Source of the DNA: Thermoanaerobaculia bacterium | GTDB lineage: Bacteria > Acidobacteriota > Thermoanaerobaculia > UBA5066 | DNA: 64,000 nucleotides | Assembly: GCA_963816185.1 (NCBI GenBank) | Contig: CAWFJJ010000007.1 | Span: 1-64,000 of the forward strand | Direction: 5' to 3' | Part shown: one piece after another, positions 1 through 64,000 of the stretch | How positions within the stretch are numbered: position 1 is the first letter of the stretch | Layout: every line of letters starts with the position of its first letter | Translations under genes and position numbers: made by a program | The notes under the pieces: model-generated | What the model was told of the DNA's origin: nothing | The model's database searches: none | Seen by the model: only the letters and a program-made list of their open reading frames with translations

Positions 1-230
1 TGCGCCTGAACCGCCCCGGAGCACTTTCTGTGCTGAGGGAAGCACACCCAGCGCAGCCAAGGCTCGCCTTTGAGTACTGTGTTGCCATCCACCTCCACTT
101 CGAACTGCCCGTAGGGACCGCCAACCACCTCGACCTCTACGTTCAGCTCGCGCCTCAACCGCGCCGCCACACGGACGGCGTGTAGCCGGGTCACTCAGTA
201 CGCGCACGAACGGATTCGAATCCGAGCCAT
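1..230 (-). CDS. Rdx (SelW/SelT/SelH) family selenoprotein, CxxU; 3' end runs off the window
   Basis: Manual translation from ATG 230 (SD AGGAGG at 235-240): MARIRIRSCAY-UGA(197-195)-VTRLHAVRVAARLRRELNVEVEVVGGPYGQFEVEVDGNTVLKG. The CxxU motif and G.FEV.VDG match the Rdx family. Probable 1-nt indel near 65. Confidence 0.8.
160..194 (-). promoter_or_regulatory. Putative bacterial SECIS hairpin
   Basis: Immediately 3' of the UGA: GCCG(U bulge)CC-[GUGU]-GG-CGGC, with a G-starting apical loop 22 nt after the UGA. An alternative 8-bp stem GCUACACG/CGUGUGGC is also possible. Confidence 0.55.
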
Positions 231-404
231 TCACCCTCCTATAAGAACGCCGACTCCGCCCGGCAACTCCCTTGTGTCCGCCTAACCATATCAACCTCAG
301 CGGCGAGCGTAGCGAGATGGGATGAGAAGGCCGGTCTCCCCGGCGCAGTCGGAAAATTCGCTGCAAGGACATTGCGGGCTCGAGGCCCAGAAGGGAGACC
401 GGCC

Positions 405-1572
405 GTGAGGAAGCGTAGCACCGGGACGAGCGGGAGCGAGAGGACGGCGACGAGGAGTGATGGGACGGCGAGATTGACGTCGGGCAAAGTGGTGAACGTC
501 CTTCCGGCTTTTTGTCCGACGTGGACCGTCGGAACGACCTGGGGGATCGGACGAGCCATTTTTGCGTGCTCGATGAAGATGGGATGGTCGTCGAGCGTGG
601 AAGGGCCCAGACGACTCTGGAAGGGATCCGGAAGCGTTTCGAAGGGCCGGTGGGAATGCGAATCGCGCTGGAGGTGGGAGCGCATTCCCCGTGGGTGAGC
701 CGCCTTCTGAAAGAGCTAGGGCACGAGGTGCTGGTGGCCAACCCCCGAAAGACCCGGCTGATCTACCAGAACCGTGGGAAGCAGGACCGTGTGGATGCCG
801 AGGCCCTGGCCCGGATCGCCCGGCTGGACCCGAAGCTTCTGTACCCCGTGGAGCACCGTCCCGAGAGCATTTCGCACAGGACATGGCCGTCCTGCGCTCG
901 CGCGATGTGCTGGTGAGGACGCGGACGCAGCTCGTCAACCACGTCCGCGGGGCGGTCAAAGCGACGGGACACCGCCTGAGGAAGTGCTCGACCCGGACGT
1001 TCTCCATCCAGGCGGTGGGCGAGATTCCCGAGGAGGTACGCGAAGCGTTGTCGAACGTCCTGACAACGATCGAAGTCGTGTCCAGACGGATCCTGGCGCT
1101 CGACAAGCGCATCTTAGAACTGGGGAAGAAGAAGTACCCGGAGACGGCGTTGCTGAGGCAGGTGGGAGGAGTGGGCCCGATCGTGGCGCTGGCCTACGTC
1201 CTGACGCTGGAGGATCCCGGGTCGATTCCGGAAGAGCCGGGCCGTCGGGGCGTACCTTGGGCTCGTACCTTCGCGAAGTCAGAGCGGTGATTCGGACCCG
1301 CAGCTGCGCATCACGAAGAGGGGGACCACTTCCTGCGCCGGCTTCTGGTTCAGTCGGCGCAGTACGTCCTCGGGCCATTCGGGCCGGACTGCGACCTCAG
1401 ACGATCCGGCCTGGCGCTGTCAGCCCGAGGAGAGCGCAATGCGAAGAAACGGGCGGTCATTGCCATGGCACGAAAACTCGCGGTGTTGCTGCATCGGCTG
1501 TGGCGGACCGCGGAGGTCTACGAGCCGCTACGCAAGGCCCCTGCGCCTCACGGCACGGCCGCAGCGGCCTGA
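405..1572 (+). pseudogene. IS110 recombinase/transposase (DEDD RuvC plus Ser domain), four frameshifts (~535, ~870, ~1220, ~1320)
   Basis: Segments DLGDRTSHFCVLD, IALEVG, KQDRVDAEALAR, GVGPIVA, AYLGLVPSRSQSG, ITK.GDHFLRRLL and AMARKLAVLLHRLW. Catalytic D/E/D/D and S are all present. Frameshifts may be sequencing errors. Confidence 0.9.
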
Positions 1573-1639
1573 CACAGGGCAAAAAAGAAAGGAACCAGCG
1601 AGAGGACGCGTTCAATCGTGGCTATCCCAAATTCGAGTC

Positions 1640-1810
1640 AACGCCCCGTGGGGGCGACTGCGCAGCGGACTCCGGTCCCCACGGACTTCGGCCCGGGGCG
1701 GAACACCGGTAGCGAGATTGCAGCGCCCTCCGGACTAGACCCCCTCATGCACCAGGCCGACAAGACGCGGCCCATACGAGTGCGAATGGAAGCGCGGCGA
1801 CACACTCGAG
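1640..1810 (+). ncRNA. Putative bridge/seek RNA of the IS1111 element (boundaries approximate)
   Basis: Stem 1652-1661/1720-1728 encloses internal-loop strands 1662-1671 and 1710-1719 that match the target flanks, with inner stem CCGGT/ACCGG. A second loop has CCCAT (1771-1775) and ATGGAAG (1786-1792), resembling the element ends. Confidence 0.7.
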
Positions 1811-1885
1811 CCCAGGGATTCCCACCGGCGATTCCGCCCTCTCTTGACAACAACCGGCCTTCTGCGTTGGAGATCCCGCTGCAGG

Positions 1886-2044
1886 GATGAAGTGGACTCC
1901 TCCTTTATGGCGTAAGACGGCATCGAGTGCCAACGTCACCGAGTCGGAGCTGAACCAAAAAGGAGGAGTCCATGGAGAATCCTACGACGATCGCCGTCGA
2001 CCCGCCCCTGCCGCTCGACGGCAAGCTCGAAAACACTCTTCGAC
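1886..2044 (+). mobile_element. Truncated left end of a second IS1111-type element
   Basis: gATGAAG-TGGACTCCTCC end, 14-bp IR 1893-1906/1959-1972 covering the SD, ATG 1972 MENPTTIAVD. The expected continuation SKSVFELAVERQGRV is on the opposite strand (2044-1996). Confidence 0.75.
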
Positions 2045-2193
2045 TTTGATAGCGCTCCTGGGATAAGCAAGAGAAGGCGCCCTTTCGGACGCCCTCCCGA
2101 GACGGGCGGGGCGGGCTGAGGGCCTGATTCGCCTCCCCATCTCATGACGCGCCAAGCCCGTGGCAACAAAAGTAGGGCGAAAACATGCGGAAA

Positions 2194-2386
2194 TCAACCA
2201 TCTCGACGGACCGAAGACGAGGTCGTCGTCGGGACCTTCGCGCCAGTCGAGCGCGTCATCGGCGCGCTGCTGCGCCACCTTGAAGCGGAAGTTGACGAGT
2301 TCCCGGGCCAAGAGAGCCGCGTGCGGGAGCGACCGGGCGGTCTTATGGTGGTCCGCCTGGAAGGGGACCCTGCGTCGAGCAGATCG
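2194..2386 (-). pseudogene. Remnant resembling the C-terminus of a phage terminase large subunit
   Basis: VPFQADHHKTARSLPHAALLARELVNFRFKV...WREGPDDDLVF resembles the C-terminal nuclease DD motif region. No N-terminus is present. Confidence 0.45.
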
Positions 2387-2389
2387 CCT

Positions 2390-2824
2390 TCACTGCACTT
2401 TCCTATCAGCCGCCGGCAGGGTCGGAAACGCAATGGAGTCCTCCGCGATCTTCTTGGCGAGCTCCATCACTGCATCGGGCGAAACACCGTACTCGATCGC
2501 GGCCCGGCGCGCGGCAGCTTCGAGATCGCCCGTGAGATCCATCTCACGACGGTCGCGCCACTCCTTCGGGCGCCGGTTCTTCAGCCAGAAGATCATCGCC
2601 GTCACGTCCTTGTCGACAGTCGCCTTCGTGTAGAGCGACTTGATGACAACCTCGTCCGCCTGTGCGCGGGCGTCATCGATGCGTTCCATCAGACCTGCGT
2701 CGGCCTCGATCCATCGACGAAGAGTCGAGCGGGGGATGCTGAGAATGCGCGCCGCGAGAGCCCAGTCGGCGCCCGCTGCAAATGCGCCCACCACGCGCTC
2801 GGCCTGCGACTCGGTGAGCGTCAT
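2390..2824 (-). CDS. Phage terminase small subunit-like HTH protein
   Basis: HTH (AARILSIPRSTLRRW) and DVTAMIFWLKNRRPKEWRD motif. ATG overlaps the stop of the upstream MTase (ATGA). Confidence 0.6.
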   Translation of the reverse strand: MTLTESQAERVVGAFAAGADWALAARILSIPRSTLRRWIEADAGLMERIDDARAQADEVVIKSLYTKATVDKDVTAMIFWLKNRRPKEWRDRREMDLTGDLEAAARRAAIEYGVSPDAVMELAKKIAEDSIAFPTLPAADRKVQ

Positions 2825-4082
2825 GCCGCGGCCTCGAGGACGGCCTTCTCGCCCGTGAAGCGCTCCCAACGCTGGACGCTACGTCAACGAAGATCGGGTC
2901 GATCTCCATCGCGAAACAGCGGCGGCCAGTCAGTTCCGCAGCGATGATTCCGGTCCCGATCCGCCGAAGGGCTCGTAGAAGAGGCCGCCCCTCGAGGTGG
3001 TTCTCGACGGCCTCGTGTAGAGGACGACCGGCTTCTGGGTCGGGTGGTCGACGCGCTCCTCCTGGCTTCCCGCCATGATCATCTTCGGGCTGCGGCCTTC
3101 CAGATCGTCGTCTGGTCACGCGCGCCGAGAAACGGCGGCGAGCCCTTCTTGCGGGCGTACCAGCAAGGCTCGTGCTGCCAGTGGTAGTGCTGGCGGCAGA
3201 GGACGAGCTGCTCCTTGTCCCAGATGATGTACTGCGAGAGCCGAAAGCCGATCCGCCGCAGGCCCAGTCCGACCTCGATCGTGAACGCGGACGCGTGCCA
3301 GACGTATGCGACGGTCAGGCTCGGCACGAGCTCGAAAGCTTCGCTCCAGTCCGCGCGCGTGTCGCCGCTGATCGAGTGTTCGCGTGGCCCTCTTTCCGCC
3401 TCATGCATGTAGCTCGGCTGCGCGGGGCCCATGCCGTTGAGGCCGGCGCGATCACGCCATTCCATGTCGAGCTCGACGCCGTACGGCGGGTCAGTCAGGA
3501 GCAGGAACGGCTCCTCTCCGTTCAAGAGCCGCGCGACGTCCGTCGCGTTCGTGCTGTCGCCACAGAGGAGCCGGTGCTTTCCGAGGACGTACAGGTCGCC
3601 GGGCTTCGAGACGGGCGTCTTCGGCGGCTCCGGCACGTCGTCGGGATCGACGCCTCGCGCCTCGCGCTTCATTCGAGCGACGAGCTCATCGATCTCGGCG
3701 CTTCCGAAGCCCGTGAGATCCAGAGCACTGGATCCGAGCTCCTCGAGAAGCGCGGCCAGCGCCGGCTCGTCCCACTCGCCCGAGATCCTGTTCAGCGCCA
3801 GGTTGAGCTGCCGCTCGCCGGTCTCGTCGAGGTCGACCCACACGACCGGCAGCGCTTCGATTCCTTCGGCTTCAGCGGCCTTGACGCGCTGGTGGCCGCC
3901 GACGATCCGGCCCGAGCGCCTGTTCGCCACGACGGGCTCCACGGCGCCGAACGTGCGCAAGCTGCGACGTAGCGCAGCAGCTGATCAGGCTCGATCCGAC
4001 GCGGGTTGTAGGGCGCGCCCATGTTGACCAGCTTCGCGACGGGGACGCTTTCGCTTTTTAGGGCATCCACGGCAGAAGCCAT
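2821..4082 (-). pseudogene. ParB-N-domain plus N4/N6 DNA methyltransferase (phage type), several frameshifts
   Basis: APYNPRRI, FGAVEP, IVGGHQR, LNLALNRISGEWD, HRLLCGDST, TDPPYG, HPTQKPV, YEPFGG.G, AMEIDP spread over several frames. Confidence 0.85.
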
Positions 4083-4265
4083 CAGCGAAAGTCTCGGACC
4101 GGGCATCGCGGCGCGCCATGACCCGCTATCTAGGCCTAGCAGAATCTCTCGTCACTGGTGGAAACGCACCGCGGATCGTTCCGCGGGCCTTCAACCTGAG
4201 GACCGTCTCGATCGTAAGGAGGCCTTTTCCGTCACACGCCGGGCGTTCGGTCTTCCGAGGTCGCT

Positions 4266-4729
4266 TTAGCTCGCCGAGGGAAGCCGGAGGCTTGCGGCTG
4301 TCGGCGCCCCATCGCCCTTCGCGGCCGCTTCGAATACGGCCCCGAGCGCCGAGGCGACGCCGCGGGCATCCATCATCTGGATCTCGTGCCGCTGGAGCAG
4401 GGAATGAGCTTGCCATCCCTCATGAGCCCGATCGAAGGCGACGAAGGCGCGTATCCGGCGAAGTACGCGCGCGCACGAGCGGTCGCCTCGACGTCCTGTC
4501 CGGCGAAAACTGTCACGAGCCGCTCCGGCCGCAGCGGGTGCTTGACCGCGAGCACGACGCCGGGACGCGCCTGGCCGGCGGCGCAGCCGCAGACCGAGTT
4601 CACGACGACGAGCGTGAGGCCCTTCTGGTTGACGGCGGCGTCCACTTCGGGCGCCGTGTGAAGCTCGGTGAACCCCGCCCGCGTCAGCTCGTCGCGGAAA
4701 GGCTGGATGCTCTGCGGGTCGTAGGGCAT
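4266..4729 (-). CDS. BrxA/BrxB (YphP/YqiW) bacilliredoxin family, frameshift near 4405
   Basis: MPYDP..FRDEL..AGFTEL..LVVVNSVCGCAAGQARPG...TVFAGQDVEATARAR...PSSPSIGLMRDG, with the CGC motif. SD AGGAG upstream. Confidence 0.88.
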
Positions 4730-4797
4730 GGGACTCCTTATTTCGCAGCCTGGAGCGGGGCGAGATCCGCGAGCACGCCGTAGTTGTGCGCAGACGG

Positions 4798-5332
4798 GTG
4801 CTGTCGCCACAGAGGAGTCGGTGCTTCCCGAGAATGTACAGGTCGCCGCGCTTCGAGACGGGCGTCTTCGGCGGCTCCGGCACGTCGTCGGGATCGACGC
4901 CTCGCGCCTCGCGCTTCATGTCGCGCGATGAGCTCGTCGACCTCGGCGCTCCCGAAACCCGTGAGATCCAGGGACTGGATCCGAGCTCCTCGAGCAGGGC
5001 GGCGAGCGACGGCTCGTCCGACTGGCCCGAGATCCTGTTCAGCGCCAGGTTGAGCTGCTGCTCGCCGGTCTCGTCGAGGTCGACCCACACGACCGGCAGC
5101 GTTTCGATCCCCTCCGCTTCAGCGGCCTTCACGCGCTGATGGCCGCCGACGATCCGGCCGGAGCGCTTGTTCGCCACGACAGGCTCGACCGCGCCGAACG
5201 TGCGCAGACTCTTTGGGAGCGCGAGGAGCTGGTCCGTCGGCAATCCGACGCGGGTTGTAAGGAGCAGCGCATACCGAGCAGCGTCGCGACCGGCACGCTC
5301 TCACTGTTTAGGGACGTCGGGGCGGGAGCCAT
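4798..5332 (-). pseudogene. Second, truncated ParB-MTase copy (ends at LLCGDST)
   Basis: Near-identical peptide to the 5' half of 2821-4082, frameshifted and lacking the catalytic domain. Confidence 0.85.
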
Positions 5333-5731
5333 TCATGGAAGTTTCGGGCCAAGTGATCGCGCCGCAACAGCTCCCACTATTTAGCCCTTGTGGAATCTCG
5401 AGCGGTGGATACGCGCCGCGAATCGTTCCGCGGTCCTTAAATGAGGAGCGCCTCGATCGTGAGGAGGCCTTTCCCGCACTGCTCGGCACCTCCGTCGCCG
5501 GACGATTCCCTCCTCAGCGTGGAGGTCTCGACCACCCAGAGCTGGAGCGAGCCGCAGGCCGCGACACCAGACGCCGGCCTCGGTGCGGGAAGGGTCGTCT
5601 GTTAGAGGCGCTCGTCTGTCACGGGGCACCTGTGGCGGAAGCGCCCCTTAAAGAGGCTAGGAGCGGGACCGATCATCCTCGCCATAGCGGGGGTCCTGCG
5701 TGGTGTTTCGGGAAGACCTCGCAGCGACCGG

Positions 5732-5753
5732 GTGTCCGTGTTGTGTCCGTGTT
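5732..5753. repeat. Perfect 11-bp tandem repeat GTGTCCGTGTT x2
   Basis: Read directly from the sequence; ~100 bp beyond the tmRNA 3' end. Confidence 0.9.
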
Positions 5754-5854
5754 CTCCCGGACACTAGGCCGAATAGGCGGCAGAGGAGGACCCCCCCGGA
5801 GGGGCCTAAACCTTTGGGTTTTGGCCCTCCAGGGGAGTCCAGTGCAGGCAAGAA

Positions 5855-6215
5855 TGGTGGAGGCGGGGGGAGTCGAACCCCCGTCCGAAGCGCCCGAACG
5901 TCGAGATTCTCCACGCTCAGTCCGGACTTGTTTTTTTAGCCGCCGCGTCTTCAGGTCCGGACGACCGGGCGCGGCAGCGAACCTGAAACTCTCGGGACGC
6001 CTCTTCAGGTGGCGGAGGCGGCCCCAGCCCGGATTTCGCGTCAAACGCCGAGGCGCCCCGGACAGGCTCCCCGGCGCCCGTCACGGCTAATTAGGCCGCG
6101 AGAGCGAGGTCGCTGTTGTTGGCAGCTGGTTGTTGACCGTCGTTTTTACGAGCGAACGGCCGTGCTCGGCGTGCTCCTCGATCGCTGAATGCCCCGTCGA
6201 AACCGGGACGCCCCC
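5855..6215 (-). ncRNA. ssrA: tmRNA; tag (A)ANNSDLALAA* at 6123-6091
   Basis: 5' GGGGGCG pairs with 3' CGCCTCC-ACCA including G3:U, T-arm GGTTCGACTCC, 361 nt, tag ending ALAA. Confidence 0.97.
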
Positions 6216-6284
6216 AATCGTGGTTGGCGAGGATATCAGAACCACGGGGCGGCCATCCAGCCGGAGAATCGCCATAATCCGAGG

Positions 6285-7820
6285 GTGAGCCGACACGCGC
6301 CGCTCCCTTCCTGTGCCGCCGTGGCCGCACTGTTTCTGGCCGCGGCCGCCGCCCGCGGAGAGGACGTGACGGCGACGTTCTCCCGTCCAGACAAGCCTCC
6401 GGTGAGCCTTCGCGCAGAGGAACGCGACGGCCGGACGTACCTTTCCGTGAACGACGCCGTCACCGCGCTCGACGGCTCGATGACCCTCGACGACAAGACC
6501 CGGTCGTACGAAGTGAAGCTCAAGGGGCGCTCGGCGGTCTTCGGCCTGGACGCCGCCCTCGCGGTCGTGGACACGAAGCTCGTCTCCCTGAGCGCACCCG
6601 TGCGGGGCCACGGCGCCCTCGCGTGGGCGGAGCCGGAATTCTTCCAGAAGGTCATCGGGCCGATGGCGGGGCTCTTCCTTTCGTGGGATCGCGCGACCCG
6701 GACGCTGTCCGTCCGCAGGTCCGAAATCGCCGAGATCACCGTCGAGTCGTCGGTGGCCGACCTCGGCGAGACGACGAAGGTCGTCCTGCGCTTCTCGCAG
6801 GCGCCGTCGTACGCCGTCGAGAAGGCCGCCGATCAGGTCATCCTCCACGTCCCGAATGCGCGACTCGTGATGCTGCCTTCGGAGAAGCTCCTCGAGTCGG
6901 CGCGTGTCGCGCGCCTCGTCGTCAGGGGCGGCGACATCTCGATCGTGTTCCGGGAAAAAGACCTCGTGCCGAACGTCTATGCGCTCGGAACGCCGCCGCG
7001 TCTCATCGTGGACATCGCGAAGGCGGGCTCGCCGACGGCTAACGGAGCACGTCCCGCTCCTCCCGTGCCGGGGCCGCCGCCGCCGGCGCCGAGGCCGAAG
7101 ACCATCGTCCTCGATCCCGGGCACGGAGGCGTCGAGGAGGGCGCGAAAGGGCCCGGCGGCCTCCTCGAGAAGGACGCCACTCTCGCGCTCACGAAGACGA
7201 TCCAGGAAGTCCTCCAGCGCCGCGGGTACCGCGTCGTGACGACACGCCTCTCCGATGCCACGGTCGGCCTCGACGACCGTGCCGCGCAGGCGAACGCGGC
7301 GAAAGCCGATGTCTTTATCTCGATTCACTGCAACGCGTCGCGGTCCCCCACCGCGCACGGGACGGAGGTGTATTACCTGTCGCTGGACGCCTCGGACCGC
7401 GCCGCGGCTCTTCTCGCCGAGAGCGAGAACGCGACGCCAGCCGGGACCCCGGACTCGGCCGAGAAGAACGCGGCCGCGCGCGATCTCGACCTGATCCTCT
7501 GGGACCTCGCTCAGAACCAGCACCTCTCGGCGTCTGAGCGGCTCGCGGAGATCGTCCAGGCCGACTTCAACCGGCTGCTCGGAATCACGACGCGCGGCGT
7601 GAAGCAGGCGCCGTTCCGCGTCCTCGTCGGCGTCAATGCGCCGGCCGTCCTCGTGGAGGTCGCCTTCATCACGAACCCTGACGAGGAGATACGGATCGGG
7701 TCGGACGAGTTCCGGCGCCAGGCTGCGGAAACGCTCGCGGGAAGCCTCGACACGTATTTCCGCACGGCGGATGCCGTGGCGCCCGTGCCCTACGCGCCGA
7801 AAGCGCCCGGCAAGAGCTGA
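6285..7820 (+). CDS. N-acetylmuramoyl-L-alanine amidase (Amidase_3) with N-terminal copper-amine-oxidase-like/AMIN domains
   Basis: Signal peptide, IVLDPGHGG..E, FISIHCNA, PAVLVEVAFITN. Confidence 0.92.
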   Translation: MSRHAPLPSCAAVAALFLAAAAARGEDVTATFSRPDKPPVSLRAEERDGRTYLSVNDAVTALDGSMTLDDKTRSYEVKLKGRSAVFGLDAALAVVDTKLVSLSAPVRGHGALAWAEPEFFQKVIGPMAGLFLSWDRATRTLSVRRSEIAEITVESSVADLGETTKVVLRFSQAPSYAVEKAADQVILHVPNARLVMLPSEKLLESARVARLVVRGGDISIVFREKDLVPNVYALGTPPRLIVDIAKAGSPTANGARPAPPVPGPPPPAPRPKTIVLDPGHGGVEEGAKGPGGLLEKDATLALTKTIQEVLQRRGYRVVTTRLSDATVGLDDRAAQANAAKADVFISIHCNASRSPTAHGTEVYYLSLDASDRAAALLAESENATPAGTPDSAEKNAAARDLDLILWDLAQNQHLSASERLAEIVQADFNRLLGITTRGVKQAPFRVLVGVNAPAVLVEVAFITNPDEEIRIGSDEFRRQAAETLAGSLDTYFRTADAVAPVPYAPKAPGKS

Positions 7821-7833
7821 ATACAGCCGCCGC

Positions 7834-8574
7834 ATGCCGCGCCGCTTCGCCCTCGCGCTCGTCGTCCTGCTCCTTCTGCTTCTCTCGGCCCTTCTCCTCG
7901 GGCGCCGCATGAGAGGGCCGTCGCGAGCCGCCGCCGTCGTCCCCACGCTTCGACCGACGGCGGTGATTCCCCCGACCCCCATCCCGGCCCGGCAGGTTTC
8001 GCTCTACTTCGAATCTCCTGCCGACGATCAGCTCCACCCGGAGGCGCGGGACGTTCCCGCGGCGGTCGACGACGTGGCGTTCCTCAGGTCCGTCGCCGCC
8101 GCCGTAATGGACGGGCCGCGTCGCCAGGACCTCGTGAAACCGTTCCCCGAGGGCTGGTCCCTGCGCGGCGCGTATCTTCTGGGCGACGGAATCGCCGTCA
8201 TCGATCTTTCCCCGCCGCCTCTTCCGGCGCCGCGCGAGCCCGGAACGCCCGCGGGACCGCGCTGGCAGGCTGGCTCCCACGAAGAGGACACGGCGATTCA
8301 GTCGCTCGCGGTCACCCTCGCGAAGAACCTCCCCGCGGTGACGCGCGTCGTGCTCCTCGTCGCGGGAGAGGCGGCCGAGACGCTCGGCGGCCACGCGGAT
8401 CTCCTGCATCCGATCGCGCCCGATCTCAAACGCGCCGCCGATGAACCGCCGCTCCCGGCTCCGACCGCAACGCCTTTGCCCGCCGCTTCGCCCTCGCCGG
8501 CCGCGCCCTCGCCCGCCCCTTCCGCCGCGGTTCCGCCCGTTCCGCGCCGACGCGTGCCGGTCGAGCAAACATGA
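7834..8574 (+). CDS. GerMN domain protein
   Basis: N-terminal TM, VSLYF...L.PE.R, GSHEEDTAIQSLAVTL...V.LLVAG...TLGGH; located between amidase and murI. Confidence 0.8.
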   Translation: MPRRFALALVVLLLLLLSALLLGRRMRGPSRAAAVVPTLRPTAVIPPTPIPARQVSLYFESPADDQLHPEARDVPAAVDDVAFLRSVAAAVMDGPRRQDLVKPFPEGWSLRGAYLLGDGIAVIDLSPPPLPAPREPGTPAGPRWQAGSHEEDTAIQSLAVTLAKNLPAVTRVVLLVAGEAAETLGGHADLLHPIAPDLKRAADEPPLPAPTATPLPAASPSPAAPSPAPSAAVPPVPRRRVPVEQT

Positions 8575-9392
8575 GCGACCCACGTCCGATCGGCCTCTTC
8601 GACTCCGGAGTCGGAGGCCTCACGGTGCTCGAAGCCGTTGCGCGGCGGATGCCGTTCGAGGACCTTCTCTACCTCGGCGACACGGCGCGGTTGCCGTACG
8701 GCACGAAGTCGCCCGAAACGGTGCGGCGCTACGCACGCCGCGCGATCGGCTTCCTGCTTTCGCAGGGCGTCAAGGCCGTCGTCGTGGCCTGCAACACGGC
8801 CTCGGCGCTCGCGCTCGACGTCATCGAGGACATGTCGGCCGTCCCGGTCGTGGGCGTCGTCGCTCCCGGCGCCGAGGCCGCGGTCGCCGCGGCGCGGGCC
8901 TCGGATGCGGGCGGCGTGTCGGGGCCCATCGCGGTTCTCGCGACCGAAGCCACCGTCGCGTCCGACGCCTACGGCCGCGCCATCCGCGCGCTCGATCCGG
9001 GACGGAAAGTGGTGCACACGGCCTGCCCGCTCTTCGTGCCGCTCGCCGAGGAGGGCTGGACGGAGAACGAGGTCGCGCGCTCGGCCGCGGCGCGCTATCT
9101 CGCGGACGTCCCCCGCGCGGGCGTGCGCGTCGTCGTCCTCGGGTGCACGCACTATCCGCTCCTGACGCGGACGATCGCGGGCGCTCTCCCGCGGGACACG
9201 ATTCTCGTGAACTCCGCGGAGACGACGGCGCGCGCCGTCGAAGCGGCCCTGCTTCCCGCGTCGCGCCGGGACGAAGCCTCGCACGGGACGACGCGCCTCC
9301 TCGTGACCGATGCGTCCGAGCGCCTGCGCCGCGTGGCGGGGCGGTTTCTCGGCCGGCCGGCCGCGGACCTGACGCTCGTGGATCTCCCTTAG
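8571..9392 (+). CDS. murI: Glutamate racemase
   Basis: IGLFDSGVGGLTV, ACNTA, LGCTHYP. Confidence 0.97.
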   Translation: MSDPRPIGLFDSGVGGLTVLEAVARRMPFEDLLYLGDTARLPYGTKSPETVRRYARRAIGFLLSQGVKAVVVACNTASALALDVIEDMSAVPVVGVVAPGAEAAVAAARASDAGGVSGPIAVLATEATVASDAYGRAIRALDPGRKVVHTACPLFVPLAEEGWTENEVARSAAARYLADVPRAGVRVVVLGCTHYPLLTRTIAGALPRDTILVNSAETTARAVEAALLPASRRDEASHGTTRLLVTDASERLRRVAGRFLGRPAADLTLVDLP

Positions 9393-9411
9393 CGGCCGGC
9401 TTAGCGGCCGG
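9388..9411. repeat. 12-bp tandem duplication CTTAGCGGCCGG x2 at the murI stop
   Basis: Read directly from the sequence. Confidence 0.85.
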
Positions 9412-9436
9412 AGCCCCGTTGCGCCAGAATCCGGCC

Positions 9437-10307
9437 GTGGATTCGATGACGTCCGCCTCCGCACGGCCCTCCGCGTCCCGACGGCCGGGGCCCTCTCGAC
9501 CTCCGGCCCGTGACGATCGTCTGCGATGCCGTGTCGCACGCGGAAGGCTCCTGTCTCGTGACGCAGGGGCGCACGCAGGTCCTCGTGACGGCCTCGGTCG
9601 AGGCGAAAGTCCCGCCGTTCCTGCAGCGGACCGGTCTCGGATGGGTGACGGCCGAATACGGGATGCTGCCGCGCGCCACGCTCGAGAGGAGCCCCCGCGA
9701 AGCGGCGCGCGGCCGGCAGTCCGGGAGGACGCTGGAGATCCAGCGCCTCATCGGGCGGGCGCTGCGCGGCGTCGTGGACCGCTCGCGGCTCGCCGACCGC
9801 ACGCTCACGCTCGACTGCGACGTTCTCGTCGCCGACGCCGGAACCCGCTGCGCCTCCGTCACGGGCGCGTACGTCGCGCTCGCGCTCGCCTGCGCGTCCC
9901 TCGCGAAAGCGGGCGACCTCCGGGCGAACCCCCTGCGCGAGGCCGTCGCCGCCGTCTCCCTCGGCCTCCAACAGGGGCGCGTCCTCCTCGACCTCGACTA
10001 TGCCGAGGATTCGACGGCCGACGTGGACCTGAACGTCGTCGGGACGTCGAGCGGGCGGTTCGTCGAGATCCAGGGCACCGCCGAGCGCGAGCCGTTCGAC
10101 GAGGAGCAGCTCGCCAGGCTGCTCGCGGCAGGCCGCAAAGGGCTCGCGGCGCTTTTCGCGGCGCAGCACTCCGCGCTCCTCGGCCGGCTTCCCGAGGAAT
10201 GGCTCGACGCGCTGGCCCCCTCCGCGCTCGCGGCGCGGGCTCAGGCGTCCGCGAAGAAGGCGCGAAGAGTCGTCGCGAGGCGCGGAGGATCTTCCAGAAG
10301 GGCGTAA
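9437..10307 (+). CDS. rph: Ribonuclease PH (apparent 5' indel; ORF track starts at 9510)
   Basis: [54 protein letters not shown]. Confidence 0.95.
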
Positions 10308-11002
10308 TGCCCGATCCCGGGCTGCTCGAGAAATGTCGCGTCTTTTCGTGCCGAGAGGATCGCGCGCAGCTCCTCGGCTGGCGCGAGCGGGTCGCGCGCG
10401 CCGGTCACGAGAAGGAGCGGCATCGACGTCCCCCTGAGTCGTTCCGCGAGCGGCCGGGCGGCGAGGACGCCGTCGACGAGCTTCTCGACGGCCAGGACGA
10501 CCTCTTCACGCCGGGGCCCCGTCCGCGCGGCGACCGTCCGCGCGACGAAGCCCGCGCGGCCGGGCCCGTCCACCGCGAAGCCGTAGCCCGCGGCGTTTCT
10601 CAGCGAGCTCTCGGGCACGCTCGCGATGACCGCGCGCCGGGACATCGCGATCCACTTGAGGCGGTCGGTGAGGCCGTACGGCGCGGACCCGAGCGGGGAG
10701 ACGAGCGCGAGGGCGCTGACCCTCTCGGGCGCGAGCGCTGCGACCTCACCGGCGACGCGCCCGCCGAGCGAGTGCCCCGCGAGGAGGACGGGCTCCGCTC
10801 CGAGCTCGCCGAGGACCCAGCGCGCGAGCGGCTCCATCTCGTAGCCGGTTCCGGGACCCGGACCGCGGACCGAGCCCGGGAGGTCGAGCGCGCGCACGGC
10901 GAAGTCCTTTTCGAGGAGCTTCGCGACCTCCTTCCAGTCCTCGGACGAACCGCCGAGGCCATGCAGCAGAACGAGCGTTTCCTTCGACTTCTTCGCGGCC
11001 AT
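10241..11002 (-). CDS. Alpha/beta fold hydrolase
   Basis: LLHGLGG, GHSLGG nucleophile elbow, G..D and GH catalytic motifs. Confidence 0.9.
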
Positions 11003-11021
11003 CGCTCAGAATCCTACCGGA

Positions 11022-11096
11022 CGGGGTGTGGCGCAGTGGTAGCGCACCTGCTTTGGGAGCAGGGGGTCGGCGGTTCGATCCCGCCCACCCCGACCA
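11022..11096 (+). tRNA. tRNA-Pro(TGG)
   Basis: CGGGGTG/CACCCCG-ACCA acceptor stem, anticodon arm CCTGC-TTTGGGA-GCAGG, GGTTCGATCC T-arm. Confidence 0.97.
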
Positions 11097-11112
11097 ATGT
11101 TTTCGATAGGTC

Positions 11113-11944
11113 CTAAAAGAGGCCTTCAGGGGCGAGTTCGCGAAGGCGGCCTACTGGCTTCACCGCCACAAAGTTGCTGGTGGTCCCGTGCAACTTGTCG
11201 TCCACCGCAATGGTCATGCTCTTGCCGTCAGCAGCCACTGTTATGCGTGCGACGCTGATCACTTTCCCATCCCGCTTGTCGGTTTCCTCGATCGTGTTCT
11301 TGTCCACCTTCTTGAGCGATAGGCTGGTCGTACCCGGGTCGCCCTTGTACGGCGCCTCCGTCCCATCCAGCTTCGCGGTATAGCCTTGTCCGGTCGGGGT
11401 GCTCATGCTCAAGGTATCGCCTTCCACCTTGTAGGTGAACGTCAGCCCGTTGTCCGAGACGGAATCCATCTTCGAGGTTCGCCAGGAACCCGAGATGGCG
11501 TGCGACCCCGCAGGGCCCTTGGCCACTCGCGTCGATTCACCTTTGCCGGTGACCGGAGCGGCGTTGGTGGCGCTGTCTGTCCGTGAATTCGAACATCATC
11601 GTGTTTCCGTCGGCCGAGACCCAGGTTTTCGAAAGTCACGACGGTTTTCCATTCTTCTTGTCGGTTTCCTCGATCGTGCGAGCGTCGACGACCTTGATGC
11701 TCACCATGTCGTAGTACGGATGCCCTGACACCTTCTGGTCCTTCCCATCCGCCTTGACGTCGACCGGCGGAACGCACGTCTTGCAGTGGTACATCCCGTC
11801 CTGCAACAGGAAGACATCGGGCTTCGTCGGGAATTTCGCCGACTTCAAGTCCACCTTCCACGTCCCGTCGAAAACACTCTGCGCCATTGCCATCGCGGGC
11901 ATCAACAGTGAGGCGATCAATAGAAACCACCGAGTAGTTTTCAT
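11113..11944 (-). pseudogene. Secreted two-repeat beta-rich hypothetical protein, frameshifted near 11580-11640
   Basis: SD plus signal peptide MKTTRWFLL..., internal repeat GTWK/GSWR and TIEETDKKNGK/TIEETDKRDGK. Confidence 0.7.
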
Positions 11945-12034
11945 CACTCGTCCTCCATCTGAGCCGTGACCGGAATTTAAGATTTCAACGTCATCTTTGC
12001 CCGAAAGCATAGGGGGGCGGATAGCGCCGAACTG

Positions 12035-12355
12035 TTACGGCATCGGCTTGAGGTTGACCTCGCGGAGGTAACGCGTTCCGACGGCATCGCGCATCGCGAA
12101 GCGCGGGGAAATCATTTCCTGCTGCTTGCCTTCGTCCTTCGTCTTGAACTGCTTCTCGGCGATGGCCTTTCTCTTGTCGTCGTCCCCCTGGTTGAAGTCC
12201 AGGGCCTTGCCGAAGCTGGGGTAGAGCGTCGCGATCGCGATGTCCCAGTCTTTTTCATCACGCGGGGTGTTGAGGAGGAACTTCGTGTCGAGGATGAGGC
12301 CCTGCTTTTTCGCCTCGCCCGCGGAAACGAGGTAGGTCGAGCGCAGGTACTTCAT
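12035..12355 (-). pseudogene. Hypothetical protein, apparently 5'-truncated
   Basis: DDYMKYLR...EAKKQGLILD.K...DWDI; coding-like codon usage; the upstream part breaks off near 12400. Confidence 0.55.
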
Positions 12356-12469
12356 GTAGTCGTCGAGGACTTGCGCGGGAAACTGTCGTCCGGGTCGTAA
12401 CTGACGCCCTGACGGGTCCAGATGAGGTCTATCCGATCACCGCCCAGCGGTCCGGCGGAGGAGGACGCG

Positions 12470-12755
12470 ATGAGCAAGGTAACGAAGAAGACGTATTCCA
12501 GAGTCGCCGAACTCGAGAAGAACTTCGCGAAAGAGGCCGCTTGGGCGGATGCACGATATGGCCCCCACGTGCCTCGGCTGACCGAACCCGGGAGACCTCG
12601 GAAGGGAGCGAACGTGGAGAAGACTCAGCCGCACTCATCCGCGTGCCGGACAGGGTATGACGCTCTCGCTCATGAAGAAGGCGAAGACGCGAGGCCTCAG
12701 CACGAATGCGGCCCTGCAACTGGCCGCCATGGAATGGCTCCAGCGCGACCGCTGA
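12470..12755 (+). pseudogene. Ribbon-helix-helix antitoxin-like gene (BrnA/CopG-like), frameshifted
   Basis: SD GGAGGA. Reconstructed MSKVTKK...PGRPRKG....PHS.RVPD...SLMKKAKTRGLSTNAALQLAAMEWL*. Preceded by a VYPITA fragment typical of BrnT-like toxin ends. Confidence 0.55.
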
Positions 12756-12770
12756 TCGGCGAAAAACTCC

Positions 12771-13553
12771 TCAGCCAACGAGCTGCGCGACGGCGGACGG
12801 AGGAAGCGCGCCGGTCACCTCGCGAATCGCGGGCCCCGTGACCGAGACGTCGTCGGAGATGACGCTCGCGGCGCCCTGGCGCGCGAGGTGCGCGGCGAGC
12901 GCGGGGTCGTTCACCGTCCAGACGTGTACCGAGACGCCCTCGGCCCTTGCGCGCTCAAAGAGCGGGTCCGAGACGAGCGCCACGTTCGGTCCGATGGCGG
13001 CGCAGCCCTTGGGAAGATCGGGCCAGAGCCGCCCTTCGGGCCGGTGCGCCGTGCCGTCGTAGTTGAGGCACGTCGCGACATTGGGCTCGATCTCCCGGAT
13101 GCGGCGCAGCGCGTCGGGCGAGAAGGAGAGCACGACGGCTTTTTCGAGGAGCGCGAGCTGCGCGAGGAGAGCCGCGACACGGAACTCGAGAAGAGAGGGG
13201 CGCGGCGAAGGCCCCGGCTTCAGCTCGACGAGGTAGCGTCCCGAAGGTCCGTACCTCAGGAAGACGTCGCGCAGCGTCGGGACGAGCCCCCGAAACTCGC
13301 CGCGCACGATGGGGGTCTCGTTGAGCTCGGGGATCGTGAGCGTCGCGAGCGGGACCCGCCGGCCCGAGAAGACGATCTCGGCGTCATGGTGTACGACGGC
13401 TTCGCCGTCCAGCGTGAGCCGCACGTCGAGCTCGAACGCATCGGCGCCGTCCGCCTCGGCGCGGTCGAAGCTCTCGAAAGTGTTTTCGAGCGCCTTCGTC
13501 GGAGAGCCGCGGTGCCCGACGACGCGCGTGGGAGAAGCCTCGAAGAAGTTCAT
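12771..13553 (-). CDS. Glycerophosphodiester phosphodiesterase
   Basis: VGHRG..ENT..SF, ELDVRLTLDG..VVHHD, VELK, VWTVND, VISD. Confidence 0.93.
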   Translation of the reverse strand: MNFFEASPTRVVGHRGSPTKALENTFESFDRAEADGADAFELDVRLTLDGEAVVHHDAEIVFSGRRVPLATLTIPELNETPIVRGEFRGLVPTLRDVFLRYGPSGRYLVELKPGPSPRPSLLEFRVAALLAQLALLEKAVVLSFSPDALRRIREIEPNVATCLNYDGTAHRPEGRLWPDLPKGCAAIGPNVALVSDPLFERARAEGVSVHVWTVNDPALAAHLARQGAASVISDDVSVTGPAIREVTGALPPSAVAQLVG

Positions 13554-13578
13554 GCCGGCTGGATTATCCTCGCGGTGC

Positions 13579-14592
13579 ATGTCGCAATCCTTACGAGGGC
13601 GGCCGGCGGGCGTCGTGCGCCGCCGGCGCGCGGCGCGACCCCTCCCCGAGGGGCCGTTTGCCGTCCCGCTGTCGACGATCGACTGGCTCGTCTCCCGCGA
13701 GAGCCCGGCGGCGCGCTACGTGGCCCTTCGCGACCTTCTCGGCCGGCCGACGAAGGATCCCGACCTCAAGAGGGCCAAGCAGGCGTTTCCGCGCGAGCCG
13801 TTCGTGCGCGAGGTGCTCGCGCTTCTCCGCGCACGGCTCGCGCCGGGCGCGGGAGCGGCGGCGCTCGAGCGTCGCTACGACGGCGGGGTCTGGCTCGCGC
13901 TCTTTCTGACGGAGGTGGGCGCGGACGGCGCGCTGCTTCAGCTTCACCACGCGGGCGACGTCCTTCTGGCACGCTGGGAGAAGACGCTCGTCGCGATCGA
14001 GCGACACGAGGACGCCGACCTCGACGCCGCCCTGTTTCGCGCGGCCCTCCGCGTCCTTCTGCGGATCGGATGGGAGCGCGATGCGCGCGTCCTCGAAGGC
14101 GCCGACGCTCTCGCAGCGCGCGCGCTCGCTGGGCGCGGCCGGACGGAAAAAGACCTTCTGCTCTTTGCGTCGCTGCCCGCCGACGTGAGAAGCGAGCGCG
14201 TCTCGAGGGCCATTTCATTCCTGTCGACCCGGCTGCTCGAAGCCGAGCTGCCGGCCGCGCTGGCCCCCGGCGCGCCGGAGGAGCTCCTCATGCCCGGCTT
14301 CCCGTGCGGCGACGAGACGGACCTCGTCGAAATGCTCTTCGCGCTCGCCTCCGTGCTTCCCGCCGAGTCCCGCCGCGAACCGGTTCTGTCCCGCGCCCTC
14401 GCGCGGCTCGCCGAGCGCGCCGATCACCGCGCGCGCTGGACGCTCGAGCGGCCGCGGCCCGAGCGTCTTCCCGTCGCCCTCGAGCGCACCGGTGAGCTCT
14501 CGCGGTGGGTCACGCTCCGCGCGCTCGCCATCCTGCAGCGCTTCCACGGCCTCGAGGTGCTCGGCACGCCTCCGCCGAGGAGGCGCGCGTGA
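13579..14592 (+). CDS. Hypothetical protein, alpha/alpha-toroid (prenyltransferase/cyclase-like) family
   Basis: IDWLV...PAARY.ALRDLL, GFP...TDLVE.L.AL, RW.LE...E..G..SRWVTLRAL. Confidence 0.6.
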   Translation: MSQSLRGRPAGVVRRRRAARPLPEGPFAVPLSTIDWLVSRESPAARYVALRDLLGRPTKDPDLKRAKQAFPREPFVREVLALLRARLAPGAGAAALERRYDGGVWLALFLTEVGADGALLQLHHAGDVLLARWEKTLVAIERHEDADLDAALFRAALRVLLRIGWERDARVLEGADALAARALAGRGRTEKDLLLFASLPADVRSERVSRAISFLSTRLLEAELPAALAPGAPEELLMPGFPCGDETDLVEMLFALASVLPAESRREPVLSRALARLAERADHRARWTLERPRPERLPVALERTGELSRWVTLRALAILQRFHGLEVLGTPPPRRRA

Positions 14593-15219
14593 GGCGAGCG
14601 TTGTCTTTTCTTCTCGGGGTCTTCCTGATGCTCCTTCCGGGATGCGCAGCCGATCCCTTCGGCGCGCCGCTCAGGGTGAAGACCCACGGCTACCGCGCGC
14701 GCGTGACGCTCAAGAGCGACGGAGTCGAGAAGGCGGCATTCGACATCGCCGTACTCCGGAACTTCAGGCGCAAGGGGCCGGAGGACGGCCCGGCGCTCGT
14801 GCTCGACATGGACGCCCGCGTGGCGTTCCGGCTCGATCCCGCGGCGAAGACGGTCCGGAACGTTCCTTTTTCGGAGGCGGTGGGCGAGCTCCCCGGAGGG
14901 ATTCCGCTCGCTCCGGGATTCGACGAGAAAGCCGAAGCCGTGCGGCGGAACGTCAGCGTCTACCATCGCGAAGGCGACGAAGTGTTCGCGGGACACGTAT
15001 GCGCGCTCTGGCGCTTCGACGACGATCCCGACAGAGCCCGGGTCCCCGACGACGACCTATTGGGTGGCCAAGGATCTGGACGGCCTCGTGACGCGGTACG
15101 ACCGCGAAGCGACCGACGCGAACGGCAAGACGCGGAAATCCAGCGTGAGCCTCACGAACGTGCGGGTGGGAGCGGATCCCGGACTCTTCTCCATTCCGAG
15201 CGGCTGGACCCGGCTCTGA
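14589..15219 (+). CDS. Putative lipoprotein (DUF4412-like), frameshift near 15030
   Basis: LLPGC lipobox, GDEVFAGHVC..W, TYWVAKDLDG, DPGLFSIPSGW*. The ORF-track fusion to the next gene is an artefact. Confidence 0.6.
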
Positions 15220-15329
15220 ACGGGCCCCGGTCCTTGATGTTGCGGTCCGGTTCTTGCTGGTATCCTCCCGGATCCGTAACGCCGCCAGGCGGACGGGACG
15301 TTCAGCTTGCAAGGAGCGCGCATTCCGCT

Positions 15330-16208
15330 ATGAACACCGCGAACCCGAGTCTCTCCCGTCTCGTGAAGACCCTCGTCGCGGGTCTTGCTCTCGTACTCGT
15401 CGGGCCTCTCGCAGCGCAGACGGCGACGCCGAAGGATCCGAAATCGCCCGTGCCGGGCTTCGCGGACGGGCGCGGCCCGACGGGCCCGGTCACGCTCAAG
15501 ATCGTCTCTCCGGCCGCGGATGAAATCATCCCGGTTCCACAGCCGGCGGCCGGTCAGCCTCCCGCGAAGGGCGCTCCGGTCACGCTCAAGGTGGAGCTTG
15601 CGAACTTCGAGACGTTCCAGGACGACGCCACCAAGAGCGGGCAGCACCTCGAGATCCTCGTCGACAACATCGGCGTCCTGTTCCCGTGGCACGATGCGAC
15701 GAAGCCGTACACGTTCAAGAGCCTTCCGAGGGGCACGCACACCGTCAGGATCTTTCCGGTGAGGCCGTGGGGCGAGGCCATCAAAGATCCTTCCGCATTC
15801 GCGATGGTCACCTTCCACGTCGGGGAGAAGGACGGCAAGAACACGATCGAGCCGGGGTCGCCGGTTCTCACGGTCGCCTCGCCGCGCGGCAAGATGAAGA
15901 GCGAGGGCGGCAAGGTTCTCCTCGACGTCCTCGTCACGGGATGCCCGGTCGCCGAAGCGTCCGTGCCGGACTCGTGCCGCCTGCGCTACAAGGTCGACAC
16001 GCAGCCCGAGGTGACGCTGACGAAGGCCGAGCCTGTGTGGCTCGAGAAGCTCACCCCCGGCCGGCACGCGTACGTCGTGGGTCTCACGCGCGGCCAGAAG
16101 GTGGTCCCCGGCGCGTTCGCGCTCTACCAGGGCTCCTTCGAGGTGGAGAACGGGACGAACCCCGCGGCGCCGGGCTCGGCTCCTCCCGCGAAGGCCACGG
16201 GCCAGTAA
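15330..16208 (+). CDS. Secreted hypothetical protein with Ig-like domains
   Basis: Signal peptide, GQHLEILVDN, GTHTVRIFPVRPWGE. Confidence 0.7.
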   Translation: MNTANPSLSRLVKTLVAGLALVLVGPLAAQTATPKDPKSPVPGFADGRGPTGPVTLKIVSPAADEIIPVPQPAAGQPPAKGAPVTLKVELANFETFQDDATKSGQHLEILVDNIGVLFPWHDATKPYTFKSLPRGTHTVRIFPVRPWGEAIKDPSAFAMVTFHVGEKDGKNTIEPGSPVLTVASPRGKMKSEGGKVLLDVLVTGCPVAEASVPDSCRLRYKVDTQPEVTLTKAEPVWLEKLTPGRHAYVVGLTRGQKVVPGAFALYQGSFEVENGTNPAAPGSAPPAKATGQ

Positions 16209-16218
16209 AATTCCCGGC

Positions 16219-17229
16219 ATGTCCCTCGTTTACGGCGGCGCCGGGACGCGTCCCTGCGCCGTCGACCCGCCGCTGATCCTTGCCCCGATGGCCGGAATCA
16301 CGGACATGACCTACCGCCTTCTCCTCAGGCGCATCGGGGGCGTGGGCCTCGTGACGATGGAATTCGTCTCGTCCGAGGGGCTGACGCGTGGAAACCAAAA
16401 GACGCAGAGGCTGCTTCGCTTCGATCCCTTAGAACGCCCGCTTTCTGTCCAGATTTACGGAGCGGACGCCGCCAGAATGCAGGTCGCTGCGGAACGCGTC
16501 GAGGAGATGGGTGTCGATGTCTGCGACATCAACATGGGCTGCCCAGCGAACAAGGTTCTGAAGGGCTGTGCGGGGGCGGGCCTCATGCGCGATCTCGGGA
16601 GGGCGAGGGAAATCATCGCGGCTTGCCGGAAAGCGCTGAAGACGACGCCTCTCACGGTGAAGTTCCGGCTCGGCGTGACGGACGAGACGGTGAATTACCT
16701 CGAGCTGGGCCGACTCTGCGAAGGCGAGGGCGCCGCGGCCGTCGCGCTCCATGCGCGAACGGCGAAGCAGATGTACACGGGCCGCGCCGACTGGCGATAT
16801 ATCGCGCGTCTCAAGGAGGCCGTGAAGATTCCCGTCGTGGGAAACGGGGACGTCGCGACGCCGGAGGATGTCGTCGCGATGTTCCGCGAAACCGGCTGCG
16901 ACGCCGTGATGTGCGGCCGCGCGACGATGAAGAATCCGTGGATCTTCAAGCAGGCCGCGGACCTTCTCCAGGGCCGGCCGTACCGCGAGGCGACGCTCGC
17001 CGAGCGGCGCGACGTGATCCTCGACCACTTCCGGCTCATCCAGAGGGACGATGCCGACGCGCCCAAGGCGGTCATGGCGAAGCTCCGTACGTTCACGGGC
17101 TGGTATACGCACGGCCTGCCGAACGGGGGCGAGCTGCGCCGCCGCATCGCTTCGCTCGACGGCCCGCAAGCCTTTCTCGACGCCGTCGAGGACTTCTTCG
17201 CGGACCACGCCGCCCGCGCGGCGGCGTGA
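16219..17229 (+). CDS. dusB: tRNA-dihydrouridine synthase B
   Basis: LAPMAGITD, DINMGCP, HART..Q.Y.G.ADW, GNGDV, VMCGR...NPW. Confidence 0.93.
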   Translation: MSLVYGGAGTRPCAVDPPLILAPMAGITDMTYRLLLRRIGGVGLVTMEFVSSEGLTRGNQKTQRLLRFDPLERPLSVQIYGADAARMQVAAERVEEMGVDVCDINMGCPANKVLKGCAGAGLMRDLGRAREIIAACRKALKTTPLTVKFRLGVTDETVNYLELGRLCEGEGAAAVALHARTAKQMYTGRADWRYIARLKEAVKIPVVGNGDVATPEDVVAMFRETGCDAVMCGRATMKNPWIFKQAADLLQGRPYREATLAERRDVILDHFRLIQRDDADAPKAVMAKLRTFTGWYTHGLPNGGELRRRIASLDGPQAFLDAVEDFFADHAARAAA

Positions 17230-17232
17230 CGC

Positions 17233-18676
17233 TCAGTACGTCTTCGGCACCGCGTCCTTCGCGAGCGGGCTGACGTAAGGCTTCCCGGCGGTCGCCTTCA
17301 CAAACTCGGCCTTCGCGGCGGCGACCGTCGCGGCATCGCTCAGTAGGTCGAGCATCGACGACGCGAGGACCTTCGCCGCGACGAGCATTCCCTTCTGCCC
17401 CAGCGCATGGCCCGCGCAGGCCGTGACGGCCCAGTGATGCCAGGGCTGGCCGACGGCACCGGTCGCGACGGCGAGCTCGGCGACCGGCAGCGCCGCGCTC
17501 GTCTCTCCGACGTCCGAGGAGGCTCCTGATCCGTGGCCGGGACCATAGGGAAGAACCGTGTCCGAAAGGCCGGTCTCGGGAATTCCAACCTCCTTCTGGA
17601 TGCCGCGCGCGAGCGCGACGTCGGCGGCGTCCCACCTCGGTGCGCCGACACGGTCGAGATTTCTTTGAAGGACGTTCGAGAGCGCGGCGTTGAAGAGCGG
17701 CTCGCGCGTCGAGGCGAGGAGGCTCACCTTCGACGTCGTCTCCGTCGCCAGCGCGGCGCCTTCGGCGGCCTTTCTCAGGCGGGAGATCATCTCGTTCACG
17801 CGCGTGCCGTTCTCGTCGCGAACGAACCACTGGACGCGGGCGTAATCCGGGATGATGTTCGCCGCAAGGCCGCCGTTCTTGATGACGCGGTGGAGTCGCG
17901 CGGTCGGGAGGACGTGCTCCCGCATGAGGGCGAGCGCATGATCGAAGAGCTCGACGGCGTCGAGGGCGCTCCGCCCGAGCCACGGGTTCATGGCGGCGTG
18001 GGCCGTCTTGCCGAAGAACTCCACGTCGAGCGCGGTAATCGCGAGATACGGCTTCGTGCTCACGTAGTTCGCGTCCGCTGGGTGCCAGGCGAGGACGGCA
18101 TCGGTTCCCGCGAAGACGCCGTCCCGCAGCATGAAGGGCTTGCCGAGGAGCTGCTCCTCGGCCGGCGTCCCGAAAACGCGGATCGTGCCGGGAAGCTTCG
18201 CGGCGACGCGGGTTCTGTTCGCCGCGACGGCGGCCGCGACCGCCGCCGTGCCGAGGAGGTTGTGGCCGCAGCCGTGGCCGGGCGCTTCGGCGACGAGAGG
18301 CGTCTTTCTCGGCACGCCTGCTGCTTGCGAGAGGCCCGGCAGCGCGTCGTATTCGGCGAGGATCCCGATGACGGGCGCCCCGCTCCCCGCGGAAGCCACG
18401 AACGCCGTGGGCATTCCCGCGACGCCGCGCGTCACGCGGAATCCTTCCTTCTCCAGAACGTCGGTGAGGAGCGCAGCCGACTTCGTCTCCTGAAGGGCCG
18501 TCTCGGAGAACCCCCAGATCTTCTCGGGCGACCTCGTTCCAGCGGCCGGACGAGGAGTCGAGCCAGGCGTCCGACGCGGCGGCGCCGGACGGCGAGGCGG
18601 CCTTTCCCGGGGCCGGCACCGTAAGAAGGGCGAGGCCGAGGAGCGCCGAGGCGGGGCGGCGGAAGGGAACTTGCAT
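17233..18676 (-). CDS. M20 amidohydrolase (AbgB-like), frameshift near 18530
   Basis: EYDALPGL, GHGCGHNLLG, GTPAEE, WHP, PWLGRSALDAVEL, SSDVG, PWHHW. Confidence 0.9.
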
Positions 18677-18732
18677 CGAGCCCTCCTGAAGGGGGGATGT
18701 GTCGCTTGAGAAAGACAGCATACGATGGCCGA

Positions 18733-20667
18733 ATGACGAACCGGGTTCGCGCCTTCGCGCTCCTCGCCCTCGCCGCTCTCCTCGCGGCCCCGCCGGCACG
18801 GCCGCAATCAGGCCGCGCCGGAGATGCCCAGAAGACCCGGCTCGAAGCGCCGGGGATCTCGATTCCGATCGACGTACGCGAGCAGTATCTCGGTCGGACC
18901 GGGGGGAAGACGGCCGTCAAATTCGTGCTCTCGGTCAGCAAGGGAGACCTCCGCGGCGCGGGGAACGCACAGCCCCGCGTGTACTCGTTCTTCCTCGCGG
19001 GCGACGTCACGGACGACCAGGGTCAGGCCGTCGAGAGCTTCCGGGTACCCGTCGACATCGACCTCTCGTCGACGGACGTCACGAACGCCTCGAAACCCGT
19101 GGCGATCTCGTTTCTTCGTGCGCTCAGCCCCGGAGCTCTCAACATCCAGTTCCGACTGGAAGGCGTCGCGGGCAGGCTCCTCGGCACGCGGGCGATTTCG
19201 CTCACGGTCCCCGCGATGTCTGCCGAGTTCCGCGCCGAAGATGCCGGGGTCGAGGGCGCCGGGCTTCCGAGCGCCGCGGCCGTAATCCTCGAAAGCGAGA
19301 ACCGGCCCGTCGTCCCGCAGGGCACATCGGGGTTCGTGAAGATCCTGGCGCCCGAGCAGGAGGTCCCGGTCGGCCTGCTCAGGATCGCGTGCGATGTGAA
19401 GGAGCCCGTGAAGCGCGTCGAGTTCTATCTCGACGACAAGAAGATCCTCATCCGGAACCGCGCGCCGTACACCGTCGAGGTGGACCTCGGTAAGATTCCG
19501 AAGAAGCAGACGCTCAAGGTCCTCGGCTACGACGTGCAGGGCAACTTCGTGGACGCGGACGCGTGGGCGATCAACGAGAAGGACGCGCGTCTCGCGGTAC
19601 GCATCCTCGAGCTGCCGAAGCAGAAATCCGCGGACGACACCGTGGAGCTGAAAGTCGCCCTGCAATCCATCGCGGGCGGCGCCGCGAAGAAGCTCCAGCT
19701 CTGGCTCGACGACACGATGTTGAAGGAGTGGACCGAGCCGCCGTTCACGGTCTACGTGCCGGTGGCGAAGATCCAGAAGGCCACGCTCATGCGGGCGACT
19801 GCGACGGACGCGGACGGAAAGGAATTCACCGATCTCAAGCTCCTGAAGGGCGAGTCGCGCTTCATGACGAAGGTCGAGGTAAATCTCGTCGAGCTTCCGG
19901 TTTCGGTCCTCGATTCCAGCGGCCATCTCGTGAAGGGCCTGCCGCGCGAGGAGTTCACGGTGTTCGAGGACGGCGTGAAGCAGGACCTCACGAGCTTCGA
20001 GTTCGCCGAGTCGCTCCCGCTGTCGCTCGGGATCGTCATCGACGGGTCGGGGTCGATGACAGAGGCGATGCCGCTCGTTCACCAGGCGGCCACCGAGTTC
20101 GCTCAGAAGCTCGTCTCGAAGGAGAAGGACCAGGGTTTCGTCATCGAGTTCCGCGAACGGCCGACGCTGCTTGCGTCCCTCACGCACAAATCCACGGACC
20201 TCGAGCGCGCCATCGCCGAGACGCGCGCCTCCGGAGGCACCGCGCTCTACGACGCCGTCGTCATGGCGCTCTACCAGTTCCGCGCGCTGCCCGGGCGGAA
20301 GGCGATCGTCGTCCTCACGGACGGCGACGACAATCACTCGTGGACCGACTACGGAACGCTGCGCCGCTACGCGCGCGCCGCGGGCGTCCCGGTCTACTTC
20401 ATCGGCCTCGGCCTCTCCATGCTCGACTTCGGCATCAAGTCGAAGATGACCGAGCTCGCGGTCGACACGGGAGCCGAGGCGTACTTCATCGGCAAGGCGG
20501 CGGCGCTCGCAGAGGTCTACGGGAAGATCGAGATGGAGCTGCGCTCGCAGTACTTTCTGCGGTACTTGACGAATTCCTCGAAGGGCGAGAACCAGTTTCG
20601 AGCGATCGAGGTGAAGCTCGCCAACCCGAAGCTGCGCGCCAAGACGATCCGCGGCTATTTTCCGTAG
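18733..20667 (+). CDS. VWA domain protein (acidobacterial VWFA-related) with Ig-like domains
   Basis: VNLVELPVSV.D..G..V.GL...F.VFEDG, IDGSGSM MIDAS motif, GGTALYDAV, RKAIVVLTDGDD, LRSQY. Confidence 0.9.
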   Translation: MTNRVRAFALLALAALLAAPPARPQSGRAGDAQKTRLEAPGISIPIDVREQYLGRTGGKTAVKFVLSVSKGDLRGAGNAQPRVYSFFLAGDVTDDQGQAVESFRVPVDIDLSSTDVTNASKPVAISFLRALSPGALNIQFRLEGVAGRLLGTRAISLTVPAMSAEFRAEDAGVEGAGLPSAAAVILESENRPVVPQGTSGFVKILAPEQEVPVGLLRIACDVKEPVKRVEFYLDDKKILIRNRAPYTVEVDLGKIPKKQTLKVLGYDVQGNFVDADAWAINEKDARLAVRILELPKQKSADDTVELKVALQSIAGGAAKKLQLWLDDTMLKEWTEPPFTVYVPVAKIQKATLMRATATDADGKEFTDLKLLKGESRFMTKVEVNLVELPVSVLDSSGHLVKGLPREEFTVFEDGVKQDLTSFEFAESLPLSLGIVIDGSGSMTEAMPLVHQAATEFAQKLVSKEKDQGFVIEFRERPTLLASLTHKSTDLERAIAETRASGGTALYDAVVMALYQFRALPGRKAIVVLTDGDDNHSWTDYGTLRRYARAAGVPVYFIGLGLSMLDFGIKSKMTELAVDTGAEAYFIGKAAALAEVYGKIEMELRSQYFLRYLTNSSKGENQFRAIEVKLANPKLRAKTIRGYFP

Positions 20668-20688
20668 CGACGCGTCTCGTCGGCGTGA

Positions 20689-21699
20689 TCATCGCTCCGG
20701 CCGGGACTCCGCGCCCGCCAACTCGTCGAGAAGAGATCGCACCGCGCGAAGGTGCGCGGCGTTCGTGCCGCAGCAGCCGCCGACGATCCGGGCCCCCGCC
20801 GCGATCCAGGTTCGCGCGAGCGAGGAGTACTCGTACGGGTCGATCGGCTCGGTGAAGAGCCCGCACGGCTCGTCGAGGGCTCGCCCGGTGTTTCCGTATG
20901 CGACGAGGGGGACTCCGCGCGAGGCCGCGCCGAGGCGCGCGAGGTCCGCCCCCAGCTTTCGAGCGGGCACGCAGTTGATGCCGAGGGCGTCGGGGGACGG
21001 GGAAACAGAGAGAAGCGCGTTCGCGGCGTCCTCGATCGGTTCACCCGACAGAAGCCGCCCCCGGCCATCGGTGACCATGGACGCGAAGACCGGAAGGCCG
21101 GTCGAGACCGCCGCGGCCGTTGCCGCCGCGAGCTCGCGAACCGTGTTCATCGTCTCGATGAGGATGAGGTCGACGCCCGCGGCGGCGAGAGCCGCCGCCA
21201 TCTCGGAATGTTCGGAAGAGAGAATGCTTTCTTGCTTCGGAACCCGATCAGGCCGATAGCAATCCTCTAATGGGGCTAGCGAACCGGCTATCCAAACGCT
21301 GCCGAAGATCTTCTTAGAAGGGTGTGTGGGGCCGTCGCTCGGGGGGGCCGCCCGACTCTCTTGCTGCGCCTCGCCATTCACCTTCGAAGAAATACCGGAC
21401 GCGGCCCGGCGAGCAACGTCCACGGCTTTTGCAATCAGCTCCCGCTGCGAGAGGGAGCAGGAACTCTCTCTTATGTTCCTCGCGTGGAGCCGGAAGCTCG
21501 CGATCGTGAGTATCTCCGCGCCCGCAGCGACGTGCTCCCCGTGGATCGCCTCGGCGAGCTCCGGTGCCTCGATGAGCGCCCGGGCGCTCCAGAGCGGCGG
21601 CGCCGTGTCGGCTCCGCGGCGGGAGAGCTCCGTTCCCATCGCCGCGTCGAGAAGCATCGGCGCGCCGCGATCGAGGCGGTCACGAAATGCATTCGCCAT
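20689..21699 (-). CDS. Homocysteine S-methyltransferase family protein
   Basis: LLDAAMGTEL, GVDLILIETM, GINC, IVGGCCG. Confidence 0.92.
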   Translation of the reverse strand: MANAFRDRLDRGAPMLLDAAMGTELSRRGADTAPPLWSARALIEAPELAEAIHGEHVAAGAEILTIASFRLHARNIRESSCSLSQRELIAKAVDVARRAASGISSKVNGEAQQESRAAPPSDGPTHPSKKIFGSVWIAGSLAPLEDCYRPDRVPKQESILSSEHSEMAAALAAAGVDLILIETMNTVRELAAATAAAVSTGLPVFASMVTDGRGRLLSGEPIEDAANALLSVSPSPDALGINCVPARKLGADLARLGAASRGVPLVAYGNTGRALDEPCGLFTEPIDPYEYSSLARTWIAAGARIVGGCCGTNAAHLRAVRSLLDELAGAESRPER

Positions 21700-21740
21700 G
21701 GCCAGCCAGATTAACCTGCGCTCGATGCTAGGATTCCGCG

Positions 21741-22541
21741 ATGGCTGGCAACCGCAACTGGGCGCTCGTCCTCGGCGCCTCCTCCGGCTTCGGCGAAGCG
21801 GCCTCGCTCGCGCTCGCGCGAGGCGGGCGCAACGTCTTCGGAGTGCACCTCGACCGCCGGGCGACGCTCCCGAACGTGGAGCGCATCACCGGTGGAATCG
21901 AAGCCGCAGGCTCCCGGGCTGTATTCTTGAACATGAACGCCGCCGACGACGCGAAAAGGGCCGAGGCCCTCGCCGAAATGGCGAAGGTTCTGGACGCGGA
22001 GGGCCGGCGGGCCGGCATCGACGTGGTCATGCATTCCCTCGCGTTCGGCACCTTGAAGCCCTTTCTCGCCGCGGACGCCGCCGAGAGGATCTCGAAGCCC
22101 CAGATGGAGATGACGGTCGACGTCATGGCGCATTCGCTCGTCTATTGGATGCAGGATCTCGTCGCGGGCGGGTTCCTGCCCGAGGGCGCGCACGCTTTCG
22201 CGATGACGTCGGCGGGCGGCCACCGCATCTGGAAGTCGTACGGCGCCGTCTCGGCGGCGAAGGCGGCGCTCGAGAGTCACTGCCGGCAGCTCGCCGTCGA
22301 GCTCGCCCCGAGGAAGATCGCCGTGAACGCGATTCGAGCCGGCGTGACGGACACGCCCGCTCTCCGGAAGATTCCGGGAAACGAGCAGATGATCGAGCGC
22401 TGTCTCGCGATTCACCCGGCGGGCCGCCTGACGACCCCGGAAGACGTCGCGAGCGTTCTCGTGGCCCTGTCGTACCCCCAGACGGTGTGGCTCTCCGGGA
22501 ACGTCCTTGGGGTCGACGGAGCGGAAGACGTCGTCGGCTGA
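21741..22541 (+). CDS. SDR oxidoreductase (enoyl-ACP reductase FabL/FabI-like)
   Basis: LGASSGFG, Y..VSAAKAALES, NAIRAGVTDTPAL. Confidence 0.85.
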   Translation: MAGNRNWALVLGASSGFGEAASLALARGGRNVFGVHLDRRATLPNVERITGGIEAAGSRAVFLNMNAADDAKRAEALAEMAKVLDAEGRRAGIDVVMHSLAFGTLKPFLAADAAERISKPQMEMTVDVMAHSLVYWMQDLVAGGFLPEGAHAFAMTSAGGHRIWKSYGAVSAAKAALESHCRQLAVELAPRKIAVNAIRAGVTDTPALRKIPGNEQMIERCLAIHPAGRLTTPEDVASVLVALSYPQTVWLSGNVLGVDGAEDVVG

Positions 22542-22548
22542 GCGTGTC

Positions 22549-23385
22549 ATGAGGTCGAATGCCGTTTTCGCGCGCCTTCGCGCGACCCTCTTCCTCGCCG
22601 TATTCGGGGTCGTTCTGGCGGGGGCGTCGTGCGAGGTCGTGAAGCCCTCGGTGAAGGCCGTCTCGGACGTTCCATCGGCCGGGAAATTCCCGCATGCCCT
22701 TCTGGGCCGCCTTCTCGAAAAGGTGGTGACGGCGGACGGCCTCGTCGACTACGCGGCCGTCTCGGTGGACGAGCCGATGCTCGAGGAGTACCTCGCCGAG
22801 GTCGCGCGCGTGTCGCCCGAGTCGCACCCGCACCTGTTCCCGACCGAGCCCGACCGCCTCGCGTACTGGATCAACGCGCACAATGCCTGCGCCCTGCGCG
22901 GGGTCCTGCGCTTCAACCGGCCGGGCAACCTGAAGGACATCGCGCACCGGTTCGACTCGGAGACCACCTACGTCGTCGGCGGGAGGAACCTCTCGCTCAA
23001 CGCGATGACGGCGCTCGCGTACAAGCGCTTCGCGGACGCCCGGATCCACTTCGCCCTCGTGAAGGCGCGCCGGGGCGGCCCCCCGCTCGCGAAGGAGCCC
23101 TGGGAAGCGGCCGACCTCGATGCGCGCCTCGACGCGGCGGGACGCGCCTTTCTCGCGGATCCGCGCAACGTGGACTGGAAGCCGCCGGCGCTCAAGGCAG
23201 GTCTGTCGCGGGTCCTCCTCGACTTCCGCGCGGAATTCGAGCGCGAGGTCCCGTCGACGGTGTCGGGCGACGCGCGGCTCGTCGAGTCCCTGAACCGCTT
23301 CCGCGCGCCAAGGGAGAAGATCAACGCGATCGAGGTCTATCCGATTCCCCTGGACGAACGGCTCAACGACGTGGCCAACCGGTAG
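22549..23385 (+). CDS. DUF547 domain protein, probable lipoprotein
   Basis: GLVDY, LAYWINAHNA, DARIHFAL. Confidence 0.85.
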   Translation: MRSNAVFARLRATLFLAVFGVVLAGASCEVVKPSVKAVSDVPSAGKFPHALLGRLLEKVVTADGLVDYAAVSVDEPMLEEYLAEVARVSPESHPHLFPTEPDRLAYWINAHNACALRGVLRFNRPGNLKDIAHRFDSETTYVVGGRNLSLNAMTALAYKRFADARIHFALVKARRGGPPLAKEPWEAADLDARLDAAGRAFLADPRNVDWKPPALKAGLSRVLLDFRAEFEREVPSTVSGDARLVESLNRFRAPREKINAIEVYPIPLDERLNDVANR

Positions 23386-23388
23386 CCG

Positions 23389-24294
23389 ATGCCTGATTCG
23401 CGCCTCGCCGCACCGGCTCTTTTCGCGGCGCTCGCACTCTCCTGCGGCCGCGGGCCCCAGGAGCCGAAGCCCGCGCCCATGCCCCCGGTGGCGCAGCCTG
23501 CGAGCCTTCTGGCGCTGCCGCTTTCGCCCGGCCTCATCCTTTCGATCGACCCGAACCTGCCCGGCGTCGATGGGGAAGACCTTCCGGAGTCGACACGCCG
23601 AGAGGTGGAGGTTCTCGAGTTCGGAAAGGCGGGACTGAGGCTGCGCTGGTCCGGCCGCGTGCGCATCGAGAAGCCGGATTCGTCCCGGCGCCGCGAGGAG
23701 TGGGTCCGGGCACGCGCGAACGCTGCCCAAGGCTCGACGCCCCTCCCGGCACCGTCCCCTGCGTACGAGTCGCGGGAGGTGGGCGGGACTCTCTTTTTTC
23801 CGGACTTCGCGACCGCCACGGAGTTCCTCCTGCCGGGTCTCTGGCCCGAGGGCGTCGCGACGATCGCGGGCTCGTCGGCGCTCTGGATCTCGTCGAACGC
23901 ATTCGCGGAGCTCAAGGCCGCAGGTCGGGCGACGGTTCCGTTCTCGCTCTCGTCGAGCCTCCTGAGAGACCCCGCCGCGTCCCTCTTGAAGCGCGCCTTT
24001 CAGCTCTCGAGCGAGGGGTCGTCCGGCCCGCCTTATCTCTGGACGCGCGACAGAGAGACGGACTTTTCGCTGCGGGTGGACGGAGTGGATGCCCGCGTCA
24101 AGGCGCTCGGCGCACGCAACTGGTTCGGCGCCTACACCGTTCTCGCGGGGGGCGGGCCTCCGCTCGTCCTGTCCGTCCTGCCGGGCCCCGCCCGATCGCC
24201 CGGTCTCGACCTCTTCGCCCCCGCGAGCGTCCTCCGAACGCTGCTCGGCTATCGCGTGTCGGAAGTGACCCGCGTGCCGCGACGGGATTCGTGA
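23389..24294 (+). CDS. Hypothetical lipoprotein
   Basis: LALSC lipobox; sits in the operon. Confidence 0.65.
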   Translation: MPDSRLAAPALFAALALSCGRGPQEPKPAPMPPVAQPASLLALPLSPGLILSIDPNLPGVDGEDLPESTRREVEVLEFGKAGLRLRWSGRVRIEKPDSSRRREEWVRARANAAQGSTPLPAPSPAYESREVGGTLFFPDFATATEFLLPGLWPEGVATIAGSSALWISSNAFAELKAAGRATVPFSLSSSLLRDPAASLLKRAFQLSSEGSSGPPYLWTRDRETDFSLRVDGVDARVKALGARNWFGAYTVLAGGGPPLVLSVLPGPARSPGLDLFAPASVLRTLLGYRVSEVTRVPRRDS

Positions 24295-25091
24295 CGGGGC
24301 AGGAGCTGGCCGTCGTCAGCGGAGCCTCTTCGGGAATCGGTGAGGCTTTGGCCCGCCGGCTGGCGGAAGAGGGCCGCGACCTCCTTCTCGTCGCGCGCTC
24401 GGGGGACCGTCTCCGACACCTTGCGGAAGAGCTCTCGAGGACGAACGGAATCGAGGCGGGGTTTTGTGCCGCCGATCTCGGGAAGCCGGAAGGGCGCGAC
24501 GCCGTGTTCGCGGCGACGGAGGGCGCCGGCCGGATCGTCTCGATTCTCGTGAACGGCGCCGGCTTCGGCATGAACGGCCCCGAGGCCGAGCTGCCGCTTC
24601 CGCGCGTCCTCGAAATGCTCCAGCTCAACGTCGTCGCGACGGCCGAGCTCACGCACCGTTTCCTCGTCGCCATGCGCGCGCGGCGCGAGGGCGGGATCCT
24701 CAACGTCGCATCCACGGCCGCGTTCCTGCCCATGCCTTACTTCGCCGCGTATGCGGCGAGCAAGGCCTTCGTCCTCTCTTTCACGCACGCCCTGCACGAG
24801 GAGGCGAGAAAGGACGGCGTCACCGTCACGTGCCTCTGCCCGGGCTACACGAAGACGAATTTCCACGCCGTTGCGGGTATGCGCGGCGCCGAAGCGACGC
24901 CGTTCCCCGAGATGACGCCGGACGCCGTCGCGAAGATCGGCCTCGAGGCTCTGCGGAAGAAGAAGGCCTATGTCGTGACGCACCCTCTCGATCGGGCCTG
25001 GATCGCGTCGGGTCGACTCGTACCGCGGTCGGTGCCGGTGAAGCTGGCGTCCGCGGTGTTCTCGCGGACGCGGCTGCCCGAAAAGTCCTAG
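24291..25091 (+). CDS. SDR oxidoreductase
   Basis: SGASSGIG, NGAG, YAASK, LCPG.T.T. Confidence 0.92.
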   Translation: MTGQELAVVSGASSGIGEALARRLAEEGRDLLLVARSGDRLRHLAEELSRTNGIEAGFCAADLGKPEGRDAVFAATEGAGRIVSILVNGAGFGMNGPEAELPLPRVLEMLQLNVVATAELTHRFLVAMRARREGGILNVASTAAFLPMPYFAAYAASKAFVLSFTHALHEEARKDGVTVTCLCPGYTKTNFHAVAGMRGAEATPFPEMTPDAVAKIGLEALRKKKAYVVTHPLDRAWIASGRLVPRSVPVKLASAVFSRTRLPEKS

Positions 25092-25107
25092 AGAGAAGGG
25101 TGATGTC

Positions 25108-25632
25108 ATGGCCGAAGCGCCGAACAGCGACATCCCGGGCAAGAAGCTCGGGACGGTCCGCGAGCACATCCGGTTCGAGAATGCTCACGATCTCCCCGCC
25201 GTGCTCGCGACGTTCGGGTCGTCTGCACGATACGACGACGAGCCGTGGGACGAGCACCACATGGGGCGGGATGCGGTTCGGTCGTTCTACGAAGACCTGC
25301 TCCGGGCTCTTCCCGATCTTCAGATCGAGGTCAGGAGGGAGCACGTCACGAGCGAAGCGGTCATCGTCGAGTGCGTGATCCGCGGGACGCACGATGGGAC
25401 CTGGCGTGATCTCCCGGCCACCGGCCGGCGCCTCGAGTTCCCGCTGTGCGGCGTGTATACGTTCGACGAGGACGGGAAGCTCGCCGGAGAGAAGATCTAC
25501 TACGACCGGGCGACCGTCCTCCGGCAATGCGGCGTCTTCCGGGAGCCGACGAGCCCGAGCGGCCGGCTCCTCTTGTTCCTGAACCACCCCCTGAACATCA
25601 TCTCGGCTTTCCTCCGCGGGTCCAGGCGTTAG
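25108..25632 (+). CDS. SnoaL-like ester cyclase (NTF2 fold)
   Basis: ENAHD, GRDAVR.FY, GTH.G.W..LPATGR, EKIYYD. Confidence 0.85.
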   Translation: MAEAPNSDIPGKKLGTVREHIRFENAHDLPAVLATFGSSARYDDEPWDEHHMGRDAVRSFYEDLLRALPDLQIEVRREHVTSEAVIVECVIRGTHDGTWRDLPATGRRLEFPLCGVYTFDEDGKLAGEKIYYDRATVLRQCGVFREPTSPSGRLLLFLNHPLNIISAFLRGSRR

Positions 25633-25658
25633 CGCCGCGCGTCTATCGAGCTCGGAGC

Positions 25659-26300
25659 TCAGTGCTTCGGCGCGGCGTCGCCCCAGAGCTCCTTCAGGCG
25701 CGCGTCCCGCCCGCAGCCCGAGCGGTAAAACGAATAGCGGATCGGATTCTTCTTGTAGTAGCTCTGGTGGTAACCCTCGGCCTTCCAGAACGTCCCGGCC
25801 TTCAGGATCTCGGTGACGATCGGGCGCTTCAGAACGCCGGAGGCCTCGAGAGCTCTCTTGCTGGCCTCGGCCGCGTTCCGCTGCGCGTCGTCGGCGACGA
25901 AGATCGCCGTCGTGTACTGGACGCCGTTGTCGCAGAACTGGCCGTACGCGTTCGTGGGGTCGACGTTGTGCCAGAAGACGTCGAGGAGCTTCTCGTACGT
26001 GACCTTCTTCGGATCGTAAACGACCTCGATCGACTCGCGGTGTCCCGTCCCGCCCGCAGAGACTTCGTGGTACGTGGGATTCGCCTTCTCGCCGCCCGTG
26101 TACCCCACGGTCGTCGAGACGACCCCCGGGAGGTTGTCATACGGCTTCTGCATGCACCAGAAGCAGCCGCCCGCGAAGGCGGCCTTCGCGAGCCCCGCCG
26201 GCGCTGGCGCCGTCGCGACGATCGGCTCGTCCGCCCGCCCGAAGAAGGCGAAGAGGACGAGCGTGAGGAGCGGCACGAGGAATCGAATGCTGCGGCGCAT
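25659..26300 (-). CDS. msrA: Peptide methionine sulfoxide reductase A (signal peptide)
   Basis: FAGGCFWC, GYTGG, GHRE, GQFCD.G.QY, AEGYHQ.YY. Confidence 0.96.
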   Translation of the reverse strand: MRRSIRFLVPLLTLVLFAFFGRADEPIVATAPAPAGLAKAAFAGGCFWCMQKPYDNLPGVVSTTVGYTGGEKANPTYHEVSAGGTGHRESIEVVYDPKKVTYEKLLDVFWHNVDPTNAYGQFCDNGVQYTTAIFVADDAQRNAAEASKRALEASGVLKRPIVTEILKAGTFWKAEGYHQSYYKKNPIRYSFYRSGCGRDARLKELWGDAAPKH

Positions 26301-26388
26301 TTGAAGCTTCTCCGGCGATTGTCCTACGGGACGACCGCCCCTCGTGGATGACCTGTGGCGTCCCGTTTGTTCCCCGAAGTGAGGGCGC

Positions 26389-26904
26389 TCACACCGCATA
26401 CGTCCGCCCGAAGAGCCGTGAGAGCGAGTCGGCCACCGATCGAAAGGCGAGCGGAAGGCCGGCGGCCTCCTCCGCGGTGAACCAGCCCACCTCCAGCGTC
26501 TCGTCGCCGGCATGCGGCTCGCGGCTGCCGACGGCGAGGGTGCCCCGGTAAACGACGATGACGACGGGCCTCCCAGCGTACGAGAACGCGCCCAGGAGAT
26601 CCCCGAGATCGGCCGTCGCGCCGCACTCCTCGAGCGTCTCGCGCAGCGCGGCTTCCTCGAGAGTCTCGCCGCGGTCTACGTGTCCCCCGGGGAACGTCCA
26701 GCGGCCGAGGCCGGGCTCGATCGCGCGCCTGACGAGGAGGACCCGGTCTTCGCGCACGATGAGGATGCCAGCCGCGACCTTCGGGTCGATCCAGTGTACG
26801 GCGCCGCAGTTGACGCAGACCGGAACCTTCTTCCCGGAAGGGCCCACGGCCTGCTGCTCGAGCCGTGAGGCGCATTGCGTGCAGAAGATCGGAGCTTCGT
26901 ACAC
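26389..26904 (-). CDS. NUDIX hydrolase with N-terminal Zn ribbon
   Basis: CxxC...CxxC and Nudix box [24 protein letters not shown]. Confidence 0.93.
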
Positions 26905-27020
26905 GGCCTCAGGCTACCGCGTTTTGTGGCCCCTTTTGACAGCGCCTTGACGTGGGGGGGAGACGTGATGAGAATTCGCCGTTTGCTCCGAATCCCCTCG
27001 GGCCCGGGAGGTCCCTCCAA

Positions 27021-27701
27021 ATGATCCTCAGGAAGTGGACCGACGACGACGCCCGCTGGCTGAAAGCGAACTTCGGCCGGATGGATCTCCAGACTCTATC
27101 CAAGGAGCTCGGGCTCCCCCTCGAAGACCTGGAAAAGAAGATCCGGCAGATGAAACTGACCGGACCCGAGCCCGAGCGGCCGAAAAAAACTCCGGCTTCG
27201 CTCAAGGACGCCGTAAAGGAGTCTTCGGCGGCGCGTAAGGAGTACGAGAAGGCCATCGAGCTCTTCCACAAGCGGCACTTCGACGAGGCCGCCCGACGCT
27301 TCGAGGACCTCATCGAAAAGCACCCCGACGAAAAGGAATTCCTCGACCGGGCGCGGATGTATCTCGGCGCATGCCGCAGCGGAAAGAGAGCGAAGGGCCC
27401 CACGGCGGCCGATCCGGAGGAGCTGTATCACGCGGCCGTGTTCGAAAAGAATCGCGGCAACATCGAGAAGGCGCTCGATCTGCTCCGCCGCAACCCGACC
27501 CGCCGCGACGGCGATGGCCGCGTGCACTACCTGCTCGCCTGCTGCCTGGCGCTCCAGGGTGACGTGGAGCAGGCGCTCCAGAGCCTGAGGAAGGCCATCG
27601 CGGCGGACGATCAGAACCGCATTCAGGCGCGACTCGAGGCCGACCTCGCCATCCTACGGGGGACGCAGGGCTTCACGGAGCTCCTCGCAGGAGGCGCATG
27701 A
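27021..27701 (+). CDS. HTH plus TPR protein
   Basis: SD GGAGG, N-terminal WT.DD...L HTH-like segment, TPR repeats; overlaps the glmU start. Confidence 0.75.
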   Translation: MILRKWTDDDARWLKANFGRMDLQTLSKELGLPLEDLEKKIRQMKLTGPEPERPKKTPASLKDAVKESSAARKEYEKAIELFHKRHFDEAARRFEDLIEKHPDEKEFLDRARMYLGACRSGKRAKGPTAADPEELYHAAVFEKNRGNIEKALDLLRRNPTRRDGDGRVHYLLACCLALQGDVEQALQSLRKAIAADDQNRIQARLEADLAILRGTQGFTELLAGGA

Positions 27702-29098
27702 CCGTCGTCCTCCTCCTTGCCGCGGGCCGCGGTGTGAGGATGAGATCCGAGCGTCCGAAAGTCCTGCACGAGGCTGGGGGCCGCCCGCTTCTCGACCGCA
27801 CCCTCGACACCGCGCTCGCGGTCGCAGGAAGCGCCGCTCAGGTCGTGGTCGTCGTCTCGAGAGACGGCGACGCGGTGGCCGCCCACGTGAAGGCCGGGTA
27901 CCCGCTCGTCCGCATCGCGCTGCAGGATCCGCCGCGCGGAACAGGTGACGCCGTACGCGCCGCCGCGCCAGAGTTCGGGAAGGCCAAGCGCGTCGTCGTC
28001 CTGTCGGGCGACGTTCCGCTCCTCTCCGCCGAGACGGTGAAGGGCCTTCTCGACGCGCTGAAGGCGCACAAGAAGAACGCGGTTGCAGTCCTGACCGCGA
28101 CGCTTTCGAACCCCACGGGCTACGGCCGCGTCGTGCGCGATCGCGCGAAGCGTTTCACAAGGATCGTCGAAGAAAAAGATTCTTCTGAGAAGGAGAAGAG
28201 GATCACGGAGGTCAATACCGGCACCTATGCGTTCGACCGTGTGTTTCTCGATCAGTCCCTTCCCCTCCTCACTTCTAAGAATTCCCAATCCGAGTTCTAC
28301 CTCCCCGACGTGCTCTCGCTCGCGCGGAAAGCCGGCCGCCGCGTCATCCTTGTCGAAGGCGATTCTTCCGTCGCCCTCGGTGTCAACTCTCGCGAGGACC
28401 TCGCGGACGTCGAGCGGATCCTCCGGGACCGCAAGGCGTCCGAGGCGATGCGGGACGGGACGACGATCCTGAGGCCCGAGACCGTCACGCTCGACGACAC
28501 CGTCGTCCTCGAGCCCGACACGGTCCTCGAGCCGTTCGTAACGCTTCTCGGGAGGACCCGAGTGGGCTCGGGGAGCTTGATCCGCCAGGGCGCCGTCGTG
28601 AAGGACTCGGTCTTCGGGAAGAACGTCACGGTGATGCCCTACTGCGTGATCGAGTCTGCGGTCGTCGGCGACGGCGCGACCGTGGGCCCGTTCGCGCGCC
28701 TGAGGGCGGGCACCGACCTCGCCGAGGGCGTTCACATCGGCAACTTCGTCGAGACGAAGAAGGCCGTGCTGAAGAAGGGCGTCAAGGCGAACCACCTGAC
28801 GTACCTCGGCGACACGGAGATCGGCGAGCGCACGAACGTGGGCGCGGGCGTCATCACGTGCAACTACGACGGCTTTCTGAAGCACAAGACGACGATCGGC
28901 AAGGGCGTCTTCGTCGGCTCGGACGTGCAGTTCATCGCCCCGGTCTCGATCGGCGACGGCGCGATCATCGCGGCGGGCACGACGGTGACCGAAGACGTCC
29001 CGAAAGACGCCCTCGCTCTCGCCCGCGAGCCGCAGAAGAACATCCCCGAGGGGGGCTCGAAATACCGCGAGAAGAAGAGCGGCGGGAAGAAGACCTGA
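27698..29098 (+). CDS. glmU: Bifunctional UDP-GlcNAc pyrophosphorylase / GlcN-1-P acetyltransferase
   Basis: LAAG.G.RM.S..PKVLH, GPFARLR, GNFVE, HLTYLGD, NYDG. Confidence 0.97.
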   Translation: MTVVLLLAAGRGVRMRSERPKVLHEAGGRPLLDRTLDTALAVAGSAAQVVVVVSRDGDAVAAHVKAGYPLVRIALQDPPRGTGDAVRAAAPEFGKAKRVVVLSGDVPLLSAETVKGLLDALKAHKKNAVAVLTATLSNPTGYGRVVRDRAKRFTRIVEEKDSSEKEKRITEVNTGTYAFDRVFLDQSLPLLTSKNSQSEFYLPDVLSLARKAGRRVILVEGDSSVALGVNSREDLADVERILRDRKASEAMRDGTTILRPETVTLDDTVVLEPDTVLEPFVTLLGRTRVGSGSLIRQGAVVKDSVFGKNVTVMPYCVIESAVVGDGATVGPFARLRAGTDLAEGVHIGNFVETKKAVLKKGVKANHLTYLGDTEIGERTNVGAGVITCNYDGFLKHKTTIGKGVFVGSDVQFIAPVSIGDGAIIAAGTTVTEDVPKDALALAREPQKNIPEGGSKYREKKSGGKKT

Positions 29099-29099
29099 G

Positions 29100-30944
29100 A
29101 TGTGCGGCATCGTCGGGTACGTCGGGAGCCGCGAGGCGACGCCGGTTCTCCTCGACGGCCTGAAGCGCCTCGAGTACCGGGGCTACGACTCGGCGGGCAT
29201 CGCGGTCGTCGGGAGCGACGGCGTCGTGCGCGTGGCGCGCAGCGAGGGCAAGCTCGGCAACCTCACCGAGAAGATCGCCCGCGACCCGCCTCCGGGCCGA
29301 TTCGGCGTCGGCCACACGCGCTGGGCGACGCACGGCCGCCCCTCGGAGGAGAACGCGCACCCGCATCGCGACGCCTCCGGCCGCGTCGTCGTCATACACA
29401 ACGGCATCATCGAGAACTTCCTGCCGATGAAGCAGCGGCTCCAGAAGGAAGGCGTCCGCTTCCTCTCGGAGACCGACACCGAAGTCGTCGCCCAGGCCCT
29501 CGGCGCGGCCCGGAAGGCCGAGCCGAAGACTCCCTTTGCCGAGATCGTCCGGAAGACCGCGGCCTCCTTCGAGGGGATGTTCGCGCTCGTCCTCTTCTCG
29601 GCGGACGAGCCGGGCGTCCTCTATGCGCTCAAGTGGGGGCCGCCCATCGTCCTCGGGCTCGGAACGGGCGAGAATTTCGTCGCGTCGGACGCGACCGCGC
29701 TGCTCCCGCACACGCGCGACCTGATCTTCCTGGAGGACGGGGACCTCGCTCGCGTGACGGCGACCGGTGTCACGGTGACCGGGTTCGACGGGACGCCCCG
29801 CGAGCGGCCCTCCCACCGCGTTCCGTGGGACGCCGTCTCGGCCGAGAAGGGCGGCTATCCGCACTACATGGCGAAAGAGATCGCCGAGCAGCCAACGGTC
29901 GTCATCGAGACGATCGGCAACAAGCTCTCCCTCGAGACGGGCCTCTTCAACGAGGAGGAGATGGGCGTTCCGCGCGCGCTCCTCAGAGGGATCGACCGCG
30001 TGCAGATCGTGGCCTGCGGGACGAGCTGGCACGCCGGCCTCGTCGGGAAGTTCCTCCTGGAGGAGATCGCCCGGATTTCCGCCGACGTGGACTACGCCTC
30101 CGAGTTCCGCTACCGGTCGCCGCTCGTGGACGCGAAGACTCTCGTGCTCGGCATCTCGCAGTCCGGCGAGACCGCAGACACGGTGGCAGCCCTGAAGGAG
30201 GCCCGGCGCCTCGGGGCGCGCACGACCGGCCTCGTGAACGTTCCGGGCTCGGCGATCGCGCGGATGGTGGACGGAGTGATCGCGACGCACGCGGGCCCGG
30301 AGATCGGCGTCGCGTCCACGAAGGCGTTCACGACGCAGCTCGTCGCGCTCGCGCTCTTCTCGCACTACGTGAAGGGCGCGCGCGCGTCCGAGGAAGTCCC
30401 GGTCGCCCCGGCGTTTCTCGCGGGCCTGGCCCGTCTCCCCTCCGCGCTCCACGAGGCGCTCGCCCTGGAGCCCGAGATCGAGAAGGTCGCCCGCCGCCTC
30501 GAAAAGGCCCGGGACGTCCTCTTCCTCGGGCGCGGGGCGCATTACCCGATCGCCCTCGAAGGAGCGCTCAAGCTCAAGGAGATCTCGTACCTCCACGCCG
30601 AGGGCTATCCAGGGGGCGAGATGAAGCACGGACCGATCGCCCTGATCGACGACGCACTCCCCGTGATCGGCCTCGCGCCCGCCGACGCACTCTACGAGAA
30701 GATCGCGTCGAACCTTCGGGAAGCGAAGGCACGAGACGGCGTCGTCATCGCGCTCACCAACCCTGGAGACGCGGACGTCTCCACGTTCGCCGACGCCGTG
30801 CTGACGATGCCGAAGATCCATCCGGCGCTCCAGCCGATCGTGTCCGTCGTGCCCCTCCAGCTCCTCGCGTACCACGTCGCCCGCCGCCGCGGCTGCGACG
30901 TGGACCAGCCGCGCAACCTCGCGAAATCGGTCACGGTGGAGTGA
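29100..30944 (+). CDS. glmS: Glutamine-fructose-6-phosphate aminotransferase
   Basis: MCGIVG, HTRWATHG, SQSGETADT, PRNLAKSVTVE. Confidence 0.98.
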   Translation: MCGIVGYVGSREATPVLLDGLKRLEYRGYDSAGIAVVGSDGVVRVARSEGKLGNLTEKIARDPPPGRFGVGHTRWATHGRPSEENAHPHRDASGRVVVIHNGIIENFLPMKQRLQKEGVRFLSETDTEVVAQALGAARKAEPKTPFAEIVRKTAASFEGMFALVLFSADEPGVLYALKWGPPIVLGLGTGENFVASDATALLPHTRDLIFLEDGDLARVTATGVTVTGFDGTPRERPSHRVPWDAVSAEKGGYPHYMAKEIAEQPTVVIETIGNKLSLETGLFNEEEMGVPRALLRGIDRVQIVACGTSWHAGLVGKFLLEEIARISADVDYASEFRYRSPLVDAKTLVLGISQSGETADTVAALKEARRLGARTTGLVNVPGSAIARMVDGVIATHAGPEIGVASTKAFTTQLVALALFSHYVKGARASEEVPVAPAFLAGLARLPSALHEALALEPEIEKVARRLEKARDVLFLGRGAHYPIALEGALKLKEISYLHAEGYPGGEMKHGPIALIDDALPVIGLAPADALYEKIASNLREAKARDGVVIALTNPGDADVSTFADAVLTMPKIHPALQPIVSVVPLQLLAYHVARRRGCDVDQPRNLAKSVTVE

Positions 30945-30947
30945 CGC

Positions 30948-32426
30948 TCAGGCCCAGCCCTTCGCGCGGCTGACGGCCTTCTCCCAGCCGACGCGGAGGT
31001 GGGCTGCGCGGTCACGCGAGATCACGGGCTCGAAGCAGCGGGCCACTTTCCAGTTCGCCCGGATCTCTTCGGCGTCCTTCCATGTGCCGACGGCGAGGCC
31101 TGCGAGGTACGCGGCTCCGAACGCGGTCGTCTCGAGGACCTCGGGTCTCACGACGGGCACGCCGAGGAGATCGGCCTGGAACTGCATCAGAAGCTCGTTT
31201 TGGGTCGCGCCACCGTCGACGCGGAGCTCGGTCAATCTGACGCCGGCATCCCTCTCCATGGCGAGGAGGACGTCCGCGCTCTGGAATGCGATCGACTCCA
31301 GGACCGCGCGGGCGAGATGACCGCCGGTCGAGCCGCGGGTGAGCCCGAAGACGGCGCCCCGAGCGTAGGGGTCCCAATGCGGCGCCCCGAGCCCCGTGAA
31401 TGCCGGCACGAAGTAGACGCCCCCGTTATCGTTCTCGCTCGCGGCGAGCGACTCGACGTCGGCGGCTTTCCGGATGAGCTTCAGCCCGTCCCTCAGCCAC
31501 TGCACGGCGGCGCCTCCGATGAAAACGCTGCCCTCGAGGGCGTACGTGCGTCCGTTCCCGAGGTCCCAGGCGACGGTCGTGAGCAGCCGGTTCTTCGAGG
31601 CGACGGCGCGCGCCCCCGTGTTGAGGAGAAGAAAGCAGCCGGTGCCGTACGTGTTCTTCGCGAGGCCGGGCCGGTTGCAGCCCTGCCCGAAAAGGGCCGC
31701 CTGCTGATCGCCGACGATACCCGCGATCGGGACCGTCACGCCGCCGAGGGATGTCGTCGCGACGACGCCCGACGACGGCACGACACGGGGCAAGACCTCT
31801 CGCGGGATCTCGAGGAGTTGGAGAAGCTCGTCGTCCCACATCCCGGTGCGGATGTCGTAGAGGAGCGTCCGGCTCGCGTTGGAGGGGTCCGTCACGTGGA
31901 TGGCCCCGTTCGTGAGCTTCCAGACGAGCCACGTGTCGACGGTCCCGAACGCGAGCTCGCCACGCGCGGCTCTTTCGCGCGCGCCCGGCACGTGGTCGAG
32001 GAGCCACTTCAGCTTCGTTCCGGAAAAATAAGGGTCCAGGACGAGGCCCGTCTTCGCGGTGAACGTCGCCTCGCGGCCGGCCACGCGCAGCGCGTCGCAG
32101 TCGGGTGCGGTCCTTCGGTCCTGCCAGACGATCGCGTTCGCGAGTGGACGCCCCGTCGCCCGCTCCCAGAGGAGCGTCGTCTCGCGCTGGTTCGTGATGC
32201 CGATGGCGTCGACGTCGCCGGCGCCGAGGCCCGCCTTCGCGAGCGCCTCGTGCATCACGCCCGACTGCGTCGCCCAGATCTCCGTGGGATCGTGCTCGAC
32301 CCATCCGGGCTCGGGGTAGATCGGCCTGACCTCCTGCTGGGCCATGCCGCGCACGCGCCCGCGCTCGTCGAAGACGACCGCGCGCGAGCTGGTCGTACCC
32401 TGGTCGAGGGCGAGGACGAACGGCAT
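30948..32426 (-). CDS. glpK: Glycerol kinase
   Basis: [39 protein letters not shown]. Confidence 0.97.
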
Positions 32427-32469
32427 GGGCGCAACATCATGCCGCACCGCGCTGGAGGCGGCCGGCGCG

Positions 32470-33792
32470 TCAACGCGGGAGCAGCGTCCTCGGGTCGTTC
32501 GTCGTGTTGTCGATGACGGAGGCGTAGGCGGCGACGAGGCCGCCGGCGGTGGCGGTGGAGACGGCGATGCGGCCGGCGTCGAGAGTCGAGGCTCCGAGAG
32601 CGGCCGCGACGCGATTGAGCTGCGTCATCCCGAGCGGCGGGAGGTCGACGTCGCGCGAGCCGAGGCTCGTCCCATCCGCCGCAAAGAGCTCGACGTGGGC
32701 GGTGACCGGGGCTTCGGTGGCGTTCGCGAGGACGAGGTTCGTGCGGAAGGCGACGTTCTCGCGGATGGGCGCGATCGTCTTCGGAGATGCTCCTGCGAAG
32801 TCGGCGGGACCGAACGCGGGCAGGGCCTGGCCGACTGTGCCGCCGAAAGCGAACGTCGACGTCTCGCTCTGGAGGAAGGCCGACGGCGACGACGACGTCA
32901 CGAGGATGGCGCCATAGTCCTGCGGGTGGTTGAGCTCCCACTCCTCCTCGTTCAGGGCCAGGGTCTGTTTGGCGGGTACGAGGTACGCGCGCTCGGACCC
33001 TCCTCGCCCGTCCATGTCGTGGCCGAGCCACTTCAGGGTGACGGCGGCATCCGTCGCCCCCGGGTTCACGAGCGTCATTTGCGTTGACCAGTACGCGCCG
33101 CCCGCCCCGTAGACCCATGCCGCCGACGGCAAGAGCGCCGTGGTCAACGGGGTGGCGGCGGTTGTCAGGACGGCGTCGTCAGCGACGGCGTCGACGTAGG
33201 AGAGCCCATAGAACGAGGTGCCGGTCGCGCTCACGCCGGCCGCGAAAAGGACTGAGAGGGCGCCCGGCGAGATGACGGCTTGCGACGCCACGGGCACCCA
33301 GAGGCCGCCCGAGTTCGTCTCCACGGGCCCGTCGTACGGGATCACAATGGGCAACGCAGCGCTCGCGGAGCCCGAGGGGGTGCCGGAGCAGTCAGCCGAG
33401 GAAAAAAACGACACCGTGACCGCGGGCTGAGCGGTCGCGTACTGCCGCACCGTCAGGAACTTCGCTCCGAAGGAGACCAGCATCCCTCCCGAGGCGGGCG
33501 CGCACTGCGCCAAGGCAGCCTTCGCGCCGCTGAATGTGTTCGCTTTCGCGTGCAGGGCCGCGCCGCCTGAGAGGGCGTCCGCGCTCGCGTCGCTCGCGGT
33601 CCAGACGGCCGAGGCCTCGACGTAGCCCGGCGGCGCGGAGTCCGGCGACGTGGTTGTCGCTGGAGTCCAGCCGGAGAAGTCTCGCTCGAACCCCGGGTTC
33701 ACGAGAAGATTCTGCGAAAGAGCGGGAACGGCGGAAGATGCGAGGACGAGAAGGAAGTAGAGCCTTGGAAAGGCTCGGGGACGGATACGCAT
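32470..33792 (-). CDS. Secreted hypothetical protein (Thermoanaerobaculia-type C-terminal domain, CBM-like N-terminus)
   Basis: [18 protein letters not shown]...[25 protein letters not shown]. Confidence 0.75.
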
Positions 33793-33925
33793 GTGCTGCC
33801 TCGGTCCTCTGGAAGTGGCCGCCGTCTCTCTCACCTTTCAAAGAATCGCTTCTCCTTCCTCTTCTCGCCATGAGCAACCTGCACGGCGGCGCGCGCCGCG
33901 GCCCGCTGCGCTACCATCGCTCCCC

Positions 33926-36313
33926 TTGGTCGCCCGCCCGGAAGATCTTCTCGAAGGCCTCAACCCCGAACAGGCCGCGGCCGTGTCGCACGGCGAGGGG
34001 CCGCTCCTCGTCCTCGCGGGCGCCGGGTCGGGAAAGACGCGCGTCCTGACGCGCCGGCTCGCCTGGCTCGTGGCGCACGGCGTGCCGCAGGAAGCCGTCG
34101 TCGCCGTCACGTTCACGAACAAGGCCGCGGGCGAGATGAAGGACCGCGTCGCCGCGCTCCTCGGCACGGAGCGGCCGCGCTCGTACGTCGGGACGTTTCA
34201 CGCGTGGGGCGTGCGGCTCCTCCGGCGCTTTCCGGACGAGGCGGGCGTTCCGAAAGGCTTCGTGGTCTTCGACTCGGACGACCAGCTCGCCGTCCTGAAG
34301 CGCGCGATGAAGGAAGTCGCCCTGCCCGAGAAGTCGGCCACGCCCCGGCAGATCCAGTCGCGCATCTCGCAGGCCAAGAACGAGGCCATCCAGCCGGAGG
34401 ACTTCCCGCGCCGCTTCGGCGACTTCCTGGGCTCCCGTCTCGCGGACATCGCGCGTGCCTACGAGAAATCGTTGCGGGCGGCGAGAGCGCTCGACTTCGA
34501 CGACCTCCTCGTCCTCTCGACGCGCCTCGTCGCGACGCGCGGCGACGTGCGCGACCTCCTCCGTCGGAGCATCCGGCACCTCCTCGTGGACGAATACCAG
34601 GACACGAACCGCGTCCAGGCGAAGCTCGTGCGCCTCATTGCGGGCGAGGCCGGGAACCTCTTCGTCGTGGGCGACGAGGACCAGTCGATCTACCGGTGGC
34701 GCGGCGCCGACGTGTCGAACATCCTGGAGTTCGCGCGCGAGTTCCCGACGGCGAGGACGATCCGCCTCGAGCGCAACTACCGCTCGACGGCTCCGATCCT
34801 GAAGGCCGCGGGAGCCGTCGTCGCGGAGAACCGCCGCCGGCTCGGCAAGACGCTGAAGGCCACGAAGACGGGCGGCGAGAGCGTGCGCCTGGCCGTCTTC
34901 GACGAAGAGCGCGACGAGGCACGCGAGGTCGTTTCGCGGATCGCGGCCGCGCGCCGCGCACGGCCGGGGGCCGAAGTGGCAGTCCTCTTTCGCACGAACG
35001 CGCAGTCCCGGCCGTTCGAGGACGAGCTCCTGCGCTCGAATATGCCCTACATCCTCGTCGGCGGGACGAAGTTCTACGAAAGGGCCGAGATCAAGGACGC
35101 GCTCGCGTACCTCCGCCTCGCGAACAATCCGTCCGACGACGTCTCTTTCCGGAGGGTCGTCAACGTGCCGGCGCGCGGCGTGGGCGCCGCCACGCTGGAG
35201 GCCGTCGAGGCCGCGGCCTCCGAGCGGGGCGTCCCGCTTCTCGCGGTCCTCGAGCACGCTGCCCGAAGGCTCTCACGGAGCGCGCGAAGAAAGGCGCTCG
35301 CCGAGTTCCGGGACCTCGTCGCGAAGCTGCGCGATTTCGGGGCGGCCGAAGGAAACGGCGCGGGCGCCGCGGTGGCGTTCGCGCTCGAGGAGACGGGCCT
35401 CTTGAAGCTCTACGAAGGCTCCCTCGATCCGCAGGACGAGGCGCGCCGCGAGAACCTGGACGAGCTCCTCGCCGCCGCCCGCGAGCACGAGCGCGCGACC
35501 TCGTTCGGTGGGGAGGGCGACGATCCGTCGGTCGGGGGATTCCTCGACGCGGTGACGCTGCGCGCCGACGCCGACGAGGCGGACGAGAAGAAGGGGATCC
35601 TCCTCATCACGCTCCACGCGGCCAAGGGCCTCGAGTTCGACGAGGTGTTCCTCGCGGGATTCGAGGACGGCTCGCTGCCTCACGCCTCCTCGCGGGACGA
35701 CGACGACCAGTTCGAGGAAGAGCGCCGCCTCGCGTACGTCGGCATGACGCGCGCGAAGGACCGGCTCACGCTCTCGTACGTCCTCAGGCGGATGGTGCGG
35801 GGCGAGTGGATGAGCCGCGAGCCGTCGCCGTTTCTTTCCGCGATCCCGGAATCGGTGCTCGAGCGGGAGGATCTGACTTCTGGTTTCGGAAGAGGAAGAC
35901 CGGGGGATTTCTTAGAAGGTGGAGAGAGAGGCGGCGCGCGCGAGCGGGGCTTCGGCCCGGGACGCGGTTTTGGCGGCGGGCGCGGCGGATCCCTATTTCC
36001 CGACTACGAAAACGAATCCCAAGAGCCCGCTGCGGGGGGCGCGCGATCCCCCTCTTACCCTTCTAAGAAATCTCTCTTCGGACGCTCCCCGATACGCAGC
36101 GTCACCCCCATCAGGCCCGTCATGCGGCGCACGCCGCCGCCGCCAACGGCGTCCGGGTTCCGGCGCGGCTCGAAGGTGCGGCATCCGGAATACGGCCCGG
36201 GCGTCGTCCTGACGATCGAGGGCTCCGGCGACGCCGAGAAGCTGACCGTCTACTTCGACCGCGCGGGCCGCAAGAAGTTCGTCGCCCGCTACGCGAACCT
36301 CTCGCCGGGCTAG
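33926..36313 (+). CDS. pcrA: UvrD/PcrA DNA helicase with C-terminal Tudor-like domain
   Basis: LNPEQ, AGAGSGKT, DEYQD, GDEDQSIY, LERNYRS, TLHAAKGLEF, EERRLAYVGMTRA, VRHPEYG.G. Confidence 0.93.
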   Translation: MVARPEDLLEGLNPEQAAAVSHGEGPLLVLAGAGSGKTRVLTRRLAWLVAHGVPQEAVVAVTFTNKAAGEMKDRVAALLGTERPRSYVGTFHAWGVRLLRRFPDEAGVPKGFVVFDSDDQLAVLKRAMKEVALPEKSATPRQIQSRISQAKNEAIQPEDFPRRFGDFLGSRLADIARAYEKSLRAARALDFDDLLVLSTRLVATRGDVRDLLRRSIRHLLVDEYQDTNRVQAKLVRLIAGEAGNLFVVGDEDQSIYRWRGADVSNILEFAREFPTARTIRLERNYRSTAPILKAAGAVVAENRRRLGKTLKATKTGGESVRLAVFDEERDEAREVVSRIAAARRARPGAEVAVLFRTNAQSRPFEDELLRSNMPYILVGGTKFYERAEIKDALAYLRLANNPSDDVSFRRVVNVPARGVGAATLEAVEAAASERGVPLLAVLEHAARRLSRSARRKALAEFRDLVAKLRDFGAAEGNGAGAAVAFALEETGLLKLYEGSLDPQDEARRENLDELLAAAREHERATSFGGEGDDPSVGGFLDAVTLRADADEADEKKGILLITLHAAKGLEFDEVFLAGFEDGSLPHASSRDDDDQFEEERRLAYVGMTRAKDRLTLSYVLRRMVRGEWMSREPSPFLSAIPESVLEREDLTSGFGRGRPGDFLEGGERGGARERGFGPGRGFGGGRGGSLFPDYENESQEPAAGGARSPSYPSKKSLFGRSPIRSVTPIRPVMRRTPPPPTASGFRRGSKVRHPEYGPGVVLTIEGSGDAEKLTVYFDRAGRKKFVARYANLSPG

Positions 36314-36321
36314 GGGGATTC

Positions 36322-36350
36322 AAAGGGGGGAGTCTGGGACTCCCCCCTTT
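36322..36350. terminator. Bidirectional intrinsic terminator
   Basis: Perfect 13-bp stem AAAGGGGGGAGTC-tgg-GACTCCCCCCTTT between convergent genes. Confidence 0.8.
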
Positions 36351-36386
36351 GCTGAGAACGAGTTCTTCGCGAGCGAAGCGATCGCC

Positions 36387-38036
36387 TTACCGCAGCTTGC
36401 GGTGCCGGTCGAAGAGGCGGACGAAGTCCGACTCGCGGCGGCCGCCCTTGGCACGGACGACGGCGGCGAGGGCGCGCTTCTCGGCGGCGGACCAGCGCGC
36501 GACCCCCGGCAGGATCGTGACGAGCGGCGCCCAGCGCCGGAACGCGAGGCGCTCGCCGTCGCTCCAGCCGGTGAGAGTTCGCAGGCCGAGGAGATCGCGC
36601 GCCTCCAGGACCAGCACCGCCTCGGCCCGCTCGCGGTTCGAGCCGAAGCGCCGGGCCAGCATGTCCGTCACCTGAAGGCCCACGTTCGGAAGCTCGAGGA
36701 GGCCGATCGCGTCGTCGCGCTCTTTCCCGAGGTGGAAGTAGAGGTTCTCCGAGGCGAGGACCTTCAGGGTCGCGAGGGAGGACCGGTGCTTCGGATCCGC
36801 CTTCATCCGCGCCAGCTCCTCGTCCATGAGAGCCACGACGCGCGGCGCCCGCGGGCGGAAGCCGAGCTTCTGGTAGAACCACCACGCGCCGGAGGCGAGC
36901 GCCTCCGCGTTGCCGTAGCCGCCGAGCTGGTACGGGAAGATCGTGAACACGTCCGGCCCGAAGAGCAGCCGGGTCGTCGCCAGGACCTTTCCGTAAATGC
37001 GGCCCGACTCGCCGCCGCGGAACGTCTCGAAGACGTTGTAGGCGATCTCCGAAGATCCGAAGAGGGCGCTCACGAGGACGTAGCCGACCGGGACGCCGTT
37101 CTTCAGCGTCAGAAAGCCGTAAACCGACTCGAGGAGGAGGCGCCGCTCGGGCACCGCGCCGATCACGACGAACGTGAGGTTGTCCGGGAAGTGCGTGAGG
37201 CGGACGTCGCGAGGATCGCCCCACTGGAAGACGTCGAGATCCCGCTCCCGCGTGACCATGGCCTCCCGCGCGAGGTCGAGGAGACGCCGCCCCTCGGCTT
37301 CGGTCGCGGGCACGATGCGAAGGGGAGGGCGGGCCGCTTCGCGCCGCACGTCCGGCCGACCGCTGTCGAGCGGTGCGGTCTGGAAGGTCACGGAAGGGAC
37401 GGAGATGGCCGCATCCGTGCGCGAGGGCCCGCCTTCTCCGGGCGCGAGGACGAGCGGAAGCTCGAGCCCCTCGTAGGCCCATTCGTTCTCGAAGGCGCTG
37501 CGCCCGAGCGTCGCGAGGCGGCGGATGAGGAAGGCCGCGTCGGTCTCGCGAGGTCCCTTCAGGCGCCTCACCCAGCCGCGTACCCCGAGGTCCAGCTCGT
37601 CGAGGCCCGGCGTCTCGGAGAAAAGGGAGATGAGCGGAAACACGCGCTCGAGCGCCTCGCGGTTCGCGAAGGCTTTCCAGTCGACCGCCAATCGCTCTCC
37701 CCACCGCACCGCGAGCCAGCGCGCGGTCCCGGCGTAGAAGGGGAAGCGGATGGCCGTGCCCGCGATCCCGGTGTTTTCGAGCGCGCGGCGGTTTCGGCGG
37801 AGATCGGCACGCCGCCCAAAGCGCGCGAGCATCGCGGTGACGTCCGCGAGCACCTCGGCGTCATCGGGATACGCGCGCAGGAAGCAGAGCGCCTCGTGGA
37901 GACGCTCCACGGCGCGCGCGCCGCGCAGGGAACGCCGCGCGAGGACTGCGAGGCAGGCCCTCTTCTGGGCGGCGGCGGCTTCGCCGGTGGCGCTCCGCAG
38001 GCGCTCGAGCGTGAGCAGGGCATCGCGTCCGGTCAT
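36387..38036 (-). CDS. Uncharacterised 549-aa protein with a GNAT-like C-terminal region
   Basis: KNGVPVGY, NVFETFRGG, AWWFYQKLGFRP; ATGA overlap with padR. Confidence 0.7.
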   Translation of the reverse strand: MTGRDALLTLERLRSATGEAAAAQKRACLAVLARRSLRGARAVERLHEALCFLRAYPDDAEVLADVTAMLARFGRRADLRRNRRALENTGIAGTAIRFPFYAGTARWLAVRWGERLAVDWKAFANREALERVFPLISLFSETPGLDELDLGVRGWVRRLKGPRETDAAFLIRRLATLGRSAFENEWAYEGLELPLVLAPGEGGPSRTDAAISVPSVTFQTAPLDSGRPDVRREAARPPLRIVPATEAEGRRLLDLAREAMVTRERDLDVFQWGDPRDVRLTHFPDNLTFVVIGAVPERRLLLESVYGFLTLKNGVPVGYVLVSALFGSSEIAYNVFETFRGGESGRIYGKVLATTRLLFGPDVFTIFPYQLGGYGNAEALASGAWWFYQKLGFRPRAPRVVALMDEELARMKADPKHRSSLATLKVLASENLYFHLGKERDDAIGLLELPNVGLQVTDMLARRFGSNRERAEAVLVLEARDLLGLRTLTGWSDGERLAFRRWAPLVTILPGVARWSAAEKRALAAVVRAKGGRRESDFVRLFDRHRKLR

Positions 38037-38542
38037 CGGGCCTCTTTCGGGAGCGTACGCCCGGCGAGGATCGCGGCGGCCTCGGCATCCGCCCAGGCGA
38101 GCTCCGCCTCGAGCAGGAGCAGCCTCCTCCTCCGCGCGCCGGTCGTGCCGGAGGGGGCGCGCTCGAGCTCGTCGGCGAGGAGACCTCGATAGAGCTGCAG
38201 CGAGGCGAGGCGCGCCTCGGGCGGGCGCTTTTCGAGGAACGCGAGCCTCACGAGCGACGCGGCATGGGGCTTCGGAAGGGCGAGTGGCTCGGCGAGCCAT
38301 TCGCGGAACTCGCGCCGACCGGCCGCGGTGAGGCGGTACTCGCGCCGAGGCGGGCCTTTAGAGGAGCGCCGCCTCCGGAGCGCGACGAACCCGCCGCGGA
38401 GAAGGAGGCGGAGCGCGGGGTAGACCTGAGCGAGGTCCGCGCTCCAACCGAGAGCGGGATCTCTATCGAGGCGCGTCCCGAGGTCCCATCCGCTCGCCGG
38501 ACCGCGCCCGAGAAGGCCGAGGAGGACGTGCGGAAGAGACAT
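38033..38542 (-). CDS. PadR-family regulator (AphA-like)
   Basis: MSL.HVLLGLL..GP.SG.DL, QVYPAL..L, R.Y.LT..GR..F.EWL. Confidence 0.92.
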   Translation of the reverse strand: MSLPHVLLGLLGRGPASGWDLGTRLDRDPALGWSADLAQVYPALRLLLRGGFVALRRRRSSKGPPRREYRLTAAGRREFREWLAEPLALPKPHAASLVRLAFLEKRPPEARLASLQLYRGLLADELERAPSGTTGARRRRLLLLEAELAWADAEAAAILAGRTLPKEAR

Positions 38543-38549
38543 GGAACTA

Positions 38550-38569
38550 GTATATAATAACTTATATAC
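38550..38569. promoter_or_regulatory. Palindromic operator overlapping the padR -10 box
   Basis: GTATATAA-taac-TTATATAC, a perfect 8-bp IR. Minus-strand TATACT lies 6 nt before the ATG. Confidence 0.75.
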
Positions 38570-38640
38570 CGAGGTGCATAAGCGGTGCTTTGGCCTGTGG
38601 AAATCGCGTCCTGGGAGGGCCGATCGAGACGAGCGCGAAC

Positions 38641-38668
38641 AAAAAATAAGGGGGCTGGTCCAGCCCCC
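38641..38668 (-). terminator. Intrinsic terminator after the Lys-rich micro-ORF
   Basis: GGGGGCTG/CAGCCCCC stem followed by TTATTTTTT on the minus strand. Confidence 0.85.
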
Positions 38669-38712
38669 GAATCCCGGAAATATCTTGGATGGAACAGTTT
38701 GAAGGGGGGCAG

Positions 38713-38775
38713 TTACTTCTTACCCTTTTTCCCCTTCTTGGTGCTCTTCTTGGCAGCCTTCTTCTTAGCCGGCAT
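38713..38775 (-). CDS. 20-aa Lys-rich micro-protein MPAKKKAAKKSTKKGKKGKK
   Basis: SD GGAGGAGGTGA 8 nt upstream, TAA stop, own terminator. Confidence 0.75.
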   Translation of the reverse strand: MPAKKKAAKKSTKKGKKGKK

Positions 38776-38998
38776 GTGGTCTGTCACCTCCTCCTGGCAG
38801 ATTTGATTGACAGTCCAGAAAGCCGCGTGCTAGGTTGGCCGCCCCTCGAAGGACGGGACCTCGCGTTTTCCAAATCTGTCGACTGCCGAAAAAACCAGAA
38901 ACTTTTCGTCGCCGATCGATTTCAAAAGAGCTCGGGGTTTCCGTAAGGACGGTGAAGCGACTCGTGATCGCTCGCCGTCCTTTTTTCTTCTTGTATGA

Positions 38999-39026
38999 AT
39001 TGTAGAGAGTTTCGAGCACGAATCAA
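38999..39026 (-). promoter_or_regulatory. Sigma70-like promoter for the micro-ORF transcript
   Basis: TTGATT-16nt-TACAAT in an AT-rich patch, overlapped by IR TCAAGAA-N5-TTCTTGA (39023-39041). Confidence 0.5.
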
Positions 39027-39074
39027 GAATTTTTTTCTTGACGTACGAAGTTTCTTTACCCTCGGAGACATCGC

Positions 39075-39923
39075 ATGAACGAGACGCTCGTCCTCGCCCA
39101 CTCGCCCGACTCCGACGACGCGTTCATGTTCTACGGTCTTCGCGAGAACGCGGTCGACACCGAAGGCGTCTCGTATCGCCACGAGCTCGCCGACATCGAG
39201 ACGCTGAACAGGCGCGCGCTCTCGGGGGAGCTCGCGATCACGGCCGTTTCTTTCCACGCGTACGCGTATCTCGCCGATCGCTATCTGCTCCTGCCGCACG
39301 GCGCCTCGTTCGGGGACGGATATGGGCCGTGCGTGGTCGCGCGCGACGCCGACGGCGCGCCGCGGGCGCTCGCGGACCTCGCGGGTCGGCGCGTCGCGAT
39401 CCCCGGCTCTCTCACATCGGCGGCTCTCGCCCTCAAGATCTACGCTCCGCTCTCGATCGGTGTCGTCACGCCCTTCGACCGCGTCGGCGACGCGGTAAGG
39501 CGCGGAGACGTGGACGCCGGCGTCGTCATTCACGAAGGCCAGCTCACGTGGAAGGACGAGGGGTTTCGTCTCGTGGCGGACCTTGGCGCCGTATGGAAGA
39601 ACGAGACCTCGCTGCCGCTCGCCCTCGGAGGCAATGCCGTGCGGAAGGATCTCGGTCCGGAGCTGATCGGGCGGGTGTCGCGCGCTCTCGGCCGGTCGAT
39701 CGCCTATGCCCTCGACCATCGCGAGGACGCTCTCACGGACGCGATGCGTTTCGCGCGCGGCCTTCCCCGCGAGAAGGCCGACCGCTTCGTCTCGATGTAC
39801 GTGAACGACTGGACCCGTTCTTACGGGGAGCGTGGACGTGAGGCGGTCCGCCTCTTTCTCGAGCGCGGGCATGCGGCAGGAGCTCTTCCGCGGCGTGTGA
39901 TGCCGGAATGGGTGGAGAGCTGA
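39075..39923 (+). CDS. mqnD: 1,4-dihydroxy-6-naphthoate synthase (futalosine pathway)
   Basis: LAHSPDSDDAFMF, DIETLN, IHEGQLT, LPLALG, MYVN. Confidence 0.8.
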   Translation: MNETLVLAHSPDSDDAFMFYGLRENAVDTEGVSYRHELADIETLNRRALSGELAITAVSFHAYAYLADRYLLLPHGASFGDGYGPCVVARDADGAPRALADLAGRRVAIPGSLTSAALALKIYAPLSIGVVTPFDRVGDAVRRGDVDAGVVIHEGQLTWKDEGFRLVADLGAVWKNETSLPLALGGNAVRKDLGPELIGRVSRALGRSIAYALDHREDALTDAMRFARGLPREKADRFVSMYVNDWTRSYGERGREAVRLFLERGHAAGALPRRVMPEWVES

Positions 39924-39958
39924 GAAGAGCATGAAGGACTCTTGAGAGGAAAGGCGCC

Positions 39959-40495
39959 GTGACGGTCCGCGGCCGAATGGTGATCGCGGGGGCGTGGCTC
40001 TTCATCGCAGCCCTCTGGTGCGGGATGCTCGCGTTCTTCGGCGCGTTCGGGGCGCGCACCGTCCTCATGACCGCCCCGAGCCGGCACGCGGCGGGCGCCG
40101 TGAATCGCGCGCTTCTCGACGAGCTCGACGCCGTGTCGCTCGGCTCCGTCGCCCTCCTTCTGGTCGGCGTCGTGGTCTGGAATCGCGCACGGCCGTGGTC
40201 GCCCCGCGCGCGCGGACTCGGGCTGCGCCTCCTCGCGATCGCCGCGGTCGCCGCGATCGCCTCGCTCTACGTCATTACTCCGGAGATGATGGCCCTCAGG
40301 GACCGGATGGGTCCGATCGATCTCGTCGCGAAGACGGATCCCCTGAGGCAGGAATGGGGACGCCTTCACGGTCTCTCGATGCTGACGCTCCTCGTGCGCC
40401 TTGTCGCGGCGATCGGGGCGTTCGTGGCCGCGTTCTCACAGCTAGCCCCGCAGACCGCTTCGCGGTCCCCTGAACCCCCTTCACCGCTCGAGTAA
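39959..40495 (+). CDS. DUF4149 membrane protein
   Basis: Four TM segments, ITPEM..LR, F/W.RLHG.S. Confidence 0.75.
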   Translation: MTVRGRMVIAGAWLFIAALWCGMLAFFGAFGARTVLMTAPSRHAAGAVNRALLDELDAVSLGSVALLLVGVVVWNRARPWSPRARGLGLRLLAIAAVAAIASLYVITPEMMALRDRMGPIDLVAKTDPLRQEWGRLHGLSMLTLLVRLVAAIGAFVAAFSQLAPQTASRSPEPPSPLE

Positions 40496-41377
40496 CGTCG
40501 GGCCGAGCCGCGACCGGAAGAACTCCGTCCAGCGTCGCTCGTATTCGGCGCGCGCCACGGCCTGAGGCTCGTCCGCGTGGTGGCAGTGACCGCAGCGCGG
40601 CACGCGCCAGAACGACTTTTCACCCGCGAGCGCCGCGTAGAGGTCCGTCGAGAAGCGGATGGGGACGAGGCTGTCGTTCTCGCCGTGCACGACGACGGCC
40701 GGGCACGTCACGCGGCGCGCGGCGCGGACCGGGTCCACCTCCGAGAGGTCGAGGCGCTCGGTGCGCGCGATCCTCCGCATGAGGACGCGCACCGGGAGCG
40801 CGAAGAGAACGGCGGGCAGCGAGGTGGCGCAGTGCAGGTAGTGCGCCGCCATGGCGACCAGATCGCCGAACGGCGCCTGCAGCCAGAGCGCCGCCGGCGA
40901 GCAAGCGGCGGCGAGATGGACCGCGAGCAGGGCGCCCATCGAGCAGCCGTCGATCCCGAGGCGCGCACGCGTGACGCCGAAGCGCGCTTCCACGAGGTCG
41001 AGGAGGCGGAGCAGGTCGCCGGTCTCGAGAAGGCCGTATGTGATGCGCGCACCGGTGGAGGGAGGATGCCCCCGGAGCTCGGGCACGAGCACGTTGAAGC
41101 CGAGGCCGAGGGCCCGCACCGAATCCCTCGTCCACTCGGCCCCGCATCCGCCTTTTCCGTGGAGGAAGAGGAGCGTGCTTCTCTCCGCCGGCCGGCCCGG
41201 CGTCGCGAAGAGAGCCGACAGGCGCGCCGGCTCCCGCGGGTCGCCGTCGTGCGTGAGGATCTCGACGAGCCCGTCGGGCGAAGCGGCGGCTCGGACGGCG
41301 GCATGGAAGGCCTCCACGGACGCGGTCGCCGGGACCAGTCCCACGGGGGAGAGCAGGATGCCCGCGGGCGATCGCAT
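40481..41377 (-). CDS. Alpha/beta hydrolase
   Basis: LHG.GG, ELRGH, GCSMG, HGEND..VP. Confidence 0.88.
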   Translation of the reverse strand: MRSPAGILLSPVGLVPATASVEAFHAAVRAAASPDGLVEILTHDGDPREPARLSALFATPGRPAERSTLLFLHGKGGCGAEWTRDSVRALGLGFNVLVPELRGHPPSTGARITYGLLETGDLLRLLDLVEARFGVTRARLGIDGCSMGALLAVHLAAACSPAALWLQAPFGDLVAMAAHYLHCATSLPAVLFALPVRVLMRRIARTERLDLSEVDPVRAARRVTCPAVVVHGENDSLVPIRFSTDLYAALAGEKSFWRVPRCGHCHHADEPQAVARAEYERRWTEFFRSRLGPTLLER

Positions 41378-41395
41378 GCCGTGCGCGGGCGCTCT

Positions 41396-42739
41396 TCAGG
41401 AAGCCTTGGCGGGCTTTCTCTTCGGCTCGGGCGCCGCGGTGCGGTACTCGGCGTTCTTGGGGTCGATCGCCAAGGCCTTCTTCAGCGCCGCCGCTGCGCC
41501 GGCACGGTCGCCCGTCGCCCGGAGCGCCGCGGCAAGGGCGCCCTGCGCAGCCGCGTCCTCGCCATCCGAGAGCTCGACTGCGCGGCGTGCCTGCTTGACG
41601 GCTTCGGCGGAGTTCTTCATCGCGAGCGCCGCGCGGGACGCGCGTACGGAGAGCTCCGTATCGAGAGGCCCGACGCCGATCGCCGCAAGATAGGTCTTCT
41701 TCGCGTCGGGGGCCCTTCCGCTCGAGGCGAGCGCCTCGGCGAGGTCGAGCTGCCGCTCGACGCGCGTCCCTGCGGCAGCGCCGTTTTTCTCGGCGAGAGA
41801 AGAGGCGCGCTGAAAAGCGGCAAGCGCCTCGGGGACGTTGCCGGCCTGGCGCTCGGCGGCGCCGAGCGCCGCGACCACGTCGGCCGAATACGCCGTGGAC
41901 TCGCCGACGGCGCGAAGCGTGTCCTGTGCCACGGCGCGCGCCGACGCGAGGTCGCCACGTTTCCCCAGGCTGTTCACGAGCGCCGCCGCGAAGAAACCGC
42001 GGCTCGGATCCGTCCCGAGCCGGGGAAGAAAGGTCGCGATGAGATCGGCCGTCTCGGCGGACTGGTCGTTCCATAGCGTCTCGATCGCGACGAGCTGCAG
42101 GAAGATCTGCAGGACCTCCGGGCGGCCGAGATCGCCTTCCTCGCTCACGATGCGAAGGACGATGGGCCTGAGACGCGGAAGGTCGCGCCGCGCCGTGAGC
42201 GCGCTCGCGATCGCAATCGCGTCGTCGGTGTTCCACGACTTCTTGAGCTTCGTCAGGGCCTCGAGGAGCCGGGTCTTGCCGGCGAGAATGGCTTCTGCGG
42301 CTCGCTGGAAATCGATCGGCCCGAACCCGCCCACGACGCGGTCGATCTCGTTCCCGTCGGCGCCGAGGAAAAGAATGGAGGGAAACGAATAGGCCTGATA
42401 CCGCGTCGCGATGCGCCGCCCCTCACCCTTCTCCGCATCGACGCGCGCGGGGATGACGGCTCTCTTCGCCCAGTCCACGACGGTCCGGTCGGAGAACGTC
42501 GTCCTGTCCATGATCTTGCAGGGGCCGCACCAGGACGCGACGACGTCGAGCATGACGGGCTTGCCTTCCAGCTTCGCGCGCCTCAGGACCTCGGCGAACG
42601 GCTTGCCCTCGATGAAGGGAATGTGGACTGCGGGCGCCGGGGGCTGCTTAGAAGGGGAAGAGGGCTGGGCATTGGCTCGATCGGCCGGCGAGGCCATGAG
42701 TACGACGGCGACGGACGCGATGAGGTTGGGGAATCGCAA
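41396..42739 (-). CDS. Thioredoxin-domain plus TPR protein
   Basis: ASWCGPCK, cis-Pro FPS, C-terminal TPRs, signal peptide. Confidence 0.85.
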   Translation of the reverse strand: MRFPNLIASVAVVLMASPADRANAQPSSPSKQPPAPAVHIPFIEGKPFAEVLRRAKLEGKPVMLDVVASWCGPCKIMDRTTFSDRTVVDWAKRAVIPARVDAEKGEGRRIATRYQAYSFPSILFLGADGNEIDRVVGGFGPIDFQRAAEAILAGKTRLLEALTKLKKSWNTDDAIAIASALTARRDLPRLRPIVLRIVSEEGDLGRPEVLQIFLQLVAIETLWNDQSAETADLIATFLPRLGTDPSRGFFAAALVNSLGKRGDLASARAVAQDTLRAVGESTAYSADVVAALGAAERQAGNVPEALAAFQRASSLAEKNGAAAGTRVERQLDLAEALASSGRAPDAKKTYLAAIGVGPLDTELSVRASRAALAMKNSAEAVKQARRAVELSDGEDAAAQGALAAALRATGDRAGAAAALKKALAIDPKNAEYRTAAPEPKRKPAKAS

Positions 42740-42831
42740 AGTGGTCTCTTCCTCTCTTCCCTTTTCTAAGAAAATCTTCTTCTTCCTCTTTCTCTCTCTC
42801 TGAAACCTTTTCTCTTCTCTCCATTATTCCC

Positions 42832-43632
42832 TCAGAACCCGGGACGGAAGGGATCGATCGGCGGCGGGGGCGGATCGCCGGCGTACCGGACGGATTCCAG
42901 AAAAAGGCCCGAAGGCGGGGCCGTCCACTCCGCTGGCTTGCCCGAACGCGCCGCGAGAAGCGCCTTGACGTCCGCGACTCCGAGACGGCCGCGGCCGGCC
43001 TCGAGAAGCGTCCCCGCGAGGCGGCGGACCATCTTCCACAGGAAGTGCGAGGCGCCGATGCGAAAGAGGATGAGGTCGGGCGCTTCGGGCGGCGTCTCCA
43101 CGCGCGCGAAGGCGACCTCCACGAGAGTCGAATCGTGGCCCTCGGCGTTTTCGCAGAAGCTTCCGAAGTCGTGCCGGCCCACGAAAAGGTCCGCGGCCGC
43201 CTGCATGAAAGAAGCGTCGAGGCGGTCTTTCACCCAGTAGACGTACCGCTTGCCGAACGCGGTGCGTCGCCGCGAGATCCGGTACCGGTAGATGCGTTCG
43301 CCGGCGGAGTGGCGCGCGTGGAACGACGGCGGCGCGACGTCGAGCCGCAGCACGTGGATGTCGGGCGGAAGCCGGTCGTTGAGATCCTGACGGAGCTTGC
43401 CGAGGTCGGCGGCTTTGGCGACGGCTCCGTGCAGAGAAGCGACCTGCGCGAACGCGTGCACGCCGGCGTCCGTGCGTCCCGCGCCGTTGACCTTCACGTC
43501 GTGCCCGAGCGCGTCGCGGCACGCGCGCACGAGCTCGCCCTGAACCGTGCGCGCGTTCACCTGCGCCTGCCAGCCGCGGTAGCGGCCGCCGTCGTATTCG
43601 AGGGTGGCGCGCAGGACGGAGGCGGGCGGCAT
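42832..43632 (-). CDS. truA: tRNA pseudouridine(38-40) synthase
   Basis: EYDG..Y.GWQ.Q, AGRTDAGVHA, FHAR.SA..R.Y.Y, FLWKMVR, APPSGLFL. Confidence 0.96.
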   Translation of the reverse strand: MPPASVLRATLEYDGGRYRGWQAQVNARTVQGELVRACRDALGHDVKVNGAGRTDAGVHAFAQVASLHGAVAKAADLGKLRQDLNDRLPPDIHVLRLDVAPPSFHARHSAGERIYRYRISRRRTAFGKRYVYWVKDRLDASFMQAAADLFVGRHDFGSFCENAEGHDSTLVEVAFARVETPPEAPDLILFRIGASHFLWKMVRRLAGTLLEAGRGRLGVADVKALLAARSGKPAEWTAPPSGLFLESVRYAGDPPPPPIDPFRPGF

Positions 43633-43654
43633 TCGGCTATTCTCTCCGAACGTC

Positions 43655-44845
43655 GTGGCGACCGACACGGGCGAAGCTCTCCAGCCCTTCACGCGGGCGC
43701 GGGACGCCGGCGCCGAGGCGCGGGCGGCCGAAGTGGTGCGCGCGCTCGTCTCGGCGCTGACGGACGCCGCCGGCGACGCCTGGGCGGGCGCGGCGCTCGG
43801 CGGCGCGCTCGGACTCGGGGAAGGCGCGACGTTCGTCGCCCGCGACGGGACGGGGCGTCCCGGCGAGGTGTTCGAGCTTCTCGCCGTGCTCGATGCGCCG
43901 ATTCGGGACATCCCGGCGCTCTCGCGGCACCTCGCGCGCGCCGCCGCCGAGACGGCGAAAAGCCGCCGGGTGGAGGCGTCCGTGGCGGCGGTCGCGCGGC
44001 GAGGCCTGCGTTTCCTGCCTCCGACGTTCTGGAACATGGAGCTCGTCGCGGCGCGTCGCGTCGTCGACGGCCCGCCCGATCTCCTTCCGCCTTACGAGGA
44101 GGTCTTCCGAGGAGGTCCCGACCGCGCCGAAGGCGTGCGCCTTCTCGCGAGGACGGGGGCGGGACTGCTCGAGGCCGAGCACCTCGTGGATCGCTCCGGC
44201 TCGGGGGCCCACGCGCGAGAAGCCCTCCGGTCGGTTCGCGCGGCCGACCTCGCGCTCGGATCCGTCGTGCTCCTTTCGGCCGGCCGCTGGACTCCGGGGG
44301 CGCTCGCGCGCGACGAGGCGCTGCACGCGCTCGCCGCGGCGGGCCCCGAGGGCCCGCGCCGGACGGGCTTTCACGTCCACATGAACTGGACCCGCTTCCG
44401 CGATCTCGTGGAACGGCATCACGCGGCCGCTCTCGCGCTCTCCGAGCCGGAAGGCGCGGAAGCCCCCGATGCGCGCCGTCAGGTGGCCCGCGCCGGCGAC
44501 CGCTTCATGGAGATCCTGCGTCTTTTCGAGGAGGAGCGCCTCGGCGTGCCGCTGCCGAACTGGACGGAGTACGCGATCGCGCTCGCGCGGCGGCGGAGCG
44601 GCGCCGCGGTGTCCGAGCTCTTCGGCGACGACGACACCCCGGCCGACCTCGCCGCCACGGCGCGTCTCGCGCGGAAGTCGGCGAAGAGCTGGCCGCTCGC
44701 CGAGCGCCTCGCGCCGGCCGTGGCCGCGCTCGTGGACTGGGACCCGAGCGACCTGCCGATCGTGCCGGTCCTCCTCGGCCTTCCGGACGTCGCGACGCGC
44801 GAAGCCCTCCGCCAGCGCGCGATCGCCTGGAGCGCGAACGTCTGA
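43655..44845 (+). CDS. Hypothetical protein, degenerate nucleotidyltransferase-like
   Basis: LGGALGLGEG...FELLAVL resembles the Pol-beta-type G[GS]..RGEG..DxD region; start uncertain. Confidence 0.55.
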   Translation: MATDTGEALQPFTRARDAGAEARAAEVVRALVSALTDAAGDAWAGAALGGALGLGEGATFVARDGTGRPGEVFELLAVLDAPIRDIPALSRHLARAAAETAKSRRVEASVAAVARRGLRFLPPTFWNMELVAARRVVDGPPDLLPPYEEVFRGGPDRAEGVRLLARTGAGLLEAEHLVDRSGSGAHAREALRSVRAADLALGSVVLLSAGRWTPGALARDEALHALAAAGPEGPRRTGFHVHMNWTRFRDLVERHHAAALALSEPEGAEAPDARRQVARAGDRFMEILRLFEEERLGVPLPNWTEYAIALARRRSGAAVSELFGDDDTPADLAATARLARKSAKSWPLAERLAPAVAALVDWDPSDLPIVPVLLGLPDVATREALRQRAIAWSANV

Positions 44846-44917
44846 GCGCTCAGAGTCCGTTCTTCCGGCAGTTGACCGGAATGTCGTACGTTAGAGTCCG
44901 ACCCGAGGCCCGTGACG

Positions 44918-46786
44918 TCAGTCGATCGGGATCGGCACCGTCGTCCCGTTGGCGTCCCCGACCATCACACCGGACAGGAGCTTCTGGCACGCGCTGATCT
45001 GTGGGTCGGTTTGCCCGTCACAGGCGACGAGCTGCGGATCGACGCCGACGATCTGCACCGTGTGGCCGTCAGGGAGCGCGACCGTGAACGGCGAGAGAGC
45101 CGGTTCCGTGCAACCGCCGTTGGACCAGTTCGAAACCGCCTTTCCCTTGTCGCTGAACGTGTTGGTCGTGTAGTCGTGGATCCAGATCTCCACGTCGCGC
45201 TGTTCCGTGCTGCAATTGGTGATCTGCACCTGCTTGACCCCATGCGGAGGGGTCACCACGGCCTGGCACGGCTGCCCGGGGGCGGTCACCTTCATCGACG
45301 AAATCCGGTCGTTCCAGTTGCCGCTCGCGTCGCCGAGGTAGGCAATGTCCGCGCCGAACAGGTGGCATGTCGTGGCGTAGTTCTCGTCGTCGCAGGCACA
45401 GGCCTGGACGGACCGCCCGATCCGGAGCGAGGAGATCGAGTTGTCGGCGAGTCCGATCGCGGCCGCGTTGGCATAGTTGCCGACGCCCTTGACCACGCAT
45501 GGACCGACGAAATCGGAGTGCATGTACGCCGCCACCTGGTTCGCGCCGGGCGGGCACTCGACCGTCCCGAACTTCTGCACGCGGGCGGACGACAGCCTGT
45601 CGTTGCCGATCCGGCTGCTTCCGAGGTGCGGGTACGAGGCGGCGAACCTCTGGCAGTCGTTGAGGTAGTCGTTGTCGACGCAGAGCACGACCTGCGTGTC
45701 GCCGCCTAGCTGGATCGACGAGACGGAGTCGTTGGGCACCCCGATCGACTCAGGATTCGGGTAGTCCCCGATGCCCCGGACGGAGCACGGGCCGATCATG
45801 TCGTCGTTCACGAAGAAAGCGACCTGGCCCGGCCCGGCCGTACAGTCGTATTCGCCGGCCTTCTGAACCTTCGCGGACGACGCGCGGTCGTTGCCGATCC
45901 GGGCGTTGCCGAGATGGGGGGTGCTCGAGGTGAAGCGCTGGCAGTCGCCGGCAAAGCCCTCGTCGACGCACAGGACGACCTGGGCTCCGGGGCCGACGAG
46001 GACGGACGAGAGCGAGTCGTTCGGAAGGCCGAAGGTCGTCGCCTTCGGATACGAGCCGATCCCGCGCACGGAGCAGGGGCCGAGGTAGTTGTCGTGCATG
46101 AAAAAACCGACTTGCTGGCTTCCGGGATTGCAGTCCTGCGCGCCGCGGGCCTCGACCTTCGCGGACGAGATCGTGTCGTTGCCGATCGGCTGGCCCCCGA
46201 GAGACGCGGTGTCGCTCGTGAAGAGCTGGCAGTTGCCGCCGTAGTTGATGTCTCGGCAGACGATCACCTGGGCGGACGCCCCGAGCTTGAACGACGAGAT
46301 GGAGTCGTTCGGCAGGCCGATCGACCCCGCCGTCGGGTAGGCGCCGGCGCCACGGATCACGCAGCCGCCGGAATAGTTCGCGTCGATGAAGAAGGCGACT
46401 TGCGACGCGCCGGGGACGCACGCGGTCGAGGAGCCGAGCGCCTGGACCTTCACCGACGTGATGGCGTCGTTGCCGACGGCGTGGTTGCCGAGGCCGGACA
46501 CGTTCGTCGTGATCAGCTCGCAGGTGCCCTGGAAATAGTGGTCGCGGCAGGCGTAGACCTGCGCCCCAGTCCCGAGGCGGATCGAGGTGATCGAGTCATT
46601 CGGGAGCCCGATCGATTCCGCGGTCGGAAAGTCGCCGGCCGGCAGCACGACACAGGCGCCGTGGTACTGGTCGTCCACGAAGAAGGCGGCGTGCCCGGGG
46701 CCGGGATTGCACTGCGCAGCGCCCTCGCGGGCGACGAGCGTCGCGAGGGCGGTTGCGAGAACCGCCAGAGTGCTCCGCACCTTCAT
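44918..46786 (-). CDS. Secreted protein with five beta/gamma-crystallin domains
   Basis: Signal peptide, five ~97-aa Cys-containing repeats each with two NDxxSS-type motifs, unique C-terminal domain. Confidence 0.88.
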   Translation of the reverse strand: MKVRSTLAVLATALATLVAREGAAQCNPGPGHAAFFVDDQYHGACVVLPAGDFPTAESIGLPNDSITSIRLGTGAQVYACRDHYFQGTCELITTNVSGLGNHAVGNDAITSVKVQALGSSTACVPGASQVAFFIDANYSGGCVIRGAGAYPTAGSIGLPNDSISSFKLGASAQVIVCRDINYGGNCQLFTSDTASLGGQPIGNDTISSAKVEARGAQDCNPGSQQVGFFMHDNYLGPCSVRGIGSYPKATTFGLPNDSLSSVLVGPGAQVVLCVDEGFAGDCQRFTSSTPHLGNARIGNDRASSAKVQKAGEYDCTAGPGQVAFFVNDDMIGPCSVRGIGDYPNPESIGVPNDSVSSIQLGGDTQVVLCVDNDYLNDCQRFAASYPHLGSSRIGNDRLSSARVQKFGTVECPPGANQVAAYMHSDFVGPCVVKGVGNYANAAAIGLADNSISSLRIGRSVQACACDDENYATTCHLFGADIAYLGDASGNWNDRISSMKVTAPGQPCQAVVTPPHGVKQVQITNCSTEQRDVEIWIHDYTTNTFSDKGKAVSNWSNGGCTEPALSPFTVALPDGHTVQIVGVDPQLVACDGQTDPQISACQKLLSGVMVGDANGTTVPIPID

Positions 46787-46862
46787 GTTCCCTCCTGACC
46801 GACGAAAGCTGCCGCCGGAGTTCGGCGTCAAAGGGGGCGAGCGCGCAGCCGCGAGCAGGACG

Positions 46863-47051
46863 CTAGCGTTGTGCTGTCTTGCCGGCGAGGCCTTGAATGG
46901 CGTCCATGAGCTGGCGGTTGGCGGGCCCGCGGGGAGGGACCTTCACGAGTTTTCCGTTGACGATGGCCCAGCCGGCGGCGCCCGCCGCCACGCCGGGTGA
47001 GATGAACATCGCCACGATCACGAGCCCCGACAGCTTTTTCCTGGTCGCCAT
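46863..47051 (-). CDS. 62-aa hypothetical protein
   Basis: SD GGAGG; hydrophobic N-terminus then GWAIVNGKLVKVPPRGP. Confidence 0.65.
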   Translation of the reverse strand: MATRKKLSGLVIVAMFISPGVAAGAAGWAIVNGKLVKVPPRGPANRQLMDAIQGLAGKTAQR

Positions 47052-47187
47052 AGATTCCTCCATCCTCTTGCGGACCATCGAGAATGATTCTTAGAATCCC
47101 GGAGAACTTAGGGCCCTTGGCCGGCCCCTGCAAACCGTTATCGTTACCATTTCGGGCCAGCATTCAGGGGCACGATGGAGGGCGCGG

Positions 47188-47556
47188 ATGGCTGTCGGTC
47201 GTTCCGGCGTCGAGTGGTCCGAGAGCGTCGTGGCCCGTCTGCTCGCCGGCGGATGCAAGGGACTCGCGTGTCACGTCGGGGTATCGGTGCGGACACTGAG
47301 GCGACGATTTCGCGAGAGCGACATTACCCTCAGGGAAATCATGCTCGCGAAGCGGGCCGCGGTCGTTCTCAACCTCATGCAGGCCGGCCTGCCTTTGACG
47401 AGGATCGCTGGCCGCGTAGGCCTCTCCAGCTCACCCGCGTTGGCCCGCTTCGTCAGGCGGGAATTCGGAACGACACCGGCAAGGCTGGCCGCGCAGCTTC
47501 GGATACCGGAGTGCCGACGTGACGGGCGGCGAGCCTCGGGGGGGAGGGTGCGCTGA
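47188..47556 (+). CDS. Stand-alone AraC-type HTH regulator
   Basis: LA..VGVS.RTLRRRF...IA.RVG.SS..AL.RF.RREFG.TP; no effector domain. Confidence 0.8.
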   Translation: MAVGRSGVEWSESVVARLLAGGCKGLACHVGVSVRTLRRRFRESDITLREIMLAKRAAVVLNLMQAGLPLTRIAGRVGLSSSPALARFVRREFGTTPARLAAQLRIPECRRDGRRASGGRVR

Positions 47557-47596
47557 GTGACGTCGAATGGCGGCCTGCAGCGACCAGCGGCACCGG

Positions 47597-48382
47597 CTAG
47601 AGCCTCGACCTTCCGCGCGTGAGCGCGAGCGTGAAGTCGAGCCGCGTGTTCGTGCCGCGCACGGCGATACGTTTCAGCCGGAAGGGATCGGAGAGATCTT
47701 TCGAGATGCCGCCGCGGATGACCGTCGCCGCGCGGTACCCTGCCCGGCGGACGGCCTCGACGACGCGGTCGTCGAAATCGCCGAAGGGATAGCAGAAGGA
47801 CATGACGGGGGCGCCCACGAGGCGCTCGAGCGTCTCGCGGCTGCCCGCGACCTCCTGCGAGAGCTCGCCGTCGGAGAGCCGGGTGAGCGCGCGGTGCGTG
47901 GCGCCATGTGAGCCGATCTCGAGGCCTTCGGCGTGAAGTTTGCGGACCTCGTCGGCCGAGAGGAGCGCCTCCCCCGGCGTCTCGCCGTCCCAGTCGTTCG
48001 TCCCGCCGAGCTTGTCCGCGACGACGAAGAGGGTCGCCGAGAACCCGCGGTCGAGCAGCGCCGGCAGCGCCCGCGCGAAAACGCCGCGGTAGCCGTCGTC
48101 GAACGTGAGAACGGCCAGACGGCTTCCGGTGGTGGATGCCTCGAGAAGGTCGCGGAGCGCGGCGCCGCGGTAGCCGCGGCGTCGGAGAGCGTCGAGCTGC
48201 CAGGCGAAGTCTTCTTCCCTTACGCGCCATTTGTTCAGGGCCGAGCCGGGGCGGGGTGCTCCCACCTGGTGGTACATGAGGATCGGCGTGCCTGAGCGTC
48301 TCTTCCGCCACCAGTTGAAGCGAAGGGAGAAACCGAGGCCGGCCGCGCCGCCGAAGCCCGCCGCGAAGAGAGCGCCGCTCAC
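47597..48382 (-). CDS. Polysaccharide deacetylase
   Basis: ILMYH, LTFDDGY, GSHG..H, FCYPFG. Confidence 0.92.
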   Translation of the reverse strand: MSGALFAAGFGGAAGLGFSLRFNWWRKRRSGTPILMYHQVGAPRPGSALNKWRVREEDFAWQLDALRRRGYRGAALRDLLEASTTGSRLAVLTFDDGYRGVFARALPALLDRGFSATLFVVADKLGGTNDWDGETPGEALLSADEVRKLHAEGLEIGSHGATHRALTRLSDGELSQEVAGSRETLERLVGAPVMSFCYPFGDFDDRVVEAVRRAGYRAATVIRGGISKDLSDPFRLKRIAVRGTNTRLDFTLALTRGRSRL

Positions 48383-48389
48383 GCCGCCG

Positions 48390-49250
48390 TCAACGTGCCC
48401 GAAGGAACGCGCGGATCCGGAGCGTTGCGGTGTCCTCGATCCGCACGCCTTCGGGCGGCGTACGCTCGCCGCGGGCGATCGCCCGCTCCATCTCGCGCAG
48501 CTTGAGATATTTCAGAAGTGTGTTCGCGGACGAGAGGGCCGCGAACGTGAGCCCGGCAGAGCCGTCGAGGAACCCGAGGCGAAGGAATGCGCGGTCGAAG
48601 AACTCCCAAAGGACGCGCGCGGGCAGAAAGCCGCCGCCCCCTCTCCCGGCGGCCCACTTCGCCTCGGCGGCGAGCGTCGTGTAACGGTCGAGCTTCTCGA
48701 GGTAATGCGCGAGGTCTCGGTACGAGCGGTGGAGGACGGATTCCTCGAGCGCTTCGATGGGACCCGTGGCGAGGATCTTCTCGTGGATGGGGTCGTCCGA
48801 GAAGCGCGCGCGCATCCGGTCGTACAGGCGGACGGGCCTGACGACCGTGTCGCGCCCGAAGAGGAGCTCGCGTCCGAGGAATTCGAGGCGGATCGGCACG
48901 CGGTAGGCCGCGGGCGGGGACGGATCCGACGCGGCCGCGGCGAGACGAGCGCGAATCTCGAGGGCGAGCTTCGGCGTGACGATCTCATCGGCGTCGATCG
49001 AGAGGATCCAGCGGTTCCTCGCGAGGGCCGCCGCCGCGTTCTTCTGCTGACCGAAGCCGTCGAACGGCCGCACGAGGATGCGAGCTCCCGTCCGCCGCGC
49101 GACCTCCTCCGTGCGGTCTGTCGAGGCGGCATCCACGACGACGATGCGCTCGTCCGCGAAGGCCACGGCCGAGAGCGCGCCGGGCAAGCGGTCCTCCTCG
49201 TCACGGGCGATGAGCGTGACGGTGAGACGGGGCTCTTCCGGGGCCGTCAT
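48390..49250 (-). CDS. Glycosyltransferase family 2 (WaaE/KdtX-like)
   Basis: VVD..STD.T, GFG.QKN, SIDADE, IHE, FLRLGFLDG. Confidence 0.92.
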   Translation of the reverse strand: MTAPEEPRLTVTLIARDEEDRLPGALSAVAFADERIVVVDAASTDRTEEVARRTGARILVRPFDGFGQQKNAAAALARNRWILSIDADEIVTPKLALEIRARLAAAASDPSPPAAYRVPIRLEFLGRELLFGRDTVVRPVRLYDRMRARFSDDPIHEKILATGPIEALEESVLHRSYRDLAHYLEKLDRYTTLAAEAKWAAGRGGGGFLPARVLWEFFDRAFLRLGFLDGSAGLTFAALSSANTLLKYLKLREMERAIARGERTPPEGVRIEDTATLRIRAFLRAR

Positions 49251-49308
49251 CGTCTCCTCAGTATGGACCCGAGGACTCCAGGGCTGCGGCTCCGTATACT
49301 CCCCGGCC

Positions 49309-50838
49309 GTGACGTCCGGGCCATCTTCAGACGATCCCGAAGCGTCCGGGCGGATCCTCTTCGCGGCCGCGCTCGCGGCCGGCGCTCTGCTGAGGCTCGT
49401 GCTGCTCGGCCAGCCGGACCTCTTCGGCGCCGACGAGGGGCGCTGGGCGATCGGCGCGCAGAATCTCGTCGCGGGCGGGACGGCACAGCTCCTCGGTCTC
49501 TCGGCAACTCCGCTTGGGCCCTCGGGGGGCACCCCGATCCTCTTTCCGTGGGTCCTCTCCGTGATGGTGCGCATTTTCGGGCCGGAGGAATGGGCGGTCC
49601 GGCTGCCTTCGGCGATTCTCGGGCTCCTCGGCGCGCTCCTCCTCGAGCGCGTGATCCGGCGCGGCTGGGGCCAGCCCGCCGGCCATCTCGCGGGCGCGTT
49701 CGCGGCGCTCTTTCCCCCGCTCGTGGCGGCGTCGCGGGCCGCGACCGTCGAGCCGACGCTCGTGACATTGGGACTTGCCGGCATCATCTTCGGTCTCAGG
49801 GCGTTCGAAGAGGACATTCCCTACGAGGGCGCCATCTCGGGTGTCTTTTTCGGCCTCGGTTTCCTCGCGAAAGGCTATGCCGTCGGCCTCTATCTGATCC
49901 CGCTTCTTCTCGCACTCGCGGCGCGGCCGCGCCTGTTCGGTCTCGGCCGCACGAAACGTGCGCTCGCATTTCTCGGCACGGCCTTCGCTCTCGTCGGCTT
50001 CTCCCACCTCTTCGCGGTGTTTCTGTTCCGGCGCGCTTCGTTCGGCTTCGAGCTCGCGACCGCCTTCGGAGCATCGGAAGCCGCGTCGCGAGCGGCGGCG
50101 CTCCCGACGGCGTTCTCCGTCGACGTCCTGACTCTCGTGCGCTCGCTCTTCTTCTTCCTGCCGCTCGCAGCGCTCGGCGTCGTCTTCCTCGGACGGGCGG
50201 TGGGCGAGGCGGAGATCGCATCGGGCGCGACGGGAGGCGATCGCCGGCTTGCGCACGGCGTTCTCTGGGGAGCCTATGTCGTCGAGCTTCTCATCCTCGT
50301 CGCGGTCGCGGGACGGTACCGCCTCTCGTCCATTCCTGTCATGCCTGCGCTCGCCGCGTTCACGGGGCTCGGCGGCACGTGGCTCCTGCTCGCGGCGAGG
50401 CGCACGGCCTCGCCTCTCGCGAGCCGGCTCACGAGAGGGGTTCTCGTCGTCCTCCTCGCGTGGGGGGGAATCGAGGCGGCGCGTCAGATCCGGCACGATC
50501 TCCTGACGCATCGCACGGGGGCGCGCGAGCTCGCGGATCAGATCGCTCCCGCGCTCGCGCCCGTGCCGCCGGAGATCCCGTCGTTTCGCGCGACCGAGCC
50601 CGAAGGCCTGGAATTCCGGCTGTTCAGGACGGGCCTCTCCTGGGAAGGCGTGACGTCGGCCGCGGCGATCGAAGACGAGGTGCGTGCGGGACGCGTTCGC
50701 TGCTGGGCTTACCGTCCGGACGGACACGTTCCCCCGGCCGAGGTCAGGTCCTGGCTCAAGGCGCATGCGCGCGAGATGACGGCCGACGTGAACGCGCGCG
50801 CGGGTCGCGTCACCGGCCTCCGGGTCTTCGTCCCATAA
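49309..50838 (+). CDS. GT-C (ArnT/PMT-like) membrane glycosyltransferase
   Basis: DEG motif after TM1, G..EWAVRLPSA, GFLAKG, multiple TM segments. Confidence 0.8.
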   Translation: MTSGPSSDDPEASGRILFAAALAAGALLRLVLLGQPDLFGADEGRWAIGAQNLVAGGTAQLLGLSATPLGPSGGTPILFPWVLSVMVRIFGPEEWAVRLPSAILGLLGALLLERVIRRGWGQPAGHLAGAFAALFPPLVAASRAATVEPTLVTLGLAGIIFGLRAFEEDIPYEGAISGVFFGLGFLAKGYAVGLYLIPLLLALAARPRLFGLGRTKRALAFLGTAFALVGFSHLFAVFLFRRASFGFELATAFGASEAASRAAALPTAFSVDVLTLVRSLFFFLPLAALGVVFLGRAVGEAEIASGATGGDRRLAHGVLWGAYVVELLILVAVAGRYRLSSIPVMPALAAFTGLGGTWLLLAARRTASPLASRLTRGVLVVLLAWGGIEAARQIRHDLLTHRTGARELADQIAPALAPVPPEIPSFRATEPEGLEFRLFRTGLSWEGVTSAAAIEDEVRAGRVRCWAYRPDGHVPPAEVRSWLKAHAREMTADVNARAGRVTGLRVFVP

Positions 50839-50848
50839 TCCCCTTCTG

Positions 50849-52198
50849 ATGACGACCGTCCTCTTCGCCGACCGCGACGGCGGCTCCTTCGGCGCGCTCG
50901 GCGCGCGCATCGTGCCGGCGCTCCTTCCGCTCGGCGGCATCCCGACGCTCGAGCACGCGCTGGAGGCTCTCGTCCGCGCGGGGCGGCGCTCGGCGCTCCT
51001 CGTCGTCGGCCCGCGCGCCGGCGAGATCGAACGTCGCTTCGGCAAAGGCATTCGCTGGGGAATCGCTCTCGAGATCGTGCGGCGCGAGGACCGGGAGACG
51101 TCCGGCGACGTCCTCAGGCGGCTGGAGCCGCGGCTCGACGGCGAGACGATCGTCGTGCGAGGCGACGTCGGAGCGCACGCCGTGATCGGCGAGTTCTTCG
51201 CGAAATTGGACGAGGTGCGCGGCCCGGTGGTCGCGGGTCTCGTCGGCGGTCGACCTGCGGGACTCTGGCGACTTCTGCCGGGAGCTCTCAAGAAGAAAGA
51301 CTTCCCGAGGGAGCCGGGCGCGGCCGAGTGGGTGAAAGATCCCGACTTCGCGGCGCTCGCGCTCTCGGGGACGCCGATTCTCCTCGCCGACGTCTCGTCG
51401 TATTACAAGGCCGATCGCGTCTCCGCAGGCGCCGCCCCGGCGCTTTCAGAGCGCTCGGTCGTGGAGGGTTCGGCGGCGCTTCTCGAGGGCACGACCGTCG
51501 CCGAGGAAGCCGTCGTCCTCTCCGGCACGCGCCTTTCCGCGGTGAGCGTCCTCCCGCGCACGGCGATCCCGCCCGGCGTCACCCTCGAGAACGCCGTCGT
51601 CTCGGGCAACCTCGTCGTGGACGCGGCGACCGGCTCTTCCAGCCTCCTCACGGATCGTCTGCCCGCGCAGAAGAAGCCCACGTCGTCCTCGAGCCGGGGA
51701 CTCGGGCTCGTCGCTCTCGCCCTCTCGCTCCCGCTCTGGCCCGTGGCCGTCGTCTGGAGCGCGATCGCGAACGCGGGTCATGCCACACGCCCCATCACGC
51801 TCGCGGGAAACACCCCGGACGGCTCCCGCAAGTCGTTCTCGACGTTCCGGTTCGAGACGGCGGTTCCGGTTCTGCGCGACTTGCCGCTTCTCTTCGCCGT
51901 GCTGTCGGGGCGCCTCTCGCTTTCCGGCGTGACGCCGCTTTCGCCCGGAGAGGAAGCGGCGCTCAAGGAGCCGTGGGAGAAAGTCCGGAACGAGGCGCCG
52001 GCCGGACTCCTTTCGCTCGCGCGCCTCGCGGCACCCGCGTCCGCACCCTCCGAGGTGGCGCGCGCCGTGGACGCGTTCTGGGTCCGGACGAGAAGCCCGC
52101 TGGTCGGGCGCGCTCTTTCGGCGCTCTTTTCGGCGCGGGCGTGGACGGCGCCGAAAGGCTGGAATCCGGACGCGCTCAAGGAGGAGGGAAAAGGATGA
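50849..52198 (+). CDS. NTP-transferase-like / LbH / sugar-transferase-like fusion (degenerate motifs)
   Basis: PALLPLGG.P.LEH, G.RWG..L, hexapeptide-like stretch, LP.LF.VL.G.LSL.G..P. Confidence 0.65.
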   Translation: MTTVLFADRDGGSFGALGARIVPALLPLGGIPTLEHALEALVRAGRRSALLVVGPRAGEIERRFGKGIRWGIALEIVRREDRETSGDVLRRLEPRLDGETIVVRGDVGAHAVIGEFFAKLDEVRGPVVAGLVGGRPAGLWRLLPGALKKKDFPREPGAAEWVKDPDFAALALSGTPILLADVSSYYKADRVSAGAAPALSERSVVEGSAALLEGTTVAEEAVVLSGTRLSAVSVLPRTAIPPGVTLENAVVSGNLVVDAATGSSSLLTDRLPAQKKPTSSSSRGLGLVALALSLPLWPVAVVWSAIANAGHATRPITLAGNTPDGSRKSFSTFRFETAVPVLRDLPLLFAVLSGRLSLSGVTPLSPGEEAALKEPWEKVRNEAPAGLLSLARLAAPASAPSEVARAVDAFWVRTRSPLVGRALSALFSARAWTAPKGWNPDALKEEGKG

Positions 52199-53574
52199 GC
52201 CGGCAAGAGGTCGTCGTCACGGCTCCGTTCGGAGGCCGGGAGCTCGCACGGGTTCCGTCCCCGTCGCCCGACGACGTCGAGACCGCAGTCCGGCGAGCGG
52301 TTCTCGTGTTCGAAAAGACCCGCGTGATCCCTACGTTCGCACGCGTCGCGATTCTGCGAAAGGTCGCCGCCGAGCTCGAGCGGCGACGGGACGAGCTGGC
52401 GCGGACGATCGCGGCCGAGGCCGGAAAACCGATGAAGGCCGCGCGGGTGGAAGCCGAGCGTGCCGCGGCGACGTTCTCGGCGACCGCGGCGGCGCTCGAA
52501 GCCTGGAAGGGCGACATGCTGCCGCTCGACGTGAACGCAGCCTCGCTCGGACGCTGGGGGGTCGTGAAGCGCGTCCCCCTCGGACCGGTCCTCGCGATCA
52601 CGCCCTTCAATTTTCCCCTCAACCTCACGTCACACAAGGTGGCGCCGGCAATCGCCGTGGGAGCCCCCGTCGTCCAGAAGCCCGCTTCCAAGACGCCGCT
52701 CTCGGCCCTCGCGCTCCAGAAGATCGTGCTCGCGGCGGGCTGGCCTGAGGACGCGTACGCCGTCCTCCCGATCTCCGGCGCGGCCGCCGAGGGGCTCGTC
52801 ACGGACCCGCGCCTCCCGGTCGTCTCGTTCACGGGCTCGGGCGCCGTCGGCTGGCGACTGAGATCCCTCGTGCCGAAAAAACGCGTCGCCCTCGAGCTGG
52901 GCGGGAACGCCGCGGTCATCGTCCACTCGGACGCGGACCTCGACGACGCGGCACGGCGCACGGCCTCGGGCGCATTTGCGTACGCGGGCCAGTCCTGCAT
53001 CTCGGTCCAGCGCGCGCTCGTCCATCGGCCGGCTCTCGACACGTTCCGCGAGAAGCTGATGGCCGCCTCCTCGGCGCTCGTCGTGGGTGACCCGCTCGAC
53101 GAGAAGACGGACGTCGGGCCGATGATCACGCCCTCCGAAACCGTGCGCGTCGAAGCCTGGGTCGCCGAAGCCGTGGCGGCCGGCGCGACGGTGCTCCGCG
53201 GCGGGACGCGCGTCGGAGAATGCCTCGCGCCCACGATCCTCGCGAATACGACGCCGCCGATGAAGGTCGAGGGACTCGAAGTTTTCGCCCCCGTCGTCAC
53301 CTTGAACGCGTACGACGACTTCGAGGAGGCGCTCCGGCGCGTGAACGACTCGAAGTACGGCCTGCAGGCGGGCGTCTTCACGCGAGACCTCGCGCGCATC
53401 CAGCGCGCCTTCGACGTTCTCGAGGTGGGCGCGGTCCTCGCGAACGACGTCCCGACCTGGCGTGCCGACCGCATGCCGTACGGCGGCGTGAAGGAATCGG
53501 GCTCCGGGCGCGAGGGTCCGGCGTATGCGATGGAGGAGTTCACCGAGCCCCGGCTCCTCGTGATCCGGAGCTGA
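52195..53574 (+). CDS. Aldehyde dehydrogenase family protein
   Basis: ITPFNFP, SFTGS, LELGGN, GQSCIS, EVFAP, PYGGVKESG.GREG. Confidence 0.95.
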   Translation: MSRQEVVVTAPFGGRELARVPSPSPDDVETAVRRAVLVFEKTRVIPTFARVAILRKVAAELERRRDELARTIAAEAGKPMKAARVEAERAAATFSATAAALEAWKGDMLPLDVNAASLGRWGVVKRVPLGPVLAITPFNFPLNLTSHKVAPAIAVGAPVVQKPASKTPLSALALQKIVLAAGWPEDAYAVLPISGAAAEGLVTDPRLPVVSFTGSGAVGWRLRSLVPKKRVALELGGNAAVIVHSDADLDDAARRTASGAFAYAGQSCISVQRALVHRPALDTFREKLMAASSALVVGDPLDEKTDVGPMITPSETVRVEAWVAEAVAAGATVLRGGTRVGECLAPTILANTTPPMKVEGLEVFAPVVTLNAYDDFEEALRRVNDSKYGLQAGVFTRDLARIQRAFDVLEVGAVLANDVPTWRADRMPYGGVKESGSGREGPAYAMEEFTEPRLLVIRS

Positions 53575-53593
53575 CGAGAAGAAGAGGAAGATC

Positions 53594-54034
53594 ATGGCCG
53601 AGCAAGTGTTCACGATCGCCGCGACCTGGGATCCCGCCGAGAAGCAGGGCACGCTCGCGACCGCCGACGGCAGCCTGAAGACCGCGCACGTGGGCGCCAA
53701 GTCACTCGGGGGAGGAAGCGGCGCCCCGAATCCGGAGGAGCTGCTCCTCGCCGGCGTCTCGGCCTGCTTCGTCCAGACATGGGCGATCTTCCTCGCGAAG
53801 CTGAAGGTCCCGATCGACAATCCGGTCCTGGACGGCTCGTGCGAGCTGGACAAGGACCTCGCCGGGGGCTTCCGCCTCACGAAGGTCGACCTCGCGCCGC
53901 ACGTCCCGGCTGCGCTCTGGGAAGCGCGCCGGACTGACGTCGAAAAGACGCTGTCGCTTGCGGAGAAGTACTGCATCGTGTCCAAGGCGGTGAGGGGCTC
54001 GCTCGCGCTCACGGTCACGCCGAAACTCGTCTGA
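53594..54034 (+). CDS. OsmC/Ohr family protein
   Basis: NPEELLLA.VSAC...AEKYCIVS. Confidence 0.92.
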   Translation: MAEQVFTIAATWDPAEKQGTLATADGSLKTAHVGAKSLGGGSGAPNPEELLLAGVSACFVQTWAIFLAKLKVPIDNPVLDGSCELDKDLAGGFRLTKVDLAPHVPAALWEARRTDVEKTLSLAEKYCIVSKAVRGSLALTVTPKLV

Positions 54035-54126
54035 CGACGGTCGCGCGTTCGCGCGTCAGGGCCGACCGCTCACCTTTGGTCGATCCGGGGTCTCCGCCCG
54101 ACGCGGGCTGCCTCTAACCTCGGCAC

Positions 54127-55014
54127 GTGCCGCTCGCCGTCGCCGCCTGGTGTGTCCTGTGCCTGATCTGGAGCTCGACGTGGCTCTTCATCAAGCTCGG
54201 CCTCGCCGACCTGCCGCCCGTGAGCTTCGCGGGCATCCGGTTCGTCGTCGCCGCGTCGGTGCTCTGGGGGATCATCGCGATCCGCCGGACGCCTTTGCCG
54301 AGAGGCGCGCGCGCCTGGGGGTTTCTCGCGCTCACGGGCTTTCTCGCCTTCTCGCTGAACTACGGCCTCCTCTTCTGGGGCGAAGAGCGCACCTCGTCCG
54401 GCCTCGCGGCCGTGCTTCAGGCCACGATTCCGGCGTTCGGCCTCGGAATCGCGCACCTCCTCCTGCCCTCGGACCGCATGACGGTGCCGAAGGTGCTCGG
54501 CGTCTCGCTGGGCATCGCGGGCGTCGCGGTCATCTTCTCGGACCGCACGACGCTCGTGGGAGCGGACGCGCTGCACGGAGGCATCGCGATCGTCGCGGGG
54601 GCCTTCGCGGTCGCGCTCGCGAACGTCCTCGTGAAATCGCGCGGCGCATCCCTCGACCCCGTGATCCTCGCCGGCGTCCAGATGACGTTCGGCCTCGTGC
54701 CGCTCGTCGTCGCCGGTTTCCTTCTGGAGGGAAGCCCGCTTGCGTTCCGGTGGACCCCGCGCGCCGTGGTGTCGATCTTCTACCTCGCCCTCGTCGGCTC
54801 CGTGATCGCGTTCCTGCTCTTCTACTGGCTGCTCCAGCGGATGGACGTCACCAGGGTTCTTCTCATCGCGCTCGTGACGCCCGTCCTCGCGCTCGCGCTC
54901 GGCGCGGCCGTGCTGGGCGAGCGGCTCGGCGGCCGCGCCGTCATCGGCACGGTCATGATCCTCGGCGGCGTCTTTCTCGGCATGCGGCGGCCCGCGCGGC
55001 GCACGGAGGAGTAG
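54127..55014 (+). CDS. EamA/DMT transporter
   Basis: IWSSTW..IK, about ten TM segments, LGE.L. Confidence 0.92.
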   Translation: MPLAVAAWCVLCLIWSSTWLFIKLGLADLPPVSFAGIRFVVAASVLWGIIAIRRTPLPRGARAWGFLALTGFLAFSLNYGLLFWGEERTSSGLAAVLQATIPAFGLGIAHLLLPSDRMTVPKVLGVSLGIAGVAVIFSDRTTLVGADALHGGIAIVAGAFAVALANVLVKSRGASLDPVILAGVQMTFGLVPLVVAGFLLEGSPLAFRWTPRAVVSIFYLALVGSVIAFLLFYWLLQRMDVTRVLLIALVTPVLALALGAAVLGERLGGRAVIGTVMILGGVFLGMRRPARRTEE

Positions 55015-55064
55015 CCGTTCGGCGACGCCACGCGCTCCACGCGTTTGCTAATCTCTGAGGCCAC

Positions 55065-56231
55065 TTGCCAGAGAACGCGGGTCCCGACGCCGATCCCCGT
55101 AACCTGCTGGCGCGGATCCGGGCGTTAGACCCCTGGTTTCACGACATCGACCTCGGTCCCGAGCTGAAAACCAAGCTCGGACCCTGCGCAGACGAGCCGG
55201 GCGACCATCCCAAACCCACGTGGGAGCTCGTCAGGCCGCACCTCCCGGCTGATCTTTCGGGCCAGAGCGTGCTCGACGTCGGCTGCAATGCCGGCTTCTA
55301 TTCTTTCGAGACGAAACGGCTCGGCGCGAAGAGGGTACTCGGCGTCGACGCACAACGACGGGAGATCGCTCAAGCGAGGCTCGCGGCGGAGATTCTGGGG
55401 CTGGACGTCACGTTCCGGAGGTCTTCCGTCTACGATCTCTCCATCGCGGACATCGGTCCGTTCGATCTCGTGCTCGCGCTCGGTCTTCTCTATCACTGTC
55501 GCCACCCGCTCCTCGCGCTGGAGCGGCTCTTCGAAGTCACGCGAGGGAAGCTGATCGTCGAAAGCGCGGTCGCCCCGAAGGAATGGGCGGGGGCCGTCCA
55601 GGCGCGTCCCATCGGAGGCCTCGTTCGGAGACTCGTCCCGGCCTTCTACATCGAGAACGACCCGGACGCGGCCGAGGCGGTCTACAACTGGTTCTTGCCG
55701 TCGTCGGCGTGTCTTGCCGCACTCTTGCACGGGGTCGGGTTCGAAGGCGTCACGCACGTCGCCATCTCCGATCAGAGAAGTCTCTTCGTCTGTTCGCGAA
55801 ACAAGGACGTGTCGAGCGATGCACGGACACGGACCTACAAAGCACGGCTCATCGCTCGCGAGACGGTCGTACCGGTTTCCGCATCGGACGAGATTGCCCT
55901 CACTGTTCGCCTTTGGAACGTGGGCACGGCGACGTGGGAAGCCTCGGTCGGGCGGGAGGAGGAGCGGGGCGCCGTCCTTCTCGGCGTCCACCTGCTCGAC
56001 GCGGCCGAGAACGTCCGGGAATGGGATTACCGCCGATACCGCGGCGCGCTTTCCCGAGAGGTTCGACCGGGAGAGCAGGTCGACATGCACGTCAGGCTCA
56101 CGGCTCCCAGCACGGCCGGTCAGTACCTTCTCGAGTTCGATCTCGTGCGGGAGTTCGAAGGTTGGTTCGAGGATGTCGGAGGGACGCCGCTCAAGATCGG
56201 CCTCGTCGTTCGGGGGAAGTCGACTTCATAG
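55065..56231 (+). CDS. SAM methyltransferase (CmoB/DUF1698-like) with C-terminal Ig-like domain
   Basis: WFH.IDLG, VLDVGCNAGFY, GLLYH.RHPLLAL, NWF.P; C-terminal N.G...W...PGE...AP...G.Y.LEFDLV...WF. Confidence 0.8.
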   Translation: MPENAGPDADPRNLLARIRALDPWFHDIDLGPELKTKLGPCADEPGDHPKPTWELVRPHLPADLSGQSVLDVGCNAGFYSFETKRLGAKRVLGVDAQRREIAQARLAAEILGLDVTFRRSSVYDLSIADIGPFDLVLALGLLYHCRHPLLALERLFEVTRGKLIVESAVAPKEWAGAVQARPIGGLVRRLVPAFYIENDPDAAEAVYNWFLPSSACLAALLHGVGFEGVTHVAISDQRSLFVCSRNKDVSSDARTRTYKARLIARETVVPVSASDEIALTVRLWNVGTATWEASVGREEERGAVLLGVHLLDAAENVREWDYRRYRGALSREVRPGEQVDMHVRLTAPSTAGQYLLEFDLVREFEGWFEDVGGTPLKIGLVVRGKSTS

Positions 56232-58406
56232 GTTCTTCTCGAACCACTCGACGAGGCGCTGGTTGCGGTAGAGGAGGGCCTCGCGCCGCGGGCCGTGCTT
56301 CTGGCGCGGCAAGGGCACGAAGACGAAATCCTTGCGCGCCTTCATGAGCTCGTCGAAGAAGTCGATGGAGTTCTGCATGTGGACGTTGTCGTCGGAGGTG
56401 CCGTGCATCACGAGGAGCTTCGCCGAGAGGTTCTTCGCGGCTTCGAGCGGCGAGGAGGCCTTGTAGCCCTCGGGGTTGTCCTTCGGGCGCTTCATGTAGC
56501 GCTCGGTGTAGATCGAATCGTAGAACTTCCAGTCCGTCACGGGCGCGCCCGCCATCGCGCACTTGAACGTCCCCGCCGTGTGCGTGACGGCATAGAGCGT
56601 CATGTAGCCGCCGTACGACCAGCCCCAGATCCCGAGGCGCGCGGCGTCGACGTACGGCATTTTCGTCAGTTCGGCGACGCCCTCGAGCTGGTCCTTGAGC
56701 TCCTGGGCGCCCATGTTCCCGAGGAGCGGCGTCTCGAACGCGTGCCCGCGGCCCCACGAGCCGCGGTTGTCCATGGTCCACACGAGAAATCCCTTCGACG
56801 CGAGATAATGGTCGAGACCCGACGCGACTCCCCAGCGGTCCTGCACGAGCTGCACGTGCGGGCCGCCGTACACGAGGACGATCGCGGGATACTTCTTTGC
56901 CGGAGCGAAATCCGCGGGCTTCACGAGCCGTGTGTAGAAGATCGTCCCGTCGGACCCTTTGAAAGAGCCCATCTCCACGGAGCCGAGGACGTAGTCGGCG
57001 TAGGGGCCGGGCGCGTCGTCGAGGACCGCGGTGACGGCGCCGGTGGCCTTGTACACGGCGGTCCTCGGCGGCGTCGTGGCGTTCGAGTACGTGCTCAGGA
57101 AGCTGCCGCCGCCAGGCGACAGCGTCAGAGAGTGAGTGCCGTGTTCCTTCGTGACGCGCGCGAAGCCCGTCCCGTCCAACCTCGCCCGGTACACATGACG
57201 TTCCCGCGGATCCTTCTCCGTGGCCGTGAACCAGACGAGGCCGGTCTTCTCGTCGGCGAACCATGGCCCGTCGATCATCCAGTCGCCCTGCGTGACGGCG
57301 TTCCGGAGCGTGCCGTCCGCCGCATAGCGATAGAGATGCTGGAAGCCCGTGCGCTCGGACAGGAAGAGGAACGTCCCGTCGGCGAGGAAGCGCGGCGGCT
57401 GGATCGCGTTGATCCAGGCGGGATCCGTCTCCGTGAAGAGCTTCTTCGGCGCGCCGCCGAGGCGCGGCAGGAGGAAGACGTCGAGCGCCGTCTGCGGGCG
57501 GTCCAGCACGAGGAACGAGACCTGCCTGCCGTCCGCGGTCCAGGCGAGCCCCGGCGCCACGTAAACGTCGTCGACCGCCGGCGCGAAAGAGGCCGTCTCC
57601 TTGCCGGTGAGGTCCACGACGTGCACCGACGGAATCGCGTTCGGATCGCCCGCCTTCGGGTAGCGCTGGGGAAGGACCTTGCCGTTCACGGGAATGAAAT
57701 CCACGACGGGGAACGCGGGGACACGGTTCTCGTCGAGGCGAAGGTAGGCGATCGCGGAAGAGTCCGGCGCCCACTCGTACGAGCGGCCGGCCCCCCGGTG
57801 CGCGAGCTCTTCTCCGTAGACCCAGTCGAGCCTGCCGTTGAAGACGTGCTCGCCGCCCGTCGTGGTGAGGCGGGTCTCCACGCCCGTCGCGCGGTCCAGC
57901 GTGAAGAGATCGGACTTCTTCACGTACGCCAGGCGCGAGCCGTCCGGCGAGAACGTGGGTGATTCCTCGTCGTCCGGGTCGTTCGTGAGGCGGCGCGGCT
58001 GGGAACCGGCGGCGAGGAGCCAGAGGTCGTGGTCGAAGGCGACCAGGAGAACATCGCCCTTCGGGCTCCACGTCCCGCCGCGAGGCGAGAGCTTCCGTTC
58101 CTTACCGGAGCGATCCTTCACGGGCGCGGGCTCGAGAAGCTTCTCCTTCTCTCCGCTTTTCGTGTCGAATCCCCAGAGCGTGGCGGGGGCTTCGGGTCCG
58201 ATGCCCTGTGACACGATCCACGTCACGCGCGTGCCGTCGCGCCAGGAAAAGCCGCTCGCCCCGGGACCGCCGAATCCCGGCTCGGAGATCTTCTCGAGCG
58301 TGAGTGGCTCTTTCGCGTGCTGCTCGGCCCCCGGTTCCTGGGAGCGGGCGTCGGGAGCGGCGAGGAGCGCGAGAGCGGCGGCCGCCGCGAGCGAAATGCG
58401 TCTCAT
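56226..58406 (-). CDS. Dipeptidyl-peptidase IV (S9B)
   Basis: DWVYGEE, YPKAG, YGGP, GWSYGG, DDNVH, H near the C-terminus. Confidence 0.95.
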   Translation of the reverse strand: MRRISLAAAAALALLAAPDARSQEPGAEQHAKEPLTLEKISEPGFGGPGASGFSWRDGTRVTWIVSQGIGPEAPATLWGFDTKSGEKEKLLEPAPVKDRSGKERKLSPRGGTWSPKGDVLLVAFDHDLWLLAAGSQPRRLTNDPDDEESPTFSPDGSRLAYVKKSDLFTLDRATGVETRLTTTGGEHVFNGRLDWVYGEELAHRGAGRSYEWAPDSSAIAYLRLDENRVPAFPVVDFIPVNGKVLPQRYPKAGDPNAIPSVHVVDLTGKETASFAPAVDDVYVAPGLAWTADGRQVSFLVLDRPQTALDVFLLPRLGGAPKKLFTETDPAWINAIQPPRFLADGTFLFLSERTGFQHLYRYAADGTLRNAVTQGDWMIDGPWFADEKTGLVWFTATEKDPRERHVYRARLDGTGFARVTKEHGTHSLTLSPGGGSFLSTYSNATTPPRTAVYKATGAVTAVLDDAPGPYADYVLGSVEMGSFKGSDGTIFYTRLVKPADFAPAKKYPAIVLVYGGPHVQLVQDRWGVASGLDHYLASKGFLVWTMDNRGSWGRGHAFETPLLGNMGAQELKDQLEGVAELTKMPYVDAARLGIWGWSYGGYMTLYAVTHTAGTFKCAMAGAPVTDWKFYDSIYTERYMKRPKDNPEGYKASSPLEAAKNLSAKLLVMHGTSDDNVHMQNSIDFFDELMKARKDFVFVPLPRQKHGPRREALLYRNQRLVEWFEKNL

Positions 58407-58510
58407 GGACACCTCTGTCGTCGAGATGGGGGCGGGCCATCGTACGGGGAAACGACCGCCCGGGTTGCGCCCATTTCGTCTGCATCCTGGGGTGAGAGAA
58501 TCGGAAACAG

Positions 58511-60796
<2,286 letters not shown>

Positions 60797-60816
60797 CGGA
60801 GCGATACTGGGGACGC

Positions 60817-62028
60817 ATGCTTCCTGTCGACAAACGCTCTGCCACGGAGACTGATGTCTCGATAGACGTTCGACACACAGAGGCTCTGCTGACGACGGGA
60901 GCCCTGCAGAGCGCGATTTTCAACAGCGCCAATTTCTCGAGTATCGCAACCGACGCGAAGGGCGTCATCCAGATCTTCAACGTGGGTGCCGAGCGCATGC
61001 TCGGCTACAGGGCCGCCGACGTGATGAACAAGATCACCCCGGCCGAGATCTCCGACCCGCAGGAAGTGATCGCGCGCGCCACGGCCTTGAGCGTCGAATT
61101 CGCGACCCCGATTGCGCCGGGGTTCGAAGCCCTGGTCTTCAAAGCCTCGCGCGGGATCGAGGACATTTACGAGCTGACCTACTTCCGCAAGGACGGCAGC
61201 CGGTTCCCCGCGGTGGTGTCCGTCACGGCGCTGCGCGACGCCCAGAACGCCATCATCGGCTATCTGTTGATCGGCACCGACAACACCGCTCGCAAGCGGG
61301 TCGAGGAGGAGCGTAAGCGGGCGGAACAAGTCCTGGCCGAACGCAGCGCGCAGCTGGAGGCGGCCAACAAGGAGCTGGAAGCCTTCGCCTACTCCGTCTC
61401 GCACGACTTGCGCGCGCCGCTGCGGGCGATCGACGGGTTCAGTCAGATCCTCCTCGAGGATTACGGGGAGAGGCTCGGGGACTCGGGACGGGACGCGCTC
61501 GTGCGGGTTCGTGCGGGCGCCGGCCGGATGTCGCGCCTGATCGACGACCTGCTCAATCTCTCGCGGGTCACCCGGGCGGGCCTGCAACGGGCGCGGGTCG
61601 ACTTGAGCGAGACGGCGCGCCGTGTGGTGGCCGAGCTGGCACGCTCGGAGCCGGACCGGCACGTTGACACGCGGATCGCGGAGGGCGTCATCGTCGAGGG
61701 AGACCAGACGCTCCTGCAGCAGGTCCTGGAAAACCTGCTGGGCAATGCCTTCAAGTTCACGTCGAAGCGGCCGGAGGCGCGTGTGGAGTTCGGCGTCGAA
61801 CGGCAGAGCGGCGGGCCGGTCTACTACGTCCGCGACAACGGCGCCGGCTTCGACATGGCTTATGCCGAAAAGCTCTTTGGCGCCTTTCAGAGGCTCCATT
61901 CCGAGGCCGAGTTCCCCGGCACGGGTATCGGCCTCGCCACGGTGCAGCGGATCGTTCGCCGGCACGGCGGACGCGTGTGGGCGGAGGGGGCGGTGGACGG
62001 AGGGGCAACCTTCCGATTCACGCTGTAA
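60817..62028 (+). CDS. PAS sensor histidine kinase
   Basis: PAS domain, SVSHDLRAPL, NLLGNA.K, DNG.GF, GTGIGL. Confidence 0.95.
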   Translation: MLPVDKRSATETDVSIDVRHTEALLTTGALQSAIFNSANFSSIATDAKGVIQIFNVGAERMLGYRAADVMNKITPAEISDPQEVIARATALSVEFATPIAPGFEALVFKASRGIEDIYELTYFRKDGSRFPAVVSVTALRDAQNAIIGYLLIGTDNTARKRVEEERKRAEQVLAERSAQLEAANKELEAFAYSVSHDLRAPLRAIDGFSQILLEDYGERLGDSGRDALVRVRAGAGRMSRLIDDLLNLSRVTRAGLQRARVDLSETARRVVAELARSEPDRHVDTRIAEGVIVEGDQTLLQQVLENLLGNAFKFTSKRPEARVEFGVERQSGGPVYYVRDNGAGFDMAYAEKLFGAFQRLHSEAEFPGTGIGLATVQRIVRRHGGRVWAEGAVDGGATFRFTL

Positions 62029-62040
62029 GGAGGAGGAGAA

Positions 62041-62490
62041 ATGGCAGGAAAGACGATCCTGCTCGTGGAAGACAATCCGGACGACGTCGCCCTGACGCTT
62101 CGTGCGTTCGGCAAGAACAACATCGCCAACCGGATCGTCGTAGCGGCCGACGGCGTGGAAGCGCTGGATTACCTTTTCGGAACGGGGCGCTATGCGGGCC
62201 GGGACATGGCCGAGATGCCCACGTTGGTCCTTCTCGACTTGAAGCTGCCCAAGATCGACGGCCTCGAAGTCTTGCGTCGGCTGCGTGCCGACGAAAGGAC
62301 GACGCTGCTGCCGGTCGTCGTTCTGACCTCCTCGAAGGAAGAGCAGGACCTGGTCAATAGTTACGCGCTCGGGGCCAACAGCTACGTGCGCAAACCCGTG
62401 GACTTCAATCAGTTCATGGAGGCGGCGCGGCATATGGGCCTCTACTGGCTCGTTCTCAACGAGGCGCCTCCCGTTCGAAGAGGAATCTGA
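62041..62490 (+). CDS. Single-domain response regulator (Rcp1-like)
   Basis: LLVEDN, LLDLKLP..DG, LTSS, GANSY.RKP. Confidence 0.95.
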   Translation: MAGKTILLVEDNPDDVALTLRAFGKNNIANRIVVAADGVEALDYLFGTGRYAGRDMAEMPTLVLLDLKLPKIDGLEVLRRLRADERTTLLPVVVLTSSKEEQDLVNSYALGANSYVRKPVDFNQFMEAARHMGLYWLVLNEAPPVRRGI

Positions 62491-64000
62491 TGGTGGAACC
62501 GCTCAGGGTCCTCATCGTCGAGGACTCGGAAGACGACACGCGCCTCCTGGCACGCGAGCTCGAGCGCGCCGGCTACGACGTGTCCTCGAAGCGTGTCGAG
62601 ACGGCCGAGGAGATGAAGGCGGCGCTCGAAAAGGAGTCCTGGGACTTCGTCATCTCCGACTACAGCCTGCCGGCTTTCAACGCGCCGGCGGCCCTCAGGA
62701 TGCTCCAGACTTCCGGGCTCGACCTGCCTTTCATCATCGTCTCGGGAACGGTCGGCGAGGACGTCGCCGTCGAGTGCATGAGGGCCGGCGCGCATGACTT
62801 CTTTCTGAAGGAGAACCTGACGCGCCTCGCTCCCGCGGTCCGCAGGGAGCTCGAGCAGGCCGAGCAGCGACAGGGAAGACGACAGGCGGAAGAGGGGATG
62901 CGGCGCAGCGAGGAGCGCTTCCGGAAGCTCTTCGACTCGCACACGATCGGGATCGTGATCGCGGATCTCGCCGGCCGCACGCTCGAGGCCAACGACGCCT
63001 ACCTCGACATGCTGGGGTACTCCAGAGAGGAGCTCCTTGCGGGAGAGATCAGGTGGGACGAGCTGACCCCGCCTGAGTATCTCGAGCGAGACAAGAAGGC
63101 GGTCGAGGAGCTGCAGCGAACGGGCGTCGCGTCCTCCTGGGAGAAGGAGCTCCTTCGAAAGGACGGGAAGCGCGTGCCGGTCCTGATGGGCGTCGCGATG
63201 CTGCCCGCTTCGGAAGGAGCCTGCATTGCCTACATCGTGGACCTTTCTTCGCAGAAGGTTCTCGAGGAGCGGCTTCGCCTCTCGCAGAAGATGGAGGCCG
63301 TCGGGCGGCTCGCGGGCGGCGTCGCCCACGACTTCAACAACCTCCTGACCGCGATCCTCGGATACGGAAGCCTTCTGTCCTCCCGGTTGGCGCCCGGCGC
63401 CCCCGGCCGCGAGGAGCTCGACGAGATGCTCCGCGCTTCGGAGCGCGCGACCGCACTGACTCAGCAGCTCCTCGCTTTCAGCCGCAAGCAAGTGCTCGAA
63501 CCGGTCGTTCTCGATGTCAACGAGCTGGTTCGTAACCTGGAAAAGATGCTGCGACGCCTGATCGGAGAGGATCTGGAGCTGGCGACGAAGCTCGATGCGC
63601 TCGCGGGAAGGGTCCGCGCGGACCACGGGCAGCTCGAGCAGGTGATCATGAATCTGGTCCTCAACGCCCGCGATGCCATGCCGAATGGAGGCAGACTGAC
63701 GATCGAGACGGCCAACGCCGATCTCGACGAGTCTTACGCGCAGCGCCATATCACCGTCCGGCCGGGCCGCTACGTGATGGTGGCCGTGAGCGACACCGGC
63801 ACGGGCATGGATGCGGAGACGCAGGCGCACATCTTCGAGCCCTTCTTCACGACGAAGGAAAAAGGGAAGGGAACGGGACTCGGACTCTCGACGGTGTACG
63901 GCATCGTGAAGCAGTCGGGCGGGAACATCTGGGTGTACAGCGAGCCGGGAAAGGGAACGACGTTCAAGGTGTACCTGCCGAGGGTGGGGGAGCCCGCCGA
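62490..64000 (+). CDS. Hybrid REC-PAS-histidine kinase (CckA-like), truncated by the window end
   Basis: MVEPLRVLIVED, ISDY.LP, QKMEAVGRLAGGVAHDFNN, NARDAM, FEPFFTTK, GTGLGL. Missing from the ORF track because there is no stop in the window. Confidence 0.93.
   Translation, partial: MVEPLRVLIVEDSEDDTRLLARELERAGYDVSSKRVETAEEMKAALEKESWDFVISDYSLPAFNAPAALRMLQTSGLDLPFIIVSGTVGEDVAVECMRAGAHDFFLKENLTRLAPAVRRELEQAEQRQGRRQAEEGMRRSEERFRKLFDSHTIGIVIADLAGRTLEANDAYLDMLGYSREELLAGEIRWDELTPPEYLERDKKAVEELQRTGVASSWEKELLRKDGKRVPVLMGVAMLPASEGACIAYIVDLSSQKVLEERLRLSQKMEAVGRLAGGVAHDFNNLLTAILGYGSLLSSRLAPGAPGREELDEMLRASERATALTQQLLAFSRKQVLEPVVLDVNELVRNLEKMLRRLIGEDLELATKLDALAGRVRADHGQLEQVIMNLVLNARDAMPNGGRLTIETANADLDESYAQRHITVRPGRYVMVAVSDTGTGMDAETQAHIFEPFFTTKEKGKGTGLGLSTVYGIVKQSGGNIWVYSEPGKGTTFKVYLPRVGEPA

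Follow-up and report, generated by a model that had tools for sequence, protein, structure and literature searches.

The window analysed here, which covers contig C7 from its first base to position 64,000, carries at its very beginning a short gene on the minus strand in which an in-frame UGA, as the comparison of homologous sequences strongly supports, is read as selenocysteine, and which is probably the cargo of an integron cassette. That a selenoprotein is encoded here on a cassette, with the two small indels seen in its frame being errors of the consensus, is the reading we consider likely. According to it, the product of the gene starting at position 230 would have about 81 residues, a thioredoxin-like fold and the active site Cys-Ala-Tyr-Sec, and would belong to a divergent branch of the Rdx/SelW family. 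A short hairpin within the reading frame would recruit SelB with Sec-tRNA(Sec) at the UGA, and the selA, selB, selD and tRNA-Sec genes of the host would supply the decoding; the product would most likely be a small selenol/thiol oxidoreductase. As a cassette the gene would begin inside the R' core of a preceding attC site, its 49-nt leader would contain a ribosome-binding site and lack a recognisable promoter, and an attC of its own should close it just past the end of the contig. The preceding attC would later have been split by an attC-targeting element of the IS1111 family.

An earlier note, made from the sequence alone, had pointed to a strong Shine-Dalgarno site, an ATG at 230 and an in-frame CAY-UGA on the minus strand, and to a GTTAGGC about 50 nt upstream of the ATG. 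All of these can be read directly in the sequence, and the observation is thus confirmed. By direct translation the minus-strand frame is open from the ATG at 230-228 to window base 3. Eleven codons lead from the ATG to the in-frame TGA at 197-195, the last three of them encoding Cys-Ala-Tyr, and 49 nt separate the ATG from the GTTAGGC at 286-280. The features of the gene are the following:

1 to 230, minus strand: predicted Rdx/SelW-like selenoprotein gene, 76 codons from the ATG at 230, cut by the contig end
240 to 234, minus strand: Shine-Dalgarno site AGGAGGG, 3 nt before the ATG, read directly
206 to 195, minus strand: CxxU redox motif, with Cys at 206-204, Ala, Tyr and the UGA (Sec) at 197-195
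182 to 160, minus strand: predicted SECIS-like hairpin, from an RNAalifold consensus of 69 sequences
18 to 65, minus strand: out-of-frame stretch, with one base missing near 64-65 and one extra near 18

The assembly (G000; 5.09 Mb in 30 contigs, 94.9% complete) has the first base of contig C7 as window base 1, and for this reason the last codons of the gene and all sequence downstream of it are absent and a closing attC is not seen. The edge lies about 20 nt, or about 6 codons, short of the stop codon. A public contig of one sequencing run (X2), 1,167 nt in length, goes 855 nt past window base 1 and adds 6 codons followed by TAG, a continuation which agrees with the C-terminus of a database protein (P0003). 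Neither a second copy of the gene nor an overlapping contig end was found in the whole assembly, none of the other contig ends showed the closing attC, window 1-600 yielded no promoter-like site, and window 1-2500 had no match in Rfam.

The TGA itself is unchanged in the contigs of all four public runs that cover 195-197, so TGC or TGT in its place was not seen in independent assemblies. It is also kept throughout the family. For the comparison 80 metagenome loci and 6 loci from metagenome-assembled genomes (MAGs) were fetched, one of which (L122) has no motif, while four (L070, L074, L088, L096) are incomplete or have too little sequence before the UGA. The 85 related loci gave 71 unique homologous sequences, and all 71 have a TGA at the CxxU position, with no Cys form among them, which answers the question whether homologues have Cys or Sec there. 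When the DNA of 60 relatives' genomes was read directly, eight of these genomes gave a match, including 4 of 28 genomes of the same genus, and each of the eight matches has exactly one in-frame TGA, located after Cys-x-x. In 66 full-length homologues Cys and U of the motif are invariant.

A database search returned 48 homologous proteins, none of them with a Pfam label. With one exception they begin directly after the position of the TGA or further downstream (47 of 48), which bears out the expectation that gene callers miss the gene. The exception is P0002, an 81-residue metagenome protein and the only entry to cover the UGA position, where it shows W; either TGA was called there with a TGA=Trp code or it is a true TGG variant. 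The start of nearly all database entries right after the TGA could be taken to mean that the UGA is a plain stop and that the product is an ORF of 64 or more residues from the GTG which directly follows it. This is extremely improbable: the eleven codons upstream of the UGA are conserved together with their ATG and the Cys of the CxxU motif, the predicted fold, which matches SelW-related structures from end to end, includes the first strand and the CxxU turn, the hairpin is held at synonymous sites, and the machinery for selenocysteine is present. On the preferred reading, selenium would actually be inserted into the protein at this codon.

The SECIS-like hairpin which the earlier note had placed just after the UGA does exist. 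The consensus has a core stem of 180-174 paired with 168-162 around a 5-nt loop at 173-169, an additional outer pair of 182 with 160, and its core begins 15 nt 3' of the UGA. All 69 sequences retain the six core pairs. The adjoining pair is retained in 64 of them, with four double changes, for which Fisher's test gives p = 0.02, a value to be read with the restriction that the sequences are related and not independent. Synonymous sites are frozen in this region: at the four-fold codons +6, +7, +9, +10, and +11 after the UGA a single codon accounts for 0.97, 0.97, 1.00, 1.00, and 0.89 of the sequences, compared to about 0.34-0.59 at the other four-fold codons of the gene. The apical loop of 5 nt reads CGUGU in 42, CGGGU in 25, and AGGGU in 2 of the 69 sequences. 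[quoted passage not shown] Folding of the single sequence gave an unremarkable energy (z = -0.59), and it is the comparison across 69 sequences, not the single-sequence fold, on which the hairpin is taken as real.

The genome has what is needed to decode such a UGA. Searches for selA, selB, and selD gave 431.6, 289.8, and 339.8 bits, respectively, all above the curated cut-offs, and ARAGORN found two tRNA-Sec genes (C14:29774-29872 and C24:155246-155344). All five MAGs carrying the gene have selA, which is split in one of them, as have 27 of the 28 same-genus genomes. This distribution is consistent with the idea that the gene would function only in hosts competent for selenocysteine. The selD gene of the host (C8:374020) is itself a selenoprotein gene; its frame contains a TGA, after which comes a hairpin of 9 bp with a loop of 3 nt.

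The readthrough protein had been expected to belong to the Rdx/SelW family. Rdx is indeed the Pfam family which it matches (PF10262, E = 5.8e-4), and the predicted fold is of the SelW type; the score of 20.5 bits lies under the cut-off of 22.6. The NCBIfam SelT/SelW/SelH model matched with E = 5.9e-8 and 32.9 bits at a cut-off of 88. Rdx was the top Pfam family for six of six full-length homologues as well, one of which exceeded the cut-off with 26.3 bits, and the NCBIfam matches of the full-length homologues were all below the cut-off. A profile of 66 homologues searched against the sequences of the PDB had 2fa8, 2ojl, and 2oka as three of its four matches, with weak E values of 0.038-1.6. 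An AlphaFold2 model was calculated for the closest intact relative (L037, 86% identical) and had a mean pLDDT of 85; it consists of a strand, a helix, three strands, and helices. With this model Foldseek counted 21 PDB matches at E <= 0.001, those listed being all SelW-related or Rdx. TM scores to SelW-related and Rdx entries were 0.73-0.81, and mouse SelW ranked next.

In common with the solved proteins of the Rdx/SelW family (PF10262; 2fa8, 2ojl, 2p0g, 2oka, 2obk, 3dex) the window protein has a CxxU motif directly after the first beta strand, here C-A-Y-U, the succession of strand, helix, three strands, and helix, and a size of about 80 residues. It is divergent in sequence, its identity to the solved proteins being 20-27%, has a C-terminal motif G-x-L-P-S, and belongs to a group most members of which stay under the Pfam and NCBIfam cut-offs. 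It therefore represents a divergent new subfamily of the known Rdx/SelW family. According to two papers (PMC1088965, PMC1794560), SelW-like CxxU selenoproteins are known from bacteria, where they are abundant and Cys forms are few. A plasmid collection contained no relative of the protein. In a Pfam scan of 115 of the 125 listed neighbour ORFs of the related loci (10 were left out) the neighbours proved to be diverse without a constant partner, so that the genomic context gives no clue to the function. With the conserved TGA, the hairpin and its frozen synonymous sites, the selenocysteine machinery of the host, and the predicted Rdx/SelW fold, the proposal of a hidden selenoprotein holds.

The window copy of the gene has two indels of 1 nt each, judged against five of five aligned homologues, which have neither. 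As a consequence 15 codons are out of frame, after which the frame is restored. If both indels were real, the conserved G-x-L-P-S segment would be lost and the window copy would be dead, that is, a pseudogene. For this speaks that the indels stand in the assembled sequence, are seen in none of the aligned homologues and affect residues which vary little or not at all among 48 and among 66 homologues. Against it, a public contig of another run (X1) is without both indels and otherwise has no mismatch over window 1-207, the contig of X2 is likewise without both, and that of a third run (X3) is without the one at 18, which it covers. The return to the correct frame after 15 codons and five more indels in the neighbouring 1.5-kb insertion sequence, whose 99% identical twin elsewhere in the genome is intact, also argue for consensus error at the contig end. 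We therefore regard a pseudogene as improbable, and the two indels are most likely errors of the consensus at a poorly supported contig end, as far as can be judged from the available contigs. Window 1-1875 has seven indels in total compared to independent copies, two in the Rdx gene and five in the insertion sequence; the consensus appears unreliable here at the contig end, and the same cause may have broken further frames in the vicinity.

Upstream of the gene the following features were recognised:

278 to 314, minus strand: 3' half of an attC site (L'-R') with the R' core GTTAGGC at 286-280, identified by nhmmer, alignment to intact sites and ORF orientation
[quoted passage not shown]
1876 to 1884, plus strand: 9-nt remnant of the 5' inner arm of the attC, identified by comparison of two right flanks of the insertion sequence, with no R'' core next to it

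The GTTAGGC 7-mer alone is at chance level, with one occurrence seen versus 2.1 expected in the 64-kb window. The stretch around it is an attC half: window 279-317 recurs in the genome, and its copies are imperfect palindromes of 60 nt bounded by RYYYAAC and GTTRRRY. When searched with a profile of this repeat, window 316-278 (39 nt) matched profile positions 34-72 with a genome-wide E of 1.7e-7, the last bases of the match overlapping letters which the half-site has in common with the end of the insertion sequence. The profile, made from 13 copies, detected 36 attC-type sites (E < 1e-3) in the genome, which group into at least eight clusters:

C2:7534-10073, attC cluster, profile search
C12:10665-11228, attC cluster, profile search
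C24:335379-338918, attC cluster, profile search
C24:514321-515022, attC cluster, profile search
C24:732110-740759, attC cluster, profile search
C25:603987-611963, attC cluster, profile search
C28:276168-279180, attC cluster, profile search
C29:450940-456127, attC cluster, profile search
C30:571150-573663, attC cluster, profile search

In four arrays (on C29, C25, C24, and C2) the sites are about 500-650 nt apart, and the ORFs between them are co-oriented with the attC and start after R'. The Rdx gene has the same orientation to its half-site as the cassette ORFs of these arrays, and the boundary of the cassette falls inside R'. The sites fold into imperfect hairpins with inverse cores, and on the strand opposite to the ORFs the 3' arm shows single-base bulges. 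This is also the arm which bears the extrahelical bases in a canonical attC. An arm-length rule for attC orientation gave the wrong direction and was dropped in favour of ORF orientation and bulge positions. A detector using inverse cores and fold energy was unspecific, with 70 matches versus 32 in shuffled loci, and was kept for the choice of seeds only.

A covariance model (R1) was then available from 7 sites of the genome and 10 metagenome sites; it sees one family of attC. On the window it gave only a weak match at 278-377 (16.9 bits, E = 0.51) and detected no further attC within the 64 kb. No integron integrase above the cut-off was found in this 94.9%-complete assembly. Such an integrase gene (intI) is present above the cut-off in 20 of the 28 same-genus genomes, and in five of the nine intI loci searched the covariance model found the same type of attC adjoining intI and co-oriented with it. 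The proposal that GTTAGGC is an integron core site is substantiated by its position at the R' end of the half attC and by the occurrence of this attC family beside intI. In five loci (L135 from G011, L136 from G019, L137 from G008, L131, and L124) intI runs in the same direction as the array, which lies 3' of it. This co-directed arrangement, seen in this genus and in one Gemmatimonadales MAG, is inverted compared to the usual divergent one.

The covariance model was run over the 85 related loci, the window, and 4 same-genus loci. Of the 85 related loci, 15 have an attC adjoining the gene, in every case on the gene's strand; the number is a lower bound, as many contigs are short and the model recognises a single attC family. 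A downstream attC was found in nine loci (L041, L042, L047, L064, L068, L085, L101, L102, L119), the distance from the stop codon in relatives being about 15-135 nt, and five (L042, L047, L068, L085, L101) have an attC on both sides of the gene; L085 is an array of at least 10 attC sites. The cassettes of the relatives are about 415-610 nt long. Among the cassette loci homology extends from R' of the upstream attC to the gene's own attC in L041 and L042, and in the others to the contig end or close to the stop codon; the upstream cassettes differ in L039, L042, L043, L046, and L118. Bounded homology with differing upstream neighbours is characteristic of a unit that has been inserted into different arrays. 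One MAG labelled Acidobacteriota and one labelled Gemmatimonadales contain two of the attC-linked loci, and each of these MAGs has intI above the cut-off. In the Gemmatimonadales MAG the Rdx cassette is followed, about 1.8 kb downstream, by an integron-integrase fragment that has a TGA inside (L119:4993-5352, corresponding to C8:31590-31949 of G062), and this genome has several more integrase fragments.

With the cassettes of chromosomal integrons and attC clusters without integrase the window gene shares the single short ORF after an R' core GTTRRRY. Like known cassettes its relatives end in an imperfect-hairpin attC with bulges on one arm, and their loci, like known integrons, are arrays of diverse small genes. 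Unlike in known integron cassettes, the cargo needs recoding of UGA and carries the recoding signal inside its ORF, and different from known integrons are also the co-direction of intI and array in this genus and the lack of a detected intI in the genome studied.

An ordinary chromosomal selenoprotein gene which merely stands beside a lone attC-like target of an insertion sequence has to be weighed against the cassette. It would be consistent with the chance-level frequency of the 7-mer and with the fact that the covariance model recognised no attC at the closest sequence relatives (L037, L038, L067, and L117; 77-86% identity), of which that in L067 comes after an efflux-pump gene, nor at the same-genus homologues, which have about 50% identity and are chromosomal genes. 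Yet the half-site matches 39 nt of the attC profile, and orientation and spacing are those of a cassette start, the gene beginning 49 nt past R' compared to 61-156 nt in 11 related loci with an upstream attC. The gene is moreover patchy in the genus (4 of 28 genomes) and a bounded cassette in other loci. A purely chromosomal gene is thus quite improbable, and the cassette reading, as far as the sequence comparison goes, is supported for the gene family and probable for the window copy.

The element that interrupts the upstream attC has a 13-bp subterminal inverted repeat at 322-334 and, truncated, at 1854-1863, with terminal extensions of 7 nt and 3 nt. Its transposase frame is broken by the five indels and its right end has diverged. 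The second copy, located on contig C24, is 99% identical and has an intact frame of 425 codons which matches DEDD_Tnp_IS110 and Transposase_20. Both copies (2 of 2) sit at one fixed point of an attC, without target duplication. These features match the description of attC-targeting IS1111 elements in PMC11187229. A DEDD transposase, subterminal repeats, and a fixed target in attC are common to the window element and the IS1111-attC group (ISKpn4 and ISPst6 types); in contrast to that group the window element is a new one in a soil bacterium, with a diverged right end and broken frames. Its last approximately 12 bases carry a cluster of substitutions at the junction compared to the C24 copy, and what follows past the junction is no attC half, which suggests a rearrangement or a second type of target.

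With its attC split by the insertion sequence, the R'' core missing, and no other attC in the window, the gene as assembled can be no more than the leading cassette of a stranded cluster. It may thus be a true selenoprotein gene of cassette origin which is now an immobile remnant, cut off by the activity of insertion sequences in an attC cluster without integrase. That no intI above the cut-off was found in the genome, that the R'' side of the upstream attC is lost and no other attC follows in the window, and that the attC sites are scattered over at least 8 clusters, many of them adjoining copies of insertion sequences, are in favour of this. On the other hand the assembly is 94.9% complete and intI of relatives is often located at contig ends, so that intI may be unassembled, and the array may extend past the contig end. 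The immobile remnant, which we regard as rather unlikely, differs from the preferred reading, a gene on a cassette, solely in its present-day mobility, and that the window copy is mobile today we infer. Of the earlier proposal of a mobile cassette, the half attC in the right orientation and the complete cassettes of relatives have stood; an intI was not found, and the closing attC was not seen.

SelW-like selenoproteins and integron cassettes are both known kinds, and their combination is a modest conceptual twist. A report of a selenoprotein cassette was not found in the full-text literature searched, a scope that leaves most subscription journals outside. Cassettes are usually seen as plug-in genes, and a selenoprotein cassette would work only where UGA is recoded. 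The present case would mean that selenoprotein genes can be cassette cargo and that cassette surveys miss them: since gene callers cut the ORF at the UGA, such cassettes are hidden in the catalogues. A wider idea, for which the chances appear about evenly balanced, is that a self-contained recoding module, readable in any host competent for selenocysteine, is being spread by the integrons of soil bacteria. The gene adjoins attC sites in MAGs labelled Gemmatimonadales and Acidobacteriota, and a homologue outside a cassette occurs in a Candidatus Eisenbacteria MAG. If true, part of the selenoproteome would be traded in the form of cassettes. The SECIS hairpin is nearly invariant (69 sequences) in loci from MAGs of three labelled phyla, and selenoprotein cassettes would be a direct test of how portable the recognition of a bacterial SECIS by SelB is.

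Some minor observations concern the surroundings of the gene and the other attC sites. A prophage at window 2390-16220 is not supported, as the ORFs there give only weak helix-turn-helix and ParB_N matches and one alpha/beta hydrolase. The part at 2390-5243, in which weak helix-turn-helix and ParB N-terminal matches occur, is not cassette-like and by eye includes a methyltransferase-like stretch with apparently broken frames. Elsewhere in the genome a second element appears to be located at the R' end of attC sites (C24:734045-735175 and C2:6564-7325), with an ORF that by eye resembles an IS110-type transposase. The flank of this element is seen at five sites (C2:7539, C24:336991, C24:735389, C25:609922, and C25:611904), and at C24:336991 a single attC carries both the second element and one of the IS1111 type.

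What the first reader, a model, noticed from the sequence alone, without database searches (positions are those of the whole stretch)
1640..1810. IS1111 bridge/seek RNA whose guides can be read off and match the attC it sits in
Seen: outer stem GGGCG(A)CTGC (1652-1661) / GCAGCGCCC (1720-1728) and inner stem CCGGT/ACCGG enclose an internal loop. GTAGCGAGAT (1709-1718) is identical to the left junction (309-318). GCAGCGGACT (1662-1671) is the reverse complement of AGTCCGCTGC, matching the right flank CCGCTGC (1876-1882) and a putative AG core. A second loop has CCCAT (complement of left end ATGGG, 317-321) and ATGGAAG (similar to right end TTGGAG). Established: IS110-family recombinases use a non-coding RNA with target- and donor-binding loops, and some IS1111 elements target attC. 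Inference: this is an RNA-guided recombinase aimed at the central variable loop of an attC class, i.e. a parasite of cassette arrays, and a candidate programmable tool.
Basis: partly seen in the sequence, partly recalled or inferred. Interest (0 to 1): 0.85.

Follow-up and report, generated by a model that had tools for sequence, protein, structure and literature searches.

The report
Guide RNA of a decayed insertion sequence
The stretch is the guide-RNA gene of a broken copy of an RNA-guided jumping gene that inserts into integron recombination sites, which is a new example of a mechanism already demonstrated in 2024.

Summary
Window 317-1863 is a decayed copy of an IS1111-type (IS110-family) insertion sequence. 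It has four frameshifting indels and an altered right tip.

Its 3' non-coding region (about 1650-1800) encodes a seekRNA/bridge RNA. One loop strand (GCAGCGGACT) is complementary to core AG plus the right flank. The other (TAGCG-AG-AT) equals the left flank plus core plus the first two bases of the element.

Two empty sites carry the predicted 16-mer.

Across 52 homologues (46 distinct target signatures) the two loop strands track their own flanks: 0 of 10,000 permutations reached the observed score.

The target is an attC class. In two relatives, arrays of it lie next to an integron integrase gene.

Corrections:
- The true right end is CATGGA+AG, so ATGGAAG matches it exactly and covaries with it in homologues.
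- CCCAT is not conserved and is probably not a guide.
- Only five flank bases plus the core are read on the left.

RNA guides for attC-targeting IS1111 elements were shown experimentally in 2024. This is therefore a new member of a known kind, with a different insertion point (attC centre).

The parts
280..286 (+). R-box GCCTAAC of the attC-like site that holds the element
   Evidence: Sequence. The same box is in the aligned attC class and in the canonical sites found by the R-box and hairpin screen.
298..316 (+). Left half of the attC centre: stem arm CAGCGG (298-303), loop CGAGCG, left target TAGCG (310-314), core AG (315-316)
   Evidence: Shared with the twin copy and with empty sites. DNA and RNA-library contigs of other attC sites leave the window exactly after 316 and continue with TCCGCTGC (table 7).
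317..1863 (+). Body of the IS1111-type element ('A'), 98.6% identical to the twin copy at G000:C24:335416-336979
317..335 (+). Left end: 5-nt extension ATGGG (317-321) and subterminal inverted repeat ATGAGAAGGCCGGT (322-335)
   Evidence: Reverse complement of the twin's right end ACCGGCCTTCTCAT. The first 12 bases of this repeat (ATGAGAAGGCCG; complement CGGCCTTCTCAT) were found, allowing up to 2 mismatches, at both ends of 72 of 93 loci examined.
494..1572 (+). Transposase pseudogene (DEDD_Tnp_IS110 plus Transposase_20), broken by indels at 535, 870-871, 1216 and 1315 relative to the intact twin ORF
   Evidence: Pfam hits on separate frames. Intact 399-aa ORF in L002. Indel list. The same four indel places appear in DNA contigs of the twin type (table 4).
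1652..1728 (+). Target-binding loop: outer stem 1652-1661/1720-1728, inner stem 1672-1676/1705-1709 capped by a hairpin
   Evidence: Folds. The outer stem is kept by compensatory changes in 61 aligned sequences: col 12/127 GC29 AU11 CG11; col 15/124 UA27 CG24.
1662..1671 (+). Right target guide GCAGCGGA plus CT. It is complementary to the top strand of core AG plus TCCGCTGC.
   Evidence: 10/10 at the twin's right junction. Family-wide RT7 match to own flank averages 6.33 against 3.78 for other flanks.
1710..1718 (+). Left target guide TAGCG plus core AG plus AT. It is identical to the top strand of the left junction, so it would pair with the bottom strand. AT are the first two bases of the element (a handshake-like extension).
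   Evidence: Positions -1 to -5 match the element's own flank in 67-100% of 46 signatures, against 26-34% for other flanks; position -6 matches in 17%.
1737..1748 (+). 5' strand of the second (donor) loop, AGACCCCCTCAT. Candidate right-donor guide for the element's left end; tentative.
   Evidence: It lies directly 5' of the conserved helix GCACC/G-GTGC. In the family its NNCA tetranucleotide changes with the left-end extension, with exceptions that include this clade.
1749..1783 (+). Helix GCACC (1749-1753) / GAGTGC (1778-1783) enclosing the hairpin GGCCG (1755-1759) / CGGCC (1768-1772). CCCAT (1771-1775) overlaps the hairpin's 3' strand.
   Evidence: 5 pairs almost invariant in 61 sequences, with 2 double changes at one pair. 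The hairpin sequence differs but stays self-complementary in homologues.
1786..1792 (+). Left donor guide ATGGA plus AG. It is identical to the true right end (CATGGA) plus core.
   Evidence: Exact match to the twin's right tip. It covaries with right-end variants: AGA with AUAGAAG in L048, L078, L082 and L085; GGC with AUGGCAG in L038; one exception, L063.
1853..1863 (+). Truncated right subterminal inverted repeat ACCGGCCTTCT (11 of 14 nt)
1864..1875 (+). Aberrant 12 nt GCGTTGGAGATC where relatives at the same locus type have CATGGAAGT. It resembles an uninterrupted attC centre.
   Evidence: Alignment with L023, L037 and the twin. The origin is unknown: real deletion or conversion, or an assembly join.
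1876..1882 (+). Right target CCGCTGC, the 3' stem arm of the attC
   Evidence: Contigs with an empty attC join this flank at 1876 (table 7).

Best explanation
Window 317-1875 is a dead copy of an IS1111-type (IS110-family) insertion sequence lodged in the centre of an integron attC site. Its 3' non-coding region (about 1650-1800) is the gene for the element's guide RNA (seekRNA/bridge RNA).

Inferred mechanism, by analogy with ISEc11/ISKpn4 and IS621:
- The element excises as a circle that joins ...CATGGA-AG-ATGGG...
- The DEDD recombinase, bound to the RNA, reads the target with one internal loop.
- The 5' strand of that loop (GCAGCGGA-CU) pairs with the top strand of AG-TCCGCTGC.
- The 3' strand (UAGCG-AG-AU) pairs with the bottom strand of TAGCG-AG and, after exchange, with the first two bases of the element.
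- A second loop holds AUGGA-AG for the right end of the element and probably a short stretch for the left end.
- Strands are exchanged at the AG core, which afterwards stands at both junctions.

What is shown here: the anatomy, the exact junctions, the empty sites, and the covariation of guides with flanks and with end variants.

What is inferred: that the RNA is made, that it binds the recombinase, and the order of strand exchange.

The window copy cannot move by itself, but its RNA loops are identical to those of the intact twin.
For: 1. IS110-family protein. Pfam DEDD_Tnp_IS110 and Transposase_20 match. NCBIfam NF033542 'IS110 family RNA-guided transposase' scores 216 bits against a cut-off of 140 on the twin's protein.

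2. IS1111 layout. There is a 14-bp subterminal inverted repeat. The non-coding region is about 300 nt downstream of the gene against about 177 nt upstream. The protein carries GLVPSRSQSG.

3. Twin copy. Its junctions are GTAGCGAG|ATGGG and CATGGA-AG-TCCGCTGC. The 16-mer GTAGCGAGTCCGCTGC occurs uninterrupted at C25:611925 and C29:452123.

4. Covariation.
- Of 93 loci, 72 have both ends, 62 have both RNA anchors and 52 have usable flanks. These give 46 target signatures.
- Left guide: 4.54 of 6 against own flank, 1.76 against others.
- Right guide: 6.33 of 7 against own flank, 3.78 against others.
- 0 of 10,000 permutations reach the observed total of 500; the largest was 310.
- L019 and L020 (about 60% identical) have GCCTCCTCC opposite the flank GGAGGAGG.

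5. The guide order (top-strand complement 5' of bottom-strand complement, overlapping at the crossover) is the order reported for IS1111 seekRNAs (PMC11187229, section 9).

6. The outer stem is kept by compensatory changes.

7. A second, unrelated-in-sequence IS110-family element ('B', 28% identical) in the same genome inserts elsewhere in the same attC class. Its 3' region has GCTGAGC (complement of its right flank) 26 nt 5' of GATATCGTTT (its left junction).

8. Small contigs from one metatranscriptome library, from relatives, cover 1632-1822. This is a weak hint only.
Against: - No direct proof of an RNA. No sigma-70-like promoter or intrinsic terminator was found in 1450-1950. Rfam 15 has no match in 1-4000 except a chance CRISPR-repeat hit at E 5.8. 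Fold energy is not better than shuffles.
- The RNA-library contigs are from relatives, are few (depth 2-9), and may be DNA carry-over. No circle junction was seen in the four runs laid.
- Some elements sit in flanks that fit their guides poorly. On the left, L018 matches 2 of 5, and L016 and L023 3 of 5. L067, L098 and L100 are poor on one or both sides.
- The left-end (right-donor) guide is not settled for this clade.
- The window copy is broken. Its odd right tip could be an assembly artefact near the contig start.
Confidence: 0.9

Rival explanations
1. The RNA is a target seeker only, as in the seekRNA model. One loop reads the target, while the element's ends are recognised by the protein through the long subterminal inverted repeats. 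The ATGGAAG match would then be incidental or structural.
For: The ends and the ATGGAAG region are nearly invariant in the family, so most of the match carries no covariation information. The candidate guide for the left end is short (3-4 nt) and does not fit in this clade. Siddiquee et al. describe short 82-96-nt seekRNAs with target matches only, and suggest that end recognition may differ between families (PMC11187229, sections 6 and 9).
Against: Where the right-end extension differs, the RNA differs in step: AGA in L048, L078, L082 and L085; GGC in L038; one exception, L063. Left-end variants ATGAG, ATGAA, GTAGG and ATAGGG go with CUCA, UUCA, CCUA and CCCUA. Durrant et al. report donor-binding nucleotides in multi-loops of IS1111 RNAs (PMC11208160, passages around section 12).
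Confidence: 0.25
2. The matches between the non-coding region and the flanks are not guides. They would be leftovers of target DNA carried inside the element (a captured half-site), or chance in G+C-rich DNA.
For: The right-flank match in the window is only 7 nt and is not above chance. The fold is not unusually stable.
Against: The matches sit at the same structural place in homologues with unrelated targets and change with them: 46 signatures, 0 of 10,000 permutations. One strand is a complement and the other an identity, which a captured copy would not give. The arrangement equals that of experimentally proven seekRNAs (PMC11187229, section 9).
Confidence: 0.03
3. The window copy is partly an assembly artefact. 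It would be a repeat collapsed or joined wrongly near the contig start, so its indels and its odd right tip are not biological.
For: The element starts 316 nt from the start of contig C7. The DNA contigs laid show only the twin-type sequence at the four indel places, and they stop at 1863. Bases 1864-1885 look like the centre of an uninterrupted attC.
Against: Contigs drop minor variants, so absence is not informative (notes). The flanks on both sides are unique to this locus. Relatives hold the same element at the same right flank (L023, L037).
Confidence: 0.2

Closest known systems
seekRNAs of the attC-targeting IS1111 elements ISKpn4, ISPst6 and ISPa25 (Siddiquee et al. 2024, PMC11187229)
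   Same: - DEDD transposase, subterminal inverted repeats, and the long non-coding region downstream of the gene.
- An RNA with a top-strand complement 5' of a bottom-strand complement, overlapping at the crossover.
- Integron attC sites as target.
- The transposase lies antisense to the cassette genes. Here. For ISPa21 and ISPst6: PMC3001079, passage read.
   Different: - Those elements insert at one end of the attC; this one inserts in the centre, at the boundary between the loop and the 3' stem arm.
- The best plasmid-borne relatives of the protein are at most 35% identical.
- The hosts are uncultured Thermoanaerobaculia/Acidobacteriota (record titles).
- The sequences and folds of the published seekRNAs are in supplementary figures that were closed, so no direct RNA comparison was made.
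IS621 bridge RNA (IS110 group; Durrant et al. 2024, PMC11208160; Hiraizumi et al. 2024, listed only)
   Same: Two internal loops each read both strands of target or donor around a shared core dinucleotide, and the core is present at both junctions after insertion. The two extra bases after the core in the left guide look like a handshake extension; the term is recalled, not checked in a call.
   Different: The IS621 RNA is encoded upstream of the gene in the left end, and its core is CT (recalled). Here the RNA is downstream, the core is AG, the inverted repeats are long, and the donor loop is closed by a helix with a hairpin.
REP-targeting IS1111 elements such as ISPa11
   Same: They share the family and the use of a potentially folded, repeated palindromic target (PMC11187229, section 8).
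   Different: The target is REP, not attC.
Group IIC-attC introns
   Same: They are another mobile element that homes to attC sites and lies antisense to the cassette genes (PMC3001079, passage read).
   Different: They are retroelements with a ribozyme and reverse transcriptase, not a DEDD recombinase with a guide RNA.

Membership tests
IS110 family (RNA-guided DEDD transposases) | Protein with an N-terminal DEDD/RuvC-like domain and a C-terminal Transposase_20 domain | tested here: met
   Pfam PF01548 (E 7.6e-13) and PF02371 (E 1.1e-06) match on the window fragments. NF033542 scores 216 bits against a cut-off of 140 on the twin protein. D15, E60, D98, D101, S263 and G264 are invariant in 9 aligned homologues; their assignment to the DEDD motif is recalled.
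IS1111 group | Subterminal inverted repeats of 7-17 bp with short terminal extensions | tested here: met
   ATGAGAAGGCCGGT / ACCGGCCTTCTCAT (14 bp), with extensions ATGGG and GGA in the twin. In the window the right repeat is cut to 11 nt. The feature definition is from PMC11208160 and PMC11187229.
IS1111 group | Longer non-coding region downstream of the transposase gene, holding the RNA | tested here: met
   The stop codon is at 1570-1572 and the right end, by the twin, is about 300 nt later. The upstream region is about 177 nt.
IS1111 group | GL-P----S(t)G motif and a protein length of 330-350 aa | tested here: met
   GLVPSRSQSG is present in P0001. The homologous span is about 340-350 aa; the start codon is not fixed.
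IS1111 group | Placement inside the IS1111 clade in a transposase tree with reference elements | not tested
IS1111-attC group (ISPa21, ISPst6 and relatives) | Monophyletic with ISPst6/ISPa21 and inserted at the same position near one end of attC | tested here: inconclusive
   The position differs (attC centre). Phylogeny was not tested. The best plasmid matches are at most 35% identical, and none of the 12 rows listed is from Pseudomonas or Klebsiella. The defining paper (PMC2447020) is not held.
seekRNA / bridge RNA | Loop strands complementary to both strands of the target, changing with the target among relatives | tested here: met
   (46 signatures; 0 of 10,000 permutations).
seekRNA / bridge RNA | The RNA is transcribed, binds the recombinase and is required for transposition | not testable with these tools
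   The only data are a few small contigs of relatives in one RNA library over 1632-1822.
Integron attC site | R boxes RYYYAAC...GTTRRRY around an imperfect palindrome with a bulged base, 50-130 bp long | tested here: met
   The class alignment gives GCCTAAC...CAGCGG-loop-CCGCTG(C)...GTTAGGC. The screen returned 7 sites, 5 of them of this class, 57-88 bp. IntegronFinder's attC model was not available.
Integron attC site | Arrays separating small co-oriented genes next to an integron integrase gene | tested here: met
   In relatives G011 and G008, 6 and 5 sites of the class lie in one orientation. The array's nearest site is 1.6 kb and 0.9 kb from a TIGR02249 hit over the cut-off, and the nearest copy of the element is about 4 kb away. 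In G000 itself no integrase reaches the cut-off (completeness 94.9%). Single-gene cassettes (OsmC, DUF4395) lie between sites.

The most novel reading that the evidence does not exclude
A lineage of RNA-guided IS1111-type elements is specialised on, and co-evolves with, the attC classes of chromosomal integrons in Thermoanaerobaculia.
- The right guide stays fixed on the conserved 3' stem arm. It has the same sequence as the attC's own 5' arm, so it would compete with hairpin formation.
- The left guide drifts (TAGCG, TAACG, TGCCG, CGCCG, ACGCC) after the variable loop.
- A second guide-carrying element uses another position of the same attC.
- The recombinase may also reshuffle cassettes independently of the integron integrase. 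Two hybrid attC sites in relatives change partner exactly after the ...GCGAG core.
Probability: 0.2. Interest if true: 0.6.

Novelty: new member of a known kind. Interest (0 to 1): 0.33.

Why it matters
The finding adds a well-documented natural example. It is a large environmental clade: 593 of 600 pattern matches in metagenomes encode relatives. The clade has nearly invariant ends and an AG core, but dozens of different targets, each mirrored in two short RNA loop strands.

Such natural series show which positions are read: here 5 bases plus the core on the left and about 7-8 plus the core on the right. They could help in choosing orthologues for programmable recombination.

For integron biology, the finding shows that cassette arrays of soil and sediment Acidobacteriota are invaded at the attC centre as well as at the ends. 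It also shows that two different guide-carrying elements can occupy one attC.

It does not change the known mechanism.

Tried and rejected
- **Rfam**: no family matched. Only a CRISPR-DR58 hit on the opposite strand at E 5.8, taken as chance.
- **Thermodynamic stability**: not better than shuffles, so not used as evidence.
- **Promoter and terminator scan** of 1450-1950: none found.
- **Integron integrase in the window's own genome**: 5 matches, all below the cut-off, and the same model rings in 14 of 14 control genomes at that level. Taken as Xer-type recombinases.
- **Genome-contig scan with the single protein**: only 6 loci, 5 of them already held.
- **First broad attC motif listing**: too loose (1,854 hits of a 10-mer with one mismatch) and discarded. 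It was replaced by the R-box plus hairpin screen.
- **First donor-loop regex**: it caught the target-loop anchor GCAGC instead of GCACC, so its upper table was discarded. It was redone on alignment columns. The lower table (right end against RNA) was kept.
- **CCCAT (1771-1775) as a guide for the left end**: rejected. Close homologues with the same left end have CCCAC, CCTAC or CCATC there, and the bases belong to a hairpin strand.
- **Circle junction or excision products**: none in the four runs laid.
  - Runs with a small share of words were not used for habitat.
  - The 'goes back' joint in X5 has 343 letters between its two sides. It is a neighbouring insertion, not a circle.
- **Junction promoter**: the TTGACA hexamer at 1844-1849 was considered as the -35 of a junction promoter. 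No -10 partner at a usual spacing was seen by eye, so no claim is made.
- **Papers and supplements**:
  - The Tetu & Holmes 2008 paper is not held, so the exact insertion point of the classical IS1111-attC elements was taken only from passages in PMC11187229 and PMC3001079.
  - Supplementary figures of PMC11187229 (seekRNA folds of ISKpn4, ISPst6 and ISPa25) are closed and may bear on how similar the RNAs are.
- **Unpublished genomes**: the tallies include G025, and one search also includes G030. No sequence-level claim rests on them, and L022 was not used.

Full report
**What is at the site**

The region lies downstream of a gene whose pieces match DEDD_Tnp_IS110 and Transposase_20, but in different reading frames.

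The window's genome holds a second copy, 98.6% identical, at C24:335416-336979. Its transposase frame is open: 399 aa from the first possible start, with 216 bits to NCBIfam NF033542 'IS110 family RNA-guided transposase'.

Compared with this twin, the window copy differs as follows:
- It has indels at 535, 870-871, 1216 and 1315.
- In the RNA region it differs only at 1650-1651 and 1730, all outside the loop strands.
- After 1863 the two copies diverge.

**Ends, core and target**

The twin's junctions read ...GAGCGTAGCGAG|ATGGGATGAGAAGGCCGGT... and ...ACCGGCCTTCTCATGGA-AG-TCCGCTGCAGCGCGTTGTTAGGC. From these:
- The element has a 14-bp subterminal inverted repeat.
- Its terminal extensions are ATGGG and GGA.
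- The dinucleotide AG stands at both junctions.

That 16-mer occurs twice in the genome inside otherwise intact sites (C25:611925, C29:452123). Contigs from other samples match the window's left flank up to 316 and then continue with TCCGCTGC. Others join an empty site to the window's right flank at 1876 (table 7).

In the window itself the right tip is abnormal. Two relatives with the same right flank (L023, L037) have CATGGAAGT; the window has GCGTTGGAGATC. These 12 bases, together with what follows, resemble the centre of an uninterrupted attC. This could be a real deletion or conversion, or an assembly join near the contig start; I cannot tell which.

**The RNA and its guides**

- The outer stem is 1652-1661/1720-1728 and the inner stem is 1672-1676/1705-1709. 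Together they enclose an internal loop.
- The 5' strand, GCAGCGGACT, is the reverse complement of AG+TCCGCTGC.
- The 3' strand, TAGCG-AG-AT, equals the left flank, the core and the first two bases of the element.
- This order (top-strand complement first, the two matches overlapping at the crossover) is the one reported for IS1111 seekRNAs (PMC11187229, section 9).
- Fold energies are no better than shuffles, so the case rests on comparison with relatives.

**Comparison with relatives**

Relatives came from three searches:
- Same-genus and same-order genomes: 12 of 41 genomes had a match at E <= 1e-30, counting the window's own genome G000.
- Public genome contigs.
- Metagenome contigs: 593 of 600 pattern matches encode relatives, and the best 80 were kept.

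The 93 loci were filtered in steps:
- 72 have both inverted repeats at IS-like spacing. Almost all have AG at both junctions, with very different flanks.
- 62 of the 72 have both RNA anchors. The 10 dropped were inspected:
  - L036, L037, L048, L064 and L085 agree with the model.
  - L100 does not.
  - L060, L105 and L107 are unresolved.
  - L096's RNA stretch was cut short, and its left-end match is only partial.
- 52 of the 62 have flanks of at least 8 nt and an AG[AG]T left junction. These give 46 distinct target signatures.

| Measure | Own flank | Other flanks |
|---|---|---|
| Left guide, matches of 6 | 4.54 | 1.76 |
| Right guide, matches of 7 | 6.33 | 3.78 |

No permutation out of 10,000 reached the observed sum of 500; the largest was 310. 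Kin are not independent, but the signatures include many unrelated targets. For example, GCCTCCTCC stands opposite GGAGGAGG in L019 and L020, and GCTAACCACT opposite AGTGGTTAGG in L044.

Position by position, left-flank bases -1 to -5 are mirrored (67-100%) and -6 is not (17%). In the window, therefore, the G and T at 1709-1710 match by position in the stem or by chance, and the guide proper is TAGCG.

Within the close clade:
- The left guide varies (TAGCG, TAACG, TGCCG, CGCCG, ACGCC).
- It fits its flank exactly in the twin (L011), L013, L014 and L024.
- It fits poorly in L018 (2 of 5), L016 and L023 (3 of 5).

The outer stem is maintained by compensatory changes in 61 aligned sequences.

**The second loop**

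The alignment shows an almost invariant helix GCACC/G-GTGC (window 1749-1753/1778-1783) around a variable hairpin. Directly 3' of it lies G(A/G)AUGGAAG.

ATGGA+AG is the true right end plus core.
- Where relatives have AGA or GGC instead of GGA at the right tip, the RNA has AUAGAAG or AUGGCAG. This holds in L048, L078, L082, L085 and L038.
- L063 is an exception.

CCCAT is not:
- It overlaps the hairpin's 3' strand.
- It reads CCCAC, CCTAC or CCATC in close relatives with the same left end.

The strand directly 5' of the helix (window 1737-1748) is the better candidate for reading the left end.
- In the family its NNCA changes with the left-end extension: ATGGG with CCCA; ATGAG with CUCA in 7 elements; ATGAA with UUCA; GTAGG with CCUA; ATAGGG with CCCUA.
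- There are exceptions: L040, L061, L078, L086 and L113.
- In this clade it reads CCCCCUCAU, which fits only GGG.

I regard this assignment as tentative.

**The target is an attC**

- The sites have GCCTAAC...GTTAGGC boxes around an imperfect palindrome with a bulged base. They are 57-88 bp long.
- They lie in clusters on C24, C29, C25, C2 and C28.
- In the C24 cluster, single small genes (OsmC, DUF4395) lie between them, on the strand opposite to the transposase.
- The window's genome shows no integron integrase above the cut-off.
- 23 of 31 genomes searched (30 relatives plus the window's own G000, which has none) show one above the cut-off, against 0 of 14 control genomes.
- In G011 and G008, arrays of six and five sites of this very class run between the integrase gene and copies of the element. 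The nearest site is 1.6 and 0.9 kb from the gene, and the nearest copy about 4 kb.

The crossover lies at the boundary between the central loop and the 3' stem arm. The right guide has the same sequence as the attC's own 5' arm.

**A second element in the same genome**

An IS110-family element of about 1.48 kb ('B') is present in six full copies. Its transposase is only 28% identical to the one described above.
- It inserts between GATATC and AAGCTCAGCGG of the same attC class.
- In the twin locus it stands directly beside the first element.
- Its 3' region holds GCTGAGC 26 nt upstream of GATATCGTTT, that is, the complement of its right flank and the identity of its left junction.

This is an independent case of the same logic.

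**Expression**

One metatranscriptome library has small contigs of relatives over 1632-1822, and also over parts of the gene and flanks. This is a weak hint at most. No promoter-like or terminator-like site was found.

**Comparison with what is known**

- seekRNAs of the attC-targeting ISKpn4, ISPst6 and ISPa25 were shown to co-purify with their transposases and to carry target matches (PMC11187229; abstract and sections 4, 6, 8, 9 and 13 read).
- Bridge RNAs were predicted in 93% of IS1111 elements, in the right end, often with donor nucleotides in a multi-loop (PMC11208160; passages read).
- ISPa21 and ISPst6 lie antisense to cassette transcription (PMC3001079; passage read), as here.

What differs here is the insertion point (centre, not end), the distant protein (at most 35% to plasmid-borne relatives), and the host lineage (records labelled Thermoanaerobaculia/Acidobacteriota).

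**Verdict**

This is a new member of a known kind. The window copy is a fossil; the twin on C24 is the copy to test.

Noticed in passing
L002 (G000:C24:333916-338479), positions about 3060-4520 on the minus strand; also C25:393085, C25:608470, C25:610458, C24:733937, C2:6090: A second IS110-family element ('B', about 1.48 kb, 6 full copies, 404-aa transposase) inserts at CTAACGATATC|...|AAGCTCAGCGG of the same attC class. Its left junction has CG where the empty site and the right junction have CA. Its own 3' RNA region matches its own junctions.
   Followed up: partly
L002 119-1375 (minus strand); copies at C24:740735, C25:611931, C25:606545: An IS481-like element (rve, LZ_Tnp_IS481; 418 aa) sits immediately beyond the attC right box in several arrays. 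The cassette regions of this genome are crowded with three kinds of insertion sequence.
   Followed up: partly
L003 (G000:C2:10057-10190) and L004 (G000:C24:735401-735491): Solo fragments of the first 90-135 nt of the element's left end, still joined to the attC left half. L004 lies directly after a copy of element B.
   Followed up: partly
L134 (G011:C1) near 1106613 and L135 (G008:C13) near 568349: Hybrid attC sites follow the class consensus up to ...AGCGAG (the core) and then continue with unrelated sequence (GGATGTTGAC... / GGATCTTGCT...). They could be footprints of recombination at the element's crossover point, or remnants of another element.
   Followed up: no
window 1876-2000, L023 and L037: The right flank is conserved in three different genomes or samples, while the left flanks differ. 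It comprises CCGCTGCA(A/G)GGATG(A/G)AGTGGACTCCTCC, then an inverted repeat GGACTCCTCCTT...AAGGAGGAGTCC, then ATGGAGAATCC. It lacks a GTTRRRY box, so it may be the last, atypical site of an array.
   Followed up: partly
window 3551-3959 and 4798-5206: A direct duplication with 1,247-bp spacing (88-96% identity) covers two ORFs with a weak ParB_N-like start. The second copy appears disrupted. ORF 2390-2869 (minus strand) has weak HTH hits only.
   Followed up: partly
window 3-194, minus strand: A 64-aa open-ended ORF adjoins the attC left box and is oriented like the cassette genes. It has no Pfam match. A resemblance to Rdx/SelW-type proteins is recalled only.
   Followed up: partly
run X5, joint 1863 to 200: In another sample, a contig has a right end of a related element, then 343 other bases, then sequence like window 200-309. 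This suggests related elements in consecutive attC sites upstream of this cassette.
   Followed up: no
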